DNA of 64,000 nt. Source: a virus. Of the stretch, positions 1 through 64,000 are shown one piece after another (within the stretch, counting starts at the first letter, position 1; each line of letters begins with the position of its first letter). The stretch is taken from positions 10,203 through 74,202 of IMG/VR virus record IMGVR_UViG_3300047300_000501; one strand, written 5' to 3'. A program made the translations under genes and the position numbers. The notes under the pieces were generated by a model, which made no database searches, had not been told where the DNA came from, and saw only the letters and a list, made by a program, of their open reading frames with translations.

Positions 1-600
1 ACACCGTATTCTTTCTCAACTACAACTTATGGAGTTAAGTGTATTTCTGGAAATACATTTATTAGACTTGCTCCAGGCAAAGGTATCGAACAAACAGATA
101 TTCTTACAGGTAAAAAATATCTTATGAATGATAATAATGAAATTATTGCAAAACAGGCAAAAGATATTCAGATTGGTGATGAAGTCATGACTGTTCAATA
201 TGCTGAAGTTGATCAGTCTTCCCCAGACTATGCAGTATTTGAGTGGAACTCTGACTCTCTTACATTTGTTTCAAATTCAACAACAACTATTACTGATATT
301 GAAGAATCCGCTAAGTTCCAAACAGTTTACATTAATGGCGACCAGTCAGCACAGTTTACTTTAGAACATCCAATTCTTACAAATAAAATCATTAATGGTG
401 TTCCTTCTTGGAAGTTTGCAATGGTAGCAGAACTTGAAGTAGGAGATATAATTGTTAAATATAACAATGAAACTGGACTATATAACAATGTAGAAATAAC
501 ATCATTAGACATAATGTCAAACTTAGACCCAGTTTATACCTTCAGTGCTGAGCCAGGTGATATAATTGTTGCAGGCGATATTATAACTCACAATAAGTAA
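1..600 (+). CDS. C-terminal part of Hint (intein-like/BIL) domain precursor, paralog of 10858..12216; truncated by left window edge
   Basis: Frame 1 is open from base 1: TPYSFSTTTYGVK-C(40..42)ISGNTFIRL...AKQAKDIQIGD...FTLEHP...VYTFSAEPGDIIVAGDIITHNK*. Motifs closely match 10858..12216. The 124 start in the ORF track is internal. Confidence 0.9.
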   Translation, partial: TPYSFSTTTYGVKCISGNTFIRLAPGKGIEQTDILTGKKYLMNDNNEIIAKQAKDIQIGDEVMTVQYAEVDQSSPDYAVFEWNSDSLTFVSNSTTTITDIEESAKFQTVYINGDQSAQFTLEHPILTNKIINGVPSWKFAMVAELEVGDIIVKYNNETGLYNNVEITSLDIMSNLDPVYTFSAEPGDIIVAGDIITHNK

Positions 601-612
601 GGGGTAATACTT

Positions 613-822
613 ATGTCAGAAAAGAAAAGGTCTGTAAAACCTTGGGACTTGCTTAACCCAAGCAAAGACCACGCAACTGATGAAGAAGCACAAAAAAGAT
701 ATGATATCTGTGATTGGTGTCCAGAATTTATTTCTTTAACTAAACAATGTAAAAAATGCGGATGTTTTATGAATTTAAAAGTTAAGTTGCAAGAAGCCTC
801 ATGTCCTTTAGGAAAATGGTAA
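613..822 (+). CDS. small Cys-rich metal-binding protein (DUF6171-like)
   Basis: RYDICDWC...QCKKCGCFM..K..L..ASCPLGKW pattern; purine-rich SD (aagggg) upstream. Confidence 0.7.
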   Translation: MSEKKRSVKPWDLLNPSKDHATDEEAQKRYDICDWCPEFISLTKQCKKCGCFMNLKVKLQEASCPLGKW

Positions 823-908
823 TGATAAAGATATTTAAAAGTATAATGTTTAGGTACAAAGAAAAAAGAAAGTATAAAAATATTAAAAGATCTAATTGGA
901 TTTACTAA
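822..908 (+). CDS. 28-aa basic microprotein (not in ORF track)
   Basis: MIKIFKSIMFRYKEKRKYKNIKRSNWIY*; TAATG stop/start overlap with both neighbouring genes. Confidence 0.6.
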   Translation: MIKIFKSIMFRYKEKRKYKNIKRSNWIY

Positions 909-1837
909 TGCTATTTGATATTTTTAAAACTGGCATTATTCCACATAATAGACCAGAAACAAAAGACAAGACAAGCGTACTTGTTACGCATGCAGAAATA
1001 GATAGGCCAGAGTACAGTTATGACTGGAATTCAGATGGCATTAGGTCTGTTGAATTTAGCACAAAGCCAAGTATTGTTGCTTTAGGATGCTCGATTACTT
1101 TGGGTCAGGGTCTTCCAGTAGAACTCAGGTGGACAGAACTTTTAGCAAAAAAACTAAACAAAACAGTAGGAAATATATCTTATAGTGGTGGATCTGCAGC
1201 ACAAGTTATTTCTAGTTTTTTTGGAATGATCGACAAATATAATTATAAGCCAGAATATGTTATTGCTAACCTTCCGCCATTTGAAAGATTTTATTTTATT
1301 GACGGTAAAGGTGAAAAAATGAAAGACTATTGGTTAGGTAATAAGCCTAGAAAAACAAAAGATCAGGCTCCTTGGGATTATGGTGCAACAATCCCATACG
1401 AGTGGGTTTATTATAATAATCTAAACCATATCAAGATGTTAGAAGTTTTTTGCAAAGCAAATGATATTAAGTTAATTTGGTCAACCTGGAGCAATGCGTT
1501 GTCTCAAGAACACGAGTCATTTTTGTTAGATAATTTTGAAGGATATGTTGTAGATACTGTTAAAAAGCAGTTTCCACCACACTTTGAGTTTTATGTTAAT
1601 CCAAAAGAAGTTGATGGGCTTTTACCATTTTATAAAATGAATAATTGGGATAATATAAAATGTCATATTAAAGAAAGCCTAGACACCCCTGACATTTTTG
1701 ATTATGCTTATGATTATCATAAAATAGGCAGGGCACCAGATAGAGATGTGACCAGAACACCACATCCAGGTGTGCATAAACATATACATTGGGCAGAGTT
1801 TTACTTTGATATAATTAAATCTATGGAGACAGAATAA
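908..1837 (+). CDS. SGNH/GDSL-like hydrolase or acyltransferase
   Basis: Block I-like ALGCSITLGQG, NISYSGGS, C-terminal PHPGVHKHIHWAE; start 908 is coupled to the upstream stop. Confidence 0.6.
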   Translation: MLFDIFKTGIIPHNRPETKDKTSVLVTHAEIDRPEYSYDWNSDGIRSVEFSTKPSIVALGCSITLGQGLPVELRWTELLAKKLNKTVGNISYSGGSAAQVISSFFGMIDKYNYKPEYVIANLPPFERFYFIDGKGEKMKDYWLGNKPRKTKDQAPWDYGATIPYEWVYYNNLNHIKMLEVFCKANDIKLIWSTWSNALSQEHESFLLDNFEGYVVDTVKKQFPPHFEFYVNPKEVDGLLPFYKMNNWDNIKCHIKESLDTPDIFDYAYDYHKIGRAPDRDVTRTPHPGVHKHIHWAEFYFDIIKSMETE

Positions 1838-2430
1838 TGGATAGGATTGAGTTGGCACCTGGAATTATGTCTTATAAAAAAGTCATAAATCAAGAAACCC
1901 CATTAGACAAACAGATAGAGTTTGCAATGAGTAAAATTGGTTTAAACTGGGAGCCAGCATATGTAAGGACAAATGGTGAAAATATGATAGATAAGAGTGC
2001 TAGGGATACAGGTAGTTTCTTTATCAACTCCTACGACCATCTTATTGACAATCACTCAACACCAATAGACTCCTTTTTTACATTATTATCTAATTTATTT
2101 TTAAATAAGTTTAAACCAATACATGAGGATTATAAGAATTATTATCAAATATCTACAAAAACACAAGAGGCTTATAGTATTCTAAAATATGGAATTGGTC
2201 AAAATTTTATTAATCATATAGACGATCTAGATAACACGAGAAAAATTTCTATGGTTTATTATATAAATGATGAATACACTGGGGGAGAAATTGTTTTTCC
2301 TAGGTTTGGTTTAAACTATAAGCCACAAGCAGATGAAATGATTATGTTTCCTTCTACATACGTCTACAATCACTCAGTTCTTCCTGTGGTTGAAGGAAAC
2401 AGGTATGCTGTAGTTAGTTGGTTAAGATGA
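1837..2430 (+). CDS. 2OG-Fe(II) oxygenase, prolyl 4-hydroxylase-like
   Basis: HID, RKISMVYYINDEYTGGEIVF, FPS.Y.YNHSVLPV..GNRYAVVSW (HxD...H...R). Confidence 0.9.
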   Translation: MDRIELAPGIMSYKKVINQETPLDKQIEFAMSKIGLNWEPAYVRTNGENMIDKSARDTGSFFINSYDHLIDNHSTPIDSFFTLLSNLFLNKFKPIHEDYKNYYQISTKTQEAYSILKYGIGQNFINHIDDLDNTRKISMVYYINDEYTGGEIVFPRFGLNYKPQADEMIMFPSTYVYNHSVLPVVEGNRYAVVSWLR

Positions 2431-4049
2431 TAGATACTTTATCTTGTCGCTCAATTCATCAAGAAAAGTTTTTAGATTATGAATTTGATACTGTATGTAT
2501 TAATAACTTTACTATAAAAAATGATGATGGACCAATAATAAATGTACCTGGAGAAACTTATTTGTTTCATACAGATGCTGCCTTTGGTCACTCATTAATG
2601 GATATTTATGCACAGTTTAAAATTTTACAGTTAAAATATAAAAAGATAAAGCCATTTTTTTATGAAACACATGATAGAAGATTTAATCAAAATAAAATAA
2701 CAATAGATCAAATGAGTTCTCTTGGATATGAAAATCCAACGGTTTTCAATATTTCAGTTGGAAATTATTCTTTTGAAAAAGTTATAATGTTTTTTGATAT
2801 GAATCTTACATTTCCACAAGAGTTTTACTCAAACAACGGTGCTACAAGATCACTGTTCTATTTTCCTTTTTGTGACTGTCCAGTGGGATCATTACCATCT
2901 AATCTACCGTGTGGCCAAAGTGAGCACTTTAAGTATAACTACTTAGCAATAGATATTCTAAAGCAAAGTTTTAAAGAATTTTTTAGTGATAGTAAAACAG
3001 AAAATATTTTTGTTTCAAGAGAAAGATATAATAAAAGACATAAGGAGCAAATTGAACTTTATTCCAATAAAGAGTCTTTATCAGACAAAGAGAAGGAATG
3101 GTATTGGTTTGCTAAATGGAGATATTCTGAAAAAGATGAGTACATACAACAAATGTTTAAAGACAGCGGGTATACCATTATCTACCCAGAAGATCATAGC
3201 CTAATAGAACAAATAAAGATATTTAGTTCTGCAAAAAATATTGCAGGGCTTTCTGGCACTTGGTTGTTTAATTCTTTTTGGGGAAACAAAGAAACTAATG
3301 TGTTTGAAATTTCAGCAGTTCCAAATCACAGATATCATTATAAACAGTTTGCAGACTATGCTGGGGTAAATCATTCTTATATTAATGTTGTTGGATTGTC
3401 AGAAGAAGAAACAAAAACCGTCATTCAGGAAAGTATTGATAAAATGCATAAAGATACCTCACCAATTATAGTTCCAGTAATTAATTTTGACCTTATTCAG
3501 CAAGCAATTGATGAAAAGAGAATTCATATATTTAAAAATGTTTTTCCAAAATTGCCATCATTGGATTCAATCATGTCTATGGTTTCTCAGTTTGTTGATG
3601 AAGACCTAGAAAAATTTCCAGATAGATCATATCTGTTAAGTGATTTTGTTGAAGGTGAGTCTTCTGATATGAGGCTTAAGTGTAGATTTTGGTCAAGGCT
3701 TGCACTTCAACTTTACGATCCAGAAGATAAATATTTATCAATTATTCCAGAACTGCTTCCAGTAACTGAATGGGGCCTTTCTCAATATTCCGCAGAAGTC
3801 TATGATGGAAACTTTGCACTAGTCTCACTTATGAAGAACCGTGGGGTAGTTGGAAGTAAACATAGCGACTATGTAGATCAATTTCAGTGGGTAGTTAAGG
3901 GAGAGATGATCTGGCGCACAGGTGAAACTCTAGAAAACGAGTATCATGTTGTAGAGGGTGACTTTATCTTTATACCAAAAAACTTGGTTCATGAGGTTGA
4001 AACCATCAAGGCACCAAGAGTAGCAATTAATTTAATTTTAAGAAACTAA
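2427..4049 (+). CDS. GT61 (DUF563)-like glycosyltransferase fused to C-terminal JmjC/cupin hydroxylase
   Basis: N-part: FGHSLMD, IFVSRER, PEDHSLIEQIKIFSSAKNIAGLSG..LFN. C-part: KHSDYVDQFQWVVKGEMIWR...GDFIFIPKNLVHEVET. ATGA overlap at 2427. Confidence 0.75.
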   Translation: MIDTLSCRSIHQEKFLDYEFDTVCINNFTIKNDDGPIINVPGETYLFHTDAAFGHSLMDIYAQFKILQLKYKKIKPFFYETHDRRFNQNKITIDQMSSLGYENPTVFNISVGNYSFEKVIMFFDMNLTFPQEFYSNNGATRSLFYFPFCDCPVGSLPSNLPCGQSEHFKYNYLAIDILKQSFKEFFSDSKTENIFVSRERYNKRHKEQIELYSNKESLSDKEKEWYWFAKWRYSEKDEYIQQMFKDSGYTIIYPEDHSLIEQIKIFSSAKNIAGLSGTWLFNSFWGNKETNVFEISAVPNHRYHYKQFADYAGVNHSYINVVGLSEEETKTVIQESIDKMHKDTSPIIVPVINFDLIQQAIDEKRIHIFKNVFPKLPSLDSIMSMVSQFVDEDLEKFPDRSYLLSDFVEGESSDMRLKCRFWSRLALQLYDPEDKYLSIIPELLPVTEWGLSQYSAEVYDGNFALVSLMKNRGVVGSKHSDYVDQFQWVVKGEMIWRTGETLENEYHVVEGDFIFIPKNLVHEVETIKAPRVAINLILRN

Positions 4050-4095
4050 AAGGCACCCACAATAATATTTCTACTACCATAGGTGCCTTTAGTTT
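4045..4095 (-). terminator. intrinsic terminator between convergent genes
   Basis: Minus-strand RNA AAAGGCACCUAUGGUAGUA-GAAA-UAUUAUUGUGGGUGCCUUUU; the outer stem also forms on the + strand followed by a T-rich tract. Confidence 0.8.
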
Positions 4096-4659
4096 TTACT
4101 TAGGAAATTTATTCATCAATCTTTTGGTTTTTGGTGTCAATCCATGCCAAGAGGACCAATCTTCTCCACCGTTGGACATATGAAAAGCAACCTGTGCATT
4201 AATTACAGGGTTAAAAAGGTCCTGGTTATCACTTAGTTCAAACTTCTCAATACGATCTGGCCCAAGATCTCTAATCATATTGATCTGAAATAGTCCATAA
4301 GACTTATCCCCAGTCTTACCATTACCATTAAAAGCATAAGGTCTTCCATTAGACTCTTTCTTTGCTACTGCCCAAGCCTCAACTAGGTTCTTTCCACGAA
4401 ACCCTACCTGAAATAGCAAGTCTTTGAGTTCTAGATCTGTTAAAGAATCCTTACTAACGTATTTTGATAGTTTATATATATTAGCAGTCTTAGAAACCAA
4501 AAAAGCCCCAGAAGGGGCTGCCACGGGCTGGACCTGTTCACTCGTTTTAGTTTCAGGCTTAACAGTTGTAGCGTTAGCATTATTTGAAAAAACGGCAAAA
4601 ATGCCAGTGACCGTAAGTATTCCGATGATTACTTGTTCCTTAAATTTCTCGTTCATCAT
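4096..4659 (-). CDS. lysozyme-like / lytic transglycosylase (SLT-type) with N-terminal signal/anchor
   Basis: AVAKKESNG (catalytic Glu), DKSYGLFQIN, LFNPVINAQVA, DWSSW; hydrophobic N-terminus; SD aaggagg before ATG 4659. Confidence 0.85.
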   Translation of the reverse strand: MMNEKFKEQVIIGILTVTGIFAVFSNNANATTVKPETKTSEQVQPVAAPSGAFLVSKTANIYKLSKYVSKDSLTDLELKDLLFQVGFRGKNLVEAWAVAKKESNGRPYAFNGNGKTGDKSYGLFQINMIRDLGPDRIEKFELSDNQDLFNPVINAQVAFHMSNGGEDWSSWHGLTPKTKRLMNKFPK

Positions 4660-4707
4660 AGTTTCCTCCTTAGAAAACAATAACACCTTGGTAGGTGTCT
4701 AGTATTA

Positions 4708-4716
4708 AGTATAACA
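4708..4716 (-). promoter_or_regulatory. extended -10 promoter of the transglycosylase gene
   Basis: TGTTATACT on the minus strand. Confidence 0.55.
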
Positions 4717-4756
4717 TAATTTTACCCACTTTTAACCCAAAAGTCAAATTTAGGCG

Positions 4757-4765
4757 TGGTATAAT
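4757..4765 (+). promoter_or_regulatory. extended -10 promoter
   Basis: TGGTATAAT, 9 nt before ATG 4775. Confidence 0.6.
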
Positions 4766-4774
4766 TAATTTATT

Positions 4775-5281
4775 ATGGCAACAACTAATGATGGCGTATT
4801 TAATCTACCATTCCCAGAGTCAACTGATCCTGTTAATGTACATGGTGACATAAAAGCACTTGCAGATAGACTTAAGATTGTTTTGCCACCACTTGGCATT
4901 TCTGCTTTTCAAATTTCTGTAATTAATAATAGCGGAGAAACTTTGCCAGCAGGAACTCCAGTTTATGCTGTTGGATATACAACAAAAACAACGGTAGATA
5001 AAGCATTACCAACTACTCCTGCCCCAATCTTAGGATTATTAAAGCAAAGCCTTACAAATGGATCAGAAGGCATTTGTGTTGTTGCAGGAGTAATGGAAAA
5101 TATTAATACCTCTGCTTTTGATAATGGAGATGTTCTATACGTTGGTTCTGAGGGCGGATTGTCAAATCTTGCAACACATGGTGCAGTTGGTATAGTTGCA
5201 CATGCAGCAGTAGATGGAATTATTATTGTAGAGGCAAAGGGAAACGGCACTTGGGGAGCACTCAAGGCTGGATTGTCCTAA
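4775..5281 (+). CDS. putative virion structural protein
   Basis: Gly-rich beta-type sequence (NNSGETLPAGTPVY, GDVLYVGSEGGL) at the start of the fibre module. Confidence 0.5.
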   Translation: MATTNDGVFNLPFPESTDPVNVHGDIKALADRLKIVLPPLGISAFQISVINNSGETLPAGTPVYAVGYTTKTTVDKALPTTPAPILGLLKQSLTNGSEGICVVAGVMENINTSAFDNGDVLYVGSEGGLSNLATHGAVGIVAHAAVDGIIIVEAKGNGTWGALKAGLS

Positions 5282-5285
5282 TGAA

Positions 5286-5294
5286 TGGTATAAT
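5286..5294 (+). promoter_or_regulatory. extended -10 promoter, leaderless
   Basis: TGGTATAAT + 6 nt + ATG 5301, no SD. Confidence 0.65.
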
Positions 5295-5300
5295 CTAATT

Positions 5301-5705
5301 ATGGCAATAACTCGTGGAGCATCTGGTCGGTATGATATTGGCAATAAGCCACCAACAGTTCTTTGGACTGTGGTTCGTGGTGACACTTCTGGTTTTAAAG
5401 TCTATGCAACAGATGATGCAAAAGATCCACTAAACATTCCTGACTGGACAATCTCAATGAAGATAAAGCGTCCAAACAACTCTGCAGATTTAGGAACTAT
5501 TACAGATGATGCTACGTTAGTTTTGACATTAACACCAGTAGCAGATGAAGATGATTTAATTGGTGAGTTTACTGTATGGCTTACTGCAGAAGAATCTGTA
5601 CAACTTGAAACAGGAGACATCTTTGACATCCAACTCTCAGATGCTACAAGAGTCTGGACAGTTTGCCAGGGTAGCATGAAGATTCTTGAAGATGTAACAG
5701 ACTAA
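5301..5705 (+). CDS. putative virion/baseplate-associated Ig-like protein
   Basis: VRGDT..F...FDIQLSD...VWTVCQG pattern; fibre-module context. Confidence 0.45.
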   Translation: MAITRGASGRYDIGNKPPTVLWTVVRGDTSGFKVYATDDAKDPLNIPDWTISMKIKRPNNSADLGTITDDATLVLTLTPVADEDDLIGEFTVWLTAEESVQLETGDIFDIQLSDATRVWTVCQGSMKILEDVTD

Positions 5706-5929
5706 TGGCAACAGCCACAATCATAGATACAAAAAATACTAAAGTCTCAAATATTAAAACTATTGACTATCCCATAGTCAAGGTAAAAGACTTTACTAGA
5801 AATGTTAAGATTTCAGAAGTCCTTCCTTTTCGTGTTAAGTTTACCTCTATTCAAATAGAAAAGATTGGTTTGGGCAATACTCCACCAATTCCATTACAGG
5901 TTATTGGCTATAGTAACTATATTCTTTAA
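5705..5929 (+). CDS. hypothetical protein
   Basis: TAATG-coupled ORF, 74 aa. Confidence 0.6.
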   Translation: MATATIIDTKNTKVSNIKTIDYPIVKVKDFTRNVKISEVLPFRVKFTSIQIEKIGLGNTPPIPLQVIGYSNYIL

Positions 5930-5948
5930 TTAAATTACTTAAAATATA

Positions 5949-5957
5949 TGTTATAAT
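5949..5957 (+). promoter_or_regulatory. extended -10 promoter, leaderless
   Basis: TGTTATAAT + 6 nt + ATG 5964. Confidence 0.65.
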
Positions 5958-5963
5958 TACAAC

Positions 5964-6410
5964 ATGTCTAAGATATCAATTCCAGGAGTAAAGAGTCTTT
6001 TCCAATCAGGAGATAGACCTTCTCAAGAAAATTACGAAGATCTAATCGATACCCTATCAGCACAAGCAACAGACCTTGGCTCTGCGGGTAACAATGAAAA
6101 TACAATCAATGGTATTGAGAATGCAACCGTTATTGATAACTTTGATGCTACAGTTTGGCGCATGGTTAAGTATATTGTTTCAATATCAAAGACCACAGCA
6201 GGGGACAATAAGTTCTACGCAACTGAAATGACAATTCTTGTTGATGGTACAAATGTATCAGTCAGCGAGTATGGAACAATCGACAATGATGGGAATATTG
6301 GCACCATTAATGTCTCTCGCACTGGAAATACCGTGGCTTTAACAGTCACTCCAGATCCTGCGATCAAGCCAGTCACTGTACGTTTCGCACGTATGGGACT
6401 TAAGGCATAA
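5964..6410 (+). CDS. putative tail fibre-associated structural protein
   Basis: Shares a domain (KY.V....TE....VDG..V.V.EYGTI) with the C-terminus of 6430..8454. Confidence 0.55.
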   Translation: MSKISIPGVKSLFQSGDRPSQENYEDLIDTLSAQATDLGSAGNNENTINGIENATVIDNFDATVWRMVKYIVSISKTTAGDNKFYATEMTILVDGTNVSVSEYGTIDNDGNIGTINVSRTGNTVALTVTPDPAIKPVTVRFARMGLKA

Positions 6411-6429
6411 TTAAAAAGGAGATATAAAA

Positions 6430-8454
6430 ATGGCAACAGTAAATAAAGATTTTAAAATTAAGAGTGGTCTTATCGTTGAAGGTACAACAGCAACAGTTAA
6501 TGGTTATGACATTCTTACAAAGAAGCCAGCAGACGATCAATATATTATTGATCTCATTGGCGGAGAAACACTCGTAAAGTCAGTTTCAACTGAATTTGAC
6601 GTAAGTGTTGCTGGAGAACTTTCAATTGATCGTACTGTAGTAGATGCTTACTACGATGCAGCAGGTTCTGCTACAACAGCAGAAAATAATGCAAAGTCAT
6701 ACGCAGATGGACTTGCTTCAAACTATGACCCAGCAGGTTCAGCAACTAATGCATACAATGATGCAGTAACAGCAGCAAACTCTTACACAGACGGAGAAGT
6801 TGCAGATGAGGTTATTGCACGTGATGCAGCAATTCTTCTTGCTAAGCAAGATGCTATTGCAGATGCAGCATCAGATGCAACAACTAAGGCAAATGCAGCA
6901 GAGCAAAATGCAAAAAATTATACAGATGGTGAAATCTTAACAGAAATCACAAATCGTAACAATGCAATTGCAACTGCAAAGTCAGAAGCAATTTCAACAG
7001 CAGAAGGTTACACTGATGGCGAAATCACAGCACTTGAAGGTCGTTCACAGACTTATGCAGACAATGCAGCAACAACTGCAGAAAATAATGCTAAGGCATA
7101 TGCAGATGGACTTTCATCTGGTCTTAACTGGAAGGCAGCAGTAAACGTACTTGCTACAGCAAACGTTGCTCTAACTGGTTCAACACCACTTTCAATTGAT
7201 AACCATACAGTATCTGACGGATACCGTGTACTCTTGAAGGGACAATCAACAGATGCTGAAAACGGTATCTACGAGATGTCTATCTCTGGTGGTTCTTATA
7301 CACTTTCTCGTCCAGCAGATGCAGATGCATCAGCAGAACTTATTGGTGCAGCAGTATTCGTAATGGAAGGCGACAACTATGCTTCAACAGCGTGGGTACA
7401 GGCTGACCACTACCTTACAACTTTTGCGGGACAGGATTGGACACAGTTCTCAGGACAAGGAACATATCTTGCTGGAAATGGTCTAACACTTAACGGCACA
7501 ACTTTTGAAATTGACACAGCAGTAACAGAGACAGTTACTGGTTCTCAGGCAAAGGCAGATGCAGCAGAAACAGCAGCAAATGCTTACACAGATGGCCGTG
7601 AGACAGCAATCACAACTGCTTATCAGGGATATGCTGATCAAGCAGAAGCAGATGCAGTTTCAACTGCTAACGCACACACAGATGCTAGAGAAATTGCAAT
7701 TACAACTGCTTATGAGAACTATGCTGATGGCGTAGCCCTTACTGCAGAACAAAATGCTAATGTCTACACAGATGGAAAGATCACTGATGAAATTGCAGAT
7801 CGCAATCTTGCAATCACAAATGCAGTCAATGCACTATCTACATCAGATATTGAAGAAGGTGTAAACGAATACTTTACAGATTCTCGTGCTAAGACTTCAG
7901 CAGCAGATCTTTTGACTGGTGCAAACCTTACAAATATTACAATCACAGGTACAGGTGCAGGTCTTACTATTACCGCAGAAAACGGTGTAGCAGATTCTAC
8001 AACTGATGATCTTACAGAAGGTACAGGAAACCTATACTTCCAAGAGTACCGTGCACTTGATGCAATCTCTAATGCTGCTCAAATTGCTCCACAAGCAATT
8101 GATATCACATGGGTTCGTCGTGAAGAAGCAGCCTACTCATCAGTAGCAACAGCATCAAAGACTACCTGTCACTCAGCAACAACATCTGAAGGAAGCATGA
8201 AGTACCTTGTTCGTGTAACTGCAAATGTTGGAGGAACTCAGCACTCACATGTAACTGAAGTTCTTGCAACAGTTGATGGTTCACATGGTGTGGCAGTTGT
8301 TGAGTATGGAACAATCTATACTTCAGAAAATCCATTAGCAACAGTAACTGTTGAATGGAATGCTGTATCATCTACATACGATCTAAATGTTACAACAGCA
8401 AACAATAACTCAGAAGTTTTGGTTGCAGCAACATTAATCGCAGTACAAGACTAA
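6430..8454 (+). CDS. tail fibre protein
   Basis: Ala-rich A..Y[AT]DG coiled-coil repeats; WKAAV..ATANVALTG...RVLLKGQ...ENGIY fibre module; T.D..EG..YF repeats. Confidence 0.75.
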   Translation: MATVNKDFKIKSGLIVEGTTATVNGYDILTKKPADDQYIIDLIGGETLVKSVSTEFDVSVAGELSIDRTVVDAYYDAAGSATTAENNAKSYADGLASNYDPAGSATNAYNDAVTAANSYTDGEVADEVIARDAAILLAKQDAIADAASDATTKANAAEQNAKNYTDGEILTEITNRNNAIATAKSEAISTAEGYTDGEITALEGRSQTYADNAATTAENNAKAYADGLSSGLNWKAAVNVLATANVALTGSTPLSIDNHTVSDGYRVLLKGQSTDAENGIYEMSISGGSYTLSRPADADASAELIGAAVFVMEGDNYASTAWVQADHYLTTFAGQDWTQFSGQGTYLAGNGLTLNGTTFEIDTAVTETVTGSQAKADAAETAANAYTDGRETAITTAYQGYADQAEADAVSTANAHTDAREIAITTAYENYADGVALTAEQNANVYTDGKITDEIADRNLAITNAVNALSTSDIEEGVNEYFTDSRAKTSAADLLTGANLTNITITGTGAGLTITAENGVADSTTDDLTEGTGNLYFQEYRALDAISNAAQIAPQAIDITWVRREEAAYSSVATASKTTCHSATTSEGSMKYLVRVTANVGGTQHSHVTEVLATVDGSHGVAVVEYGTIYTSENPLATVTVEWNAVSSTYDLNVTTANNNSEVLVAATLIAVQD

Positions 8455-8493
8455 GTTATAAAAAATAAAAATGGTTGGAAGAAGGAGTAGTAA

Positions 8494-8949
8494 ATGGCAA
8501 CAGTAGAAAAAGACTTCAAGGTCAAGAATGGCTTAGTCGTAACTAACGGCGGTACATTCGGAGATGCAGTAACAGTAGGAGCACCAACTCTTGCAGGGCA
8601 TGCAGCAACTAAGGAGTATGTAGATTCCTTAACGGGATCTATGGCTGTAGGCACAACTGCTCCTTCTTCACCAACTAATGGTACACAATGGTTAGATACT
8701 CTAACAAATAGAGTTAACTTCTACTACGAAGGATCATGGTACACACAGGCTACAATTGATGATACATTGAATCTGCCACAGCACATTCACGATACAGCAA
8801 TTGATGGTACAGGGTTTATTGTAACTACTTTCCGTGAAGGTGGAAGTTTTAATAGCCCACAAGGAACTGCAGTTGATGGCGGGGGACCAAGTACAACAAC
8901 TTTTGACCTCACTCTTGACGGTGGTTCTGCAGTAGATAATTTCAATTAA
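8494..8949 (+). CDS. tail fibre-associated protein
   Basis: N-terminus shared with 6430 (MATV.KDFK.K.GL.V); HAATKEYVD, APSSPTNGTQWLDT, DGG motifs. Confidence 0.6.
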   Translation: MATVEKDFKVKNGLVVTNGGTFGDAVTVGAPTLAGHAATKEYVDSLTGSMAVGTTAPSSPTNGTQWLDTLTNRVNFYYEGSWYTQATIDDTLNLPQHIHDTAIDGTGFIVTTFREGGSFNSPQGTAVDGGGPSTTTFDLTLDGGSAVDNFN

Positions 8950-8955
8950 AATTGA

Positions 8956-8964
8956 TGTTATAAT
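8956..8964 (+). promoter_or_regulatory. extended -10 promoter
   Basis: TGTTATAAT upstream of SD aaggag and ATG 9005. Confidence 0.55.
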
Positions 8965-9004
8965 GAGATAAGTAAATGGGCAGCCCCCATAAGGAGAATA
9001 TAAA

Positions 9005-10834
9005 ATGGCAACTAGAATGCAACAACGCAGAGGTACTGCACAGCAATGGACTGACGCAGACCCAATTTTGGCAGCAGGAGAAATTGGATTTGAAACAGAT
9101 ACCAACCAGTTTAAGATTGGTGATGGCGTAAATGCATGGTCAGATCTCTCCTATTTTAAGAACTTAGAAGATCTTGGCGGATCTTTAGATGACTATGTTC
9201 CAGTTAGCACAAAGGGTCAAGCAAACGGTGTAGCCGAACTTGATTCAACAGGAAACGTTCCAATGTCTCAACTTGGAAACATTATTGATGGTGCACCAGC
9301 AGCACTTGACACACTCAACGAAATCTCAACACTTCTTGGTGATGGGTCAAGCCTTGGAGCATCAGTAGTTTCATCTTTAAACGCACTTGATACAGCGCTT
9401 GCAAACCACGCAGACAATACAAGCACTGCTCATGGAATGGTGATTGCAGACCTCGCAACACATACTTATGTAGCCGATGCAATAACAACACATGCGTCAG
9501 ATACTACAGGTGTACACGGTATTGCAGATATGTCTGCACTAGCAACATCAGAGTATGTTGGTGATACAGTTGGAGCACACAACCTAGATACAACACAGGT
9601 GCACGGAATTGAAGATACAGCAGAACTTGCTACAAAAACATATGCAAATAATGCAGTGTCAACACACCAAGCAGATACAACAAATGTTCACGGTATTGCA
9701 GATACATCTGCTCTTGCACTATCTGTAGATGTAACATCTGAAATTGCAGCACACTCTGCAGATACAACAGATGTTCATGGAATTACAGATACAGCAAACC
9801 TTGTCTATACATCTGACTCACGCCTTTCAGATGAAAGAACCCCTTCTGCGGGTTCTGTAACAGCAGCAAAGATTGCAGCAGATGCAGTAGAAACAGCAAA
9901 GATTGCTGACGGTGCAGTAACAAATGCAAAACTTGCAGATGATGCAGTAGATACTTTAGAAATCAAAGATTTAGCAGTTACAAATGCTAAGTTAGCAGGA
10001 TCAATTGCACAGTCTAAGATTACTAATCTAGAGACAGACATTGCTTCAAAGCAAGACAAGGTAACTGGAGTTTCAGATACTGAGATTGGGTACCTTGATG
10101 GAGTTACATCAGCAATCCAGACACAGATCAATGGAAAGGCTTCTCTTTCTGGAGCAACCTTTACAGGTGATGTTACAGTTGAAACCAACCTTACAGTTGA
10201 TGGAAACCTTACAGTAACAGGAACAACTACAACAGTTTCTGCACAAGATCTTGTTGTGTCTGACCCACTGATCTATATCGGTGAAGGAAATACAGCAAAC
10301 CTTGTTGACCTAGGTCTTGTATCATCTTTCAACGATGGAACCTACCAGCATGCAGGTATTGCTCGTGATGCTTCTGCTGGAAAGTGGAAGATCTTTAAGG
10401 GTGTAACTGATGAACCAACAACTACAATTAACTTTACACAGGGATCACTTGATGACCTTGCAGTTGGTGCTCTTGAGGCAACAACAGTTACTCCATCTTC
10501 TGGAATAGTTTTCTCAGATGGCACACAAACAAAGGTTGGAGTTCCATCTATAACAACTTTTGCAACAGCAATTTCTTCTAGCGCAACACTTGCAACAGGA
10601 GAGCAGGATAAGTTTGTTCCACTAACTGGAGCAGTTACAATCACTCTTCCTGCAACAGGATACTCTACTGGGCAGTCAATTGACTTCTATCAGGCTTCAG
10701 GTACTGGTGCACAGTTTGCTTCAACCAACAGCGTTGTAGGCACACCAGGACTAAAGTTCAGAACTACAAACTCAGTAGTAACAGCAATGAAGACTCCAAC
10801 TGGATGGTTAGTCTTCGGAGATTTGTCAGCATAA
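9005..10834 (+). CDS. tail fibre protein with Mtd_N/hyaluronidase-type N-terminal domain
   Basis: MQQRRGTAQQWT...ILAAGEIGFETDT..FKIGDG; GAPAALDTLNEI; His repeats; AVT.AK[IL]A repeats; C-terminal WLVFGDL. Confidence 0.8.
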   Translation: MATRMQQRRGTAQQWTDADPILAAGEIGFETDTNQFKIGDGVNAWSDLSYFKNLEDLGGSLDDYVPVSTKGQANGVAELDSTGNVPMSQLGNIIDGAPAALDTLNEISTLLGDGSSLGASVVSSLNALDTALANHADNTSTAHGMVIADLATHTYVADAITTHASDTTGVHGIADMSALATSEYVGDTVGAHNLDTTQVHGIEDTAELATKTYANNAVSTHQADTTNVHGIADTSALALSVDVTSEIAAHSADTTDVHGITDTANLVYTSDSRLSDERTPSAGSVTAAKIAADAVETAKIADGAVTNAKLADDAVDTLEIKDLAVTNAKLAGSIAQSKITNLETDIASKQDKVTGVSDTEIGYLDGVTSAIQTQINGKASLSGATFTGDVTVETNLTVDGNLTVTGTTTTVSAQDLVVSDPLIYIGEGNTANLVDLGLVSSFNDGTYQHAGIARDASAGKWKIFKGVTDEPTTTINFTQGSLDDLAVGALEATTVTPSSGIVFSDGTQTKVGVPSITTFATAISSSATLATGEQDKFVPLTGAVTITLPATGYSTGQSIDFYQASGTGAQFASTNSVVGTPGLKFRTTNSVVTAMKTPTGWLVFGDLSA

Positions 10835-10857
10835 TTTAAAAACTAAAGGGGAATAAT

Positions 10858-12216
10858 ATGTCAAAACAAGCAGGTAGAATGAGCCAGGGAGCAAATGACT
10901 TCTTGGCACCGTACGCTCCAACAATTGGAACAGCAACCAACGTTCCAGCAGGAAGAGCATACAACAATGGACGGGTAGATGTAACATTTACTCCTGACCC
11001 AATCAATGCAGCAACATCATTTACTGTGACATCTTCTCCTGGAGGTTATACTGCAACTGGTGCTTCTTCTCCAATTTCAGTTACAGGTTTACAATCATCA
11101 GTGGCTTATACATTTACTGTTACAGCAACTAATGACGCAGGAACCTCAGCACCGTCTGCAGCATCAAATAGCGTTACAGCGACAACAGTCCCTGCAACAC
11201 CAACTGCACCAAGTGCTTCTTCTCCGTCAGCAGGTGTAGACTCAGTTTCATGGTCTGCACCAGCAGATGGTGGATCAGCGATTACAAATTACCACTGGGA
11301 ATCAAATGACTCAAAGTCAGGAGATACAGCATCTACATCAGTAAGCGTTGGACAGGAGCAGGGTACAGCACAGGCTTATCGTGTTTATGCAACAAATGCT
11401 AATGGTAACTCAGAATACTCTTCATACTCTGGAACAGTAACTACAACATTTTCATTTGTTCCATTTGGCGTGTTTGGTTTCTCACCATTTGGTTTCTCAC
11501 CATTTGGTTTTTCACCATTCTCATTCTCTCCATTTGGGTTCTCTCCGTTTGGGTTTTCTCCGTTCTCATTCTCACCATTTGGTTTCTCACCGTTCTCATT
11601 CTCACCATTTGGATTTTCTCCTTATGGATTCTCTACAACAACATACGGTGTAAAGTGTATTGATGCTAATACATTTATTAGAGTAAAGACTGGACTTGGT
11701 GTCGAGTCTACTGATCCAGAAACTGGCAAGGTAACTCTTAAAGATGCATCAGGACAAGTAGTTGCTAAGCAAGCAAAAGATATTCAGGTTGGAGATACAG
11801 TTCTTTCAGCAGACTATGCCGAAATTGACCCATCATCTCCAGATTACGAAGTCTTTAACTGGTCTTCTAACTCACTATCTTTTATTAATCACTCAGAAAC
11901 CACAATTACTGACATTGAAGAAACAAATAAGATTCAAACTATTTACTTCAATGGTGATCAATCAGCACAGTTTACATTAGAGCACCCAGTTCTAATTAAG
12001 AGAAATACTGCTGGAGCAATTAGTTATGGTTTTGCTATGGTTGCAGAAGTTCAGGTTGGAGATGCTATTCTAAAGTATAGCCCAACATCAAACTCATATA
12101 TTGAGACAGATATTACATCTATCGACATATCTTCTGGACAAAAGGTAGTCTATACTTTTAGCGCAGAACCAGCAGATCTTATTATTGCTGGTGACATCGT
12201 TACTCACAATAAGTAG
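10858..12216 (+). CDS. FN3-domain protein with (FSPF[G/S])x10 array and C-terminal Hint domain
   Basis: Two FN3-like units (VTGLQSSVAYTFTVTATN.AG.S; VSWSAPADGGSAITNY...YRVYATNANGNS), the repeat array, then K|C(11656)IDANTFI...TLEHP...DIVTHNK*. Confidence 0.9.
   Translation: MSKQAGRMSQGANDFLAPYAPTIGTATNVPAGRAYNNGRVDVTFTPDPINAATSFTVTSSPGGYTATGASSPISVTGLQSSVAYTFTVTATNDAGTSAPSAASNSVTATTVPATPTAPSASSPSAGVDSVSWSAPADGGSAITNYHWESNDSKSGDTASTSVSVGQEQGTAQAYRVYATNANGNSEYSSYSGTVTTTFSFVPFGVFGFSPFGFSPFGFSPFSFSPFGFSPFGFSPFSFSPFGFSPFSFSPFGFSPYGFSTTTYGVKCIDANTFIRVKTGLGVESTDPETGKVTLKDASGQVVAKQAKDIQVGDTVLSADYAEIDPSSPDYEVFNWSSNSLSFINHSETTITDIEETNKIQTIYFNGDQSAQFTLEHPVLIKRNTAGAISYGFAMVAEVQVGDAILKYSPTSNSYIETDITSIDISSGQKVVYTFSAEPADLIIAGDIVTHNK
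11479..11628 (+). repeat. 10 x 15-bp coding tandem repeat, FSP[F/Y][G/S]
   Basis: FSPFG FSPFG FSPFS FSPFG FSPFG FSPFS FSPFG FSPFS FSPFG FSPYG, with synonymous codon variation; degenerate FVPFG at 11455. Confidence 0.95.
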
Positions 12217-12221
12217 CGTGT

Positions 12222-12893
12222 ATGCGTGGGGACAGACATCCTAAGCCATCTGAATTTTGGCTAAGCACTTATGACATGTCTTTTTCAGACATTGTTAATA
12301 AAAGTAACTGCAATCGGTTATTTGTAGAGTATCAGCATGTATTAAAAAACGATGCTGTAAAAAACTCTATACTAAAGCCAGTAAATGACTACGCTTATAA
12401 TTTATATCCTGCGCCAGAGTTTCTTAAGTATGAGGATGGATATGTATATTTAAGGCAGAGAACGCATGCAGAGATATGGGTCAAACTAGATTATACTCTA
12501 GGTGTTTATTTTTTAGACAGACCACATATTAGGCAGTTTTATTGTTCAGATAAAATACTTAAAGCAGATAATACATTTTTATCTACATACAGATTTTATA
12601 ACCCATGGTTTTTTGACCTTAACAGAGAGTATGAAATAGTTGCTGTACATGATGAATTTACCCCCTTTGTAATAGAAGAGTTAGTTGTGCCAATTTTCAA
12701 CACTAATGTCACTATCCTTGAGCCAAATTTTACTCATTTTTTGTTTAAAAAGAGCGGGGACCATATGCTGGATCCAACTCATGGTAAAATTAGTATAGGA
12801 ACTCCTATGTATGACATGAAGATAAAAGTAAATGACAAGGAACTTAAGTCATTAAAAGATTTTTATTCAACATATAAGTTTCACAGATTCTAA
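12222..12893 (+). CDS. hypothetical protein, divergent relative of the two following genes
   Basis: RFYNPWFF and GKISIGTPMYDMKI echo INPMWSV and GIIEKGTPIAQVIP of 12908. Confidence 0.5.
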   Translation: MRGDRHPKPSEFWLSTYDMSFSDIVNKSNCNRLFVEYQHVLKNDAVKNSILKPVNDYAYNLYPAPEFLKYEDGYVYLRQRTHAEIWVKLDYTLGVYFLDRPHIRQFYCSDKILKADNTFLSTYRFYNPWFFDLNREYEIVAVHDEFTPFVIEELVVPIFNTNVTILEPNFTHFLFKKSGDHMLDPTHGKISIGTPMYDMKIKVNDKELKSLKDFYSTYKFHRF

Positions 12894-12907
12894 AGAAAAG
12901 GAAGAGT

Positions 12908-13627
12908 ATGCCAAACATAGAGTTTCACCCTTGGAGCGACGACGCTGAAGGTTTGATTGATAAGCCTACGCCAACACATAGAAATGTTCCAGAGTGGTAC
13001 AGAAAGCAACCAGCATACGTAAACAAAGAAGATTTTCTTAAAAAGGGTATTTCTGGTTCAACAATAAAGAAGTGTATGCCAGTCTTTGATGCTATGACAG
13101 CGGGGTATACTTTGTATTGTCCACTAGATATTTATGTAGATGCAACAGATCCAAATAAATTAGAGTATAACATCCCTATAGCCGTTGCTGGCTTTAAAAA
13201 AGAATTGTTTACCACACACTCACCAGAGCAAACTACTCACTATCCAATGCCGTCATATGTTCATAAGGATGTTCTTAGAATTAATCCAATGTGGTCAGTT
13301 AAAACATCTCCTGGCTATAGTTCATTGTTTATTAAGCCAATGCATCAAGAGCATCAGCCTTTTGAATTAGTACCAGGAATTATTGATACAGATACCTATG
13401 TTAGTGAAGGGTTCTTATCTTTTAAGATTGAGAGTAGTTTTAAAGGCATAATTGAAAAAGGAACACCTATTGCTCAAGTCATTCCATTCAAAAGAGAGAA
13501 TTGGCAAAGTCAACATATAGAATATAAAGATTCTAAAGAGGGTCAGAAAAAGCAAAGAATGCTCGTGAGAAGTAAGTTTTTTAATTATTATAAGAAAAAC
13601 TTTTGGCACAAAAAGGAATGGCATTGA
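12908..13627 (+). CDS. DUF6065-related / dUTPase-like-fold protein
   Basis: PEWYR, TIKKCMPVFDAMTAGY, W.VKTSPGYSSLF..P, PGIIDTD, KGTPIAQVIPFKRE.W. Confidence 0.55.
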   Translation: MPNIEFHPWSDDAEGLIDKPTPTHRNVPEWYRKQPAYVNKEDFLKKGISGSTIKKCMPVFDAMTAGYTLYCPLDIYVDATDPNKLEYNIPIAVAGFKKELFTTHSPEQTTHYPMPSYVHKDVLRINPMWSVKTSPGYSSLFIKPMHQEHQPFELVPGIIDTDTYVSEGFLSFKIESSFKGIIEKGTPIAQVIPFKRENWQSQHIEYKDSKEGQKKQRMLVRSKFFNYYKKNFWHKKEWH

Positions 13628-14355
13628 GTAAAAAGATAAAGTTTCATCCAACATCTTTAGAGATGTATGATAATTTTGACATACTTCATCCTGAACCAGC
13701 AATCAAACACATACCTGAATGGTATAAGGATTTAGCCCAACATTATGATACAAATAATGTAGAGTTTTTAAACCCAGTGAATGATCGTGGAACAGATGGT
13801 GCCAATGTTTCTACTAAAATGTGCTATCCATTTAGAGATGCTATGACTGCTGGGTACGTTTATCGATTAACCCAAGACATAGAGGTTACATTGAGTCCAG
13901 ATGGCAAACCAGAACTATCTTGGGAGTATGATTCCTTAATGATGCTTGACAAGAGGTATATCCTAGATATGGTTCCACCAGAGGGCTGCCACCCTGTTCA
14001 TTTTGGTCTAAGAATGCATTGGTATTATGAAACGCCACCAGGATACTCTGTTTTAATTACCCACCCAATGAATAGGTATGATCTGCCTTTTACAATTCCT
14101 TCAGGAATCATTGAGTCAGACCTGATGGGTATTCCAGTATTTCTATCATTTTTTCTAAAGAAGAATTTTATTGGTACAATCCCAAAGGGAACCCCACTAT
14201 TTCAAATAATACCTTTTAAAAGAGAAGACTGGGAGATGGAAGTAAGCCTAGACCCAGAAGAGATATTACAAAAAGAATACGACCTTGAAAATAGAAGAAC
14301 TAGATTATTTGCATACTATAAAAAGTTTGCATGGAGAAAGAAGAGTTACCTATAG
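13624..14355 (+). CDS. DUF6065-related protein, tandem paralog of 12908
   Basis: PEWYK, KMCYPFRDAMTAGY, ETPPGYSVLITHP, KGTPLFQIIPFKREDW; likely TTG start overlapping the upstream TGA. Confidence 0.55.
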   Translation: MSKKIKFHPTSLEMYDNFDILHPEPAIKHIPEWYKDLAQHYDTNNVEFLNPVNDRGTDGANVSTKMCYPFRDAMTAGYVYRLTQDIEVTLSPDGKPELSWEYDSLMMLDKRYILDMVPPEGCHPVHFGLRMHWYYETPPGYSVLITHPMNRYDLPFTIPSGIIESDLMGIPVFLSFFLKKNFIGTIPKGTPLFQIIPFKREDWEMEVSLDPEEILQKEYDLENRRTRLFAYYKKFAWRKKSYL

Positions 14356-14387
14356 TGTATAATAATAATATAGAAAAAGGAGCAAGC

Positions 14388-15011
14388 ATGAGAGAGCACA
14401 AATTCTTTGAAAGAATGCTAAATGCAGACACAGACCGTTTAGCGCATTACCTTGGTGAGCAATATCAAAAGATTGAAACACTAACTTTGCCAGGTATTCA
14501 GAAGTTAGGTCCAAATGAGGCATGGACAGAATCAGGAAGTTTATCTACAGTAAAGTGGAGAGAGTATAACGTCTTTCAATTTTTTCATCCAGATATTCAT
14601 AAACTATACAAGACAATTGGTGAAGTTGTTAGAGAGGCTTGTGAGTACTACCAGATTGATTTTGATTCACAAGAGTATATGGTTCAGGGATGGTTTAACA
14701 TTAACCATAAGAAGACTGGTAAGTTAGACTGGCACGATCATGGTGGGCCTTTTGCTCCACATTTTCATGGATTTTATTGCGTAAAGGCTGAGCCATCAAT
14801 TACTTACTATAGACTTTTTGGTGATCCAAACCGAGAGGTTGCAAATCACAATATTAATAATAGAATGATTGTTTCAGAAATGGGACACCCACATGCACAG
14901 GGTGACTGGGACTGGGATGGTCCAAGAGTGACTATTGCATATGACATTGTTCCTTTAAGATCTCTTGTCAATGTCGGCGCTTCAGAGCAGCATTGGATTC
15001 CATTATGCTAA
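14388..15011 (+). CDS. putative 2OG-Fe(II) oxygenase (HxH type, TIGR02466-like)
   Basis: GWFNIN, WHDH, FHGFYCV.AEPS.TYY, GHPH, PRVTIAYDI; SD aaggag before 14388. Confidence 0.65.
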   Translation: MREHKFFERMLNADTDRLAHYLGEQYQKIETLTLPGIQKLGPNEAWTESGSLSTVKWREYNVFQFFHPDIHKLYKTIGEVVREACEYYQIDFDSQEYMVQGWFNINHKKTGKLDWHDHGGPFAPHFHGFYCVKAEPSITYYRLFGDPNREVANHNINNRMIVSEMGHPHAQGDWDWDGPRVTIAYDIVPLRSLVNVGASEQHWIPLC

Positions 15012-15655
15012 CAGAAAAGAAACCACATAAGTTCTTTGAGCGATTTTTAGATAACGATGTAGAAGAGTTGTACGAGTATCTTGCAGATAAACAACAAGAT
15101 TTGCTTGAAGGAAAGGTTGGACAAATTCCACCAGAAGAACTAGCAAAGTACGATGAACATAATGGCGCAACAACACAATTAGGAATGCACTATAATGTTT
15201 TTGACTTTGACCATGTCGGAATCCGTAACCTTAAGGCTGCACTTGCAGATGCAGTAAAAGAAGCAAATGAGTACTACGGCGAAAACTTTGAAGAGAATGA
15301 TTATATGATTCATGGTTGGTATAACATGGATCCAAAAACACAAGGTAAAAAGGGTGTCAATCCTTTACAGAATGATGTGTTTTTTCATGACCATATGGGT
15401 GGAGAGGGTAGCCCTGTATTTCATGGGTACTACTGTGTAAATGCGGAACCATCAATCACTTACTATAAAATTGATGGTGTAACATTATTTGAAAATCATA
15501 ACAAGAATAACAGGGCTATTGTTTCAGAAACTGGTCATCCGCATGGAAGAGATGATTGGTTTGAAAATAAGCCAAGAATCACAATAGCCTACGACATAAT
15601 TCCTGCAAGAATGCTTGGAAATGTTGAGGGGCAAAATTGGCACAAACTGAAGTAA
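15005..15655 (+). CDS. putative 2OG-Fe(II) oxygenase, tandem paralog of 14388
   Basis: HKFFER.L, GWYNM, FHDH, FHGYYCVNAEPSITYY, GHPHG, PRITIAYDI. Confidence 0.65.
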   Translation: MLTEKKPHKFFERFLDNDVEELYEYLADKQQDLLEGKVGQIPPEELAKYDEHNGATTQLGMHYNVFDFDHVGIRNLKAALADAVKEANEYYGENFEENDYMIHGWYNMDPKTQGKKGVNPLQNDVFFHDHMGGEGSPVFHGYYCVNAEPSITYYKIDGVTLFENHNKNNRAIVSETGHPHGRDDWFENKPRITIAYDIIPARMLGNVEGQNWHKLK

Positions 15656-16512
15656 AACACGGTAAGATTCTTGTACATATCTACTCTTATAAAGAGAGAA
15701 ATCTTTTAGATTTTGTAGAAAGTATCATCAATAAAAGTTCTGGTATTAACGCTATTGACATATACGTAACTGATCAGAACAATCTTACAAGACTAAGACA
15801 ATTTGTTCCTTATAGCAATGTTAGGTATGACGTTGTTTGGTGGGATGAGTTTTTAAGTCCTAATATTTATATTCAAAAAACAATAAGCGAAAATGCCTAT
15901 AAGCAGTATGATTATGTATTACTATTAAAGCAACATGTTGAATTCAAGAATGGTTGGGATACAGATTTAGTTGGTCTGCTACCTGAAGATGGTGTTATTT
16001 CTGGCCAGGGCAAATTTAGACTATCTATAGATAAAAACTTTTATATCAAAAAGGATAAAAGAATATCTAGAGAACTTGTTAGTACTGGATTTATAGATAG
16101 AAACTTTATCTTTGCTAAATTTAAAGATATTAGAAATATTATATTTCCATATGAATTAAAGTACTATGGTGATGAAGAGTATCTCTCTATACAGTTTTTA
16201 AATAACGGTCTTGATATTTTTGCACTCCCAACAGATTACTACACTGTAATGTCTAAGCCAATTCATGAAAGAGGATACGTTCCATTTTCTCTAAACCATA
16301 ACTACAACGAAGTGGTCTCTTTACTTAAAGAGAACAGGACATCTAGGCTTCCATACAAAGATCCATCTAAATTCTTACAATTGATTGGTCTTGACCTAAC
16401 AAACTTACATAGGTTGCCGTTTGACTTCAATGATATTGAGTACGATAGATTTTCTAGTTTGGATAAAACTGGTGGCAAGAGATATATTGAAAGATTAAAC
16501 TCAGTATCATAA
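15637..16512 (+). CDS. GT-A glycosyltransferase, GT60 (hydroxyproline GlcNAc-transferase, Gnt1)-like
   Basis: ILVHIYSYKE (cf. IFVSIASYRD), KQHVEF..GWD (cf. DSH.RF...WD), YYGDEEYLS......G.DIFALP (cf. F.GEE.......G.D...P). Confidence 0.6.
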   Translation: MAQTEVKHGKILVHIYSYKERNLLDFVESIINKSSGINAIDIYVTDQNNLTRLRQFVPYSNVRYDVVWWDEFLSPNIYIQKTISENAYKQYDYVLLLKQHVEFKNGWDTDLVGLLPEDGVISGQGKFRLSIDKNFYIKKDKRISRELVSTGFIDRNFIFAKFKDIRNIIFPYELKYYGDEEYLSIQFLNNGLDIFALPTDYYTVMSKPIHERGYVPFSLNHNYNEVVSLLKENRTSRLPYKDPSKFLQLIGLDLTNLHRLPFDFNDIEYDRFSSLDKTGGKRYIERLNSVS

Positions 16513-16566
16513 TTTTAAAAGTATAAACCATTTATAGAGGGTAGAGTTTTGCTTTTTAGAAAACTC

Positions 16567-16575
16567 TGCTATAAT
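16567..16575 (+). promoter_or_regulatory. extended -10 promoter of RNR
   Basis: TGCTATAAT. Confidence 0.55.
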
Positions 16576-16608
16576 TAAGTCTATTCCGTTTTTGAAAGGA
16601 CGAAACAC

Positions 16609-18639
16609 ATGTCAGATTTTTTTAGTTTTAGATTAACAGATGACTTCGTAGAGAAGTTTGCAACAGCACCAAACCCATTTGGATTTAAGGATGCAGCAGA
16701 AAACTCTCTTGGAGAAATCACTTTTATTCGCACATATTCTCGTGTGAAGGAGGATGGAACTAAAGAGCGCTGGCATGAAGTATGTCGTCGTGTAATCGAA
16801 GGTATGTACTCAGTACAAAAGAATCACGCTAAGGAAAATCGTTTACCTTGGAATGATTATAAGGCTCAGAAGTCTGCACAAGAAGCATTCCAGAGAATGT
16901 TTGAGTTGAAGTGGACACCTCCAGGACGAGGTATGTGGACATTTGGAACAGCCATGACAATGGAGAAGAGAAACTCAGCAGCACTTCAAAATTGTGCAAT
17001 GGTATCAACAAAAGATCTTGACAAGAATGATCCAGGAGCCCTATTTGCTTGGGTTATGGACGCACTGATGCTTGGCATTGGTGTTGGATTTGACACAGTG
17101 GGACAGGAAAAGAATTTTACAATCTATGCTCCAACAGAGCCAGCAGTGATTTATAATATCCCAGACACTCGTGAGGGTTGGGTAGAATCAGTTCGTCTTT
17201 TGCTAAACTCTTACCTACGACAGAACCAGCCTATTCAAAAGTTTAACTACGACCTTATCCGTCCCCTAGGAGCACCGATTAAGGGCTTTGGAGGGGTCGC
17301 TAGCGGTCCAGCACCACTTATTCAACTACATGCACAGATCGATAAGGTAGTTGGCGGTAGAGTCGGAGAAACACTTGATAGCCGTGCTATTACAGATATT
17401 GTTAACCTTATTGGTACCTGCGTTGTATCAGGAAATGTTAGACGTTCTGCAACACTTGCTTTGGGTGCAGCAGGGGATGAAGATTTTATTAATCTAAAGA
17501 ATGCTGAAGTCTTTCCAGACCGTAACTCGTTTGATCCAGAAAACCCAGGGTGGGCTTGGATGTCAAATAACTCAATTTCTGCAACAGTCGGAATGGACTA
17601 TGAAAAGTACACTGATCTGATTGTTAATAACGGAGAGCCAGGATTTATTTGGCTTGATGTTGCTCGTAACTATGGTCGTCTAGCAGATCCTGCAGATGGA
17701 AAAGACTATCGGGTTATGGGCTTCAATCCTTGTGCGGAGCAGCCATTGGAGTCGTATGAACTTTGTACTCTTGTAGAAGTTCACTTAAATCGACATGAAT
17801 CCAAGGAGGACTTCCTCAAGACATTGAAGTTTGCTTACCTTTATGGTAAAACTGTTACGTTGCTTCCAACACACTGGCAGCAGACAAACGGTATCATGCA
17901 AAGAAACCGTCGCATTGGAACTTCTCTAACTGGTATCGCATCATTCGCTGATCAAAAGGGTCTTCCTATTGTCCGTGAGTGGATGGATGAAGGCTATAAT
18001 ACAATTCGTAAGTATGACCGCCAGTATTCAGAATGGCTTTGTGTACGTGAATCAATTCGTGTAACAACAGTTAAGCCATCAGGCTCCGTGTCAATTCTTT
18101 CAGGTGCAACACCTGGAGTTCACTGGGGACCTGGAGGAAACTTCTTCCTTCGTGCAATTCGTTTTGGTGATACAGATCCAATGCTTCATTTGTTTAAGGC
18201 TGCAGGGTATAAGATTGAAAAAGATGTTGTGTCAGCAAATACACAGGTAGTCTACTTCCCAGTAAAGTCAGGACATCCTCGTTCTGAAAAGGATGTAACA
18301 TTGTTTGAAAAGATTGCTCTTGCAGCAACTGCTCAAAAGTACTGGTCAGACAATGGTGTTTCTGTAACTCTATCCTTTGATAAGGAAACAGAATCAAAGC
18401 ATGTTGCTCCAGCACTTCACATGTATGAGGGGCAGTTGAAAGCAGTATCATTCCTACCTATGGGAAACACTGTTTATCCTCAGCAACCATACACTCAGAT
18501 TACTGAAGAGGAATATGAGTCTTATGTCGGAGTTCTAAAGCATATTGATTTCTCTGCTATTTATGATGGCAATGAAAATCTAGAAGCAATGGGTGAAGCC
18601 TACTGTACAACAGATTATTGTGAAATTAAGGTAAAGTAA
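16609..18639 (+). CDS. nrdJ: class II adenosylcobalamin-dependent ribonucleotide reductase (monomeric RTPR type)
   Basis: RTYSR, PPGRGMW, LQNCA, GNVRRSA, NPCAEQPL..YELC, TTVKPSG, C-terminal YCTTDYC. Confidence 0.95.
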   Translation: MSDFFSFRLTDDFVEKFATAPNPFGFKDAAENSLGEITFIRTYSRVKEDGTKERWHEVCRRVIEGMYSVQKNHAKENRLPWNDYKAQKSAQEAFQRMFELKWTPPGRGMWTFGTAMTMEKRNSAALQNCAMVSTKDLDKNDPGALFAWVMDALMLGIGVGFDTVGQEKNFTIYAPTEPAVIYNIPDTREGWVESVRLLLNSYLRQNQPIQKFNYDLIRPLGAPIKGFGGVASGPAPLIQLHAQIDKVVGGRVGETLDSRAITDIVNLIGTCVVSGNVRRSATLALGAAGDEDFINLKNAEVFPDRNSFDPENPGWAWMSNNSISATVGMDYEKYTDLIVNNGEPGFIWLDVARNYGRLADPADGKDYRVMGFNPCAEQPLESYELCTLVEVHLNRHESKEDFLKTLKFAYLYGKTVTLLPTHWQQTNGIMQRNRRIGTSLTGIASFADQKGLPIVREWMDEGYNTIRKYDRQYSEWLCVRESIRVTTVKPSGSVSILSGATPGVHWGPGGNFFLRAIRFGDTDPMLHLFKAAGYKIEKDVVSANTQVVYFPVKSGHPRSEKDVTLFEKIALAATAQKYWSDNGVSVTLSFDKETESKHVAPALHMYEGQLKAVSFLPMGNTVYPQQPYTQITEEEYESYVGVLKHIDFSAIYDGNENLEAMGEAYCTTDYCEIKVK

Positions 18640-19170
18640 ATGGAGGACTACGTGTCACAGATACATCACTTTAAGGCATTCATGAAGCCAGAAGATGCTG
18701 AAAAAATACATCAGCATGCTGTAAAGTTTAGTGATAGTTTTAATATGCATGGAAACAATGAAAAAGAATTTAAGGTCTACACCTATCATGAGATTGAAAA
18801 AGATGATAGACAAATTTTAGATCTTATGCAGTATTATGCCCTTAAGGTTTATAATCATGTAAAAGAAACATATGGTGGTCCATTCTTAGAATTCAATCCA
18901 CACAAAACACACTTTGCACGTTTTGAAGAGGGACACGGAATGCATAGTCACTACGATGCTTCTAGGCCAAATGATATTGCTACTGTTTTATATTTAAATA
19001 GTAACTACGATGGAGGAGAGATTTATTTTCCAGAGTATAACATAGAAATAAAGCCAGAGCCAGGAGATCTTCTATGTTTTCCAGATGAACCACACTTTGT
19101 TCATGGGGTAAAGCCAATTCTTAAGGGTACTAGATATACAACACCACGCTGGTTTCCACGCATAGTATGA
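18640..19170 (+). CDS. 2OG-Fe(II) oxygenase, prolyl 4-hydroxylase-like
   Basis: HSHYD, TVLYLNSNYDGGEIYFP, FVHGVKPI..GTRYT..RW. Confidence 0.9.
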   Translation: MEDYVSQIHHFKAFMKPEDAEKIHQHAVKFSDSFNMHGNNEKEFKVYTYHEIEKDDRQILDLMQYYALKVYNHVKETYGGPFLEFNPHKTHFARFEEGHGMHSHYDASRPNDIATVLYLNSNYDGGEIYFPEYNIEIKPEPGDLLCFPDEPHFVHGVKPILKGTRYTTPRWFPRIV

Positions 19171-19185
19171 TAAAATAGACTTACA

Positions 19186-22100
19186 ATGTCTAGTCCATCA
19201 AATCTATATGCAGAAAAGGTGTTTGCAGAACACCCAATGGCTTTATGGGCTCTAGATGACAAGGTAGATTATGTTTCTTTAATATCAGAAAATCAAAGAA
19301 ACCTTTCTTCTTGGACTGTATCAAACGCACTAGTATCTTCCTCACCGTCTACTGTTGATGAGCCATTTATATCAAGCAATGTAACAAAATTAACTGGACA
19401 AAGTTCAAATGGTATTTACACTGTTATTGAGTGTATTGGTCCAGACCTTTTTAACTTTCAAGACCTAAACCATGATCTTGGAACTTTTGCTGTTGGCTCT
19501 TATATTTATTCTTTAAACCCTTACATAGTTGGATTAGACATAGGGTACGAATACTATGATTCAACCACTGGCTCTAATATACAAAACTTAAAGCACTACG
19601 ATACATCAGTATATGATAAGTGGCTTTTTATTTCAGAAACTTTTCACATCCCATCAGACAATGTTGAGATGAGACCAGTATTAAAAATAACTTATATAAA
19701 TAGTGATACCGAAGATGCACCATATGAATTTCTTGTTAATGGTATTACCGTAGGACAGTGGTCAGAAGAATTTAATTCTGTATCTTTGGGTGTTGATCAA
19801 ATATCTTTGCCAACTAAGATTAATCTTCCTTCTTTAAGTGGTGTAGAAGCAAAAGCATATGGGTTGCAAGAAAGTTCTGGTTACTATATTTTAGATCAAT
19901 CATCTTTATGTGCAAAAAATTCTGGTGTCCCAATGGTTTATGGAGCATCAAATAATACAATTATTATTCCTAACTCAAACTTGTATCCAGGATTAATTAT
20001 TCCTGGTCAAGGATTCTTAAACAACTCTGGTAAGTTTAAAGAATATACAGCAGAGATGTGGATAAGAGTTAATTCAAGTTCTACCACATTAAAAAGAATT
20101 TTTGGACCTATAGCGTCTGATGATGGCATCTATGTAGATGGACCTTTTATTAAACTAAAGATTTCTGATAACATTGGGTCATTTTGTGTAGGACAGTGGA
20201 CAAGGCCAATGTTGCTTCATATAAGAATTACTAAAAATTCTGCAAGTTTGCTTATTAATGGAGAACAAGTAATATCGTTAGATTTTATAACAGAGAATTT
20301 GTCATTTCCAGATAAAGAGGTAAATGGAAAAGACAATGATTGGCTAGGGTTTTATGCACACGATGATGTGTCTCCTCTAGAATTAGATTGTGTTGCTATA
20401 TATCCTTATCAGGTTCCTATTCTTGTAGCAAAAAGAAGATTTGTTTATGGTCAAGGTGTAGAGATACCAGAAAATATTAATAGTGCGTATAGCGGTACAT
20501 CTGTCTTCATTGACTATCCATTTGCAGATTATGCAAATAACTATATGTACCCTGATATTGGTAAATGGTCACAAGGAATAGTTGACAATCTTGCTATAGA
20601 AAATAACGTACTTTCATTACCAAACTATGCTCTCCCAACTTTTGTTTCGAGTTCAAAAACTCTTGCTCAGTTTAATAATGATAACTATACAATACAAAAT
20701 GAAGACCAGAACTTTATCTGTTTGTCTCCAAACAGCACATGGAACTCAACTAATTCCTATTTAATTTTTGACAGCATCAATCCAATTGCTGAAGAAACCG
20801 CTGCAATATATGGTGTTTTTAAGTATACACAATTAGATAGTACAGAAAAAACCCTTATTAGGATAGAAGATCAGGTAAGCGGAAATTATCTTTCAATTAA
20901 TCTGCAAGACAGTACACTTAAATACGTGTTGCAAATAGGTACAGAGAAAACTACAGTTTATGAGACTAGTGGAGTATTATTGGGAGACCATTTTACTGCT
21001 GGAATTAATTTAGAAAAATTTTCTAATTACTACGGAGGAGATGTTGCATCTTTACTTGGCAACCGATCAACTTTACGTGTATATGTAGGTGGAGATAAAG
21101 ATCTCTCTAACACATTTAAAGGAAACATATATAAAGTTGTTTTTGACAATGCAAGAAATTTTGTAAGTGTTTCAGACCTCTTTAATGAATCTGGAGTTCC
21201 AAAAGAATATGAGAATATTTTTAATCAGTACGATACATCAGTTTTATATGATGCGGGAGATTCATATTTTGGAGAGAATCCAAGTTTTTGGCAATATATT
21301 TTAGATGGTGGAAGCCCATCATCTTTTGTAACGGTAAGAGTTTCAGAGCATAGGGGAAGTTATGAACTGGTTGGATCCACTAACTTTGACCTATTTAGTT
21401 TAGACATTAATGTTTCTAGTTCGTGGGAAGACAATATTCCACTTACATATTTTGCTAAATATGTAACAGATGCCAAAGGCAAAGAGGTTTACGATTTAGA
21501 CTTTTTGCAATTTAATATTAACTATCCAGCCCCAATTAAATATATTGAGTTTGGAGAGTATACAAGTTGGACATATGCAGAACTAATGTCAAGATACTCT
21601 ACTCCAATTCAAAGAACATATTCATCCCTTGACAATCATTTGTATACTGGCTATAACAACTACTCAGATCTTTTGACTAAGTCATCAAAGAAGTATAGTT
21701 TGGATACTAAAAAATCTTTAGTAAGATCTTATATTTCTTTTCAGTATACTGCAGATGGTGCAAATTCAAACATGAATTCATTTAAGTATTCTGTCAGACC
21801 AGATGTTAATACTGTAGTAAAGCCAGGAACTTATGTTGTTGATAGGGATGAACAAGGAAATGATATATATGACAATTTTTTAAATACAAGATATGAGGTT
21901 GTTGACAATAGCATTATTTATCCACCTTCTGGAATTAATTTTAATGACCTATCTATAGTTGTGCACCTCAAGGTAGATGTTGATAGTGTGTCTAAAAACC
22001 CACTACAGATAAGATCTTTGCAAATTGCTTCCCAAGCATTTAATGAGTCTGCTAATGAGATTGGTACTAGATTTGGTACACCTATTTATCCATATAAAAA

Positions 22101-22938
22101 AAATGGGGTTTACTATGACTACAAAACAGACAATCCGTTTAGTATTTATAAGGGAAGTTCTCCATATCTATATCTTACAAGAGATAGCGGAATTCAGGTA
22201 AGAGGAACTTTTGATCCACTTGTCAATAGAGGTTTGGCTATTCCAATTAACAAGTCTTTATCTAATGACTATAAAGTAATGGCGATGCAGGTAGCAGTCA
22301 GATATGATCAAAGTTTTTTCCCATATGCTCCCACATCAATTTTTGAGATTGAAAGCAGAAATGGTGTCATTAAGTTCTTTATGGTTGCAGATAGTCCAGA
22401 GGGTCAAAGAGCAAGGGTATATGCAATAAATGCTAATACAGGAGAACTTGAGGATGGAATTACCTTTTACTTAAATGGCAACATTGTAAATGATCCAGTA
22501 TTAACAATTAAAGAATGGGCTTTCATTGGAATTTCTTTCTCTAATCTTCTTAATTTTAATAGTTTTGCTGGAGCCTTTAGGGTTAATGGCCCACTACTTG
22601 TAAACCTAATATCAAACTATAAATCAACCAACTTGCAAGAAGTTCAGACTGTTACAAGAAGGCCCTGGTTTAAGGTGAAGTATTCTGGAGCACTAGAACT
22701 TGATTGGGATTTCTGGGATTTGGCATATAAATGGCAAGGTGTGCTAGTTTTGTCCTCTACATCCTATTATGGTGCTAACCCTTCAGACATATATAAGTCG
22801 TATGCTGGAACAAATAAAATCCTAGTTGATGACTATAACCAGGCAGAGTCTGCACCAAAAATACTTTCATTTAAAGACTATGAATATAATATTTATAGTG
22901 AAATTGAATGGCAGTCCTCAACGCAAAATGCAGTATAA
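19186..22938 (+). CDS. large virion structural protein (possible LamG/ConA-like domains)
   Basis: 1250 aa, beta-rich; HPMALWALDD, YTAEMWIR, LLINGEQV; adjacent to the head module. Confidence 0.6.
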   Translation: MSSPSNLYAEKVFAEHPMALWALDDKVDYVSLISENQRNLSSWTVSNALVSSSPSTVDEPFISSNVTKLTGQSSNGIYTVIECIGPDLFNFQDLNHDLGTFAVGSYIYSLNPYIVGLDIGYEYYDSTTGSNIQNLKHYDTSVYDKWLFISETFHIPSDNVEMRPVLKITYINSDTEDAPYEFLVNGITVGQWSEEFNSVSLGVDQISLPTKINLPSLSGVEAKAYGLQESSGYYILDQSSLCAKNSGVPMVYGASNNTIIIPNSNLYPGLIIPGQGFLNNSGKFKEYTAEMWIRVNSSSTTLKRIFGPIASDDGIYVDGPFIKLKISDNIGSFCVGQWTRPMLLHIRITKNSASLLINGEQVISLDFITENLSFPDKEVNGKDNDWLGFYAHDDVSPLELDCVAIYPYQVPILVAKRRFVYGQGVEIPENINSAYSGTSVFIDYPFADYANNYMYPDIGKWSQGIVDNLAIENNVLSLPNYALPTFVSSSKTLAQFNNDNYTIQNEDQNFICLSPNSTWNSTNSYLIFDSINPIAEETAAIYGVFKYTQLDSTEKTLIRIEDQVSGNYLSINLQDSTLKYVLQIGTEKTTVYETSGVLLGDHFTAGINLEKFSNYYGGDVASLLGNRSTLRVYVGGDKDLSNTFKGNIYKVVFDNARNFVSVSDLFNESGVPKEYENIFNQYDTSVLYDAGDSYFGENPSFWQYILDGGSPSSFVTVRVSEHRGSYELVGSTNFDLFSLDINVSSSWEDNIPLTYFAKYVTDAKGKEVYDLDFLQFNINYPAPIKYIEFGEYTSWTYAELMSRYSTPIQRTYSSLDNHLYTGYNNYSDLLTKSSKKYSLDTKKSLVRSYISFQYTADGANSNMNSFKYSVRPDVNTVVKPGTYVVDRDEQGNDIYDNFLNTRYEVVDNSIIYPPSGINFNDLSIVVHLKVDVDSVSKNPLQIRSLQIASQAFNESANEIGTRFGTPIYPYKKNGVYYDYKTDNPFSIYKGSSPYLYLTRDSGIQVRGTFDPLVNRGLAIPINKSLSNDYKVMAMQVAVRYDQSFFPYAPTSIFEIESRNGVIKFFMVADSPEGQRARVYAINANTGELEDGITFYLNGNIVNDPVLTIKEWAFIGISFSNLLNFNSFAGAFRVNGPLLVNLISNYKSTNLQEVQTVTRRPWFKVKYSGALELDWDFWDLAYKWQGVLVLSSTSYYGANPSDIYKSYAGTNKILVDDYNQAESAPKILSFKDYEYNIYSEIEWQSSTQNAV

Positions 22939-22956
22939 TATGGTATACTTATGGTT

Positions 22957-23361
22957 ATGAATCTTGAAAATCCTAATAAAAAGCGTAAACAGTTGCCCAA
23001 AATGAAGGGGCAAGTTGGTGAATCTAAGGTAAAAGTCATTGAAAAGCACTATGACTGGGGCTTGTATGTATACAAAAAAGCAAATGGTAAATGGTTCACT
23101 GATGGCAATGGGTCAATTTTAAACATTGAGTCAATGAAGGGTGATATTACTCAGATTGCAAAATTAAGAGATGCTGCAAAGTACTACGGTGATGAGGGTG
23201 ATGGAACATGTGTGTTTGTGCCAGGACTTACAAGAATTACAGAAGAAGAGTATTCAGAGCAAAAAGATAGACTAGCACAAGGACTTATCCCATCTATGAA
23301 TGACCTTGGTGCTTGGAAGGCTGCTCAAGATACACATGATAAGTATGGAAGTGACGATTAA
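22957..23361 (+). CDS. conserved phage hypothetical protein upstream of portal
   Basis: ORF preceded by TGGTATACT (22941..22949); coupled to the portal gene by TAATG. Confidence 0.65.
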   Translation: MNLENPNKKRKQLPKMKGQVGESKVKVIEKHYDWGLYVYKKANGKWFTDGNGSILNIESMKGDITQIAKLRDAAKYYGDEGDGTCVFVPGLTRITEEEYSEQKDRLAQGLIPSMNDLGAWKAAQDTHDKYGSDD

Positions 23362-24968
23362 TGTCTGAAGAGAACGAATATATAATTGGTGCATCTGTAG
23401 ATAATTTTCCAGAAGCATCTGATATTTTTAAAGAGCAAGATCCATTTAACAAGACATGGGATGACCTAAAAGCCTTATCTGGTTTAGATAACAATTTTAA
23501 AAGAAGAGCAGCACGTATTGCTAAAGGCGAGGTAACTCCGCAATATCTGGAAAGTTCTTTAGCAGTTAAGTCTGGAAAAGACGGGGCAAAATCAAAAGAG
23601 ATTAACCCTGGAAGCATCTATAGAAATGGCTATGGTCTCTTTGATGTTATTACACCACCATGGAATCTTTATGAACTTGCAAACTTCTACGATACATCTT
23701 TTGCAAACCATGCAGCGATTGATGCAAAGGTAGAAAATATTGTTGGCCTTGGTTATGACTTTGAAATCTCTCCAAGAACAATGGTAAAGTTAGAAACAGC
23801 ACAACCACAGACTGCATCAAATGCTCGTAAAAGAATTGAACGTGCAAAGATTGAATTAACTGATTGGCTTGAAAGTTTAAATACAGAAGATTCTTTTACA
23901 ACAATAATGGAAAAAATTTATACAGATGTTCAGGCAACTGGTAACGGGTATCTTGAAGTTGGAAGAACAGTTGCTGGACAGATTGGATATATTGGACACA
24001 TCCCAGCAGTAACTATGAGAGTCCGTCGCTTACGAGATGGGTTTGTTCAGGTCATTGGAAATAAGGTTGTTTACTTTAGAAACTTTGGTGCAAAAAATCC
24101 AAACCCAGTAACATCAGACACAAGACCAAACGAGATTATTCATTTTAAGGAATACTCACCACTAAATACTTTTTATGGTGTACCAGATATTATTTCAGCA
24201 ATTAATGCATTGCATGGAGACATGCTTGCGTCACAATACAACATTGATTACTTTAGCAATAAGGCCGTACCTCGTTATGTTGTAACTCTTAAGGGTGCAA
24301 AACTTTCTGGGGAAGCAGAAGACAAGATGTTCAGATTCTTACAAACAGGAATGAAGGGACAAAATCATAGAACCCTTTATATTCCACTTCCAGGAGACTC
24401 TGATACTAATAAGGTAGAGTTTGAAATGAAGCCAATTGAAAATGGAGTTCAAGAAGGATCATTTGAAAAGTATCGTAAGCAAAATCGTGATGACATTCTT
24501 GTTGCTCACCAGGTTCCTCTTTCTAAACTTGGCGGGGGTGACTCAAATGCAATCGCAGCAGCATTAGCACAAGATAGAACATTTAAAGAGCAAGTTGCAA
24601 GACCTGCACAGAGAGAACTAGAAAAGCCAATCAATAAGATTATTCGTGAACAAACAGACATTCTGCAGTTTAAGTTTAATGAGTTAACTTTGACTGACGA
24701 AATTGCTCAATCACAAATTCTTGAAAGATATGTTAAGAATCAGATTATGGTTCCTAATGAAGCAAGAACTATTTTGGGTATGCCACAAAGAAGTGGTGGT
24801 GATCAGCCTCTTGAACTTAAGCCACAACAGGCTGCAGACGCAACAACTCAAAGGGCACGTGACACAGAAAGATCTAATAACCAGTCTGATAGTACAGCAA
24901 CAGTTTCTGGTCGTAACCCCAAGGGCGAAGGTCGGAAATCTGACGAACTGTCTGAATTGTCCGAATAG
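23361..24968 (+). CDS. portal protein
   Basis: ATGNGYLEV, NEIIHFK, FYGVPD, NIDYFSNKAVP, ILVAHQVP, PNEARTILG. Confidence 0.9.
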   Translation: MSEENEYIIGASVDNFPEASDIFKEQDPFNKTWDDLKALSGLDNNFKRRAARIAKGEVTPQYLESSLAVKSGKDGAKSKEINPGSIYRNGYGLFDVITPPWNLYELANFYDTSFANHAAIDAKVENIVGLGYDFEISPRTMVKLETAQPQTASNARKRIERAKIELTDWLESLNTEDSFTTIMEKIYTDVQATGNGYLEVGRTVAGQIGYIGHIPAVTMRVRRLRDGFVQVIGNKVVYFRNFGAKNPNPVTSDTRPNEIIHFKEYSPLNTFYGVPDIISAINALHGDMLASQYNIDYFSNKAVPRYVVTLKGAKLSGEAEDKMFRFLQTGMKGQNHRTLYIPLPGDSDTNKVEFEMKPIENGVQEGSFEKYRKQNRDDILVAHQVPLSKLGGGDSNAIAAALAQDRTFKEQVARPAQRELEKPINKIIREQTDILQFKFNELTLTDEIAQSQILERYVKNQIMVPNEARTILGMPQRSGGDQPLELKPQQAADATTQRARDTERSNNQSDSTATVSGRNPKGEGRKSDELSELSE

Positions 24969-25000
24969 TAAGATATTGTAAAAAAGGGGTTTATAATATA

Positions 25001-26311
25001 ATGGTGAGCAATATAACCAAGGCCCATTGGAATTCAGATGGGGAAAATTTACGTCTTTCTATGCCTTTTAGTAAGGTTGACAAGGAAAGAAGAATCGTAT
25101 CTGGGTTTGCATCTCTAGATAACATTGACAAGCAAAATGATATCGTAACAGCAGAAGCATCTATGAAGGCTTTTGCAAAGTTCCGTGGTAATATTCGTGA
25201 AATGCATCAGCCATTAGCAGTAGGCAAGATGATTAACTTTAAAGAAGATAAGTACTTTGATCCAGAATCTAAGAAATTTTATTCTGGTGTTTTTGTTTCT
25301 GCATATGTTTCAAAGGGTGCACAAGATACTTGGGAAAAGGTTCTTGACGGAACACTAACTGGATTTTCAATTGGCGGAAGAATGAATAAGTGGGATGACG
25401 GTTATGATGAGAAGTCTGATACACAAATTAGAATTATTAAGGAATATGATTTAGTAGAGTTGAGTCTTGTAGATTCACCAGCAAATCAGTTTGCAAATAT
25501 CGTATCAGTAGAAAAGGTTGACGGCGTGGATGTAGTTAAAGCAGATGAGACAGTTCTAGAGAATGTTTTTTATGATAAAGAAGCAGGACTTGTAATGGTT
25601 TCAGAAAACGAGTCAGAGTTAAACCCAGTAACTGGTAATCCAATGGAAAATATAGGTTTCGTTGAAAAAACGGATAACGAAAAAACAAACATGATAAAGT
25701 TCTTAGTTGATAGTGCTAAAGGCATTAATACTTCTAAGATTAACAAGGAGGTCAATCCTATGACAGAAGCAACAAATGAAGTAGTAGAAGAAATCGTTGA
25801 GAAATCAGATGCTACAGTTGTAGAAACACAGGTCGCTCCAGAGGCTATTGTCGAAGAATCAACAGATGCAGAAAAGGCTATGAAGCCACATGCAGATGAA
25901 GAGACTCCTGCTGAAGATGCTGGTGAAAAGCCAGGAGATGAAGAGGAAGAAGACAAGGCAAAGAAGTCAGATGATATTGCAGCAGTAGTTGCAGATATCA
26001 AGGACAATCTTACAACAGCCTTTAGCGATCTATTATCAACAGTTAAGTCTTTGCAGGCAGAAGTAGAACTTCTTAAGTCTACAAAGGTCGATGTTGACGC
26101 AGTAAAGGATTCATTCGAAGCAGTTGCAAAAGATATTGCATCAGCACGAGTTGAATTTAATGAGTTTGGTAAGCGTGTAGATGCTGTAGAAGCAGACACC
26201 GCTTTCCGAAAGTCTGGCGATCTCGGAGAGATTGTTCAAGACCAACCAGAGATGGTTGAAAAATCCCTATGGGGCGGACGTTTCCTCAAAACAACCGATC
26301 TATTTAGTTAG
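25001..26311 (+). CDS. prohead protease / scaffold fusion
   Basis: RIVSGFAS..NIDKQND, REMHQ, GFSIGG, ELSLVDSPAN; acidic coiled-coil C-terminal half. Confidence 0.85.
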   Translation: MVSNITKAHWNSDGENLRLSMPFSKVDKERRIVSGFASLDNIDKQNDIVTAEASMKAFAKFRGNIREMHQPLAVGKMINFKEDKYFDPESKKFYSGVFVSAYVSKGAQDTWEKVLDGTLTGFSIGGRMNKWDDGYDEKSDTQIRIIKEYDLVELSLVDSPANQFANIVSVEKVDGVDVVKADETVLENVFYDKEAGLVMVSENESELNPVTGNPMENIGFVEKTDNEKTNMIKFLVDSAKGINTSKINKEVNPMTEATNEVVEEIVEKSDATVVETQVAPEAIVEESTDAEKAMKPHADEETPAEDAGEKPGDEEEEDKAKKSDDIAAVVADIKDNLTTAFSDLLSTVKSLQAEVELLKSTKVDVDAVKDSFEAVAKDIASARVEFNEFGKRVDAVEADTAFRKSGDLGEIVQDQPEMVEKSLWGGRFLKTTDLFS

Positions 26312-26332
26312 AAATCACTTGGAGGTGAAATA

Positions 26333-27481
26333 ATGTCAGAAGAAATTAAGAAAAATCAGCCAGGTACATCTGGTAACATCGGTGGAACAGCACCAGGACT
26401 CTATCAGGGTCAAGGCGCTTTTGCATCAGGATCAGACGCAGCAGCAAACGTACCAGGTAACTACACCGACGGTGGAGCACTAGGAAACATTCCTACAGCA
26501 CTCCTCGGTACTACAGATGGACCAAACGCAGTCAATCCTTCAGGTGATGCCGCTAGCGGAATCCTTCGCCCTGAACAAGCACGTCAGTTTATTGACTACG
26601 TGTGGGATGCAACTATCCTCGCTCAAGATGGACGTAGAGTCACAATGAGAGCGAACACCATGGAACTTGAAAAAGTTAACGTTGGTGAGCGTGTAATCCG
26701 TTCTGCTGCTCAAGCAATCGGTGATTACACCAACGCTGGAGCAACCTTCTCAAAGGTCGAACTTACAACAAAGAAGATTCGTCTTGACTGGGAAGTAACA
26801 GCAGAAGCACTTGAAGATAATATCGAAGGTGCAGCACTTGAAGATCACATTGTTCGTCTTATGACAAACGCATTCGGTAATGATATCGAAGATCTTGCAA
26901 TCAATGGTACAGGAGACTCTGCAGACGGAGCATTCCTTGGAATCATGAACGGTTTCGTAAACCGTGTAAAGACAGAAGGAGATGCTCATGAAGCAATTGT
27001 CACAGTAGCAGATAATGCCTGGACACCTGAAGTCATGCAGAACATCATCCTTGCAATGCCACGCAAGTATCGTGCTCTCAAGAACAACCTAAAGTTCTAT
27101 GTTGGTACAGATGCATTCCAAGGTATCGTTAAGCATAACGGTACTCTTGCAGATGCAATCGCTGAAGCATTTGCTGGTACTCCAGCAGGTACTCCTGCAA
27201 ACCGTCAGGCATACCTTGATGGTAATGGACAGACATTCGGTGGAGCACGTACAACTCGTGTTCTCGGAGTAGACGTTCAGGAAGTTCCATACTACCCTGC
27301 AGGATATGTCGATTTGACATTCCCACAGAACCGTGTATGGGGATTCCAGCGTGACATCACTGTAAACCGTGAATACAAGCCAAAGAAGGATACTGTAGAA
27401 TACACAGTCTTCGTTCGCTTTGGTATTCAGTGGGAAGAGCAGGATGCAATCGCATTCGCTGACGCTGCAGCAGACGCATAA
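26333..27481 (+). CDS. major capsid protein (HK97 fold)
   Basis: GILRPEQARQFID, ELTTKKIRLDWEVT.EALEDNIEG, FGNDIEDLAING; follows the protease gene. Confidence 0.9.
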   Translation: MSEEIKKNQPGTSGNIGGTAPGLYQGQGAFASGSDAAANVPGNYTDGGALGNIPTALLGTTDGPNAVNPSGDAASGILRPEQARQFIDYVWDATILAQDGRRVTMRANTMELEKVNVGERVIRSAAQAIGDYTNAGATFSKVELTTKKIRLDWEVTAEALEDNIEGAALEDHIVRLMTNAFGNDIEDLAINGTGDSADGAFLGIMNGFVNRVKTEGDAHEAIVTVADNAWTPEVMQNIILAMPRKYRALKNNLKFYVGTDAFQGIVKHNGTLADAIAEAFAGTPAGTPANRQAYLDGNGQTFGGARTTRVLGVDVQEVPYYPAGYVDLTFPQNRVWGFQRDITVNREYKPKKDTVEYTVFVRFGIQWEEQDAIAFADAAADA

Positions 27482-27497
27482 TCTGTAAACAGCAAAG

Positions 27498-27543
27498 TTT
27501 AGGGGGAGTAGGAGTTAACGCTCCTGCTCCCCTTAGCAATTTA
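27498..27543 (+). terminator. intrinsic terminator after capsid gene
   Basis: ggggagtaggag-ttaacg-ctcctgctcccc stem-loop. Confidence 0.7.
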
Positions 27544-27572
27544 ATGATATAATACTATTTAGGAGGAATAAA

Positions 27573-28013
27573 ATGGAAAATTTAGATAACGCAGTTGAAG
27601 AAACTAAAGTCGATGCTCCTGTTGAAATTGTTGAAACTCCAGTTGTTGAAGAAGTCATCCCAGAACCAGTTAAGGTTGAAGAGGCTCCAGAAGCAGTTGA
27701 AGAGCAAGCAGTTATAGGAACAGATGCCCTTGCTGCATCTACTGCAGAAGTACAGGCAGTAGGCTCAGTGGCAGGTGGAGCAATTGGAGTTGCTTCAGCA
27801 CCACGTGCTCCAAAGAAGGAAGCACCAGCAAAGAAGAAGACAGTTAAGGAAACTGTAGCACTTCACTCTACAAAGAATGTTACATGGCCAGGCGTAGGCA
27901 AGGTTTACAAAGGCTATAATATTGTAGATAAGGCTGCTGCTGATCAGTGGCTAACACGTTCACACATCCGTACCGCAACACCTGAAGAAGTCGCTAAGGA
28001 ATTCGGTAAGTAA
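27573..28013 (+). CDS. hypothetical head-associated protein
   Basis: SD aggagg, promoter TGATATAAT 27545..27553; acidic N-terminus. Confidence 0.6.
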   Translation: MENLDNAVEETKVDAPVEIVETPVVEEVIPEPVKVEEAPEAVEEQAVIGTDALAASTAEVQAVGSVAGGAIGVASAPRAPKKEAPAKKKTVKETVALHSTKNVTWPGVGKVYKGYNIVDKAAADQWLTRSHIRTATPEEVAKEFGK

Positions 28014-28015
28014 GA

Positions 28016-28927
28016 ATGGAAGTTCTGAGAGTTCCACCTTATCCTTTAACCACTACGTGGCAACTACCTATACCTAATTATGAGTATATTGTGTATGTTG
28101 AGGATTTGGTGGACCACTCAGTTGAAGAAACAAATATTTTTTCAGATGCTAATGGTAAATTAATTTATACACTACCACTAGCAAAAGTTCAGTATGATAG
28201 AAAACTGTTCATTAAGTTTTATGATACAGAACATGAGCATACCTTATATGAAGAAAACTTGGATATTGTAAGACCATATATTGATCCATCTAAACTTGGA
28301 ACTACTGCTTCGGAAATTGCAGAGTATAAAGAATTAGAGATGTTGGCTAGATCACTTATTGACACAGTAATCACTGATGGATTCTATAATACTAAGCACA
28401 TCGTACAAAAGGTAGGAGACGGCTCTGACTATTTTTCAATTTGGGAAGACATTAATAAAGTTTTAAAGGTTTATGAAAATAACGTACTTGTTTACGATGT
28501 AGATACGCCAGAAAGTAATTTATACGATTATATAGTAACACCAGACAATTCTGCAGTTCAAAGAGTAATTAGTGGTGTATACAATAGAATGGAACAGGGC
28601 GTTATTAATTTACCTACAGCATATGGAGATTTAGCGCACATTGGTTCATCACGCAGAACTGATTTTCCTAGAGGTGCAGACTATGTTTTTGTTTTAGATA
28701 TTGGATACCGTGCTCTTCCAGCAGATATAGAAAAAGCAGCAAAGATGCTTATTGAAGATTTAAAGTGCGGAAAGTTAGATTATTATACAAGGTCTGTAAC
28801 TTCTTATGGATCTGACCAGTATAAGATTCAGTTTGATAAGACAATGCTAGAAGGAACTGGCAATAAGATTGTTGATAGGATTCTAGAAAAATATGTAGTT
28901 ACAATCCCTAAGCCAGGAATAATCTAA
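28016..28927 (+). CDS. head-to-tail adaptor
   Basis: ELEMLARSLID, GY..LPADIEKAAKMLI, TGNKIVDRILEKY; position. Confidence 0.65.
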   Translation: MEVLRVPPYPLTTTWQLPIPNYEYIVYVEDLVDHSVEETNIFSDANGKLIYTLPLAKVQYDRKLFIKFYDTEHEHTLYEENLDIVRPYIDPSKLGTTASEIAEYKELEMLARSLIDTVITDGFYNTKHIVQKVGDGSDYFSIWEDINKVLKVYENNVLVYDVDTPESNLYDYIVTPDNSAVQRVISGVYNRMEQGVINLPTAYGDLAHIGSSRRTDFPRGADYVFVLDIGYRALPADIEKAAKMLIEDLKCGKLDYYTRSVTSYGSDQYKIQFDKTMLEGTGNKIVDRILEKYVVTIPKPGII

Positions 28928-29373
28928 TGGAGTGTCAGGGAAAAGACTTTATATTTCCCATGCAAGTGGATGTTTTTTATCCTATTGTAGAACAGGGAGC
29001 CTATGGAAATGTTAAGAAGCAGTGGATGCTCAATAAAACAATTGCATGCCATTTTACTACTGCTGGATTAAAGGCAAAGGAAGAGATTGTTCCAAATGTT
29101 AACATCACACAAGACACCATGCTTATTGGTAGAGTCAAGTCAGATATTAGAATTTCAAATTTGGATTCTGGCACATCGTTAACAAATGTAGTTCTTACCA
29201 ATATACAAGATAGAAACTGCAATCCTATTTATATGGAAACATCTGGAGTACGTGCAGGCAAGTCAACTATTTTTGAGGTTGCATCACAAGAACCTTTTGT
29301 TGGTCCATTTGGTAATGTTGAATATTATAAATTAGTTCTACGCAGATCTGAAAATCAGGCGGTAGACATATGA
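28927..29373 (+). CDS. head-to-tail stopper / head closure
   Basis: Size and synteny after the adaptor. Confidence 0.5.
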   Translation: MECQGKDFIFPMQVDVFYPIVEQGAYGNVKKQWMLNKTIACHFTTAGLKAKEEIVPNVNITQDTMLIGRVKSDIRISNLDSGTSLTNVVLTNIQDRNCNPIYMETSGVRAGKSTIFEVASQEPFVGPFGNVEYYKLVLRRSENQAVDI

Positions 29374-30041
29374 TATCAGTTAAGATTAATGACAAGCACC
29401 TTATGAGAGATCTAAATAATATTATTAATTACTCATTTGGATTTTTAGAAGGCATCAATAAGGGCAAGAAAGTATTTCTAGATAACCTAGGTAAAGATAT
29501 CACAGAGATGGTCAAAGAGTTTGTAGACTCTAGCGCAAGAGTAAATCCATCTAGGCTACATCATATTTATGAGTGGTATCAAACAGGTAGCCCAGAAGCA
29601 AGACTGTTTGATATTAATTATACTGTTAGTAATCTTGGCCTTTCTTTTAAGTCTACTCTTTCTCAGTCACGTACAATTAAGAATGGATCAACTACCCCAT
29701 TCTATGACAAAGCAAGAATCATGGAAGAGGGCATGCCAGTTACCATTGCTCCAGTAAAAGCAAAAGTCTTAAACTTTGAGATTGATGGAGAAGAAGTATT
29801 CACTAAAGGTCCAGTAGTTGTGGACAATCCTGGAGGAGATACACAGGGTGGCTTTGAGTCTGTAGTTGATCAGTTCTTTAATCAATACTTCTCACAAGCA
29901 TTTTTACGTAAATCTGGTGCACTATCAGAATTAGAAAATGTACAAATTTACAAGAATAACTTTGCTGCTGGTTCAAGGCAGGGAAGAGGAAAGGGCATTG
30001 AAACTGGCTATCGCTGGATAGTAAATGCAAAGGTATCATAA
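29370..30041 (+). CDS. neck / tail completion protein
   Basis: Synteny; KARIMEEG motif. Confidence 0.45.
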   Translation: MISVKINDKHLMRDLNNIINYSFGFLEGINKGKKVFLDNLGKDITEMVKEFVDSSARVNPSRLHHIYEWYQTGSPEARLFDINYTVSNLGLSFKSTLSQSRTIKNGSTTPFYDKARIMEEGMPVTIAPVKAKVLNFEIDGEEVFTKGPVVVDNPGGDTQGGFESVVDQFFNQYFSQAFLRKSGALSELENVQIYKNNFAAGSRQGRGKGIETGYRWIVNAKVS

Positions 30042-30556
30042 TGGCAATCTATCATCCACCTACATTTATTAATGCATATTTATCTGCCAAAGTTCCATCA
30101 TATTTACCAGATAGATTTTCTGGATCTATGAAATTTTTTCCAACTTCTCCAACAGACATAACTGCATTAACTGAGACATTTCCTGCTGGACAGGACGAAG
30201 TTTTTTGTGTTTATGACAGAATGCTTAAAATGAGAAGAACTCCATTTCCACATATTAAATCTGAACAACTAATGTACTATTTTTATAAGATGGCAGGAGA
30301 CCCAGAGGCCCTCATTGAGACAACTCAGATTGTTCAAGATCTGTTGGATAGTGAAGATGAGTCAGCCCAAGATCTAAATGAATGGATAAAAAATAATCCA
30401 ATTATTGGTCCAGATGGGAAACCAATGCCTCTGCCATTTTTTCATAGACTCAAGATCTATCAACTGCAAGAAACCCGTGATATTGTTGACTTTGGCACAG
30501 CCCGTACCTTTGCTGGTAATAAGATAATTATTGATTACGACTGGCATAAGTCATAA
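30041..30556 (+). CDS. putative tail terminator
   Basis: Synteny immediately before the major tail protein. Confidence 0.45.
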   Translation: MAIYHPPTFINAYLSAKVPSYLPDRFSGSMKFFPTSPTDITALTETFPAGQDEVFCVYDRMLKMRRTPFPHIKSEQLMYYFYKMAGDPEALIETTQIVQDLLDSEDESAQDLNEWIKNNPIIGPDGKPMPLPFFHRLKIYQLQETRDIVDFGTARTFAGNKIIIDYDWHKS

Positions 30557-30626
30557 TAAACGCTGTTATAATTGGTAGTGAGGAAACAAACGCCTTTATT
30601 TCAAACAGAAAAAAGAGGTGAAAAAT

Positions 30627-31262
30627 ATGGCATATTCAAGAGGTAATAGTTCTCAGATTATCGTGGGAGCAGCAGCGCTGTTCACATACGAACTCGGTGA
30701 ACTAGACAGTGCAAGTCTACCAGCATACGTAGATGGTACTTCTTATAAGGATACTCTGACAGGAACTCAATTGGCTCCTACAGATTTCCGCAATGTTGGA
30801 TATACATCTAACGGTCTAGAAATCACGTTCCAGCCAGACTTCGCAGAAGTCGCAGTGGATCAGGTTCTCGATGCTGCAAAACTCTTCAAGCAGGGCATGC
30901 AGGTTAACCTTAAGACTTCTTTCGCAGAAGCAACTTTGGAAAACCTTCTTTTTGCACTTGCAGGAAAAGATGCAGATCTAGCAACAGTTAGTGGCAACCC
31001 AACACTCAACATGTCAGCAGGCGATATTGGTGAATGTCCAGTAGAGCGTGGACTTGTTGCAGTCGGACCAGGTACAGGTGACTGTGCTGAAGGTTCAAAC
31101 TTGGAAAGAATTTATGCAGCATACCGTGCACTTTCAATTGAGAGCGTTACAGTATCTGCCAAGAGAGATGCAGCGACAATGTTCGATGTAACTTTCCGCC
31201 TTCTTCCAAACAATGATGGTTCATACGGTAAGATCGTTGATCGCACTGTTACACCAGCATAA
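30627..31262 (+). CDS. major tail tube protein
   Basis: NVGYTSNGLEITFQPD..EV.VDQ, TSFAEATLENL, FDVTFRLLP; SD gaggtg; promoter TGTTATAAT 30564..30572. Confidence 0.85.
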   Translation: MAYSRGNSSQIIVGAAALFTYELGELDSASLPAYVDGTSYKDTLTGTQLAPTDFRNVGYTSNGLEITFQPDFAEVAVDQVLDAAKLFKQGMQVNLKTSFAEATLENLLFALAGKDADLATVSGNPTLNMSAGDIGECPVERGLVAVGPGTGDCAEGSNLERIYAAYRALSIESVTVSAKRDAATMFDVTFRLLPNNDGSYGKIVDRTVTPA

Positions 31263-31281
31263 TACAATTTAATATAAGATT

Positions 31282-31320
31282 AGCCCAGACCCTTGAAAGT
31301 CTGGGCTTTTCTGTTTTCTT
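31282..31320 (+). terminator. intrinsic terminator after major tail gene
   Basis: agcccagac-ccttgaaa-gtctgggct followed by tttctgttttc. Confidence 0.85.
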
Positions 31321-31337
31321 TTTGGTATACTGTTTAG

Positions 31338-32015
31338 ATGGCAAAACGAGTATACAAAACTGGTTATATAGAAGATATTCATGGAAATCTTATATCAGTT
31401 TCCCCACTTAAAATTAAATATATGAGAGACTTTATGGATAAATTTGTTCTTGTTTCCCAAGCCCAAGATCAAGAAGATGCCTTAGACCTGGTCATAGAAT
31501 GTGTATTTATTTCAATGAAACAATTTGCCCCAGGAGTTTATCCAGATAAAGAAGCAGTTGCTAACAGTTTTGATCTAAAAACACTTTATAAAATATTAGA
31601 ATTTGCTGCAGAGATTAAAACCTCTGGATCAGAGAGTAATGAGAAAGAATCAAAAGATGGCACCACTTGGGAAGATATAGATTTGCCAACATTAGAAGCA
31701 GAGGCATTTTTGACAGGCATATGGAAAAATTTTGAGGAACTTGAAGAGTCAATATCAATGCCAGAACTAACACTCTTATTATCTACTAAAAGAGATCTTG
31801 AATATCAGCAAAAGAAGTTTGATGCTGCTATGCAAGGTGTAAATCTTGATGAGGAAACTGATAAGTCAGATCCTTGGGAAGATATGAAAGCAAGAGTGTT
31901 TAGTGGTGGTAAAGCAAAAGATTCAAATGACATTATGTCGTTTCAAGGTCCTAAAGCACAAAAAGCAGGGTTTGGTATTGGCATGGGATTAGACTACGAA
32001 GATTTAACAAAATAA
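31338..32015 (+). CDS. tail assembly chaperone, long (G-T-like) form
   Basis: Between tail tube and tape measure; N-half paralogous to 32063; C-half WKNFEELEESISMPEL; leaderless promoter TGGTATACT 31323..31331. Confidence 0.7.
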   Translation: MAKRVYKTGYIEDIHGNLISVSPLKIKYMRDFMDKFVLVSQAQDQEDALDLVIECVFISMKQFAPGVYPDKEAVANSFDLKTLYKILEFAAEIKTSGSESNEKESKDGTTWEDIDLPTLEAEAFLTGIWKNFEELEESISMPELTLLLSTKRDLEYQQKKFDAAMQGVNLDEETDKSDPWEDMKARVFSGGKAKDSNDIMSFQGPKAQKAGFGIGMGLDYEDLTK

Positions 32016-32062
32016 GCGTAGGTTTCATGCTATAATTGGTAATGTCTACAAATGGAGGAAAA

Positions 32063-32401
32063 ATGACTACAACAGTATATGAAGCAAATAAAGTAGCACT
32101 TATGGACGGTACAGAGATTGAACTTAAGCCACTAAGCGTTTCACTGCTTCGTAAATTTATGAAGACCTTTGATAAGATTGCAAAGGTAGCAGACGATAAT
32201 GATAAATCAATGACAGTTCTAATGGAATGTGTAACAATTGCACTAGAGCAGTATAAGCCAGAGTTGGCAAAGGATGCAGCAGCGTTGGAAGCAAATATTG
32301 ACCTTCCTACGGTTTACAAGATTGTGGATGTTGCGTCAGGTATTAAGTTGGGTGAAGATTCATTTTTGAATAGCGCCCTTGCAGCAGCAAACGCTGAATA
32401 A
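32063..32401 (+). CDS. tail assembly chaperone, short (G-like) form
   Basis: ELKPLSVSLLRKFM...DLPTVYKIVDVASGIK; SD ggagg; promoter TGCTATAAT 32028..32036. Confidence 0.7.
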   Translation: MTTTVYEANKVALMDGTEIELKPLSVSLLRKFMKTFDKIAKVADDNDKSMTVLMECVTIALEQYKPELAKDAAALEANIDLPTVYKIVDVASGIKLGEDSFLNSALAAANAE

Positions 32402-32420
32402 GATAAAGAGGTGAGAATGA

Positions 32421-35400
32421 ATGTCAGATGTTAATGCTAATATCAGCGTTAATATTGACACGTCTGCAGCCCTAGGTGAATTAAAAAATCTACAGCGACA
32501 GATCTCACTATTTCATAATCAAATAGCAAAATCGTCTGCATCAGCAGCGATAGCACAAAGAAACCTGCAGCAGGAATTTGTTAACTCAATTAATGCTACA
32601 GGTCAATTTGCTGCTCGTATGCAGACAATTAAAACATCTGCCGAATCATTTACCACATCGCTTGAGAAAAATAAGTTCTCAATGCGAGAGTACTTTAGAT
32701 ACGGGGTAGCCTCCTCTAAAAGTTTTGGTAAGGTATTTAAGACTGAGTTCGAAACAATCAATAAGGTTGCTGAAGAACGTGTAAGAAAACTACAGACACA
32801 ATATATCAAGATGGGCAGAGATGCCTCTGGAGCAATGAAGGCAATTGCCGTTACACCACTTGCTCTTGATATGGAAAATCTAGGAACAAAGACAATGATG
32901 GCTGCTCAAAAGCAGCAATTGTTTAATCAACTTCTTGCACAAGGAACAACAAACCTAGTTAACTTTGGTAAGAATACACAGTGGGCTGGTCGTCAGTTGA
33001 TGGTTGGTTTTACTATTCCATTAAGCATTTTTGGTTCTACTGCATCTAAGGTTTTCATGGATCTTGAAAAGCAGGTAATTAGATTTAAAAGAGTTTATGG
33101 AGACTTGTTCACATTACCATCTGAAACAGAAGCAAACCTAACAGTAATTAGAGGTCTTGCCTCAGAGTTTACTAAGTATGGTGTTGCGATTGCTGACACA
33201 ATGTCGATTGCTGCAGATGCAGCAGCAGCAGGTTTTTCTGGTAGAAAACTTGAAGAGCAAGTAAAGGCTGCAACTAAACTATCTATTCTTGGTGAAGTAG
33301 ATAAACAACAAGCATTATCAGCAACTATTGCAATGCAAACAGCATTCAAGATGAACAGCGACCAACTTGCAGAGTCTATTAACTTCCTTAACGCAGTTGA
33401 AAACCAATCTGTAGTAAGCCTTCAAAATTTAACAGATGCAATTCCTAGAGTAGCGCCAGTTATCCAAGGTCTTGGTGGAGATATCAAGGACATGTCCGTG
33501 TTCCTTGCAGCGATGCAAGAAGGTGGTGTTAATGCAGCAGAAGCAGCCAACGGTTTGAAGTCTGCTTTAGCATCTATCATTAATCCAAGCAAGGCAGCAA
33601 AAGAAATGCTTGCCAGTGTAAACATTGACCTCAACGCAATTACCACTCGAAACGAGGGTAACGTAATGAGAACAGTTCTAGATCTAGCAGATGCCATGAA
33701 GGAACTAACACCACTTGCAAGACAAAGAATTCTGGAACAACTATTTGGTAAGTTCCAGTTTGCAAGAGTATCAGCACTTTTTGATAACATTGCAAAGTCA
33801 GGATCTCAAGCAGCCAATGCCCTTGAACTTGCAAAAATGTCTTCACAAGATCTTGCAGCAATTGCAAACAAGGAATTAGGTGCAATTGAAGAAAATACAG
33901 TCACAAAGTTTAAGGCATCTATTGAAGCACTAAGAGAATCAATTGCTCCAGTTGGAGAATCATTCCTTAAGGTTGTAACCCCAATTATTGAACTTTTTAC
34001 AAAGGTTGCAGACAAATTTAATAATCTTTCTGATGGTACCAAGAAGGTTGTCACAACACTTGTTACCCTATTTGCTGGAGTTGGCCCTGTTGTCTTGATG
34101 TTAGTTGGTCTTATTGCTAACTTTGGTGGACAGATGCTCAAACTATTTGGTCTTATCCGTAATGGTTATTTAAGACTAAGTGGCCAATCAAAGTTTTTGG
34201 GAGAGCAAACCCAATATCTTACAAGTGAGCAGATGCAGGCAGAAGCAGTCGCACACTCGCTTGACCAGGTTCATGCTAGACTAACACAACGATTTACAGT
34301 TGAGGCAGATGCAGTTAATAATCTTCGCAATGCCTACTTGAGCGCTGCTGCAGCAAGCGAAAGATTTGCTTTTAATAACCCAGGAATGATGATTCCACAA
34401 TCTCGTCAACCAAAGAGATATGCAGAAGGTGGGGTTATTAGCGGTCCTGGAACAGGCACATCAGATTCTATAATTGCAAGGGTATCTAATGGAGAAGCAA
34501 TTATTCCAGCAGCATCTGTTGCAAGAAACCCAGACCTAGTCAATGCACTTGTATCAAATAATATTCCTGGTTTTGCTTCAGGTAAAAATCCAACAACTGG
34601 AACTGTACTTGGTGGCACATTTAGATCAAGACAATATTCTCCAGTTGCAATGATGGCTCCAGGAAATACTCCTGGTGGATTTGGAATGGACAGAGAATGG
34701 CTTCTAATGAACGAAGAGGCCAAGGCATCTTTTGCTGCATCTGTAAAGACAGCAATGATGATGGAACAAGGCATTCGTGCAACACAAGCAAATTATAGAA
34801 AGTTTGGCGAAAATCTTGCACCAACCCTCGATACCATTTTTGATATCTTTAAGCAAGGTGTCACAGATGATGTAACTAATATTTCACAAGTAGGACAAAC
34901 ACAGTATCCACTTATTATTCAAAGCCTGGAACAAATGGCTGCAAATGGACAACTTGCTGCATCAGATTTGAAGTCAATGTCTGTTGCTGTTAGAAAACTT
35001 TTAGCACCACTAGAAAGTGACTTGACACAGCAGAATATACAAAGAGTTGAACTTGCAGTAAATGATGCTGGAGAAAATTTTGTTAAGAGAGCGTCTACAG
35101 AAAGATTTGGATTAAGTTATAAGGATCAAATCAAGAAATCGTTTTCTTCAGAACTTGCAATGCGTGGAATAGCACAGCCAGCAGATTATCCTGGTTCTTA
35201 TCAGTTTGCTCATATTCCATATTCTGCACCAACAGAAAAATATGTAGAGCCATTCTTACGCAAGAAGGCAGGTGCTGGATCTGCAATTGAACAACAAGTT
35301 CTACAACAACTAAAGAATGGTGCAATATTTAAAGAAGGTCAAATCTTAATTGAGCAGCAGGCAATGCAGGTTGGACGTGTTGCAGTCGGAGCAGTTGCTA

Positions 35401-38400
35401 AGGGAGCAGGAACAGCATCGCCATCACACTTCACTGATCAAACTGGTCAAGATATTGACAATGGACTTATTATTGGAATGGAGAAGCGTTCAGGTGCAGT
35501 TGCTGCAGCAGCAGCAAAGGTTGCAAATGGAGCAGTGACACAGTTTGAGCAGACTGCTTCTGGACTTCTTATTCCAGCAGGTTCTGGAAACAATAGTGGT
35601 ATGTCTGGACTTCCAGAAGGGTTTACTCCAACATCTGGAATATCAGATACAATGATTGGTCCAATGCCAAAGCAATCATTGCGTGGTAAGTTAGGAAAGG
35701 CTTATAAGAACTTTAAGCAACAGCCAATAAAACAAAAGGCATCAACGATCTCTGGTGGTGCAATGCGTGGTGGAATGGTTGCATCTGGAGCAATGATGGC
35801 TGCATCAATGTTGCCTGGTCCTATGGGACAAATTGCACAACAAGCAGCACCAGTTGTTATGGGGCTACAATCTCTTGCCATGGCTTTGCCACTATTGACT
35901 AATCCAGTTGGACTTGCAGTTGCTGGAGTTGCAGCGGTAGCAGCAGGATTCTTCTTCTTAAAGAAAAAGCAAGATGAGTATGTAAAGAGTTTACAAGATG
36001 CAGGAAAGAAAGAGGCTGAGGCACGTCTAGGAAATATTGAATCTATTCAGGCTTACTCTCGATATGTTGGAGATAAAGCACTTCCATCAGAAAGACAGTT
36101 TAACCGAGTTGGCGATAAGAGATTTATTGATGCTGATCTCGCAAAGGCAGCAAACTTTAGAAAATTCTATTCTGAGGAAGGCAAGACTATTGGTAACCAA
36201 TTATCTGGTCGTATGGGTAAAGCAAATGCGTTAGATGTATCTGCTAGAGATGTTGCACAAAGAGCAGCATCATTTGGTTTGGGGCCAGCAGATATTGCAG
36301 CCAATATTAAGGCAGCAGCAGAACTTAGTGGTGTAAGTGAGATTAAGTTAAAGGGTAAGGTTCAAGAACTTCTTAATAAAGACGGCAAAGATATCACTAA
36401 GGAACCACTAACACTTGATGCAAGAATTAACTATCTAAGCAAAGCATCTGAATCAAGCCTATCAGTTATTCAAAGAAAAATTGATCAGATCAAGCCACCA
36501 CAACTACAAACAGATGCAAACGGTAATGTTGATTATTATGGCTATAATGCAGAGGTACAAAAGAGCAAAGAGACTCAAATCAAAAATACTAAGTTTGCAA
36601 CAGTTGGACTAACCCTTGCACTTGAAGACCAAAAGAACTCACTTGCAATCCTTAATGGAATGTACGTGGATGGAAAGATTACAGTTGATCAATATAATGC
36701 TGCATATGAAGCACAGATGGTTAACTTTAGAAATATCAAAAAAGCAACAGATGACTTAGTAAAATCTTTAGATAAGGTTGACCCAAGTGGTAAGGCATCT
36801 CAGGCAGCAATTGAAGATATGGCTGATCAAACATTTAAGGGTCTAGAAAAAACAAATAAGAAGGTTGCAAAACTACTTAAGACAACCGTAACAAAGAGCC
36901 TGCCAAAAAACATGAGAACAGAAGTTCTTATTGCGTATGCAAATGGAAGTTTATCAGCAACAGATATTTTACAACTAGATTCAATTCTTAGTGAAATGAA
37001 GGGTAAGACCTACGAGCAAAAGGTTAAGTTTGTTGGAGACCTAACTGGCCTTTCTGATGCACTGCAAGCCCAACTTGATTATTCACTGGCAACAGAAAAT
37101 CTTAGAATTGCACAAGAAAAGTATCGTAAGGCAAAAGAACGTGGAAGCACAGCACTTGAAAAGTATAAGAAGAATCTTGACAATGCCAAGGGATCTGTAG
37201 AAAAACTTAAGAAGGCAATTGAGTCAGGTGGAAAAGTAACGAAGGACTCTCCAGAAGTTCCAGGAGGCAAGAGTGTAAGTGAAGGTGGCGGAGCAGCAGA
37301 CAAGCCATACGCATTTGTTGATGATCTATTAAAGAAGTTAAAGTTAGTACGCAATAACTCTATTGATGCTACCAAGGGTGTAAAGGGCTTTATAGCAGCA
37401 CTCAAGGGCGATATGAAGGGCTTCAAGGGTACAGATGAACTTCTACGTGCAGGAGGCGCTACTCAGGGCTTCATTGACATTGTAGGCGGTCTTGATGCAG
37501 TCACCTTTAAGAAGATTGAGAAGAGATTATTTACATTTACTAAGGATGGAAAGTTAAAGTTTGGTGATCTTGGGTCAGCAATTCAAAAGTTTACTAAGGA
37601 AGTTGAACTTGGAAGTTTTGTAGATCAACAGCAACAAGTTGTTAAGAATGCAGATCAGCAAATGACAGCCTATACTAAACTTAAAAATGCTGGAGTTTCT
37701 GCAACCAAGATTACTGAAATCTTGGGTAATGAGGCTTTGACAACTGCTGTAGCAGCAGAAAAGGTTGGCAGCACAGACTGGAAGAACTTTATTGCAGGTG
37801 CAAAGAGCGCAACAAAGGGTGTAACTGAACTTGGTAAAGTTTTAAAGATTAATGCATTCTTGGCAGACCAAGAGCAAGAGACATCTACAGATAAGATGAA
37901 TGAATACTTTGCTGCACAAGAAGCAATCATCAGACAACAAGCACGAACAGACTTCAAGAATTTAAGAGGGTATACACCAGAACAGTATGAAGAGGTTATT
38001 GCTAAGCAACAGGAGTCTGTAGACCTAGCGCAAAAGGCTGTAGAAGAAGAGCAAGCCAAGATAGATAAGATCCAAGAAGAGGTTGCTCTTTATAATAGAG
38101 GCCTAGAACTTATTGGTCGAGAAGAAGAGGTAATCAATAAATCTTACGAAACAAGAACTAAGGCAATTGATGATCAAATTTCTGCACTTGAAGATGTCAA
38201 GAAGGTTAACCAACAACTCATCGATCAGCAAAAACAGCAGACTGATTTAGCAGGAGCCCTTTCATCTGGAGACATTGGAGCAGCAGCAAGAATTGCACAG
38301 GAGATGAGAGCGGGAGCAGCACAAAATTCTCAACAAGCACTCATTGATAATCTTGGTAAAAACAAGACTGCGCTTGAATTACAAAAGCAAAAAGACATTG

Positions 38401-39353
38401 AGGCTATTCAGGTACAAATTAACGGTCAGTACTACACTAGAACTCAACTTCAAGATCTTATTGTTAAAAAAGAAGATGAAATTTATCTAATTGAGAATAC
38501 AACATTAAAGTCACTTCAAGATAAGGCTAAGACACAAGAAACAATCCTTGGTGATATGCAAAGAATTATTGATAAATACAATAAGGATATGACTACTGCA
38601 ATTAACAATGTTACTAATGCTACTGGGCAAACAAAGGCCGAATGGGAGGCCGTGAATGCAGTAATTGACACGACTGCAGATTGGCTAGGAGATGAACATT
38701 TACTAGGATTAACCGATGATGTTGCTAATGGCACACTGAAGATTGAAGATGCTTGGAAGAAGGTTCTTGCAGCAATTAAGGCTGCTTCTGATGCTGCTGC
38801 TGCATTTGGAGCAGGCGCAAACGTTAAGGCTAATACCACTCCAACAGGATCACCAACAGCAGCACCAACCCAACTAAATGCTGCACAACAGGAGATTGCT
38901 AAGACACAAATAAGTGCTGTGCAGTCATTAGTAAAGAGTGGTCAAGTAGACAAGGCAGAGTCTGCCACAGTCGCTATGATGAAAGAGATTGCTGCAGTAA
39001 AGCCAATTGCTGCACAAGATGTTGTAGCAATGAGAAAGGCAGCACTTGGATACCTAAGTACTGGTGGACTAGTTCCAAAGTATTTTGCAGCAGGAGGCTT
39101 TGCCCGTGGTTCTGATACTGTACCAGCAATGCTTACACCAGGAGAGTTTGTTATGAGTAAGTATGCTGTTAATCAGCATGGCCTTGGTACTATGAAGGCA
39201 ATCAATAATGGTCAAGAAGTTGGCGGGGCAGTGTATACTTATAACTTAAGTGTTAATGTTAAGTCTGATGCAAACCCTAACGATATTGCAAGAACGGTTA
39301 TGGCACAGATTAAGCAAATTGATTCACAAAGACTTAGAGGGGTAAGACAATAA
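32421..39353 (+). CDS. tape measure protein
   Basis: 2310 aa, Ala/Lys/Gln-rich helical; TP901-like core (A.EAANGLKS.L); C-terminal GSDTVPAMLTPGEFV. Confidence 0.95.
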   Translation: MSDVNANISVNIDTSAALGELKNLQRQISLFHNQIAKSSASAAIAQRNLQQEFVNSINATGQFAARMQTIKTSAESFTTSLEKNKFSMREYFRYGVASSKSFGKVFKTEFETINKVAEERVRKLQTQYIKMGRDASGAMKAIAVTPLALDMENLGTKTMMAAQKQQLFNQLLAQGTTNLVNFGKNTQWAGRQLMVGFTIPLSIFGSTASKVFMDLEKQVIRFKRVYGDLFTLPSETEANLTVIRGLASEFTKYGVAIADTMSIAADAAAAGFSGRKLEEQVKAATKLSILGEVDKQQALSATIAMQTAFKMNSDQLAESINFLNAVENQSVVSLQNLTDAIPRVAPVIQGLGGDIKDMSVFLAAMQEGGVNAAEAANGLKSALASIINPSKAAKEMLASVNIDLNAITTRNEGNVMRTVLDLADAMKELTPLARQRILEQLFGKFQFARVSALFDNIAKSGSQAANALELAKMSSQDLAAIANKELGAIEENTVTKFKASIEALRESIAPVGESFLKVVTPIIELFTKVADKFNNLSDGTKKVVTTLVTLFAGVGPVVLMLVGLIANFGGQMLKLFGLIRNGYLRLSGQSKFLGEQTQYLTSEQMQAEAVAHSLDQVHARLTQRFTVEADAVNNLRNAYLSAAAASERFAFNNPGMMIPQSRQPKRYAEGGVISGPGTGTSDSIIARVSNGEAIIPAASVARNPDLVNALVSNNIPGFASGKNPTTGTVLGGTFRSRQYSPVAMMAPGNTPGGFGMDREWLLMNEEAKASFAASVKTAMMMEQGIRATQANYRKFGENLAPTLDTIFDIFKQGVTDDVTNISQVGQTQYPLIIQSLEQMAANGQLAASDLKSMSVAVRKLLAPLESDLTQQNIQRVELAVNDAGENFVKRASTERFGLSYKDQIKKSFSSELAMRGIAQPADYPGSYQFAHIPYSAPTEKYVEPFLRKKAGAGSAIEQQVLQQLKNGAIFKEGQILIEQQAMQVGRVAVGAVAKGAGTASPSHFTDQTGQDIDNGLIIGMEKRSGAVAAAAAKVANGAVTQFEQTASGLLIPAGSGNNSGMSGLPEGFTPTSGISDTMIGPMPKQSLRGKLGKAYKNFKQQPIKQKASTISGGAMRGGMVASGAMMAASMLPGPMGQIAQQAAPVVMGLQSLAMALPLLTNPVGLAVAGVAAVAAGFFFLKKKQDEYVKSLQDAGKKEAEARLGNIESIQAYSRYVGDKALPSERQFNRVGDKRFIDADLAKAANFRKFYSEEGKTIGNQLSGRMGKANALDVSARDVAQRAASFGLGPADIAANIKAAAELSGVSEIKLKGKVQELLNKDGKDITKEPLTLDARINYLSKASESSLSVIQRKIDQIKPPQLQTDANGNVDYYGYNAEVQKSKETQIKNTKFATVGLTLALEDQKNSLAILNGMYVDGKITVDQYNAAYEAQMVNFRNIKKATDDLVKSLDKVDPSGKASQAAIEDMADQTFKGLEKTNKKVAKLLKTTVTKSLPKNMRTEVLIAYANGSLSATDILQLDSILSEMKGKTYEQKVKFVGDLTGLSDALQAQLDYSLATENLRIAQEKYRKAKERGSTALEKYKKNLDNAKGSVEKLKKAIESGGKVTKDSPEVPGGKSVSEGGGAADKPYAFVDDLLKKLKLVRNNSIDATKGVKGFIAALKGDMKGFKGTDELLRAGGATQGFIDIVGGLDAVTFKKIEKRLFTFTKDGKLKFGDLGSAIQKFTKEVELGSFVDQQQQVVKNADQQMTAYTKLKNAGVSATKITEILGNEALTTAVAAEKVGSTDWKNFIAGAKSATKGVTELGKVLKINAFLADQEQETSTDKMNEYFAAQEAIIRQQARTDFKNLRGYTPEQYEEVIAKQQESVDLAQKAVEEEQAKIDKIQEEVALYNRGLELIGREEEVINKSYETRTKAIDDQISALEDVKKVNQQLIDQQKQQTDLAGALSSGDIGAAARIAQEMRAGAAQNSQQALIDNLGKNKTALELQKQKDIEAIQVQINGQYYTRTQLQDLIVKKEDEIYLIENTTLKSLQDKAKTQETILGDMQRIIDKYNKDMTTAINNVTNATGQTKAEWEAVNAVIDTTADWLGDEHLLGLTDDVANGTLKIEDAWKKVLAAIKAASDAAAAFGAGANVKANTTPTGSPTAAPTQLNAAQQEIAKTQISAVQSLVKSGQVDKAESATVAMMKEIAAVKPIAAQDVVAMRKAALGYLSTGGLVPKYFAAGGFARGSDTVPAMLTPGEFVMSKYAVNQHGLGTMKAINNGQEVGGAVYTYNLSVNVKSDANPNDIARTVMAQIKQIDSQRLRGVRQ

Positions 39354-39994
39354 TGACATCTGCAAACTATATGCTTGGTAGAAAGAAGTATGCAAGACCA
39401 CAAGGTATGCTTTGGGCAGACAACTCTGGAACACTTGTTAATGGAATTTATGTACCAAATGGATATGAAGTAAATTCAGATACAGGATCTGAAACAGATA
39501 CAAGTACATTTAATCAGTTTATTATTCTTTCAGACGACAATAGAGCACCACTTTCATTTGCCCCTACAAGAATTGAAAAAAGAGAGCGAATGGTTAATGG
39601 TCGCATGCGCTCAACACATATAGCAGATAAGTTAACTCTATCGACAAGTTGGACTCTATTACCATCTAGATCACACTATGTCAATCCAGACTTTAATTCT
39701 TCTACTGGTAAATCATCCTACGCAGGTAATAACTCATTTGAGTATACATCTGATGCAGGTGCAGGTGGAGTAGAGATTTTAGACTGGTATGAAAATCATA
39801 AAGGATCTTTTTGGGTTTATCTGTCATACGATAAGTACTCTAACTTTGGTAAAGATGATAATGCCTACGGACATTTAGACCAGTATAGCCAAATTATCGA
39901 GATGTTCTTTGCAGATTTTTCTTATTCAGTTGAAAAGCGTGGTGGGACTAATCATGATCTTTGGAATATTTCTGTTACCCTGGAAGAAGCATAA
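39353..39994 (+). CDS. distal tail / minor tail protein
   Basis: Follows the TMP; RERMVNGRMRS, WNISVTLEEA. Confidence 0.65.
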   Translation: MTSANYMLGRKKYARPQGMLWADNSGTLVNGIYVPNGYEVNSDTGSETDTSTFNQFIILSDDNRAPLSFAPTRIEKRERMVNGRMRSTHIADKLTLSTSWTLLPSRSHYVNPDFNSSTGKSSYAGNNSFEYTSDAGAGGVEILDWYENHKGSFWVYLSYDKYSNFGKDDNAYGHLDQYSQIIEMFFADFSYSVEKRGGTNHDLWNISVTLEEA

Positions 39995-42900
39995 TGTTTG
40001 TAAATGAGGAACTAAAAAAGTTTTTGCAAACATCTTCCGTTGTAAGAAGTCAGTCTGCAGTTATTGCAGAATGGAACATGAACATTGCAGAAAATATTAA
40101 GCGTATTGGAAATTATAGGTATAGACCATTAGACGAAGTGGGAACAAAATATAAAAACCCCACAGGCTCATTTGACTTAAATGATGCTGGAAATTATTTT
40201 ACTAATGCAACTGATGCAGATATTAAGGTTGATGGTGGCTTTGATGATGCTGGCATTCCAATGATTTTTACTTCTACTAAAGAGAAGGTAAAAATGATTT
40301 ACTCTTTAGAAGATTGTTTTAAAAGATTTAGACCACGCTCTGGAATTAACAAGGCAAACTACTTAAAGTCAAAATTTATCCATAACACCAATATTGAAAT
40401 GGCAAAAAGGCCAAGATATTATATGGCAGATAAAAATGATCAGTTTAAGTATTGGACATCATATAGAACAGAAGATAATAAAGAGCGTGGCATTGCTAAT
40501 CAATTTAAAAATGGCAAATACTTTATAGATGACGTATCTCCATTTGTTGTTTATAAAAATAAGGTACCTTCAAACAGAATTGTAATAAAGATGCAGACCA
40601 ACGTTGGTACAGTTGATCTTGGTCCGTTTAAAGGTGCTTCTGGATCTATTTCAGACCCACTATATGGAACAGCCAACCAAACAACACCTGTTCAGTGGAA
40701 GGTTCAAGGGCTCTCAAGCAACAACTGGGTAGACCTGGTTTCATTTAATGAATCCTCTACAAGAAAAGACGGTACAGCAGTAATCAAGGCCGATGGATAT
40801 GTAGAGTTATCATACGGTCTAGTAGTACCAGATAGATATAGGGATGTTTTTGTTAAGGCTGAAGAATATACAAATATAAACTTTTTGCCAGAACAGTCTG
40901 TTAATGGCTATGCTTATTTAATTAAAGAAAACGATCTAGATATTGGGACATACCATGTTTGGTTTGAGGGAGCATATGAAGTCTTTACACCAACATATGG
41001 ATGGTACCTTGAAGAAGAGACCGTAGATAGGCTTACAAACTTTGTAACAGACCTTACATCTCCAGTAAAATATAGTAATACTGCAAATGGAACTGTGTCT
41101 TACCGTGAGTTTGACTATATTGAGGGACTAAGAATTGTTGTTGAAACAATGAACAAGGTAGATTCAACTTTTGATTTAATTGAGTTATCTCCAAGATTAT
41201 GTGTAGATCTATCTGGAAAGGTTCAAGATTTTAATGTTACAAAAACAGCAGGGGATTTAGGTTCTAATGGACTACCAGTGGGTCAACTCCTAGCATCTAC
41301 TGGATCACTTACATTGTTTGATTATGATCAGGCATTTAATGATAACAATGCCAATAGCATAATTGTTAATTATATAAACAATAACATACAGATAAAATTT
41401 TACGACATCGTAGTTGACGTAGACGGATACGATTATTTTATCCCAATAAAAACTATGTACTCTGAAGGTTTTCCACAGACCAATGCTGCATCACGTACCG
41501 TGCAACTATCTCTCAGAGATATGTTTTTCTATTTAGAATCAATAACTGCTCCTCAAATGCTAGTGACTAGTGTATCACTAAGTTATGCTGTCTCACTCTT
41601 ACTTGACTCCATAGGTTTTTCAAATTATGTTTTCAAAAGAATTCCTTCAGAAACAGAATTAGTAATTCCATTCTTTTATATTTCGCCAGATAAAACAATC
41701 GCTGAAGTCTTGAACGATCTTGCTGTGTCAAGTCAAACAGCCATGTTCTTTGATGAGTATAATAACTTTGTAATGATGAGTAAAAAATATATCATGCCAT
41801 CAGCAACAGAAAGGCCAATAGATCTTACAATATATGGCTCAGATGATCAGCAAGACACTGGCGTTAGAGAAAATCAATCAAGAAGCACAAACATTGCCAA
41901 TATTCTTGAGATATCTTCTGAAGACAAGTCTGTATTCAATGATGGGAAAATAACTTATAGCACTAGATATATTCAAAAAACTTTTGGCTCCCTAAGACAA
42001 GCAAGTATGATTGATGCTGACAAAACATGGATATATAAGCCAGTACTACTTTGGGAAGTTGTTGGTTCAGAAAACACAAAGTCTGTTAACGGTGATGTTG
42101 GATCGCAATCAAGTTATGTGCTAGGTGCAATCCCACTTAACTCTACACTATCAGCAGAACTTCCAAGAGTTGTAAATAATAGCATTACTAATAACATTAT
42201 GGATTTAGGTGAGGGAGTCTATTGGCTTACACGAAACTCTGGGTACTTCTATGCTAACTCTGAGATTATAAAATATGATGCAGTTCAGTATAATGTCGGT
42301 GGAGTTGGCAACGTATGGATAACTAATTCTCAAGAGTATGAGAATTACTTTTCTAAGATTAGTTTTAATGGCAAGATATACCCAACTGGACTTGTTAGAA
42401 TTTATTCAGAGCCTAATTATGAAGTGGTTGATGGAGTATTTAAGTTTAAAAATGGACCAGTTGCAAAACACGGTAGGGGTCAGTTTGGAACATCTGTAAT
42501 GTCTCATAATGCTGGTATTAATCCGTACTGGTCAGATAACGCAAACGTTCGTGGTTGCACAATGAAATCTCAATACCTATTTAGTTTAAATGGACAGTCA
42601 GATCAAACAACCACCTATAGTGTTGCTGCAGCAGGGGTTAACAACACACTAGCGCAAAAGTCAACACGTAATGGAATTATTAAAAACTTTTTATCTAGTT
42701 CTTTTATGACAGAAACAGCAGTTAATAAATTACAATCTACTCAAACAGGAACAATACAGTCATCGGCATTGATTCTAGAAGGACCAGCGTTTAGCACTAT
42801 TGAGACACCACTTGACTTTTTATCTTATGTGTATAAGCCTCTTACGAATAAGTTTAAGCATTTTGGAACAAGAATGCGTATTGTGGGTAAAATTGAAAAC

Positions 42901-44292
42901 AATGAAAACCGTGGGCAAACTCCAATTGGTAGTGGCACATACTATGTTGTTACTGGATCTCAGCCAAGTCAAAACATCAATGTTGGTGGAGGATCAGGTG
43001 GTCTTGCAGTAATGCTAAACCCAGAAACTAATAATGGATACTACTTTGAGATTATTGCACTAACTGAAAATAATATCAATGACTATACCAATGCTTCTGA
43101 AAGACTACATAATATAATCTTCTATAAGATTGGAAAAGATCCAGCATCTTCTAATGCCATTCCGATTAAACTTTGGGGAGGTCTTTCAAATATTATTGTT
43201 GATAACGGAAAGTTTACTGGACAGTATCGAATGGTAGGAGAAGAAAATCCAACAGTCTACGATCTTGCAGTAGAATACCAAGACATAGGAAAGATTAGAA
43301 GATTCTTTCTTTATATTAACAACAAGTTAATTACAACAGTTGATGATACAAATCCATTGCCGATATATAATAATATGGCAGTATTCTCTCGTGGTGCTTC
43401 TAGATGTATGTTTGAAAACATTTATGCTTTAGCAAGTAACTACTCTCAAAATACAACATTTGCCTTAGACACACCAGTCAACTCTGCAATTGATGACGCA
43501 GAGATTAGTGCTAATGAATCATTTAGTAAGTATGCCATGAGTGGAATAGTTCAGTCTACATTTTTGTCTGGCATAAGTCCATCCGAACCACCAAAGTATT
43601 TAATGTACTTTGAAGAGTTTGGAACTATTATGAGAGAGGCAGCATATTTTAATGTAAGATATGACAAGGCATATCCAGCACTTTATGCAAAATTATCTCC
43701 AACCTTTAATAGAATTAAGGGCTACACAGTTTCTGGTTTTAGAGCGGGATCATATGGCGCAGAGTTCCTAATTTTTAATGCTACAGATACAGCACTAAGT
43801 CTAGATGAAACAACTGGGAACTATTTAAGAATTCAGGGTATTACATTTACACAACAATCTCAAAATGAACTAACTGTTGACTCTTACTTTACAAAGAATA
43901 GTAATTTCTCTAATACAGATTTTGCCAACACTCAACTTGTCAAATCTCCGCTAAAGGCATCGCAAGACTACGAGGATATTAAGGTTAGCAGAATGACATA
44001 TGGTAAGAAAGACTTTGCTTTGGATACTCCTTATGTTCAAACTTCAGATGACGCTGAATCATTAATGTCATGGATTATTTCAAAAATAGCAAAGCCAAGA
44101 AAGTCAGTTGGTGTAAGGCTATTTAATCTTCCAATTCTACAACTTGGAGATATTGTAAATATTCATTACAAGAGTGCAGATGGTGTGGACGAGGTGTCTC
44201 CATCATCAACTAGATTTTTAGTATATAATATAGAGTATGCAAAAAGCCCAGATGGATCAGATATGACAGTTTATCTAAGTGAGGTGGCATAA
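39994..44292 (+). CDS. large minor tail (hub/baseplate) protein
   Basis: MFFDEYNNFV, PILQLGDIV.I hub-like motifs; position. Confidence 0.7.
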   Translation: MFVNEELKKFLQTSSVVRSQSAVIAEWNMNIAENIKRIGNYRYRPLDEVGTKYKNPTGSFDLNDAGNYFTNATDADIKVDGGFDDAGIPMIFTSTKEKVKMIYSLEDCFKRFRPRSGINKANYLKSKFIHNTNIEMAKRPRYYMADKNDQFKYWTSYRTEDNKERGIANQFKNGKYFIDDVSPFVVYKNKVPSNRIVIKMQTNVGTVDLGPFKGASGSISDPLYGTANQTTPVQWKVQGLSSNNWVDLVSFNESSTRKDGTAVIKADGYVELSYGLVVPDRYRDVFVKAEEYTNINFLPEQSVNGYAYLIKENDLDIGTYHVWFEGAYEVFTPTYGWYLEEETVDRLTNFVTDLTSPVKYSNTANGTVSYREFDYIEGLRIVVETMNKVDSTFDLIELSPRLCVDLSGKVQDFNVTKTAGDLGSNGLPVGQLLASTGSLTLFDYDQAFNDNNANSIIVNYINNNIQIKFYDIVVDVDGYDYFIPIKTMYSEGFPQTNAASRTVQLSLRDMFFYLESITAPQMLVTSVSLSYAVSLLLDSIGFSNYVFKRIPSETELVIPFFYISPDKTIAEVLNDLAVSSQTAMFFDEYNNFVMMSKKYIMPSATERPIDLTIYGSDDQQDTGVRENQSRSTNIANILEISSEDKSVFNDGKITYSTRYIQKTFGSLRQASMIDADKTWIYKPVLLWEVVGSENTKSVNGDVGSQSSYVLGAIPLNSTLSAELPRVVNNSITNNIMDLGEGVYWLTRNSGYFYANSEIIKYDAVQYNVGGVGNVWITNSQEYENYFSKISFNGKIYPTGLVRIYSEPNYEVVDGVFKFKNGPVAKHGRGQFGTSVMSHNAGINPYWSDNANVRGCTMKSQYLFSLNGQSDQTTTYSVAAAGVNNTLAQKSTRNGIIKNFLSSSFMTETAVNKLQSTQTGTIQSSALILEGPAFSTIETPLDFLSYVYKPLTNKFKHFGTRMRIVGKIENNENRGQTPIGSGTYYVVTGSQPSQNINVGGGSGGLAVMLNPETNNGYYFEIIALTENNINDYTNASERLHNIIFYKIGKDPASSNAIPIKLWGGLSNIIVDNGKFTGQYRMVGEENPTVYDLAVEYQDIGKIRRFFLYINNKLITTVDDTNPLPIYNNMAVFSRGASRCMFENIYALASNYSQNTTFALDTPVNSAIDDAEISANESFSKYAMSGIVQSTFLSGISPSEPPKYLMYFEEFGTIMREAAYFNVRYDKAYPALYAKLSPTFNRIKGYTVSGFRAGSYGAEFLIFNATDTALSLDETTGNYLRIQGITFTQQSQNELTVDSYFTKNSNFSNTDFANTQLVKSPLKASQDYEDIKVSRMTYGKKDFALDTPYVQTSDDAESLMSWIISKIAKPRKSVGVRLFNLPILQLGDIVNIHYKSADGVDEVSPSSTRFLVYNIEYAKSPDGSDMTVYLSEVA

Positions 44293-44780
44293 TGGTTGAT
44301 GCAAACCCAAACTTGCCAGCAATAGTTCCATCTACATCCTCAACTGGTGTTAAGATACCAACAACAGATATTATTTTGTATAATGATGAGTCTACTCCAA
44401 TTGAGGTAATGTCGGATTTAATCTTTGAAAATATTGGTGGGCAAGAGATTATTAACATTGCAAGAAATGATATTGTCAATGGCCAAAATGTTATTTATCA
44501 GCCAATCAAAAATTTAACAAGTTTATACTTTCAGTATAACCCACAAAACATTCTTGCCTTGCAAAATGTATCAGATGAGTACTTCAAAAAGTTTCCAATA
44601 AAACTAGAGAATACAATTCCAAATGTTGGAACTGGTCCAAATGGTGAGACAGTTTATATTGAGGCATCTACTGGTAACCTTATAATAAATGTTATTAATT
44701 TAAATCCAGATGAGCAAGTAGAGGTTGAGATCTTGAGTAATGGGGCAATTTTTGATGATACAATATATGGGGTGGAATAA
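44292..44780 (+). CDS. minor tail protein
   Basis: Coupled ORF in the tail module. Confidence 0.5.
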   Translation: MVDANPNLPAIVPSTSSTGVKIPTTDIILYNDESTPIEVMSDLIFENIGGQEIINIARNDIVNGQNVIYQPIKNLTSLYFQYNPQNILALQNVSDEYFKKFPIKLENTIPNVGTGPNGETVYIEASTGNLIINVINLNPDEQVEVEILSNGAIFDDTIYGVE

Positions 44781-44782
44781 AA

Positions 44783-45904
44783 ATGATAACTAATACTGGC
44801 AAGAATATTCTTGCAAAATACTTAATTGGTCAAGCGCCAGCATATGCTTCATATGTTGCTGTTGGCTGTGGAGCAACACCTGTAGCAACAGATGCACTAC
44901 TTGGTGACTATTCTTCTAAGACGCAACTCGATTTTGAGATGTTTAGAGTACCTATAACTTCCAGGGGATATGTGAATGAAGATGGAGTATCAAAGATAGT
45001 CTTAACTGCAGAGTTGCCAACTGAAGAAAGATATGAGATTAGCGAGGTTGGTATCTATTCTGCTGGATCTAACCCTATGGCTGGTTCGTATGACAGCAAA
45101 TCTATTTATGCTTTTACACAGGATGAAAACTGGGAACATCATACAGCAAGCGCAGCAACAGATATCCCAATTATCTATGAGCCACTAGATGGTTCAGATA
45201 ACGATAATGTTATTGATCAACCTTATTCTGTTTTTCAAACCAACGCAGACAATAGAATCTTTACTAACTCCCAAAGAGTTAATAGATATGAAAGATGTAG
45301 ATTCTTTAATAACGTTGTTATGATGTCTGGAAACTCATCAAACTTGACACTGGACTCTAATAATAGACTTGTTGTTAATGCTGGGTCAGAGCACATCCAT
45401 CTTACAGGAGCATCTCTTGACTTTAATAAAAATGCTCCTACAGATGCACTAAAGTTTGCATTTTCTCTTGCTAGCAAAGACGGACAATCAAATGCTGTGC
45501 CAGACTCAGTACGAATTCTTTTGCAATTTGCATCAACAGATGTTCATGGAACAGGAGAGTACGCTAGGTTTGAGGTTATATTAAACAGCGCAGATTATGA
45601 TTTTAATACAAAAAGATATTTTGTCGCTACCAAACAGTTGCAAGAACTGGTTAAAAGTTCTGGATTTACTTGGGCAAGCGTCGATGTTGTACAAATTTAT
45701 GCCTGTGTAATTGATAATGGAGCACCATCTTCTGATTTTTATGTTTGCCTAGATGCAATTAGATTTGAAAATACTAGCACAACAAATCCTCTCTACGGTC
45801 TTACTGGATACTCAATTATTAAAAATACAAATGCTGCTACAATTGTTAAGACAGCAAATACAACAAACTACATTGAGTTTAGGTTTGCAATGGATGTGCA
45901 GTAA
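44783..45904 (+). CDS. minor tail / baseplate protein
   Basis: MITNTGK..LAKY, ISEVGIYS N-terminal baseplate/fibre-type motif. Confidence 0.6.
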   Translation: MITNTGKNILAKYLIGQAPAYASYVAVGCGATPVATDALLGDYSSKTQLDFEMFRVPITSRGYVNEDGVSKIVLTAELPTEERYEISEVGIYSAGSNPMAGSYDSKSIYAFTQDENWEHHTASAATDIPIIYEPLDGSDNDNVIDQPYSVFQTNADNRIFTNSQRVNRYERCRFFNNVVMMSGNSSNLTLDSNNRLVVNAGSEHIHLTGASLDFNKNAPTDALKFAFSLASKDGQSNAVPDSVRILLQFASTDVHGTGEYARFEVILNSADYDFNTKRYFVATKQLQELVKSSGFTWASVDVVQIYACVIDNGAPSSDFYVCLDAIRFENTSTTNPLYGLTGYSIIKNTNAATIVKTANTTNYIEFRFAMDVQ

Positions 45905-46335
45905 TGGCTGATCCAGGGATTAAAAAAGTAATTATTGCAAAGAAAAATCTACCTTCAATATTTGGCACCCATCAAAAGTACGTAGTAAGATATAGAATAG
46001 TTTCGGAAGATAGAAATAGAACATCTCATTGGTCTGCACAGTATAAACTAAATGCTCCCGCTATAACAAATATTAATCATTCTATCTCCGTGGATGCAAC
46101 TGCTAATACTATTAAACTTGTCTGGGATGAAGTAAGCAATATATCAGGTTATGACATTTATGTCAAGTGGGATTCTGGATCTTGGTCACATATAACCACA
46201 ACCACAAACAATAACTATACTTGTTTAATTAAAGATTCCTCTACTTCTGTACAATTTGCAGTCCAAGTGCCTACATTTCCTAAGTCTAGATTTGTGCAGT
46301 CAACATTATTTGAAACGGTTTCTACCAGTCTTTGA
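45904..46335 (+). CDS. minor tail protein with FN3-like domain
   Basis: IKLVWDEVSNISGYDIYV. Confidence 0.5.
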   Translation: MADPGIKKVIIAKKNLPSIFGTHQKYVVRYRIVSEDRNRTSHWSAQYKLNAPAITNINHSISVDATANTIKLVWDEVSNISGYDIYVKWDSGSWSHITTTTNNNYTCLIKDSSTSVQFAVQVPTFPKSRFVQSTLFETVSTSL

Positions 46336-46350
46336 TGGTATAATAGAATA

Positions 46351-46794
46351 ATGGCTAAAGTACCGCTACCAGAAAGAGGACAACCACTAGATGTTTCATA
46401 CATCTATCAATTGGCTAATGCCCTGAATGAGTTGTCTACGCAGGTTTCTCCTGCCACCTATAAGTATGTTACAGTAGACACTGCAGGTGTCGGAAAACAA
46501 AGCGTGAAGGCTTCTGAGGCCCGTATAATCGGAGGGTACGTAGATGTTGTGTCTAGCGCCACAAAGAGTGCTGGACAGGAAGTAGCATTCTCATACGACT
46601 TCCCAACAGACTTTAAGTATGCTCCAATAGCAACAGCAACACCAGTAAATGTTGGTGGAACAGATGCTGGTAAGAATGTTTCTGTAGTCTTAAAAACAAT
46701 TACAACTTCAAAAATTGAAGGTATTGTAAGATTTAATACAACTGGTGATCTATCTGTTGCTGTTAATATAATAGTAATAGGTATCCCAAATTGA
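46351..46794 (+). CDS. minor tail protein (H-type-lectin/gp53-like C-terminus)
   Basis: FPTDFKYAPIATAT...VNIIVIG; leaderless promoter TGGTATAAT 46336..46344. Confidence 0.5.
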   Translation: MAKVPLPERGQPLDVSYIYQLANALNELSTQVSPATYKYVTVDTAGVGKQSVKASEARIIGGYVDVVSSATKSAGQEVAFSYDFPTDFKYAPIATATPVNVGGTDAGKNVSVVLKTITTSKIEGIVRFNTTGDLSVAVNIIVIGIPN

Positions 46795-46985
46795 TGCTAA
46801 CATGCGCTAAGTGTAAAAAGAAAATGCTTGTCGATAGACAGTATAGTTCAGTTGGACATATTGAAACATATTGTTTATATTGTGGAACTAGAAAATTTTT
46901 TCACCCACCAGAAGATTCAGAAGAGGGAAGATGGCTACTAAAAAAGGAACAACAGAGAGCGAAGGCTACAATCTCAAACCTGTAA
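46794..46985 (+). CDS. zinc-ribbon protein
   Basis: CAKC...CLYCG. Confidence 0.6.
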   Translation: MLTCAKCKKKMLVDRQYSSVGHIETYCLYCGTRKFFHPPEDSEEGRWLLKKEQQRAKATISNL

Positions 46986-47473
46986 TTCCTGGAAACAAAA
47001 AGGTTTGGTTTTTGAATGGTAGTTTAGTTAGAATACATCACTTCAATAAGTCTAATGGCATAATGTCTGTTTATAATATTACAGAAGACAGAATTGAAAG
47101 TTGTTTAATTAGTGATTTTAAAAGCAAAAGAGAACGTGCATATACTGTTGGCGAGACTGCTGAATTAGTTAATCGTCATAAAAAATATATGCCATCATTA
47201 ATGAAGCGTGGAGTTATTCCTTTTCCAACTGGATCACAAAAAGGTGGGGCACGAGGGTTTCAGGTACGCTCATATTATTCAGAATCACAGGTAAGAGAGA
47301 TTCGTGATATACTTGCTACACACCACATGGGTAGACCAAGAAAAGACAACTTAATAACAAATGATATTACGCCTACAAAGCAAGAGTTGACACGCAGAAT
47401 GGGCGATGGTATACTTACATATACGAAGACAGAAGATGGACGTTTTGTTCCAATATGGAACGAATCTATTTAA
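46931..47473 (+). CDS. MerR-like HTH DNA-binding protein
   Basis: YTVGETAELVNRH...RGVIP.P...RSYYSESQV. Confidence 0.65.
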   Translation: MATKKGTTESEGYNLKPVIPGNKKVWFLNGSLVRIHHFNKSNGIMSVYNITEDRIESCLISDFKSKRERAYTVGETAELVNRHKKYMPSLMKRGVIPFPTGSQKGGARGFQVRSYYSESQVREIRDILATHHMGRPRKDNLITNDITPTKQELTRRMGDGILTYTKTEDGRFVPIWNESI

Positions 47474-47487
47474 CAAAGGGGTATGAA

Positions 47488-47697
47488 TTGGAAAACGACA
47501 ACACAAAGGTATCAGTTACACTAGGATACACACTTAATCTTGGAAACTTTCAGTCGCTAAGACTTGATCTTGGAGTAGTTGACTCAAAGCGAGATGGAGA
47601 AAATACTGAACAGGCTTTTGAGCGTGTTTATAAATTTGTTGAGGATAAACTCACAGAGAAGATTCAAGAGGCTCAGTCAGAGGCTGCTGAAGGCTAA
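47488..47697 (+). CDS. hypothetical protein
   Basis: VTLGYTLNLGNFQSLRLD; TTG start after aagggg. Confidence 0.6.
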   Translation: MENDNTKVSVTLGYTLNLGNFQSLRLDLGVVDSKRDGENTEQAFERVYKFVEDKLTEKIQEAQSEAAEG

Positions 47698-48005
47698 TGG
47701 CAGAACGCAAAGACCGTATGGCTTTGCTTTCCCGCTACAGCAAGTTTCATACTGCAAGGTATGAGGTAAAGCCATCATTAAACTTAAACGTTGAGCAATG
47801 GTCAGCAGATGCTCTTATTGAGTCATACGGCATGGGGCAATGCTATGATCTATTAGAGCATTACTTCAAGGTAGCACAATCTCCTTCGTGGAATTATTTT
47901 GCATACAATACAGAAAAAATATTACAGGCAAAACTAGACAAAGAGCAAGACGATAAAGATAGAGCAGAGAGAAGAAAAATGGCAAAGGAGTGGTTAAGTG
48001 AATAA
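47697..48005 (+). CDS. hypothetical protein (possible helicase loader/initiator)
   Basis: Coupled directly upstream of the helicase. Confidence 0.5.
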   Translation: MAERKDRMALLSRYSKFHTARYEVKPSLNLNVEQWSADALIESYGMGQCYDLLEHYFKVAQSPSWNYFAYNTEKILQAKLDKEQDDKDRAERRKMAKEWLSE

Positions 48006-49218
48006 TACAGAGGCTAAACTAATAACTGCCGTTTTAGAAGATAAGCAGGTCCATGTTCTTCTACAAGCAAACATTGATAATCTGCTTAGAACACATAATG
48101 ATGTATGGAACTTTGTCAGAAATTACTTTGAGCACAACTCTGCTGTACCACCAGTTTCTCTTGTTGTTGAAAAGTTTAGAGACTTTGAACCTATTGCAGG
48201 AGTCGGTGCAACAAAGCATCACCTAGAAGAACTGCAAACAGAATATTTAACAGATAGTCTTAAAGATATTCTTAGGTCTGCTGCTTCAGATGTTCAAAGC
48301 GGTAATGGTGGAGAAGCACTAGAAAATCTAATTACCAAAACATCAGAACTGAAAAAGAATACTTCTGCTATTCGTGATATTGATGTAACAGATCTTGAGT
48401 CTGCAATTGCATATTTTGAAAACCTTAAGGTGCAGCAGGCTGCAGGTCATGTAGGAATTAAAACTAACCTACCAGGATTTGATAACTATCTTCCTTCTGG
48501 AATCATGCCTGGACAACTTGGAGTATTTCTTGCATACCCAGGAATTGGTAAGTCTTGGATGGCTCTATACTTTGCGGTACAAGCATGGAAGCAAGGGAAG
48601 ACACCACTAATCATTTCTCTTGAAATGAGTGAGACAGAAGTTCGTAACCGTGTATTTACAATCATGGGTGAGGGCTTATGGTCGCATAGAAAATTAAGTA
48701 ATGGCGATGTTGAGATTGACACGCTAAAGATGTGGCATGCTAAGCATCTTCAAGGTAAGCCTGAGTTCCATATTATTTCTAATGATCAAGGTGGAGAAAT
48801 TAACCCATCCGTTCTTCGTGGAAAGATCGACCAATATAAACCAGACTTTGTTATCGTAGACTACCTGCAGTTGATGGCTCCTAATCAGAAGTCAGATAAT
48901 GAAACGGTACGAATGAAGAACCTTTCACGAGAACTTAAACTAATGGCTATTGGCGAAGAGGTGCCTATCATTGCTATTTCATCTGCAACACCAGATGATG
49001 TTAACGACCTTAGCACTGTACCAACTCTTGGGCAAACTGCATGGTCACGACAGATTGCATATGATGCTGACTGGGTTATAGCCCTTGGCCGTGGTCAAAA
49101 TAGTGATGTGATTGAGTGTGCATTCCGTAAGAATCGTAATGGTTTTATGGGTGACTTCTTGGTTCAGGTAGACTTTGACAAGGGCTACTATCGATACAAA
49201 GACTTTGAAGATAAGTAG
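47998..49218 (+). CDS. dnaB: replicative DNA helicase, DnaB-like
   Basis: AYPGIGKS Walker A, ISLEMS, VIVDYLQLM, SRELKLMA, IAYDAD, KNRNG. Confidence 0.93.
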   Translation: MNNTEAKLITAVLEDKQVHVLLQANIDNLLRTHNDVWNFVRNYFEHNSAVPPVSLVVEKFRDFEPIAGVGATKHHLEELQTEYLTDSLKDILRSAASDVQSGNGGEALENLITKTSELKKNTSAIRDIDVTDLESAIAYFENLKVQQAAGHVGIKTNLPGFDNYLPSGIMPGQLGVFLAYPGIGKSWMALYFAVQAWKQGKTPLIISLEMSETEVRNRVFTIMGEGLWSHRKLSNGDVEIDTLKMWHAKHLQGKPEFHIISNDQGGEINPSVLRGKIDQYKPDFVIVDYLQLMAPNQKSDNETVRMKNLSRELKLMAIGEEVPIIAISSATPDDVNDLSTVPTLGQTAWSRQIAYDADWVIALGRGQNSDVIECAFRKNRNGFMGDFLVQVDFDKGYYRYKDFEDK

Positions 49219-49230
49219 TTATAATATGGT

Positions 49231-49557
49231 ATGGAAAATTTTCACCATAAGACAATTAAGAGGTTTAGCCTTGATGGGATCATCCATGATGAATCCGCCC
49301 TTGGCAGGCTTAAGTTGGAGTATACAAGACTCCTTCTTTCTGAGATGCGCTTATGTGGATATGTTCCAAGAATTGACATAGATCCAGACTTTACTATAGA
49401 CTATAATGAAAACAAACAATATTTTGAATTTGAGATATCAGTACACGGAGTATACGCAGGGAAAAGGAAAAGCGAATGGATAATAGGGATAGACGTAAAC
49501 AAGCCAATATATATACAAAAGAGCAAATCAAAAGAGTTCTCTCAGGAACAGGTATAA
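49231..49557 (+). CDS. conserved phage hypothetical protein
   Basis: GYVPRIDIDPDFT; overlaps the primase start; TATAAT just upstream. Confidence 0.6.
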   Translation: MENFHHKTIKRFSLDGIIHDESALGRLKLEYTRLLLSEMRLCGYVPRIDIDPDFTIDYNENKQYFEFEISVHGVYAGKRKSEWIIGIDVNKPIYIQKSKSKEFSQEQV

Positions 49558-50420
49558 ATGTTGAGTCTGAAGTTGACTCTGACTATATAATCTTTTGCCC
49601 ATTCCATAATAATAATCGCACACCCGCAGGAGAAGTTGACAAGAATAATGGCACATTTTTCTGTTTTGCTTGTCACCATGTAGCAGACTTAGTAGAGTTT
49701 GTAATGCACACATCAAATCGGACCTACTTTGAGTCTATTAGATTTATTAAAAGTAAAGAAACAGAACAAGATTTAGAGCGGGATATTAATCAAAAGTTAG
49801 TTGCCAAACCAGACTTTGTTCCGTTTGATGAACTTATCTTAAAGCGTTTGCATAAAAATGTATACGATTCCAATAAAGCAAAAGCCTATTATGCTTATAG
49901 AAAAATCAATCCAGATTCTATTCTTAAGTTTGGACTAGGATATTCTGAAAAGCAAGACATGGTAACTGTTCCAGTTCACAGTCCAGATGGAATGCCAGTT
50001 GGCTTTGTTGGTCGTTCAATTGAGGGCAAAGAGTTTAAGAATACTCCAGGACTTCCAAAAGCCAAAACTCTTTTTAATCTTAATAGGGTCAAGACTGCTG
50101 ATAGAGTATACGTGGTAGAGTCATCATTTGATGCTATTAGATTAGATCAGGTAGGATTTCCAGCGGTAGCAACGCTTGGATCAAATGTATCCAACATACA
50201 AATAGAATTGCTTCAGAAGTACTTTAACAATATAATTGTTATTGCAGATAACGATGAGGCAGGAGGAAACATGAAAGATAAGATAATTGAAAAACTTGGA
50301 TCTCGTGTTTCTGTTATACAACTAAATAAAGAATATAAGGACATTGGAGATATGCTAGATGAGGACATTAAGCAATTAGAGTTCTCATTTGACAAATCAA
50401 TCATGTCTATGCTAAACTAA
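49476..50420 (+). CDS. dnaG: DNA primase (CHC2 zinc finger + TOPRIM)
   Basis: CPFH...CFAC, VGFVGR, VVESSFDAI, ADNDEAG, KDIGD. Confidence 0.9.
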   Translation: MDNRDRRKQANIYTKEQIKRVLSGTGINVESEVDSDYIIFCPFHNNNRTPAGEVDKNNGTFFCFACHHVADLVEFVMHTSNRTYFESIRFIKSKETEQDLERDINQKLVAKPDFVPFDELILKRLHKNVYDSNKAKAYYAYRKINPDSILKFGLGYSEKQDMVTVPVHSPDGMPVGFVGRSIEGKEFKNTPGLPKAKTLFNLNRVKTADRVYVVESSFDAIRLDQVGFPAVATLGSNVSNIQIELLQKYFNNIIVIADNDEAGGNMKDKIIEKLGSRVSVIQLNKEYKDIGDMLDEDIKQLEFSFDKSIMSMLN

Positions 50421-50445
50421 TACAACAACAACAAAGGAGAAATAT

Positions 50446-51099
50446 ATGAGCGTAATTAAGGGACTCAAAGATATCAACGCCCTGCTCGACAAGCCAAAGT
50501 ATGAAAGCACAGGACAAAAGGTCCGTTGGGTAAAGTTATCTGATGGACAGTCAGCAAAGGTTCGTTTTGTAGAAGAACTTGATGCAGATTCAGCACACTA
50601 TAATGAAAGTCGTGGACTTTCTGTTGTAGTCTCAGAACACACTAATCCAAAGGATTATAAGCGCAAGGCTGCATGTACAATGGAGTCTGAAGGACGTTGC
50701 TTCGGTTGCGAAATGGCAAAGAAGGAGCCTAAGAGTGGTTGGAGAGCACGTTTGCGCTTCTACTGTAACGTTCTTATGAACGACGGACTCGAAGATCCAT
50801 ACATTGCTGTATGGTCACAGGGAATCTCAAAGCAGTCAGCATTCAACAACATTCGTGAATATGCACTTGATACAGGTAGCATTTCAAATCTTGAGTGGAA
50901 GTTAAAGCGTAATGGACAGGGAACTGAAACCAACTACACACTTCTTCCAAGCAAGCCAGATGCAGAGCCATTCAATTGGGATGGTTTTGAATACTTCAAC
51001 CTAGAAAAGGTTGTTCGTGAAGTTCCATATCCAGAGCAAGAAGCATTCTACTTTGGGTTTGATACTCCATCCGTTACCAGCACAAATATTGACTGGTAA
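50446..51099 (+). CDS. single-stranded DNA-binding protein (gp32-like)
   Basis: KVRF, H...C......C..C Zn site, KRNGQGTETNY, acidic aromatic tail. Confidence 0.7.
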   Translation: MSVIKGLKDINALLDKPKYESTGQKVRWVKLSDGQSAKVRFVEELDADSAHYNESRGLSVVVSEHTNPKDYKRKAACTMESEGRCFGCEMAKKEPKSGWRARLRFYCNVLMNDGLEDPYIAVWSQGISKQSAFNNIREYALDTGSISNLEWKLKRNGQGTETNYTLLPSKPDAEPFNWDGFEYFNLEKVVREVPYPEQEAFYFGFDTPSVTSTNIDW

Positions 51100-51102
51100 T
51101 AG

Positions 51103-54100
51103 ATGAATTACGTAGGCTTACACGTACATACCCACTATTCCCTCTTTGACGGAATCGCTACTCCAGAAGAATACATTGACCGTGCAGTTGAGTTAGGGAT
51201 GCCAGCAATTGCCATCACTGACCACGGTACTTTATCTGGGCATAGGGAACTGCACCGTATTGCAAAAGCGAAGGGTATTAAGCCTATCCTTGGTGTAGAA
51301 GGCTATATGTGTCAAGATAGATTTGATACTAGAGATAAGTCTGAAAGAGACGGAGATCTAGATCTAGTCTACAACCATATAGTTCTTCTCGCCAAGAACC
51401 AAATTGGTCTAGAGAACCTTAACAAAATTAATGAGATTGCATGGACAGAAGGTTATTTCAAGAAGCCAAGGTTTGACTTTGATATTCTTGAAAAATACTC
51501 AGAGGGTATCATTGTTACTTCTGCATGCCCAAGTAGCGTACTTGTAAAGGCTCTTGAGAATAATGAATTTGCGGTAGCAAAGAAGCACATTGAATGGTTT
51601 AAGCGGGTATTTAATGATGACTACTATATTGAGGTCATGCCACATAATCAGGCAGAAATCAATAAGCAGTTAATTCAGTTGGCAGATGAGTTTGGTGTTC
51701 AGGTTGTAGTTACTCCTGACTGCCACCACAGTTCTGTCGATCAGAAGGAGATTCAAGAATTCAAACTTCTGTTAAATACACATGTCAAAATAGACAAAGA
51801 GCATACATTTGAAAAGTCAAAGAAGTTTGACAATATGATGGAACGCTTGGATTACCTATACGGACATGATCGTCAAATTACATTCAATGAGTTTGACATT
51901 CATCTTCTTTCGTACGAAGAGATGAAGTCTGCAATGGAAGCACAGGGTATTGATAGACCAGATATTTATTCCAATACTCTTTCCATTGCTGAAAAAGTTG
52001 GGGACTATGGAATTCAAGAAGGCTTAGACCTTCTTCCAGCACAGTACAAGGATCCAGATGGAGAACTAAGAGAAGCAGCGTTTGCAGGTTTGATTGATAG
52101 AGATGTAAATACTAAAGAGTATCACGATAGGCTAGAAGAAGAACTAAAGGTTATTAAGGATAAGAAGTTTGCACCTTACTTCCTGGTAGTTCGTAACATG
52201 ATTGCATGGGCTAAACGAGAAGGCATCATGGTTGGTCCTGGTCGTGGTTCTGCTGCAGGCTCTTTGCTTTGCTATGCATTAGAGATTACTGATATTGATC
52301 CAATTAAGCATGGACTTTTGTTCTTCCGCTTTATCAATCCAGAGCGTAATGACTTCCCAGATATTGATACAGATATTCAAGACTCTCGTCGTGAAGAGGT
52401 AAAAGATTATCTTGTTAGACAGTATCGACATGTTGCATCTATTGCTACATTCCTTTCCTTTAAAGATAAGGGTGTTGTACGAGATGTTGCACGAGTATTA
52501 AACATTCCTCTTACAGATGTTAACAAGGTTCTTAAACTTGTAGACACTTGGGATGAATTCTGTACATCAAAAACAACACGGGAGTTCCGTGAGAAATATC
52601 CAGAGGTAGAAATTTATGGAGAGCAATTACGTGGTCGTATTAGAGGTACTGGCATTCACGCTGCTGGTGTTGTCACTAGTAAAGATCCTATTTTTAGGTA
52701 CGCACCAATGGAAACACGTTCTTCTACTGGCAGCGATGAGCGTATTCCTGTTGTTGCGGTGGACATGGAAGAGGCTGAAAAGATTGGTCTTATCAAGATC
52801 GACGCACTTGGACTTAAAACTTTAAGTGTTGTTAAAGATGCTTTAGAAATTATTCAGGAGCGAGATGGTAAATTTATCGACCCTCTTAAGATTCCAATGG
52901 ATGATCCAAACGTCTATCAAATGCTTTCTGACGGATATACAAAGGGTGTCTTCCAGTGTGAAGCAGCACCATACACCAACCTTCTTGTAAAGATGGGTGT
53001 AAAAAATCTTGCTGAACTTGCTGCTTCAAATGCTCTAGTTCGTCCAGGTGCTATGAACACAATTGGAAAAGATTATATTGAACGTAAGCATGGTCGTCAA
53101 AATATTGGCTATACTCACCAGGTACTAAAAGATTTTACGGAGGAGACCTATGGTTGTATTCTTTACCAGGAACAAGTTATGCAGGCATGCGTATCCCTTG
53201 GCGGTATGTCCATGTCGGAGGCAGATAAAGTTAGAAAGATCATTGGAAAGAAAAAAGATGCTAAAGAGTTTGATGTGTTTCAGGATAAATTCATTGAGGG
53301 TGCATCTCGCTTTGTTTCTCCTAATATTGCTCGTGACCTGTGGCATGACTTTGAAGCGCATGCAGGATACTCATTTAATAAATCACACGCCGTTGCCTAC
53401 TCCACTCTTTCATACTGGACAGCATGGTTAAAATATCACTACCCACTAGAGTTTATGTACTCATTACTAAAGAATGAAAAGGATAAAGATGCGAGAACTG
53501 AATATCTTATTGAAGCAAAAAGAATGGGGATTAGCATTAAACTTCCTCACATTAATGATTCAGATATCGATTTTAAAATTGAGGGTAAAGGGATTAGGTT
53601 TGGTCTGTCTGGGATTAAGTATATTTCCGACAAGATTGCAGAAAGGTACATTTCAGCAAGACCCTTTGATTCGTATGCTCAACTTGAGGAGTTTACTTTT
53701 ACAAAAGGAAACGGAGTTAACTCTCGTGCTCTACAAGCACTACGAATTATCGGCGCAGCAACGTTTAAAGATAATCCAAGAAATGAACAAGAGATCAAAG
53801 AGAACCTTTACGAATATTTAAACCTTCCAGAGTTTAATATATCTGTTCCTTCTCACTACCATGCTTTCATTAGTCCAATAGAAGACTATGAAGAGAAGGG
53901 GTCTTTTATTCTTATGGGTATGGTTAAGTCAATCAAGAGAGCAAAAGGCTGGTCTAGAGTTGAGATACTCGATAAGACTGGTAGTGCAGGAATATTTGAT
54001 GACGAGAATACTACTATTGAGGCTGGAACATCTTATATTATTTTAGCAAATGATAATAGAATTTTGTCTGCTATACCCGTAGATCAAATTAAGGGTTCAG

Positions 54101-54375
54101 CAAATGCAATGATTAAGTTTTTAAACTACAAGCAATTACCATTTAAGGATGAAGAAATGTTTGTGGTATCATTTAAACCTAGGGTAACAAAACAAGGGAA
54201 AAAGATGGCATCATTAACAGTAGCAGATACTTCAAGAAATCTGCATTCTATTACTGTATTCCCAACCTCATTTGCAAAAGCATATATGAAAATTGAAGAG
54301 GGCAATGCCTATAAGTTTAGTTTAGGAAAGACTAAAGATGGAACAGTTATATTGGAGGATGTAAATAATGCTTGA
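51103..54375 (+). CDS. dnaE: DNA polymerase III alpha subunit
   Basis: LHVHTHYSLFDG, ITDHG (PHP); GRGSAAGS, FPDIDTD, GIHAAGVV, KIDALGL, YSFNKSHA. Confidence 0.97.
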   Translation: MNYVGLHVHTHYSLFDGIATPEEYIDRAVELGMPAIAITDHGTLSGHRELHRIAKAKGIKPILGVEGYMCQDRFDTRDKSERDGDLDLVYNHIVLLAKNQIGLENLNKINEIAWTEGYFKKPRFDFDILEKYSEGIIVTSACPSSVLVKALENNEFAVAKKHIEWFKRVFNDDYYIEVMPHNQAEINKQLIQLADEFGVQVVVTPDCHHSSVDQKEIQEFKLLLNTHVKIDKEHTFEKSKKFDNMMERLDYLYGHDRQITFNEFDIHLLSYEEMKSAMEAQGIDRPDIYSNTLSIAEKVGDYGIQEGLDLLPAQYKDPDGELREAAFAGLIDRDVNTKEYHDRLEEELKVIKDKKFAPYFLVVRNMIAWAKREGIMVGPGRGSAAGSLLCYALEITDIDPIKHGLLFFRFINPERNDFPDIDTDIQDSRREEVKDYLVRQYRHVASIATFLSFKDKGVVRDVARVLNIPLTDVNKVLKLVDTWDEFCTSKTTREFREKYPEVEIYGEQLRGRIRGTGIHAAGVVTSKDPIFRYAPMETRSSTGSDERIPVVAVDMEEAEKIGLIKIDALGLKTLSVVKDALEIIQERDGKFIDPLKIPMDDPNVYQMLSDGYTKGVFQCEAAPYTNLLVKMGVKNLAELAASNALVRPGAMNTIGKDYIERKHGRQNIGYTHQVLKDFTEETYGCILYQEQVMQACVSLGGMSMSEADKVRKIIGKKKDAKEFDVFQDKFIEGASRFVSPNIARDLWHDFEAHAGYSFNKSHAVAYSTLSYWTAWLKYHYPLEFMYSLLKNEKDKDARTEYLIEAKRMGISIKLPHINDSDIDFKIEGKGIRFGLSGIKYISDKIAERYISARPFDSYAQLEEFTFTKGNGVNSRALQALRIIGAATFKDNPRNEQEIKENLYEYLNLPEFNISVPSHYHAFISPIEDYEEKGSFILMGMVKSIKRAKGWSRVEILDKTGSAGIFDDENTTIEAGTSYIILANDNRILSAIPVDQIKGSANAMIKFLNYKQLPFKDEEMFVVSFKPRVTKQGKKMASLTVADTSRNLHSITVFPTSFAKAYMKIEEGNAYKFSLGKTKDGTVILEDVNNA

Positions 54376-54691
54376 TGATTTAGCAATGGAACTACACAAG
54401 ACAGCAGTAACAAAAGGATTTTGGCCAGAGGTTGAGGATGTTGACGATATCTTTATTGCCAAACAGTGCATGATGATTGTTTCTGAGGTAACAGAGGTTA
54501 TGGAAGCAATTAGAAAAGATAAGGGAGAAGAAGAGATTACAAAAGAGGTAGCCGATATCCTCATCAGAACATTAGACCTATATGCTGGTTTAGTTGAGTC
54601 TGGCTACACAAAACTATCTCTTGACTATTCATTAGATGAAAAAACACAGTTTAATAAAACTAGACCAGAAAAGCATGGGGTAAGATTCTAA
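54368..54691 (+). CDS. MazG-like NTP pyrophosphohydrolase
   Basis: IVSEVTEVMEAIRK...EVADILIR..D. Confidence 0.8.
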   Translation: MLDDLAMELHKTAVTKGFWPEVEDVDDIFIAKQCMMIVSEVTEVMEAIRKDKGEEEITKEVADILIRTLDLYAGLVESGYTKLSLDYSLDEKTQFNKTRPEKHGVRF

Positions 54692-55704
54692 TGTCAGTAA
54701 CAGTAGAAGATGTATTAGCCAACTTAAATCCTAAGTTACGCAAGAACATAATGTCTGGTGATGAAATGCCAAAGACAGAGTATGCAAAGACCCCTAGTTT
54801 TGGTTTAAACCGTGCCTTAAATGGTGGCCTGCCATATGGTCGACAGGTGCTTATTTGGGGCTCAAAGTCCTCTGCAAAGTCTTCTTTATGCCTTCAGATG
54901 ATCGGTTTAGCACAACAAGAAGGAAAGATATGCGCTTGGATCGATGCTGAGATGTCATATGATCAAGAATGGGCTCAAAGACTTGGTGTAGACACCTCAA
55001 AATTGATTGTTTCACGAGCAAGAACTATTAACGAAATGGTAGATGTTGGTGTACAATTAATGGAGGCGGGAGTAGATATGATTGTTGTTGACTCGATAAC
55101 TTCTTTACTACCAGCAATTTATTTTGAAAAGGATTCAGATGAACTCAAGCAACTTGAGAACACCAAGCAAATTGGGGCAGAGTCACGTGACTTTAGCAAC
55201 GCTTGGAAAATGCTTAACTATGCAAACAATAAAGTTAAGCCAACTTTGCTTGTTCTTATTTCTCAGTCTCGCAACAATATTAATGCTATGTATACTAGCC
55301 AGCAGCCTACTGGTGGTCAGGCTACTAAGTTTTATTCCTCAACTGTTATTAAGTTATTTTCATCAGAATCTGACAACCAAGCGCTGAAAGGAAAAATACA
55401 TGTTGGTGACAAACTTATTGAAGAAAAGATTGGTAGAGAGGTTAGATGGGAACTCCAGTTTTCTAAAACTTCTGCTGGTTTTCAGTCTGGCAAGTATGAT
55501 TTCTATTTTAGAGGGGATAGTGTGGGCATTGACTCTATCGGTGATCTTTCTGACACTGCTGAATCTCTGGGGATAATTAATCGCACAGGTGCATGGTATC
55601 AACTAGATGATGGCACAAAGGTGCAGGGTAGAGATGCGTTCATCAACAGACTAAGAGAGGACCTTGATCTTCAAGAAATGATTAAGAATAAAATAGATGC
55701 CTAA
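54691..55704 (+). CDS. recA: RecA/UvsX-like recombinase
   Basis: GGLPYGR..IWGSKSSAKS, WIDAE, IVVDSI, GGQATKFYSS, GAWY. Confidence 0.9.
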   Translation: MSVTVEDVLANLNPKLRKNIMSGDEMPKTEYAKTPSFGLNRALNGGLPYGRQVLIWGSKSSAKSSLCLQMIGLAQQEGKICAWIDAEMSYDQEWAQRLGVDTSKLIVSRARTINEMVDVGVQLMEAGVDMIVVDSITSLLPAIYFEKDSDELKQLENTKQIGAESRDFSNAWKMLNYANNKVKPTLLVLISQSRNNINAMYTSQQPTGGQATKFYSSTVIKLFSSESDNQALKGKIHVGDKLIEEKIGREVRWELQFSKTSAGFQSGKYDFYFRGDSVGIDSIGDLSDTAESLGIINRTGAWYQLDDGTKVQGRDAFINRLREDLDLQEMIKNKIDA

Positions 55705-55879
55705 CTACACTATCTATAGTGGCACATTTCTATGTCAAACATGTAAGGATGAGGTAAAAACCTTAAGGCTTTATCCTATAACACAAGAAGCAACCTGGAT
55801 GTGTAAAAGTAAGCACATCAGCAAGGTCTCATTTGCTAAAAGAAAGAAGAGCGACTTTGAGCGAGAAGAACGAGAGTAA
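55697..55879 (+). CDS. small zinc-binding protein
   Basis: CQTC...CKSKH. Confidence 0.55.
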   Translation: MPNYTIYSGTFLCQTCKDEVKTLRLYPITQEATWMCKSKHISKVSFAKRKKSDFEREERE

Positions 55880-56141
55880 AAGAATTGGTGCTAAACAGCA
55901 TAAGAATTCAGGACGGAATACACACAAGGGCGATGCAACCTGGAACAATTTTACTGTAGACTTTAAGGAGTGCGGTAAGTCATTTGCTCTTAATAGAGAT
56001 GTCTGGGCAAAGGCTGTTACAGATGCCATTAGGAATGGCAATGATCCAATGATCCTGCTTGTTTTGGGTGAGGGCAATCAAAAGATTAGGTTGGCCATAA
56101 CAGAGTTTGAAATTTTAGAGCAATTTTACGATGGTGTATAA
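55857..56141 (+). CDS. PD-(D/E)XK Holliday-junction resolvase-like nuclease
   Basis: NSGR..KGDA.....VDFKE..KSF. Confidence 0.6.
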   Translation: MSEKNESKRIGAKQHKNSGRNTHKGDATWNNFTVDFKECGKSFALNRDVWAKAVTDAIRNGNDPMILLVLGEGNQKIRLAITEFEILEQFYDGV

Positions 56142-56159
56142 TAGGAATAAGGAGATATA

Positions 56160-56774
56160 ATGAGAGAAGACGAAATTAATACGATTGTTGAAAATGTTTT
56201 TACAAGAGAAGAAATTGATGCAATCTATAAAGCAGTAGAGAATAATGTTGGCTCATCTTTTATTGAGCCACACTCACAGGCAAACACATTCATTCATTTG
56301 CCAGATGAGATTTTAGACAAGGTCACAAAGATGGTTAGAGAACTATCAAATAATAGTAACCTTGTAATTTCTGAATATTGCCATGCACGTTATGCCAATG
56401 TGACGAGCAACTGTGGTAAGTTTCATTTTAAGCCATCTTTATTTCCACACGTAGATGAAACATTTAAGGAGCCACGATTTACATTTGACTATCAGTTAAA
56501 TGGCAATATTGAATGGCCAATTATTGTTGCACCAGATAAAAGTTTTTCACTAAAAAATAATCAAGCAGTTACATTTTCTGGAACCCATCAAGTTCACTGG
56601 AGAGAGCCACAGTTATTCTCAGATGATCAGTTTGTTGAGATGATATTTTTTCACTGCACTGATCCAACAATGCCTCCAAAGACCCAAGAGTTTACTGACT
56701 CTATGGTAGCAAAAGCACTTAGATATAAGAAGACTTTTTTTGCTAATGGTGGATTCTCAAACAATGGAAATTGA
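56160..56774 (+). CDS. putative 2OG-Fe(II) oxygenase
   Basis: LFPHVD, DYQL..NIEWPI, FSGTHQVHWRE, MIFFH. Confidence 0.65.
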   Translation: MREDEINTIVENVFTREEIDAIYKAVENNVGSSFIEPHSQANTFIHLPDEILDKVTKMVRELSNNSNLVISEYCHARYANVTSNCGKFHFKPSLFPHVDETFKEPRFTFDYQLNGNIEWPIIVAPDKSFSLKNNQAVTFSGTHQVHWREPQLFSDDQFVEMIFFHCTDPTMPPKTQEFTDSMVAKALRYKKTFFANGGFSNNGN

Positions 56775-57501
56775 TATTGCCCCAATGCACAAGTTTTTAA
56801 CTTCTATGGAGAAGTATAAAACAAAGTTGCCATTCTATATAGATAATTTATATTCAGAAGAAGATATGAATGAATTGAGGGCCTTGTGGGATAAAGGACG
56901 TAGTTACGAGCCAATACTTTATGGTCCTAATGAAAAGCATGATACTGAGCCACCAAATGTGTTAACTAGGTATCGACCAAAGCATATTAAGCATATGTCA
57001 AGAATGCTTTTAGAATTTGAGATGCCTAAGTCAATTGAGCAAAAACTTGATCAAATTGCAAAACCAGTATATGAAGGAGACATTGCTCTTTGCCACTATA
57101 ACTATATTGAGTACAACTTAAAGTTTGGGGATGGGAATGATCCAATACTTCCGCCACACTTAGATGGCGATGAGAATCTTGTTACCATTAATACAAACGT
57201 CGGTGGCAATATTGATTGGGATATTTATATTGACGGTATTAGATATGAGTTGCCAGTTGGAAAAACTGTTGTATTTTCTGCAATCAATCAGGTTCATTGG
57301 AGACCAAAAAGAAAATTTAAAGATGGTGAGTATCTTGAAATATTAAGTGCTGACTATTGTCCCATTGATAACTATAGGTTTACTGGCAAGTTAAACCCTA
57401 TTGATCCACTTAAGTTTCCAGAACAACGTAAACAGCATGTGCTACAAGTACAGCAGCATCCAAAATCTATTGCAGCATGGGATATGTATAATGCTCAATA
57501 A
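56764..57501 (+). CDS. putative 2OG-Fe(II) oxygenase (paralog)
   Basis: LPPHLD, NIDWDI, FSAINQVHWRP. Confidence 0.65.
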   Translation: MEIDIAPMHKFLTSMEKYKTKLPFYIDNLYSEEDMNELRALWDKGRSYEPILYGPNEKHDTEPPNVLTRYRPKHIKHMSRMLLEFEMPKSIEQKLDQIAKPVYEGDIALCHYNYIEYNLKFGDGNDPILPPHLDGDENLVTINTNVGGNIDWDIYIDGIRYELPVGKTVVFSAINQVHWRPKRKFKDGEYLEILSADYCPIDNYRFTGKLNPIDPLKFPEQRKQHVLQVQQHPKSIAAWDMYNAQ

Positions 57502-58015
57502 GGTTTATGAAAATTTTTACACACCAGAAGAAAAACAGCAATTAGATAACTACATTATGAATGTTGTTTATAAATCAAAAAACTATGCTATGGAAAAGGC
57601 TTTAGGTAGATACTATGGTGTAATACAGGATAAGTTTATGTCGTACGATGCTATTGGAATGTTTCCAGCAAATCTATTAGACAAAACTAGAATATTTGCT
57701 GAACAACATTTTGGGGTTAGTAATTTAGAAATTTTTGATATTATAATTATTAAATACTGTACAGATAATAACCTTGTCCCCAAACTTGATATGCATAAAG
57801 ATGGTGGCATTTTAACTAAGTATACTGTAGACTATCAGCATAGTTCAAATATTTCTTGGCCAGTAATAGTTGAAGATCAAGAGTATACTATTAGTGACAA
57901 TGGAGTTTTAACCTTTATTGGAACAAAGCAGATGCATGGAAGAAACAACAGGGTTTTTAATAAACAAGATTATGTACAAAATATATTTTTCCAATTTACA
58001 GAAAAGAGAAAATAA
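57491..58015 (+). CDS. putative 2OG-Fe(II) oxygenase (paralog)
   Basis: LDMHKD, DYQ...NISWPV, FIGTKQMHGR, NIFFQF. Confidence 0.65.
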   Translation: MLNKVYENFYTPEEKQQLDNYIMNVVYKSKNYAMEKALGRYYGVIQDKFMSYDAIGMFPANLLDKTRIFAEQHFGVSNLEIFDIIIIKYCTDNNLVPKLDMHKDGGILTKYTVDYQHSSNISWPVIVEDQEYTISDNGVLTFIGTKQMHGRNNRVFNKQDYVQNIFFQFTEKRK

Positions 58016-58317
58016 TGAATAATGAAACAACAATAGATATGGTAAATGGTCTTGCAGAAATTGCAGACTATATGGAAGACGAAGAACTAACTCAGGCCTT
58101 AACCTTTATTGCTAAAGTAATTGTTAAGCCAGATATCCCACTTAACGTGGCAACAATTGAGATCGTAAGACTACAGGCAATTGCTGCAAAGATGGCTTTT
58201 AAGGCCACATGGATGGCTAACGTGGACAAGTCTGATCGTGGAAAAAAGAACCTTTACTACACTGCTGCAGAGTCAATTAACAATCTTGTCTCAGCACTCA
58301 AATATATCACACGATGA
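58015..58317 (+). CDS. conserved phage hypothetical protein
   Basis: Helical 100-aa coupled ORF. Confidence 0.6.
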   Translation: MNNETTIDMVNGLAEIADYMEDEELTQALTFIAKVIVKPDIPLNVATIEIVRLQAIAAKMAFKATWMANVDKSDRGKKNLYYTAAESINNLVSALKYITR

Positions 58318-58354
58318 TATCTGATATACTTATAAGAACAGAAACGAGTTTAGA

Positions 58355-59155
58355 ATGACAAAAAGTTTATTACAGCAGGTTATGCTTAAGGGAAGTCCTA
58401 AGAAAGAGGCTCACCCAATTGATCCAAGTGGATTGATTACAGCAATTGAAAAAGGCTATACAGCACCAAGAGTAACAAAGTTTACAACCAAGAAGACTTT
58501 TGCTCCATCAACACTTGCATATTCACATGGAGAGTGTGCACGATATTGGTATATCGCATTTGATGGTGCAGACTTTGAAGACAATTCAGATGCATATGGT
58601 GTTGCAAATATGACATCAGGTACTTTGTCTCACGGAAGAATTCAAAAGGCAATGAGAGATGCTGGAATTCTAATTGAAGATGAGTTTAAAATTACTTATC
58701 CAGATCCACCAATCTTTGGATATGGAGATGTAATGCTAGACTGGCAAGGAGAACCACTCCTTGGTGAAATTAAGACCATGATGAGTGAAGCCTTTGAATA
58801 TAGAAAGGCAGCAGGAAAACCAAAGACTGGCCACCTGATTCAGTTGCTTATTTATATGAAGATTCTAAAGAAGAAGAATGCAGTATTTATTTATGAAAAT
58901 AAAAACAATCACGAACTGCTAATTCTTCCAGTAGAAGTAAATGATTATTATGTTCGGTGGGTAGACCAAGCATTTGATTGGATGAGAGAAGTTCGTAAGG
59001 CATGGGTTGATAGAACACTGCCAAAGAAAAATTATAGATCCAATTCCAAGATATGCAAAACTTGCCCTGTACAAAAGGCATGCGCTAATGCTGGCGATGG
59101 AACTATAAAAATTAGTCCTCTGGAGCCACTAGATGAAAAACTGTCAATGGTGTGA
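58355..59155 (+). CDS. Cas4-like PD-(D/E)XK exonuclease
   Basis: ECARYWY, GYGD...GEIKT, QLLIYM, C..CP....C; promoter TGATATACT 58322..58330. Confidence 0.85.
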   Translation: MTKSLLQQVMLKGSPKKEAHPIDPSGLITAIEKGYTAPRVTKFTTKKTFAPSTLAYSHGECARYWYIAFDGADFEDNSDAYGVANMTSGTLSHGRIQKAMRDAGILIEDEFKITYPDPPIFGYGDVMLDWQGEPLLGEIKTMMSEAFEYRKAAGKPKTGHLIQLLIYMKILKKKNAVFIYENKNNHELLILPVEVNDYYVRWVDQAFDWMREVRKAWVDRTLPKKNYRSNSKICKTCPVQKACANAGDGTIKISPLEPLDEKLSMV

Positions 59156-59417
59156 TAGTGATTTTATTTCAGAAGTAAGTTATCAAATTTACTGCTCATC
59201 TGAATGTAGAGAATCTGCAACAAAAGAAAAAATTGCTGCAAGATATCTTGTCACTAGAAGACAAAAAAGATTAGGTAAAGTCAGGAAATGTAAATCTTGC
59301 AATAAAGATTTATCTATCTATAATGATGAAGAACTTTGTCATGACTGTAACATTAATCCAAAAGAAGTAACCAAAGCATTAAAAGATATCAAAGGACTTA
59401 TGAATGGTAAAAAATAA
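59133..59417 (+). CDS. Cys-rich zinc-binding protein
   Basis: CQWC, YCSSEC, CKSC, CHDC. Confidence 0.6.
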   Translation: MKNCQWCDSDFISEVSYQIYCSSECRESATKEKIAARYLVTRRQKRLGKVRKCKSCNKDLSIYNDEELCHDCNINPKEVTKALKDIKGLMNGKK

Positions 59418-60000
59418 ATGGGGCTTAGAACTTCCCCCATCAACCATTTGTTCTATAGATGCTAGCACTAACAGTCTTGCATTTGCTTTGTTTGATACTA
59501 AACAAAAAACTTTGGGTGTAGTTGGAAAGATCAATTTTGTTGGCAGCGATACCTACGAAAAGGTTATGGATGCTGGCAAAAAGGTAAAGGCGTTCTTTGA
59601 TTACTATGGTGGGTTTGAGGCAATAGTAATTGAGCATACAGTATTCATGAATAGCCCCAAGACTGCTGCAGATCTTGCATTAGTTCAAGGGGCTATTCTT
59701 GGGGCTGCAGGACAGTCTGGAACCAAAGTTATAGGTAAGGTGGCACCAATAACTTGGCAAAATTATATTGGCAATAAAAAAATTTCCAAAGATGAAAAGT
59801 TATTTATTAGATCTCAGAATCCAGGAAGATCTGAGTCATGGCTTAAGTCTTACGAAAGAGAATTAAGAAAACAGAGAACTATTAAGTTTATTAATACTAT
59901 TTATGATAGGACCATTGTAGATAACGATGTTGCAGATGCCTGTGGAATTGGTCATTGGGCACTACAAAACTGGGGTAAAGCGATTGGAGTTGACAAATAA
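59404..60000 (+). CDS. RuvC-like Holliday junction resolvase
   Basis: SIDAST, IVIEH, LALVQGAI, DVADACGIG. Confidence 0.8.
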   Translation: MVKNKWGLELPPSTICSIDASTNSLAFALFDTKQKTLGVVGKINFVGSDTYEKVMDAGKKVKAFFDYYGGFEAIVIEHTVFMNSPKTAADLALVQGAILGAAGQSGTKVIGKVAPITWQNYIGNKKISKDEKLFIRSQNPGRSESWLKSYERELRKQRTIKFINTIYDRTIVDNDVADACGIGHWALQNWGKAIGVDK

Positions 60001-60004
60001 TATT

Positions 60005-60160
60005 ATGGCTGCTAAACTATATACATCAGAGACTTTTATGCGTAAGAGATACCTTATGGACAAAAAGACTCCAGAAGAGATTGCAAAGGAGTGTGGATGC
60101 ACTGTGGAGACAGTATATGTATACCTTGCTAAGTTTGGATTAAGGAAGTCAAAGCGATGA
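60005..60160 (+). CDS. small HTH protein
   Basis: KTPEEIAKECGCTVETVYVYL.KFGL. Confidence 0.7.
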   Translation: MAAKLYTSETFMRKRYLMDKKTPEEIAKECGCTVETVYVYLAKFGLRKSKR

Positions 60161-60399
60161 GTGAAAACTTAAATATTACGGTTGACCAAGTTAACCATCC
60201 AGCACACTATATTTCAGATCCATCTGGTGTAGAGTGTATTCAGATTACTCGTCATCGCAATTTTAATATTGGCAATGCGTTTAAGTACCTTTGGAGAGCG
60301 GGACTTAAAGATGAGTCAAAGACTATTCAAGATCTTGAGAAAGCAATTTTTTATATTAAAGATGAGATTAACAGGCTAGAGGGCAAGTATGTCAACTGA
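60157..60399 (+). CDS. DUF3310 protein
   Basis: DQVNHPAHY...VECI...FNIGNAFKYLWRAGLK...DLEKA.FY. Confidence 0.85.
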   Translation: MSENLNITVDQVNHPAHYISDPSGVECIQITRHRNFNIGNAFKYLWRAGLKDESKTIQDLEKAIFYIKDEINRLEGKYVN

Positions 60400-60922
60400 A
60401 GAAGAACTTGTCAAGCATCTAGATCAAGTTAACCTAGTTGTTGAAGAATACTTAAAGGGTAATGATCCAACAGTAATATCAAAACAATTGTCTATTCCTA
60501 GACAAAAGGTCGTTACTCTCATTAACGAGTGGAAAGTAATGGCATCTGCAAATGATGCTATTCGTGCTAGGGCAAAAGAAGCACTGGCTTCTATGGATGC
60601 TCACTATGGCAAATTAATTTCTAAAACATACGAAGTAATTGATGAAGCATCAATGACTAATAACCTGACTGCAAAGACTGCAGCAATTAAACTTGTTATG
60701 GACATTGAATCAAAGCGCATTGATATGCTACAGAAGGCTGGACTTCTTGAAAATAAGGAGTTGGCTGAAGAGATGATGGAAATTGAAAAGCGTCAAGAAG
60801 TTCTTATGGCAATCTTAAAGGATATTGCATCAGAGTATCCACAGGTACGTGATGAGATCATGAGAAGGTTATCTGCTATTGCTAAAAAGGATGAAGTTAT
60901 TACGGTAGTCCACGATGTTTGA
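60389..60922 (+). CDS. putative terminase small subunit
   Basis: N-terminal HTH, helical body; overlaps the large subunit start. Confidence 0.55.
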   Translation: MSTEEELVKHLDQVNLVVEEYLKGNDPTVISKQLSIPRQKVVTLINEWKVMASANDAIRARAKEALASMDAHYGKLISKTYEVIDEASMTNNLTAKTAAIKLVMDIESKRIDMLQKAGLLENKELAEEMMEIEKRQEVLMAILKDIASEYPQVRDEIMRRLSAIAKKDEVITVVHDV

Positions 60923-62684
60923 TGAGTTTTTAGAGGCACTGCAAGACAGTCCATTTGAAGAAATACCAGTAGATGCTAAAACATTTGTTGAGGGTGAGCA
61001 ATACCTCAATCAGCCTGGCCTATCTGAAATTCAGTACGACATTGTAGAAGCAATGAGTCAGATTTATAGAAAAGAAGAACTGCAACAAGTTTTTGGTGAA
61101 GTCGAAGGAGCAAGATATTTTGAAAAATACACAAAGAATGAAATCATTCTACAACTTGGCAAAGGTAGCGGTAAAGATTTCACCTCTACTGTGGCTTGCG
61201 CTTATATTGTATATAAGTTACTTTGTCTCAAGGATCCAGCAAGATACTTCGGAAAGCCCTCTGGAGATGCTATAGACCTTATTAACGTTGCTATTAACGC
61301 TCAACAGGCTAAGAACGTTTTCTTTAAAGGTTTTAAGACAAAGATTGAGAAGTCTCCGTGGTTTGCTGGCAAGTATAATCCAAAAGCAGATTCGATTGAG
61401 TTTGATAAAAGCATTACGGTTTACTCTGGTCACTCAGAGCGTGAATCACATGAGGGACTTAACCTTTTATTGGCAGTGCTTGATGAGATCTCTGGTTTTG
61501 CAACTGAAATCGGAACTGGTAATGATCAGGGTAAGACTGCTGACAATATCTACAAGGCATTCCGTGCATCTGTAGACTCTCGTTTCCCTGATCTTGGCAA
61601 GGTAGTTTTGCTTTCATTCCCTCGTTTTCAAGGTGACTTTATCTCACAAAGATATGATGATGTAGTAGTAGAAAAAGATGTTATAGACAAGCAGCATACT
61701 TTTATTATTAATCCATTGCTACCAGAAGATGACAAAGATAATCAGTTGCATATTGAATGGACTGAAGAGCATATCAAGTCATATAAGTATCCAGGAGTGT
61801 TTGCACTTAAGAGGCCAACATGGGATGTTAACCCAACAAGAAAAATTGATGATTTTAAGATTGCATTCTTAACAGACTTAGGAGATGCAATGCAGCGATT
61901 TGCTTGTGTTCCAACATATGCATCAGATGCATTTTTTAAGCAGGCAGATAAAGTTAGATCATGCATGACATTAAGAAACCCAATTGACAACTTTAGACGA
62001 TTTGATGAATCATTCAAACCAGATCCTGATAAAATTTATTATGTACACGCTGACCTTGCACAAAAACATGACAAGTGTGCAGTTGCAATTGCTCACGTAG
62101 ATAAATGGGTAAACATTCAGGTAATTAATAATTATGAACAGGTAGCACCTATTGTAGTAGTAGACGCAGTAGCATGGTGGGAGCCAAAGGTTGAAGGCCC
62201 AGTAAATCTATCTGAGGTTAAGCAGTGGATTCAAAACCTTCGCAGACTTGGATTTAATATTGGAATTGTTTCATTTGACCGTTGGCAGTCATTTGATATT
62301 CAAAATGAATTAAAACAGGTAGGAATGAGAACTGATACTGTTTCTGTTGCTAAAAAGCATTATGAAGATATGGCTATGCTTGTATATGAGGAAAGACTTG
62401 CCATGCCATCAATTGACCTGCTGTTTGAGGAATTAACAGAACTTAAGATTATGAAAAATGATAGAGTTGACCACCCTCGCAAAAAGTCTAAGGACTTAGC
62501 AGATGCTGTGTGTGGGGCAATATTTGGGGCTATTTCGCATACCCCAAAGGATCTTAATCAAGAAATTGAGATCCACACCTTTAGGGATCGACCAAAAGTT
62601 GACACCCAAAAGGATAACGTGATACAATATAAACCTATGCCAAATGAAGTAAAAGACTATTTGGATAGATTCAATCTACTATAA
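60915..62684 (+). CDS. terminase large subunit
   Basis: LGKGSGKD Walker A, AVLDE Walker B, HADLAQKHD, SFDRWQS, KDLADA. Confidence 0.9.
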   Translation: MFDEFLEALQDSPFEEIPVDAKTFVEGEQYLNQPGLSEIQYDIVEAMSQIYRKEELQQVFGEVEGARYFEKYTKNEIILQLGKGSGKDFTSTVACAYIVYKLLCLKDPARYFGKPSGDAIDLINVAINAQQAKNVFFKGFKTKIEKSPWFAGKYNPKADSIEFDKSITVYSGHSERESHEGLNLLLAVLDEISGFATEIGTGNDQGKTADNIYKAFRASVDSRFPDLGKVVLLSFPRFQGDFISQRYDDVVVEKDVIDKQHTFIINPLLPEDDKDNQLHIEWTEEHIKSYKYPGVFALKRPTWDVNPTRKIDDFKIAFLTDLGDAMQRFACVPTYASDAFFKQADKVRSCMTLRNPIDNFRRFDESFKPDPDKIYYVHADLAQKHDKCAVAIAHVDKWVNIQVINNYEQVAPIVVVDAVAWWEPKVEGPVNLSEVKQWIQNLRRLGFNIGIVSFDRWQSFDIQNELKQVGMRTDTVSVAKKHYEDMAMLVYEERLAMPSIDLLFEELTELKIMKNDRVDHPRKKSKDLADAVCGAIFGAISHTPKDLNQEIEIHTFRDRPKVDTQKDNVIQYKPMPNEVKDYLDRFNLL

Positions 62685-62702
62685 ACAAGAAAAGGAAATA
62701 AG

Positions 62703-63791
62703 ATGAATTCACTTAAGAAGATCTCGATTGCTACTGCTGCAGCCCTAGCAATCATGGGAGTTTCTGTAGCACCTTCTTCGGCAGCACCGCTTGCCGTTAC
62801 AGTTGCAACAGTAACTAACGCAACAACTGCTGCAGCACCTGCAACAGTTGCAGTACCAGCAGCAAACCAGATTACATCTGGAACATCAGTTGCAATCGCA
62901 GCAACAGCAGACACAGGAACAGTAGTTTCATTTGAGGCATCATCAACAGTTAAGTTGGTAACAGCACTTCACACAACAGATGCACCTAAGACAGTTGCAT
63001 CAGGCGTATCAACACACTCAGTAACCTCAGCAGGTTCAGCAGTTACTGTATATGCATACACAACGACAACAGCAGTTGGTTCCGTAACAATCAAGAACGG
63101 ATCATACTCAACAATCGTTTACATCAAGGGTACCGCTGGAGCAGCATCAAACGTTGCAGTTTCAGTGCCTGCTGCTACAGCAGTGGGAACAATCCCAACA
63201 ATCACAGTTTCAGCAACAGACGTTTTTGGTAACGCAATCCTTACAGGTGAGACCATTACTGCTACAGTAATTGGATCAACATTCTCTGATGGAACAGTTA
63301 CAAAGACACTTGTTACATCAACAACAGCAGAAGCAACTGCAGATACAACTTTGGTCGCAGGATCAAAGACAGCATCTCTTGCAACAGCAGTTGCTGGTTC
63401 AGTAACAGTAGTTGTTACAGGAGCCACAGCAGCAACAGCAGTAACTGGTCTTACAGCACCAGTAAAGGCTGCATCAGCAACATTTGTTGTTTCAGATCTC
63501 AATGGAACAATTGCTAAGTTGACAGCAGATCTTGCTGCAGAGAAGGCTGGACGTGCACTTGATGCACAGACAGCAGCCACAGTTCTTGCAGCAGCAAAGG
63601 CAGAAGCAGCAAAGGCACTTGCAGATGCAAAGGCTCTTTCAGATAAGGCACTTGCTGATGAAAAGTCCGCACATGAAGCAACTAAGGTTGCAGCAGCAGC
63701 AAAGGCTAAGACAGATGCAGCAACAATTGCAGCATTGACAAAGCGTCTTGCAGCAGCAAACAAGTTACTTCCTGCATCAAAGCGTAAGTAA
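62703..63791 (+). CDS. secreted Ala/Thr/Val-rich surface (S-layer-like) protein
   Basis: Signal peptide MNSLKKISIATAAALAIMGVSVAPSSA|A; Ig-like TVSATDVFGN; C-terminal Ala/Lys coiled coil. Confidence 0.7.
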   Translation: MNSLKKISIATAAALAIMGVSVAPSSAAPLAVTVATVTNATTAAAPATVAVPAANQITSGTSVAIAATADTGTVVSFEASSTVKLVTALHTTDAPKTVASGVSTHSVTSAGSAVTVYAYTTTTAVGSVTIKNGSYSTIVYIKGTAGAASNVAVSVPAATAVGTIPTITVSATDVFGNAILTGETITATVIGSTFSDGTVTKTLVTSTTAEATADTTLVAGSKTASLATAVAGSVTVVVTGATAATAVTGLTAPVKAASATFVVSDLNGTIAKLTADLAAEKAGRALDAQTAATVLAAAKAEAAKALADAKALSDKALADEKSAHEATKVAAAAKAKTDAATIAALTKRLAAANKLLPASKRK

Positions 63792-63805
63792 ATAGTCCAA
63801 CAATT

Positions 63806-63836
63806 AGGGGAGTCAGGAAACTGGCTCCCTTTTTTG
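63806..63836 (+). terminator. intrinsic terminator
   Basis: gggagtcag-gaaa-ctggctccc followed by tttttt. Confidence 0.85.
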
Positions 63837-63846
63837 TATAATAAAA

Positions 63847-63855
63847 TGCTATAAT
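63847..63855 (+). promoter_or_regulatory. extended -10 promoter
   Basis: TGCTATAAT just after the terminator. Confidence 0.6.
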
Positions 63856-63893
63856 AATCCTATCAGACATCTAGTCTGCAAGGGGGAAAGGAA

Positions 63894-64000
63894 ATAAAGC
63901 GATTAATACTAAGATCAGCATTTATAACAGCACTTTTAGCCTTATGGTTACTACTAGTTCCACAAGATACGGCTCACGCTGACGAAATCTCTACTGTCCA
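63894..64000 (+). CDS. 5' end of a secreted protein, truncated by window edge
   Basis: (I)KRLILRSAFITALLALWLLLVPQDTAHA|DEISTV, a classic Sec signal peptide; purine-rich SD upstream. Confidence 0.55.
   Translation, partial: MKRLILRSAFITALLALWLLLVPQDTAHADEISTV

Follow-up and report, generated by a model that had tools for sequence, protein, structure and literature searches.

BIL domains have an N-terminal cysteine, a TxxH motif and a C-terminal His-Asn, contain no endonuclease domain, and are found outside conserved host proteins, on variable proteins of the surface or adhesion type. Multivalent aromatic contacts are the likely working principle of the cohesive FG nucleoporin domains, whose FG motifs are separated by hydrophilic spacers of roughly 10-20 residues. 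Tailspikes and fibres of the Peptidase_S74 type carry a C-terminal domain that is transiently needed as a chaperone and then removes itself, and in Chlorella virus PBCV-1 a virus-encoded prolyl 4-hydroxylase acts on virus-encoded proline-rich repeats. Hedgehog and Hog proteins join a binding head and a low-complexity stretch to a C-terminal autoprocessing Hint domain. For instance, the choanoflagellate Hoglet has cellulose-binding-type domains and a threonine stretch of ~200 residues upstream of its Hog domain, and the Thr-rich stretch of a nematode Hog protein arose independently (PMC2362128).

The window analysed here is the whole 64,000-nucleotide stretch of viral DNA taken from IMG/VR record IMGVR_UViG_3300047300_000501 (positions 10,203 to 74,202), and all coordinates refer to it unless stated otherwise. 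An open reading frame at 10858..12216 (+ strand), hereafter P0001, encodes a 452 aa protein made up of a conserved N-terminus, two FN3 domains, an aromatic repeat array, a short junction and a Hint domain. The layout resembles that of the Hedgehog and Hog proteins, in particular choanoflagellate Hoglet and the Xhog proteins of nematodes. However, P0001 has no signal peptide, its low-complexity part is aromatic and charge-free and not mucin-like, and no sterol- or adduct-recognition region follows the Hint domain, because the protein ends one residue after the His-Asn.

Domain layout of the array gene and its paralog

The N-terminal ~30 aa of P0001 (10858..10947, + strand) are conserved (…SQGANDFLxPxAPTIGTATNV) in an alignment of relatives (alignment A2). 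Residues K3, G6, S9, N13, D14, F15, L16, P18 and P21 are near-invariant in alignment A2, AF2 places a short helix at aa 9-16, and this stretch is a candidate docking segment. It is followed by two FN3 domains (aa ~31-197; 10948..11448, + strand), which were recovered by Pfam in two stretches (fn3, E 1.4e-8) and modelled by AF2 as beta-sandwich strands with a pLDDT of 90-98. A conserved anchor, TTFSF, closes the second of them. The array lies beyond this anchor and is separated from the Hint domain by the junction FSTTTYGVK (11629..11655, + strand), which occupies positions -9 to -1 before the Hint nucleophile, is common to a paralog and is conserved across relatives. For mechanism, the most important piece of context, and one absent from the sequence-only reading, is that a C-terminal Hint domain comes directly behind the array.

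The Hint domain (11656..12213, + strand; 186 aa) is BIL-like and was recognised from its AF2 model, Foldseek matches and motifs. The model is of high confidence (pLDDT 92.5, pTM 0.88) and gave 46 matches at E<=1e-3 when compared with the PDB by Foldseek; among those listed, all are BIL domains, inteins or Hedgehog proteins. The type-A BIL domains are the best structural matches, namely those of Clostridium thermocellum (2lwy) and of Tetrahymena BUBL (BIL2; 6y75, E 4e-7, and 6tmm), alongside mini-inteins and Hedgehog (1at0/6tyy). Hint-domain phage proteins were matched in BFVD. The motifs comprise Cys267 (11656-11658), a block-B T373-L-E-H376 (11974-11985) and H450-N451 (12205-12210), followed by K452 and the stop codon, all on the + strand. 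P0001 thus has the N-terminal Cys, TxxH and terminal His-Asn of BIL domains, and shares with them the absence of an endonuclease domain and the location on a variable, adhesion-type protein. The chemistry to be expected of a BIL-like domain would be N-terminal (thio)ester formation followed by cleavage. Sequence similarity is marginal, however: Pfam matches to Intein_splicing and Hint (E 0.008 and 0.013, respectively) fell short of the cutoff, so that membership of the BIL group is at the structural and motif level only. True inteins, which are inserted in a conserved host protein and have a C-extein starting with Cys, Ser or Thr, differ in another respect, in that the Hint domain of P0001 is strictly C-terminal and has no C-extein. 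The single lysine after the His-Asn leaves nothing to splice.

Among 75 aligned relatives the first residue of the Hint domain is a nucleophile throughout (C in 71/75, S in 4/75) and the block-B T/S is conserved in 75/75. The block-B His, which assists the acyl shift, is more variable, being present in 28/75 and replaced by E (32/75) or Q (15/75). This loss from ~60% of the family is a further departure from BIL domains, and many of the 47/75 relatives with E or Q may therefore not cleave, or may cleave differently. In the clade of P0001 the TxxH is intact and the HN is terminal. From its predicted fold and motifs, the domain is probably self-cleaving.

This Hint subfamily is small, with just 158 clusters among 1.84 billion representatives; its members are mostly phage or metagenome proteins, and the domain is always C-terminal. 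Aromatic and/or Pro-rich tandem arrays usually precede it, in 43 of the 87 full-length matches under the thresholds of the script used, and in more by eye. Ten divergent C-terminal domains were also scanned. These yielded weak Hint_2/Hom_end_hint matches and nothing else, a Peptidase_S74 domain not being found in any of the ten. The functional logic of S74 domains and of the P0001 Hint domain may be similar, whilst their folds and chemistry are unrelated.

A paralog of P0001 lies at the edge of the window, where the 3′ end of a gene coding for PASTA-(VTP)n-Cys-rich-(VTP)n-Hint is found at 1..600 (+ strand). This part, which includes the Hint domain, has 60% identity to aa 252-452 of P0001. The start of the gene lies upstream of the window, and the full gene corresponds to 622..2106 of locus L002. 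Its PASTA domain was identified by Pfam (E 7.8e-9). The paralog junction reads …TPYSFSTTTYGVK|C; both the junction and the Hint domain are shared with P0001. Array, junction and Hint domain recur together on unrelated heads, including FN3, PASTA and Cys-rich domains and proteins of ~920-980 aa. Paralogs within one genome usually have the same array type. It could be imagined that array, junction and Hint domain form a portable ligation cassette, with a thioester at Lys266|Cys267 being attacked by a nucleophile of a partner fibre or of the host envelope and not simply hydrolysed. Interchangeable heads (FN3, PASTA, Cys-rich) would in this way be attached covalently by a sticky aromatic leash, which might itself be hydroxylated or glycosylated. 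This would amount to the conjugation chemistry of Hedgehog and BUBL proteins, here building or arming a phage appendage; we regard it as quite unlikely.

Composition, variation and maintenance of the array

The sequence-only reading had described ten 15-bp units varying at synonymous positions around an invariant FSP. Ten in-frame units are indeed present at 11479..11628 (+ strand), in frame 1 of the open reading frame, with the form FSP[F/Y][G/S] and the order FSPFG, FSPFG, FSPFS, FSPFG, FSPFG, FSPFS, FSPFG, FSPFS, FSPFG, FSPYG. FSP is invariant in the translation, and both the series at position 5 (G,G,S,G,G,S,G,S,G,G) and the codon alternatives (TTC/TTT, TCA/TCT, CCA/CCG/CCT and GGT/GGG/GGA) are exactly those first reported; at position 4 there are nine F and a single Y. 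Ahead of the ten units, two degenerate lead units (FSFVP, FGVFG; 11449..11478, + strand) were recognised from the translation and the alignment of relatives, with F198, F200 and P202 invariant in alignment A2. Tandem Repeats Finder detected the array independently (period 15, 9.3-10.8 copies) and found a higher-order period of 45 bp (85% match, score 183). The composition of aa 198-263 is F24 S15 P11 G9 T3 V2 Y2, that is, 39% aromatic with zero charged residues, in line with the ~40% aromatic, uncharged segment originally described. In the AF2 model of the full-length monomer (75-sequence alignment), aa 204-263 have a pLDDT of 34-46 and zero secondary structure, with flanks >90; as this is a monomer model, the low values are compatible with an ordered oligomeric structure.

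Several other interpretations of the repeat were tried and rejected. A pentapeptide-repeat beta-helix (A(D/N)LXX) was discarded since there is no Pfam Pentapeptide match, relatives break the register and AF2 shows no beta-helix. A collagen-like Gly-X-Y repeat was also discarded, Gly or Ser occurring every 5 residues in the window and only (AFG)n relatives fitting G-X-Y. An RNA element or a minus-strand gene was rejected too: an Rfam search of 9000-17000 gave zero matches, and ORFs on the minus strand or in another frame are artefacts of the repeat, the five other frames of the array giving stop-ridden or repeat-derived peptides.

At least 2,441 metagenomic homologs of P0001 were found (90% clustering), together with 527 relatives in IMG/VR, and the layout of FN3 domains, array and Hint domain is common in uncultured phages. 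A megablast search with 9000-14500 and a tblastn search with P0001 gave no match against 50,697 phage records, although low-complexity masking may hide part of the similarity. The stretch is carried in one contig in its source run, a freshwater metagenome. In the other runs the assembled contigs break at the array, and they give no basis for strain-level copy number or habitat.

In 184/185 unique relatives this position is occupied by an aromatic array, with a median of 40% aromatic and 0.6% charged residues and with 38% Phe, and the spacing from one aromatic residue to the next is 2 or 3 in 98% of cases. The units themselves are diverse and include FSPFG, FTPFG, FSPFxVFG, FTPY[AS], FFAPPG and Pro-free (AFG)n. 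Periods of 3, 5, 6, 8 and 11 residues occur, mixed within single arrays, and some relatives have pure (AFG)n of about 20-27 units without Ser or Pro. Array length also varies, as had been anticipated, from 49-78 aa among relatives of >=65% identity to 11-112 aa family-wide. The original interpretation depended on homologs retaining a periodicity or a residue class in this segment, and the residue class is strongly conserved. Its regular Ser-Pro scaffold holds in the clade of P0001, but not family-wide, where T, A or V replace S, periods of 3, 6, 8 and 11 occur and (AFG)n arrays exist. What is conserved is the recurrence of an aromatic residue at intervals of 2-3 positions, with spacers that are small and uncharged and with charge almost absent.

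Divergence between the units is nearly all synonymous. Third-codon positions vary among units at 5/5 positions, against 3/10 for first and second positions, and pairwise codon differences at unit positions 1-4 comprise 90 synonymous and 9 non-synonymous changes. Between the 45-bp blocks 11479-11523 and 11524-11568 there are 7 differences, each at a synonymous third position. If substitutions were random this pattern would have P ~5e-5, because just 24% of single-base changes in those codons are synonymous. Together with the presence of the array in 184/185 unique relatives, this means that the array is kept by selection at the protein level and is not the product of fresh slippage, as the sequence-only reading had proposed. 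We put at an even chance the further proposition that selection acts on composition and aromatic spacing and not on an exact motif or a fixed fold.

These observations bear on whether the array could be a passive spacer, that is, a linker which only sets the distance from the FN3 head to the Hint domain, with no specific binding role and with a composition set by slippage-prone DNA and a need to stay unfolded. Copy number and unit type do drift freely, and other members of the Hint subfamily have PT-, PV- or AP-rich linkers at the place of the array. The (VTP)n tract that the paralog carries at the same position is an ordinary Pro/Thr linker, and it fits a plain spacer as well as a sticky tail. 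However, an extreme composition has been kept in nearly all relatives, with near-all divergence being synonymous; ordinary linkers are hydrophilic, and a stretch of 40% Phe is costly to keep soluble. Moreover, the array is kept where the Hint domain has been lost. Some 21/184 relatives (~11%) end <=25 aa past the array, with several different conserved endings, and a tree of the FN3 heads from 72 loci indicates at least 11 gains or losses of the C-terminal domain with the array retained. The array is therefore more than a link to the Hint domain, and a purely passive role is very doubtful.

A second alternative is an ordered fibrous shaft, in which a regular beta or PPII-type fibre would carry stacked Phe ladders in a (probably trimeric) oligomer. 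It would be similar to repeat shafts in other viral fibres and would be invisible in an AF2 model of the monomer. Phage fibres often have repeats that are ordered only as an oligomer; the gene lies in a tail-fibre cluster, the higher-order period corresponds to 15 aa, and the (AFG)n variants are formally Gly-X-Y, with a weak Pfam Collagen match (E 0.025). Yet the mixing of unit sizes within arrays and their variable length are hard to square with one defined fold. A Pro every 5 residues without polar or charged positions is atypical for known shafts, AF2 gives the array no structure even with 75 sequences aligned, and the corresponding part of the paralog is a plain (VTP)n linker. Such a shaft is unlikely.

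The array also resembles FG nucleoporins. Motifs such as SPFG, GVFG, GAFG and TPFG in the array family recall the GLFG and FSFG/xxFG repeats of Nup98/Nup100, and charge depletion, predicted disorder (the pLDDT of 34-46 above) and evolution by composition are common to both, as is the likely reliance on multivalent aromatic contacts. The array differs in that its aromatic residues are back to back, every 2-3 positions, without hydrophilic spacers. It belongs to a phage, where transport-receptor partners are absent, and homology is not implied; the Pfam family Nucleoporin_FG had no match in P0001 at E<=0.1.

Genes around the array gene

P0001 is encoded directly after a tail-fibre-like gene (9005..10834, + strand; 609 aa) with an Mtd_N N-terminus (Pfam E 1.7e-14) and matches to many PHROG tail-fibre families. 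A tail-fibre gene is found upstream of the array gene in 79/80 related loci. This position bears on another of the roles first suggested, a RiPP-like precursor whose small repeated core peptides would be released by proteolysis. The ten near-identical units and the oxygenase-like genes nearby might be taken to favour it. However, the units are contiguous, without recognition or cleavage sequences between them, no protease, cyclase or transporter gene was detected in the cassette, and the flanks are a Hint domain and a supposed leader of two FN3 domains, which are common in phage structural proteins. With the family in a tail-fibre module in 79/80 loci, core peptides are highly improbable.

Downstream of P0001 is a variable cassette (12222..16512, + strand) consisting of u223, two DUF6065/phrog_7084 paralogs, the paralogs x226/x220 and a 291-aa weakly Gnt1-like protein. 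The paralog at the edge of the window is followed by a P4H-type 2OG-Fe(II) oxygenase (1837-2430, + strand; PF13640, E 4.8e-15) and by a GT61+cupin fusion (2418-4049, + strand; PF04577, E 5.5e-12, and Cupin_2). In four other loci (L004, L025, L057, L076) the gene immediately after the paralog is a P4H homolog, and P4H-like matches are found downstream of FFAPPG-array genes in L035, L036 and L073. Wherever a locus extends far enough downstream, the array gene is followed next by x226/x220, DUF6065 or a P4H-like gene.

The array may be a multivalent modification platform, as was also suggested at the outset, with [S/T/A/V]-Pro and perhaps Phe being hydroxylated and/or glycosylated by phage enzymes encoded nearby, much as viral or plant prolyl 4-hydroxylases modify Pro-rich repeats, and with the modified array forming a functional adhesive or protective surface. 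This is possible, if somewhat unlikely, and is compatible with the array acting as a tail. The (VTP)n of the paralog beside a P4H-type oxygenase and a glycosyltransferase fits the pattern of PBCV-1, and the recurrence of P4H genes in other loci and the constancy of the next gene are consistent with it. The residue preceding Pro in aromatic arrays is always S, T, A or V. Moreover, a PiuC-like dioxygenase is encoded by u176, x226/x220 are similar to PF13759 oxygenase clusters (score 0.96, from language-model features only), and the 291-aa protein has a sub-threshold match to Gnt1/GlcNAc-transferase (E 1e-3; 19 bits, the cutoff being 21).

Other evidence points the opposite way. Profile searches confirmed no enzyme among the genes immediately downstream of the array gene: u223, both DUF6065 proteins, x226/x220 and the 291-aa protein had no above-threshold Pfam, no NCBIfam and no PDB-sequence match. 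The two DUF6065 proteins and the 291-aa protein gave sub-threshold Pfam matches only, and the sole Pfam matches of x226/x220 members were spurious and sub-threshold. Profiles built for DUF6065, x226/x220 and the 291-aa protein did not match PDB sequences either, and hhalign found no relation between profiles of the downstream cassette and the phage's own P4H/PiuC-like family. The relatives of DUF6065 among cultured viruses are unannotated proteins of haloarchaeal viruses. The pure (AFG)n arrays at the same position lack any Pro, Ser or Thr that could be modified, and the aromatic content of the array is far higher than that of known hydroxylated repeats. After correction for phylogeny, array chemistry and cassette type showed no significant link, with 4 supported independent contrasts only. 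As for the conserved order of the genes, plain synteny within one phage lineage could account for it.

A possible maturation route and its meaning

Of the roles proposed from the sequence at first reading, a hydrophobic or self-associating adhesive segment fits best. P0001, whose gene comes immediately after that of a tail fibre, would be a phage protein of modular build in which a binding-type head of two FN3 domains is joined to an aromatic array and a C-terminal BIL-like Hint domain. From its fold and motifs, the Hint domain would carry out an N-to-S acyl shift at Lys266|Cys267 and then excise itself. The mature product would be FN3-FN3-(FSPFG)10-FSTTTYGVK, with the array as a free C-terminal tail. 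Relatives without a Hint domain that end right after the array suggest that the tail form works as a natural end state. Such a tail would act by many weak aromatic and hydrophobic contacts, adhering to a hydrophobic or glycan surface (the host envelope or the fibre itself) or associating with itself, by analogy with cohesive FG domains or with Trp/Pro-rich interfacial peptides. Until assembly the Hint domain may serve as a removable cap, keeping an aggregation-prone array soluble and unreactive. Overall, that the array is a flexible, charge-free, aromatic segment of the FG type, becoming an exposed cohesive tail once the Hint domain removes itself, is a proposition we consider evenly balanced.

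In the literature searched, no paper was found on FG-type repeats or on Hint-capped appendage proteins in phages, which is not proof of absence; the search on FG repeats returned nucleoporin papers only. If the proposed model is true, the array would be a prokaryotic-virus counterpart of cohesive FG domains, built of ultra-dense, charge-free aromatic repeats that evolve by composition, and would offer a tractable system for the roles of dense FG-type sequences outside the nuclear pore. As a naturally occurring solubility cap that removes itself, the Hint domain would be of use in protein engineering for sequences with an extreme tendency to aggregate. With oxygenase and glycosyltransferase genes nearby, and with the PASTA-(VTP)n-Hint paralog, it is possible that surface proteins of the phage are Pro-hydroxylated or glycosylated. 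The array would also add a new type of element to those that phages use for adhesion or tethering, and a very large, undescribed family of uncultured, largely aquatic phages would mature its appendage proteins by protein-splicing chemistry.

A charge-free aromatic repeat kept at the protein level

The repeat lies in an ORF of 452 aa (10858..12216, + strand), whose product is termed P0001. Translation in the ORF frame gave two lead units, FSFVP and FGVFG (11449-11478, + strand), then ten 15-bp units of the form FSP[F/Y][G/S] (11479-11628, + strand) and a junction, FSTTTYGVK (11629-11655, + strand). Position 5 of the ten units runs G,G,S,G,G,S,G,S,G,G, Tandem Repeats Finder returned periods of 15, 30 and 45 bp, and aromatic residues make up 39% of positions 198-263, where charged ones are absent. 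The sequence-only reading had described the units, the order at position 5 and the composition, and translation and repeat finding reproduced that description in full. Among the ten units all third-codon positions vary (5/5), against 3/10 first and second positions, and pairwise codon comparison at unit positions 1-4 gave 90 synonymous and 9 non-synonymous differences. Moreover, the 45-bp blocks at 11479-11523 and 11524-11568 differ at seven sites, every one a synonymous third position (7/7). Because just 24% of single-base changes in array codons are synonymous, this outcome has a probability of ~5e-5 under neutrality. The units are old enough for their DNA to have diverged, while the protein sequence has been kept constant; these counts bear out the earlier claim of selection on the protein. 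Minus-strand and off-frame ORFs over the array were rejected as genes, being by-products of the repeat, and Rfam gave no match over 9000-17000.

The whole array gene was found in one run only, from a freshwater metagenome that may be the sample of origin. The family numbers no fewer than 2,441 clusters (E<=1e-3) and occurs on 527 confirmed IMG/VR stretches; no member was found in the cultured-phage records searched. An aromatic array directly follows VTTTFSF, the conserved end of the second FN3 domain, in 184 of 185 unique relatives. Family-wide, arrays are 11-112 aa long (median 51) and 35-55% aromatic (overall F 38%, G 17%, P 14%, S 11.5%, charged 0.6%), and the step from one aromatic residue to the next is 2 or 3 residues in 98% of cases. 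Array length had been expected to vary, and does so even among relatives at least 65% identical (49-78 aa); the close relative P0002 (94% identical) also has ten units, in a different G/S order. The unit itself varies between FSPFG, FTPFG, FAPFG, FSPFxVFG (x = G, S, N, R, Q, A, T), FGVFGFSPTPP, FTPY[AS]/FVPYS and FFAPPG, and some relatives carry pure (AFG)n, n ~20-27, with neither Ser nor Pro. The Ser-Pro scaffold proposed earlier is not general but a local variant; the broader rule is that aromatic residues are closely spaced, with small uncharged residues between them and an absence of charge. An ordered oligomeric shaft is unlikely, given that units of 3, 5, 6, 8 and 11 residues are mixed and array length spans a 10-fold range.

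Two observations concern individual arrays. The pure (AFG)n arrays (L061, L062, L070, L080 and L081; ~20-27 units) are formally Gly-X-Y, give a weak Pfam Collagen match and are followed by a Hint-like domain with an initial Ser. One related contig (L033, 2329-3084 and 3011 onward) has an array gene whose frame shifts within the repeat: the repeat is read there in its +2 frame (…FSPFGFSIWILSIWVL…), and a different frame encodes the Hint portion. The repeat may have been missequenced or misassembled, or slippage may have produced a genuine truncation.

The Hint domain and forms that lack it

The N-terminal half of P0001 contains two FN3 domains (Pfam, E 1.4e-8). Its last 186 aa begin with Cys267 and end in His450-Asn451-Lys452-stop, and by sequence match Intein_splicing and Hint at sub-threshold level (Pfam, E about 0.01). 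An AlphaFold2 model of this domain (75-sequence alignment; pLDDT 92.5, pTM 0.88) has as its top solved-structure match BIL2 of the Tetrahymena BUBL locus (6y75, E 4e-7), with a Clostridium thermocellum BIL (2lwy), many mini-inteins and the Hedgehog autoprocessing domain (1at0, 6tyy) among the other best matches. The nucleophile is Cys in 71 and Ser in 4 of 75 relatives; block-B Thr/Ser is present in all 75 and block-B His in 28, being kept in P0001's clade (T373-L-E-H376), while the terminal His and Asn occur in 59/75 and 65/75. On modelled structure and motifs, it belongs with the type-A BIL Hint domains. Intein identity was ruled out, the C-extein being absent, as was Hog identity, there being no adduct-recognition region. 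The domain is unable to splice because a single Lys follows HN; if it behaves as BIL and Hedgehog domains do, a thioester would form at Lys266-Cys267 and the domain would cut itself off. A model of full-length P0001 places the two FN3 domains and the Hint domain above pLDDT 90, and array residues 204-263 are predicted to be disordered (pLDDT 34-46, secondary structure absent).

Array and Hint domain behave as a cassette. The same contig encodes a 494-aa paralog (L002 622..2106), of which the last 199 aa occupy window 1-600 and the rest lies upstream of the window. It has a PASTA domain (E 7.8e-9), three (VTP)n tracts surrounding Cys-rich segments, and a Hint domain 60% identical to that of P0001; its junction, …TPYSFSTTTYGVK followed by C, is the same as the FSTTTYGVK-C junction of P0001. 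Upstream paralogs in related genomes have other heads (PASTA-containing ~300-aa, ~920-980-aa and Cys-rich proteins), and within one genome the paralog and the FN3 gene usually have array type and junction in common: FTPFG…VK followed by SIGADTL in L009, L013, L027 and L034, FSPFxVFG in L011, L014, L020, L026 and L029, and the FTPY type in L069. A Hint-only query against 1.84 billion representative proteins returned just 158 clusters, with the domain C-terminal in all. A script detected an upstream array in 43 of the 87 Hint matches of sufficient length to classify (aromatic 27, Pro-rich 16), and many of the remaining 44 have repeats by eye (FFAPPG, YFPPYFP, YSFTPV, PTPTPVYT, APVAAPT and others). 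BFVD proteins of uncultured Caudovirales that carry the P0001-type Hint are named 'Fibronectin type III', 'PASTA_pknB' and 'Hint domain containing'. It is barely conceivable that the units are RiPP-like core peptides, since inter-unit sites and a maturase are both absent.

Twenty-one of 184 relatives terminate no more than 25 residues past the array, and their ends fall into several different conserved types (…FAPNWYGCAGWC, …FSPPFR, …FSPFYPGRND and others). On a tree of the FN3 head (72 loci), presence of the C-terminal domain changes at least 11 times with the array retained. Therefore, the array is more than a connector to the Hint domain. That it is a passive spacer is quite improbable, as its extreme composition is conserved and it is kept where the Hint domain is lost. 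Hint self-cleavage would yield FN3-FN3-array, a form that the Hint-less relatives show to be viable as an end product.

Appendage genes and candidate modification enzymes

The source is a viral contig from IMG/VR (74 kb, estimated completeness 68%) encoding a portal, head protease, DNA polymerase, ribonucleotide reductase (RNR) and a 2,310-aa tape-measure protein (32421-39353), the last pointing to a non-contractile tail of unusual length for a ~110 kb phage. The gene directly upstream of the array gene encodes a tail-fibre-like protein of 609 aa whose N-terminus is of the Mtd_N type. On the downstream side come u223, a pair of DUF6065/phrog_7084 paralogs, the x226/x220 paralogs, a 291-aa protein (GT291) and then RNR. 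Across 80 related IMG/VR loci the kept order is deco674-u151-fibre-[array gene]-[x226/x220 and/or DUF6065, +/- GT291]-RNR, with the fibre gene upstream in 79 and x226/x220 following in 60. The C-terminal ~75 aa of two fibre-like proteins (window 10600-10834 and L002 400-615) are weakly alike (32% identity, E 0.003) and both end …W-L-x-x-G-D-L-x-A; each gene precedes a repeat-Hint gene, and this segment may be a shared docking domain.

The array could also serve as a modification platform, a possible though less than probable role that is compatible with that of a freed tail. A solid P4H-type 2OG-Fe(II) oxygenase (1837-2430; PF13640, E 5e-15) and an adjoining GT61 glycosyltransferase-cupin fusion in a single ORF (2418-4049) lie just downstream of the (VTP)n-Hint paralog, and are candidates for a hydroxylate-then-glycosylate pair on Pro/Thr repeats. 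Four other loci also have a P4H homolog after the paralog, and P4H-like matches lie downstream of FFAPPG-array genes. A small PiuC-like Fe(II) dioxygenase (u176; 18640-19170) directly follows RNR, and the 291-aa protein has a sub-threshold Gnt1-type match. The tandem x226/x220 paralogs (14331-15011, 14993-15655), with invariant W-H-D-H-G, G-H-P-H and R-x-T motifs, resemble PF13759 2OG-oxygenase clusters in language-model features only, HMM and profile searches being negative. However, profile searches confirmed none of the genes directly downstream of the P0001 gene as an enzyme, (AFG)n arrays have no Pro, Ser or Thr, and array-cassette coupling was not significant, with just four phylogenetically independent contrasts, too few for the comparison. 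The PiuC-like gene is kept in most related loci and missing from several DUF6065-only lineages. No fold or function could be assigned to the tandem DUF6065/phrog_7084 paralogs (12908-13627 and 13603-14355, also 12222-12893; C56, W30, R124, R196 and others invariant), whose relatives in cultured viruses are only unannotated haloarchaeal myovirus proteins (HF1, HF2, HRTV and others).

A putative cohesive tail

We give roughly even odds to a model in which the Hint domain is a self-removed cap and the array a flexible, cohesive aromatic tail of a protein encoded beside the tail-fibre gene. The head would be a binding-type module, FN3 in P0001 and PASTA in the paralog, and cleavage between K266 and C267 would leave the array as a free C-terminal tail. 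This tail, putatively part of the virion, would make multivalent aromatic or hydrophobic contacts with the host envelope or the fibre, or associate with itself. Uncharged Phe/Pro-rich peptides are expected in membrane interfaces, from interfacial hydrophobicity scales and from Trp/Pro-rich peptides. The recurrence of PASTA heads among the paralogs in related phages points tentatively to peptidoglycan binding and to a host that is Gram-positive, possibly actinobacterial.

In motif type, in its depletion of charge and in predicted disorder, the array is similar to the cohesive domains of FG nucleoporins. However, the spaced FG motifs that define those domains are missing and there is no Pfam match; membership is rejected, and at most the array would work like such a domain. 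Choanoflagellate Hoglet and some nematode Hog proteins are built in a parallel way, with a binding head, then low-complexity sequence and a Hint domain at the C-terminus; in them the Hog domain is preceded by a long stretch rich in Thr, probably of independent origin (PMC2362128). A literature search on FG-type repeats or Hint-capped appendage proteins in phages found no paper.

The array is real, selected and widespread. P0001 probably belongs with the BIL/Hog-type autoprocessed modular proteins, a known kind, and the role of its array is putative. What is new here is an aromatic repeat of unprecedented density on phage appendage-cluster proteins with predicted BIL/Hog-type autoprocessing.
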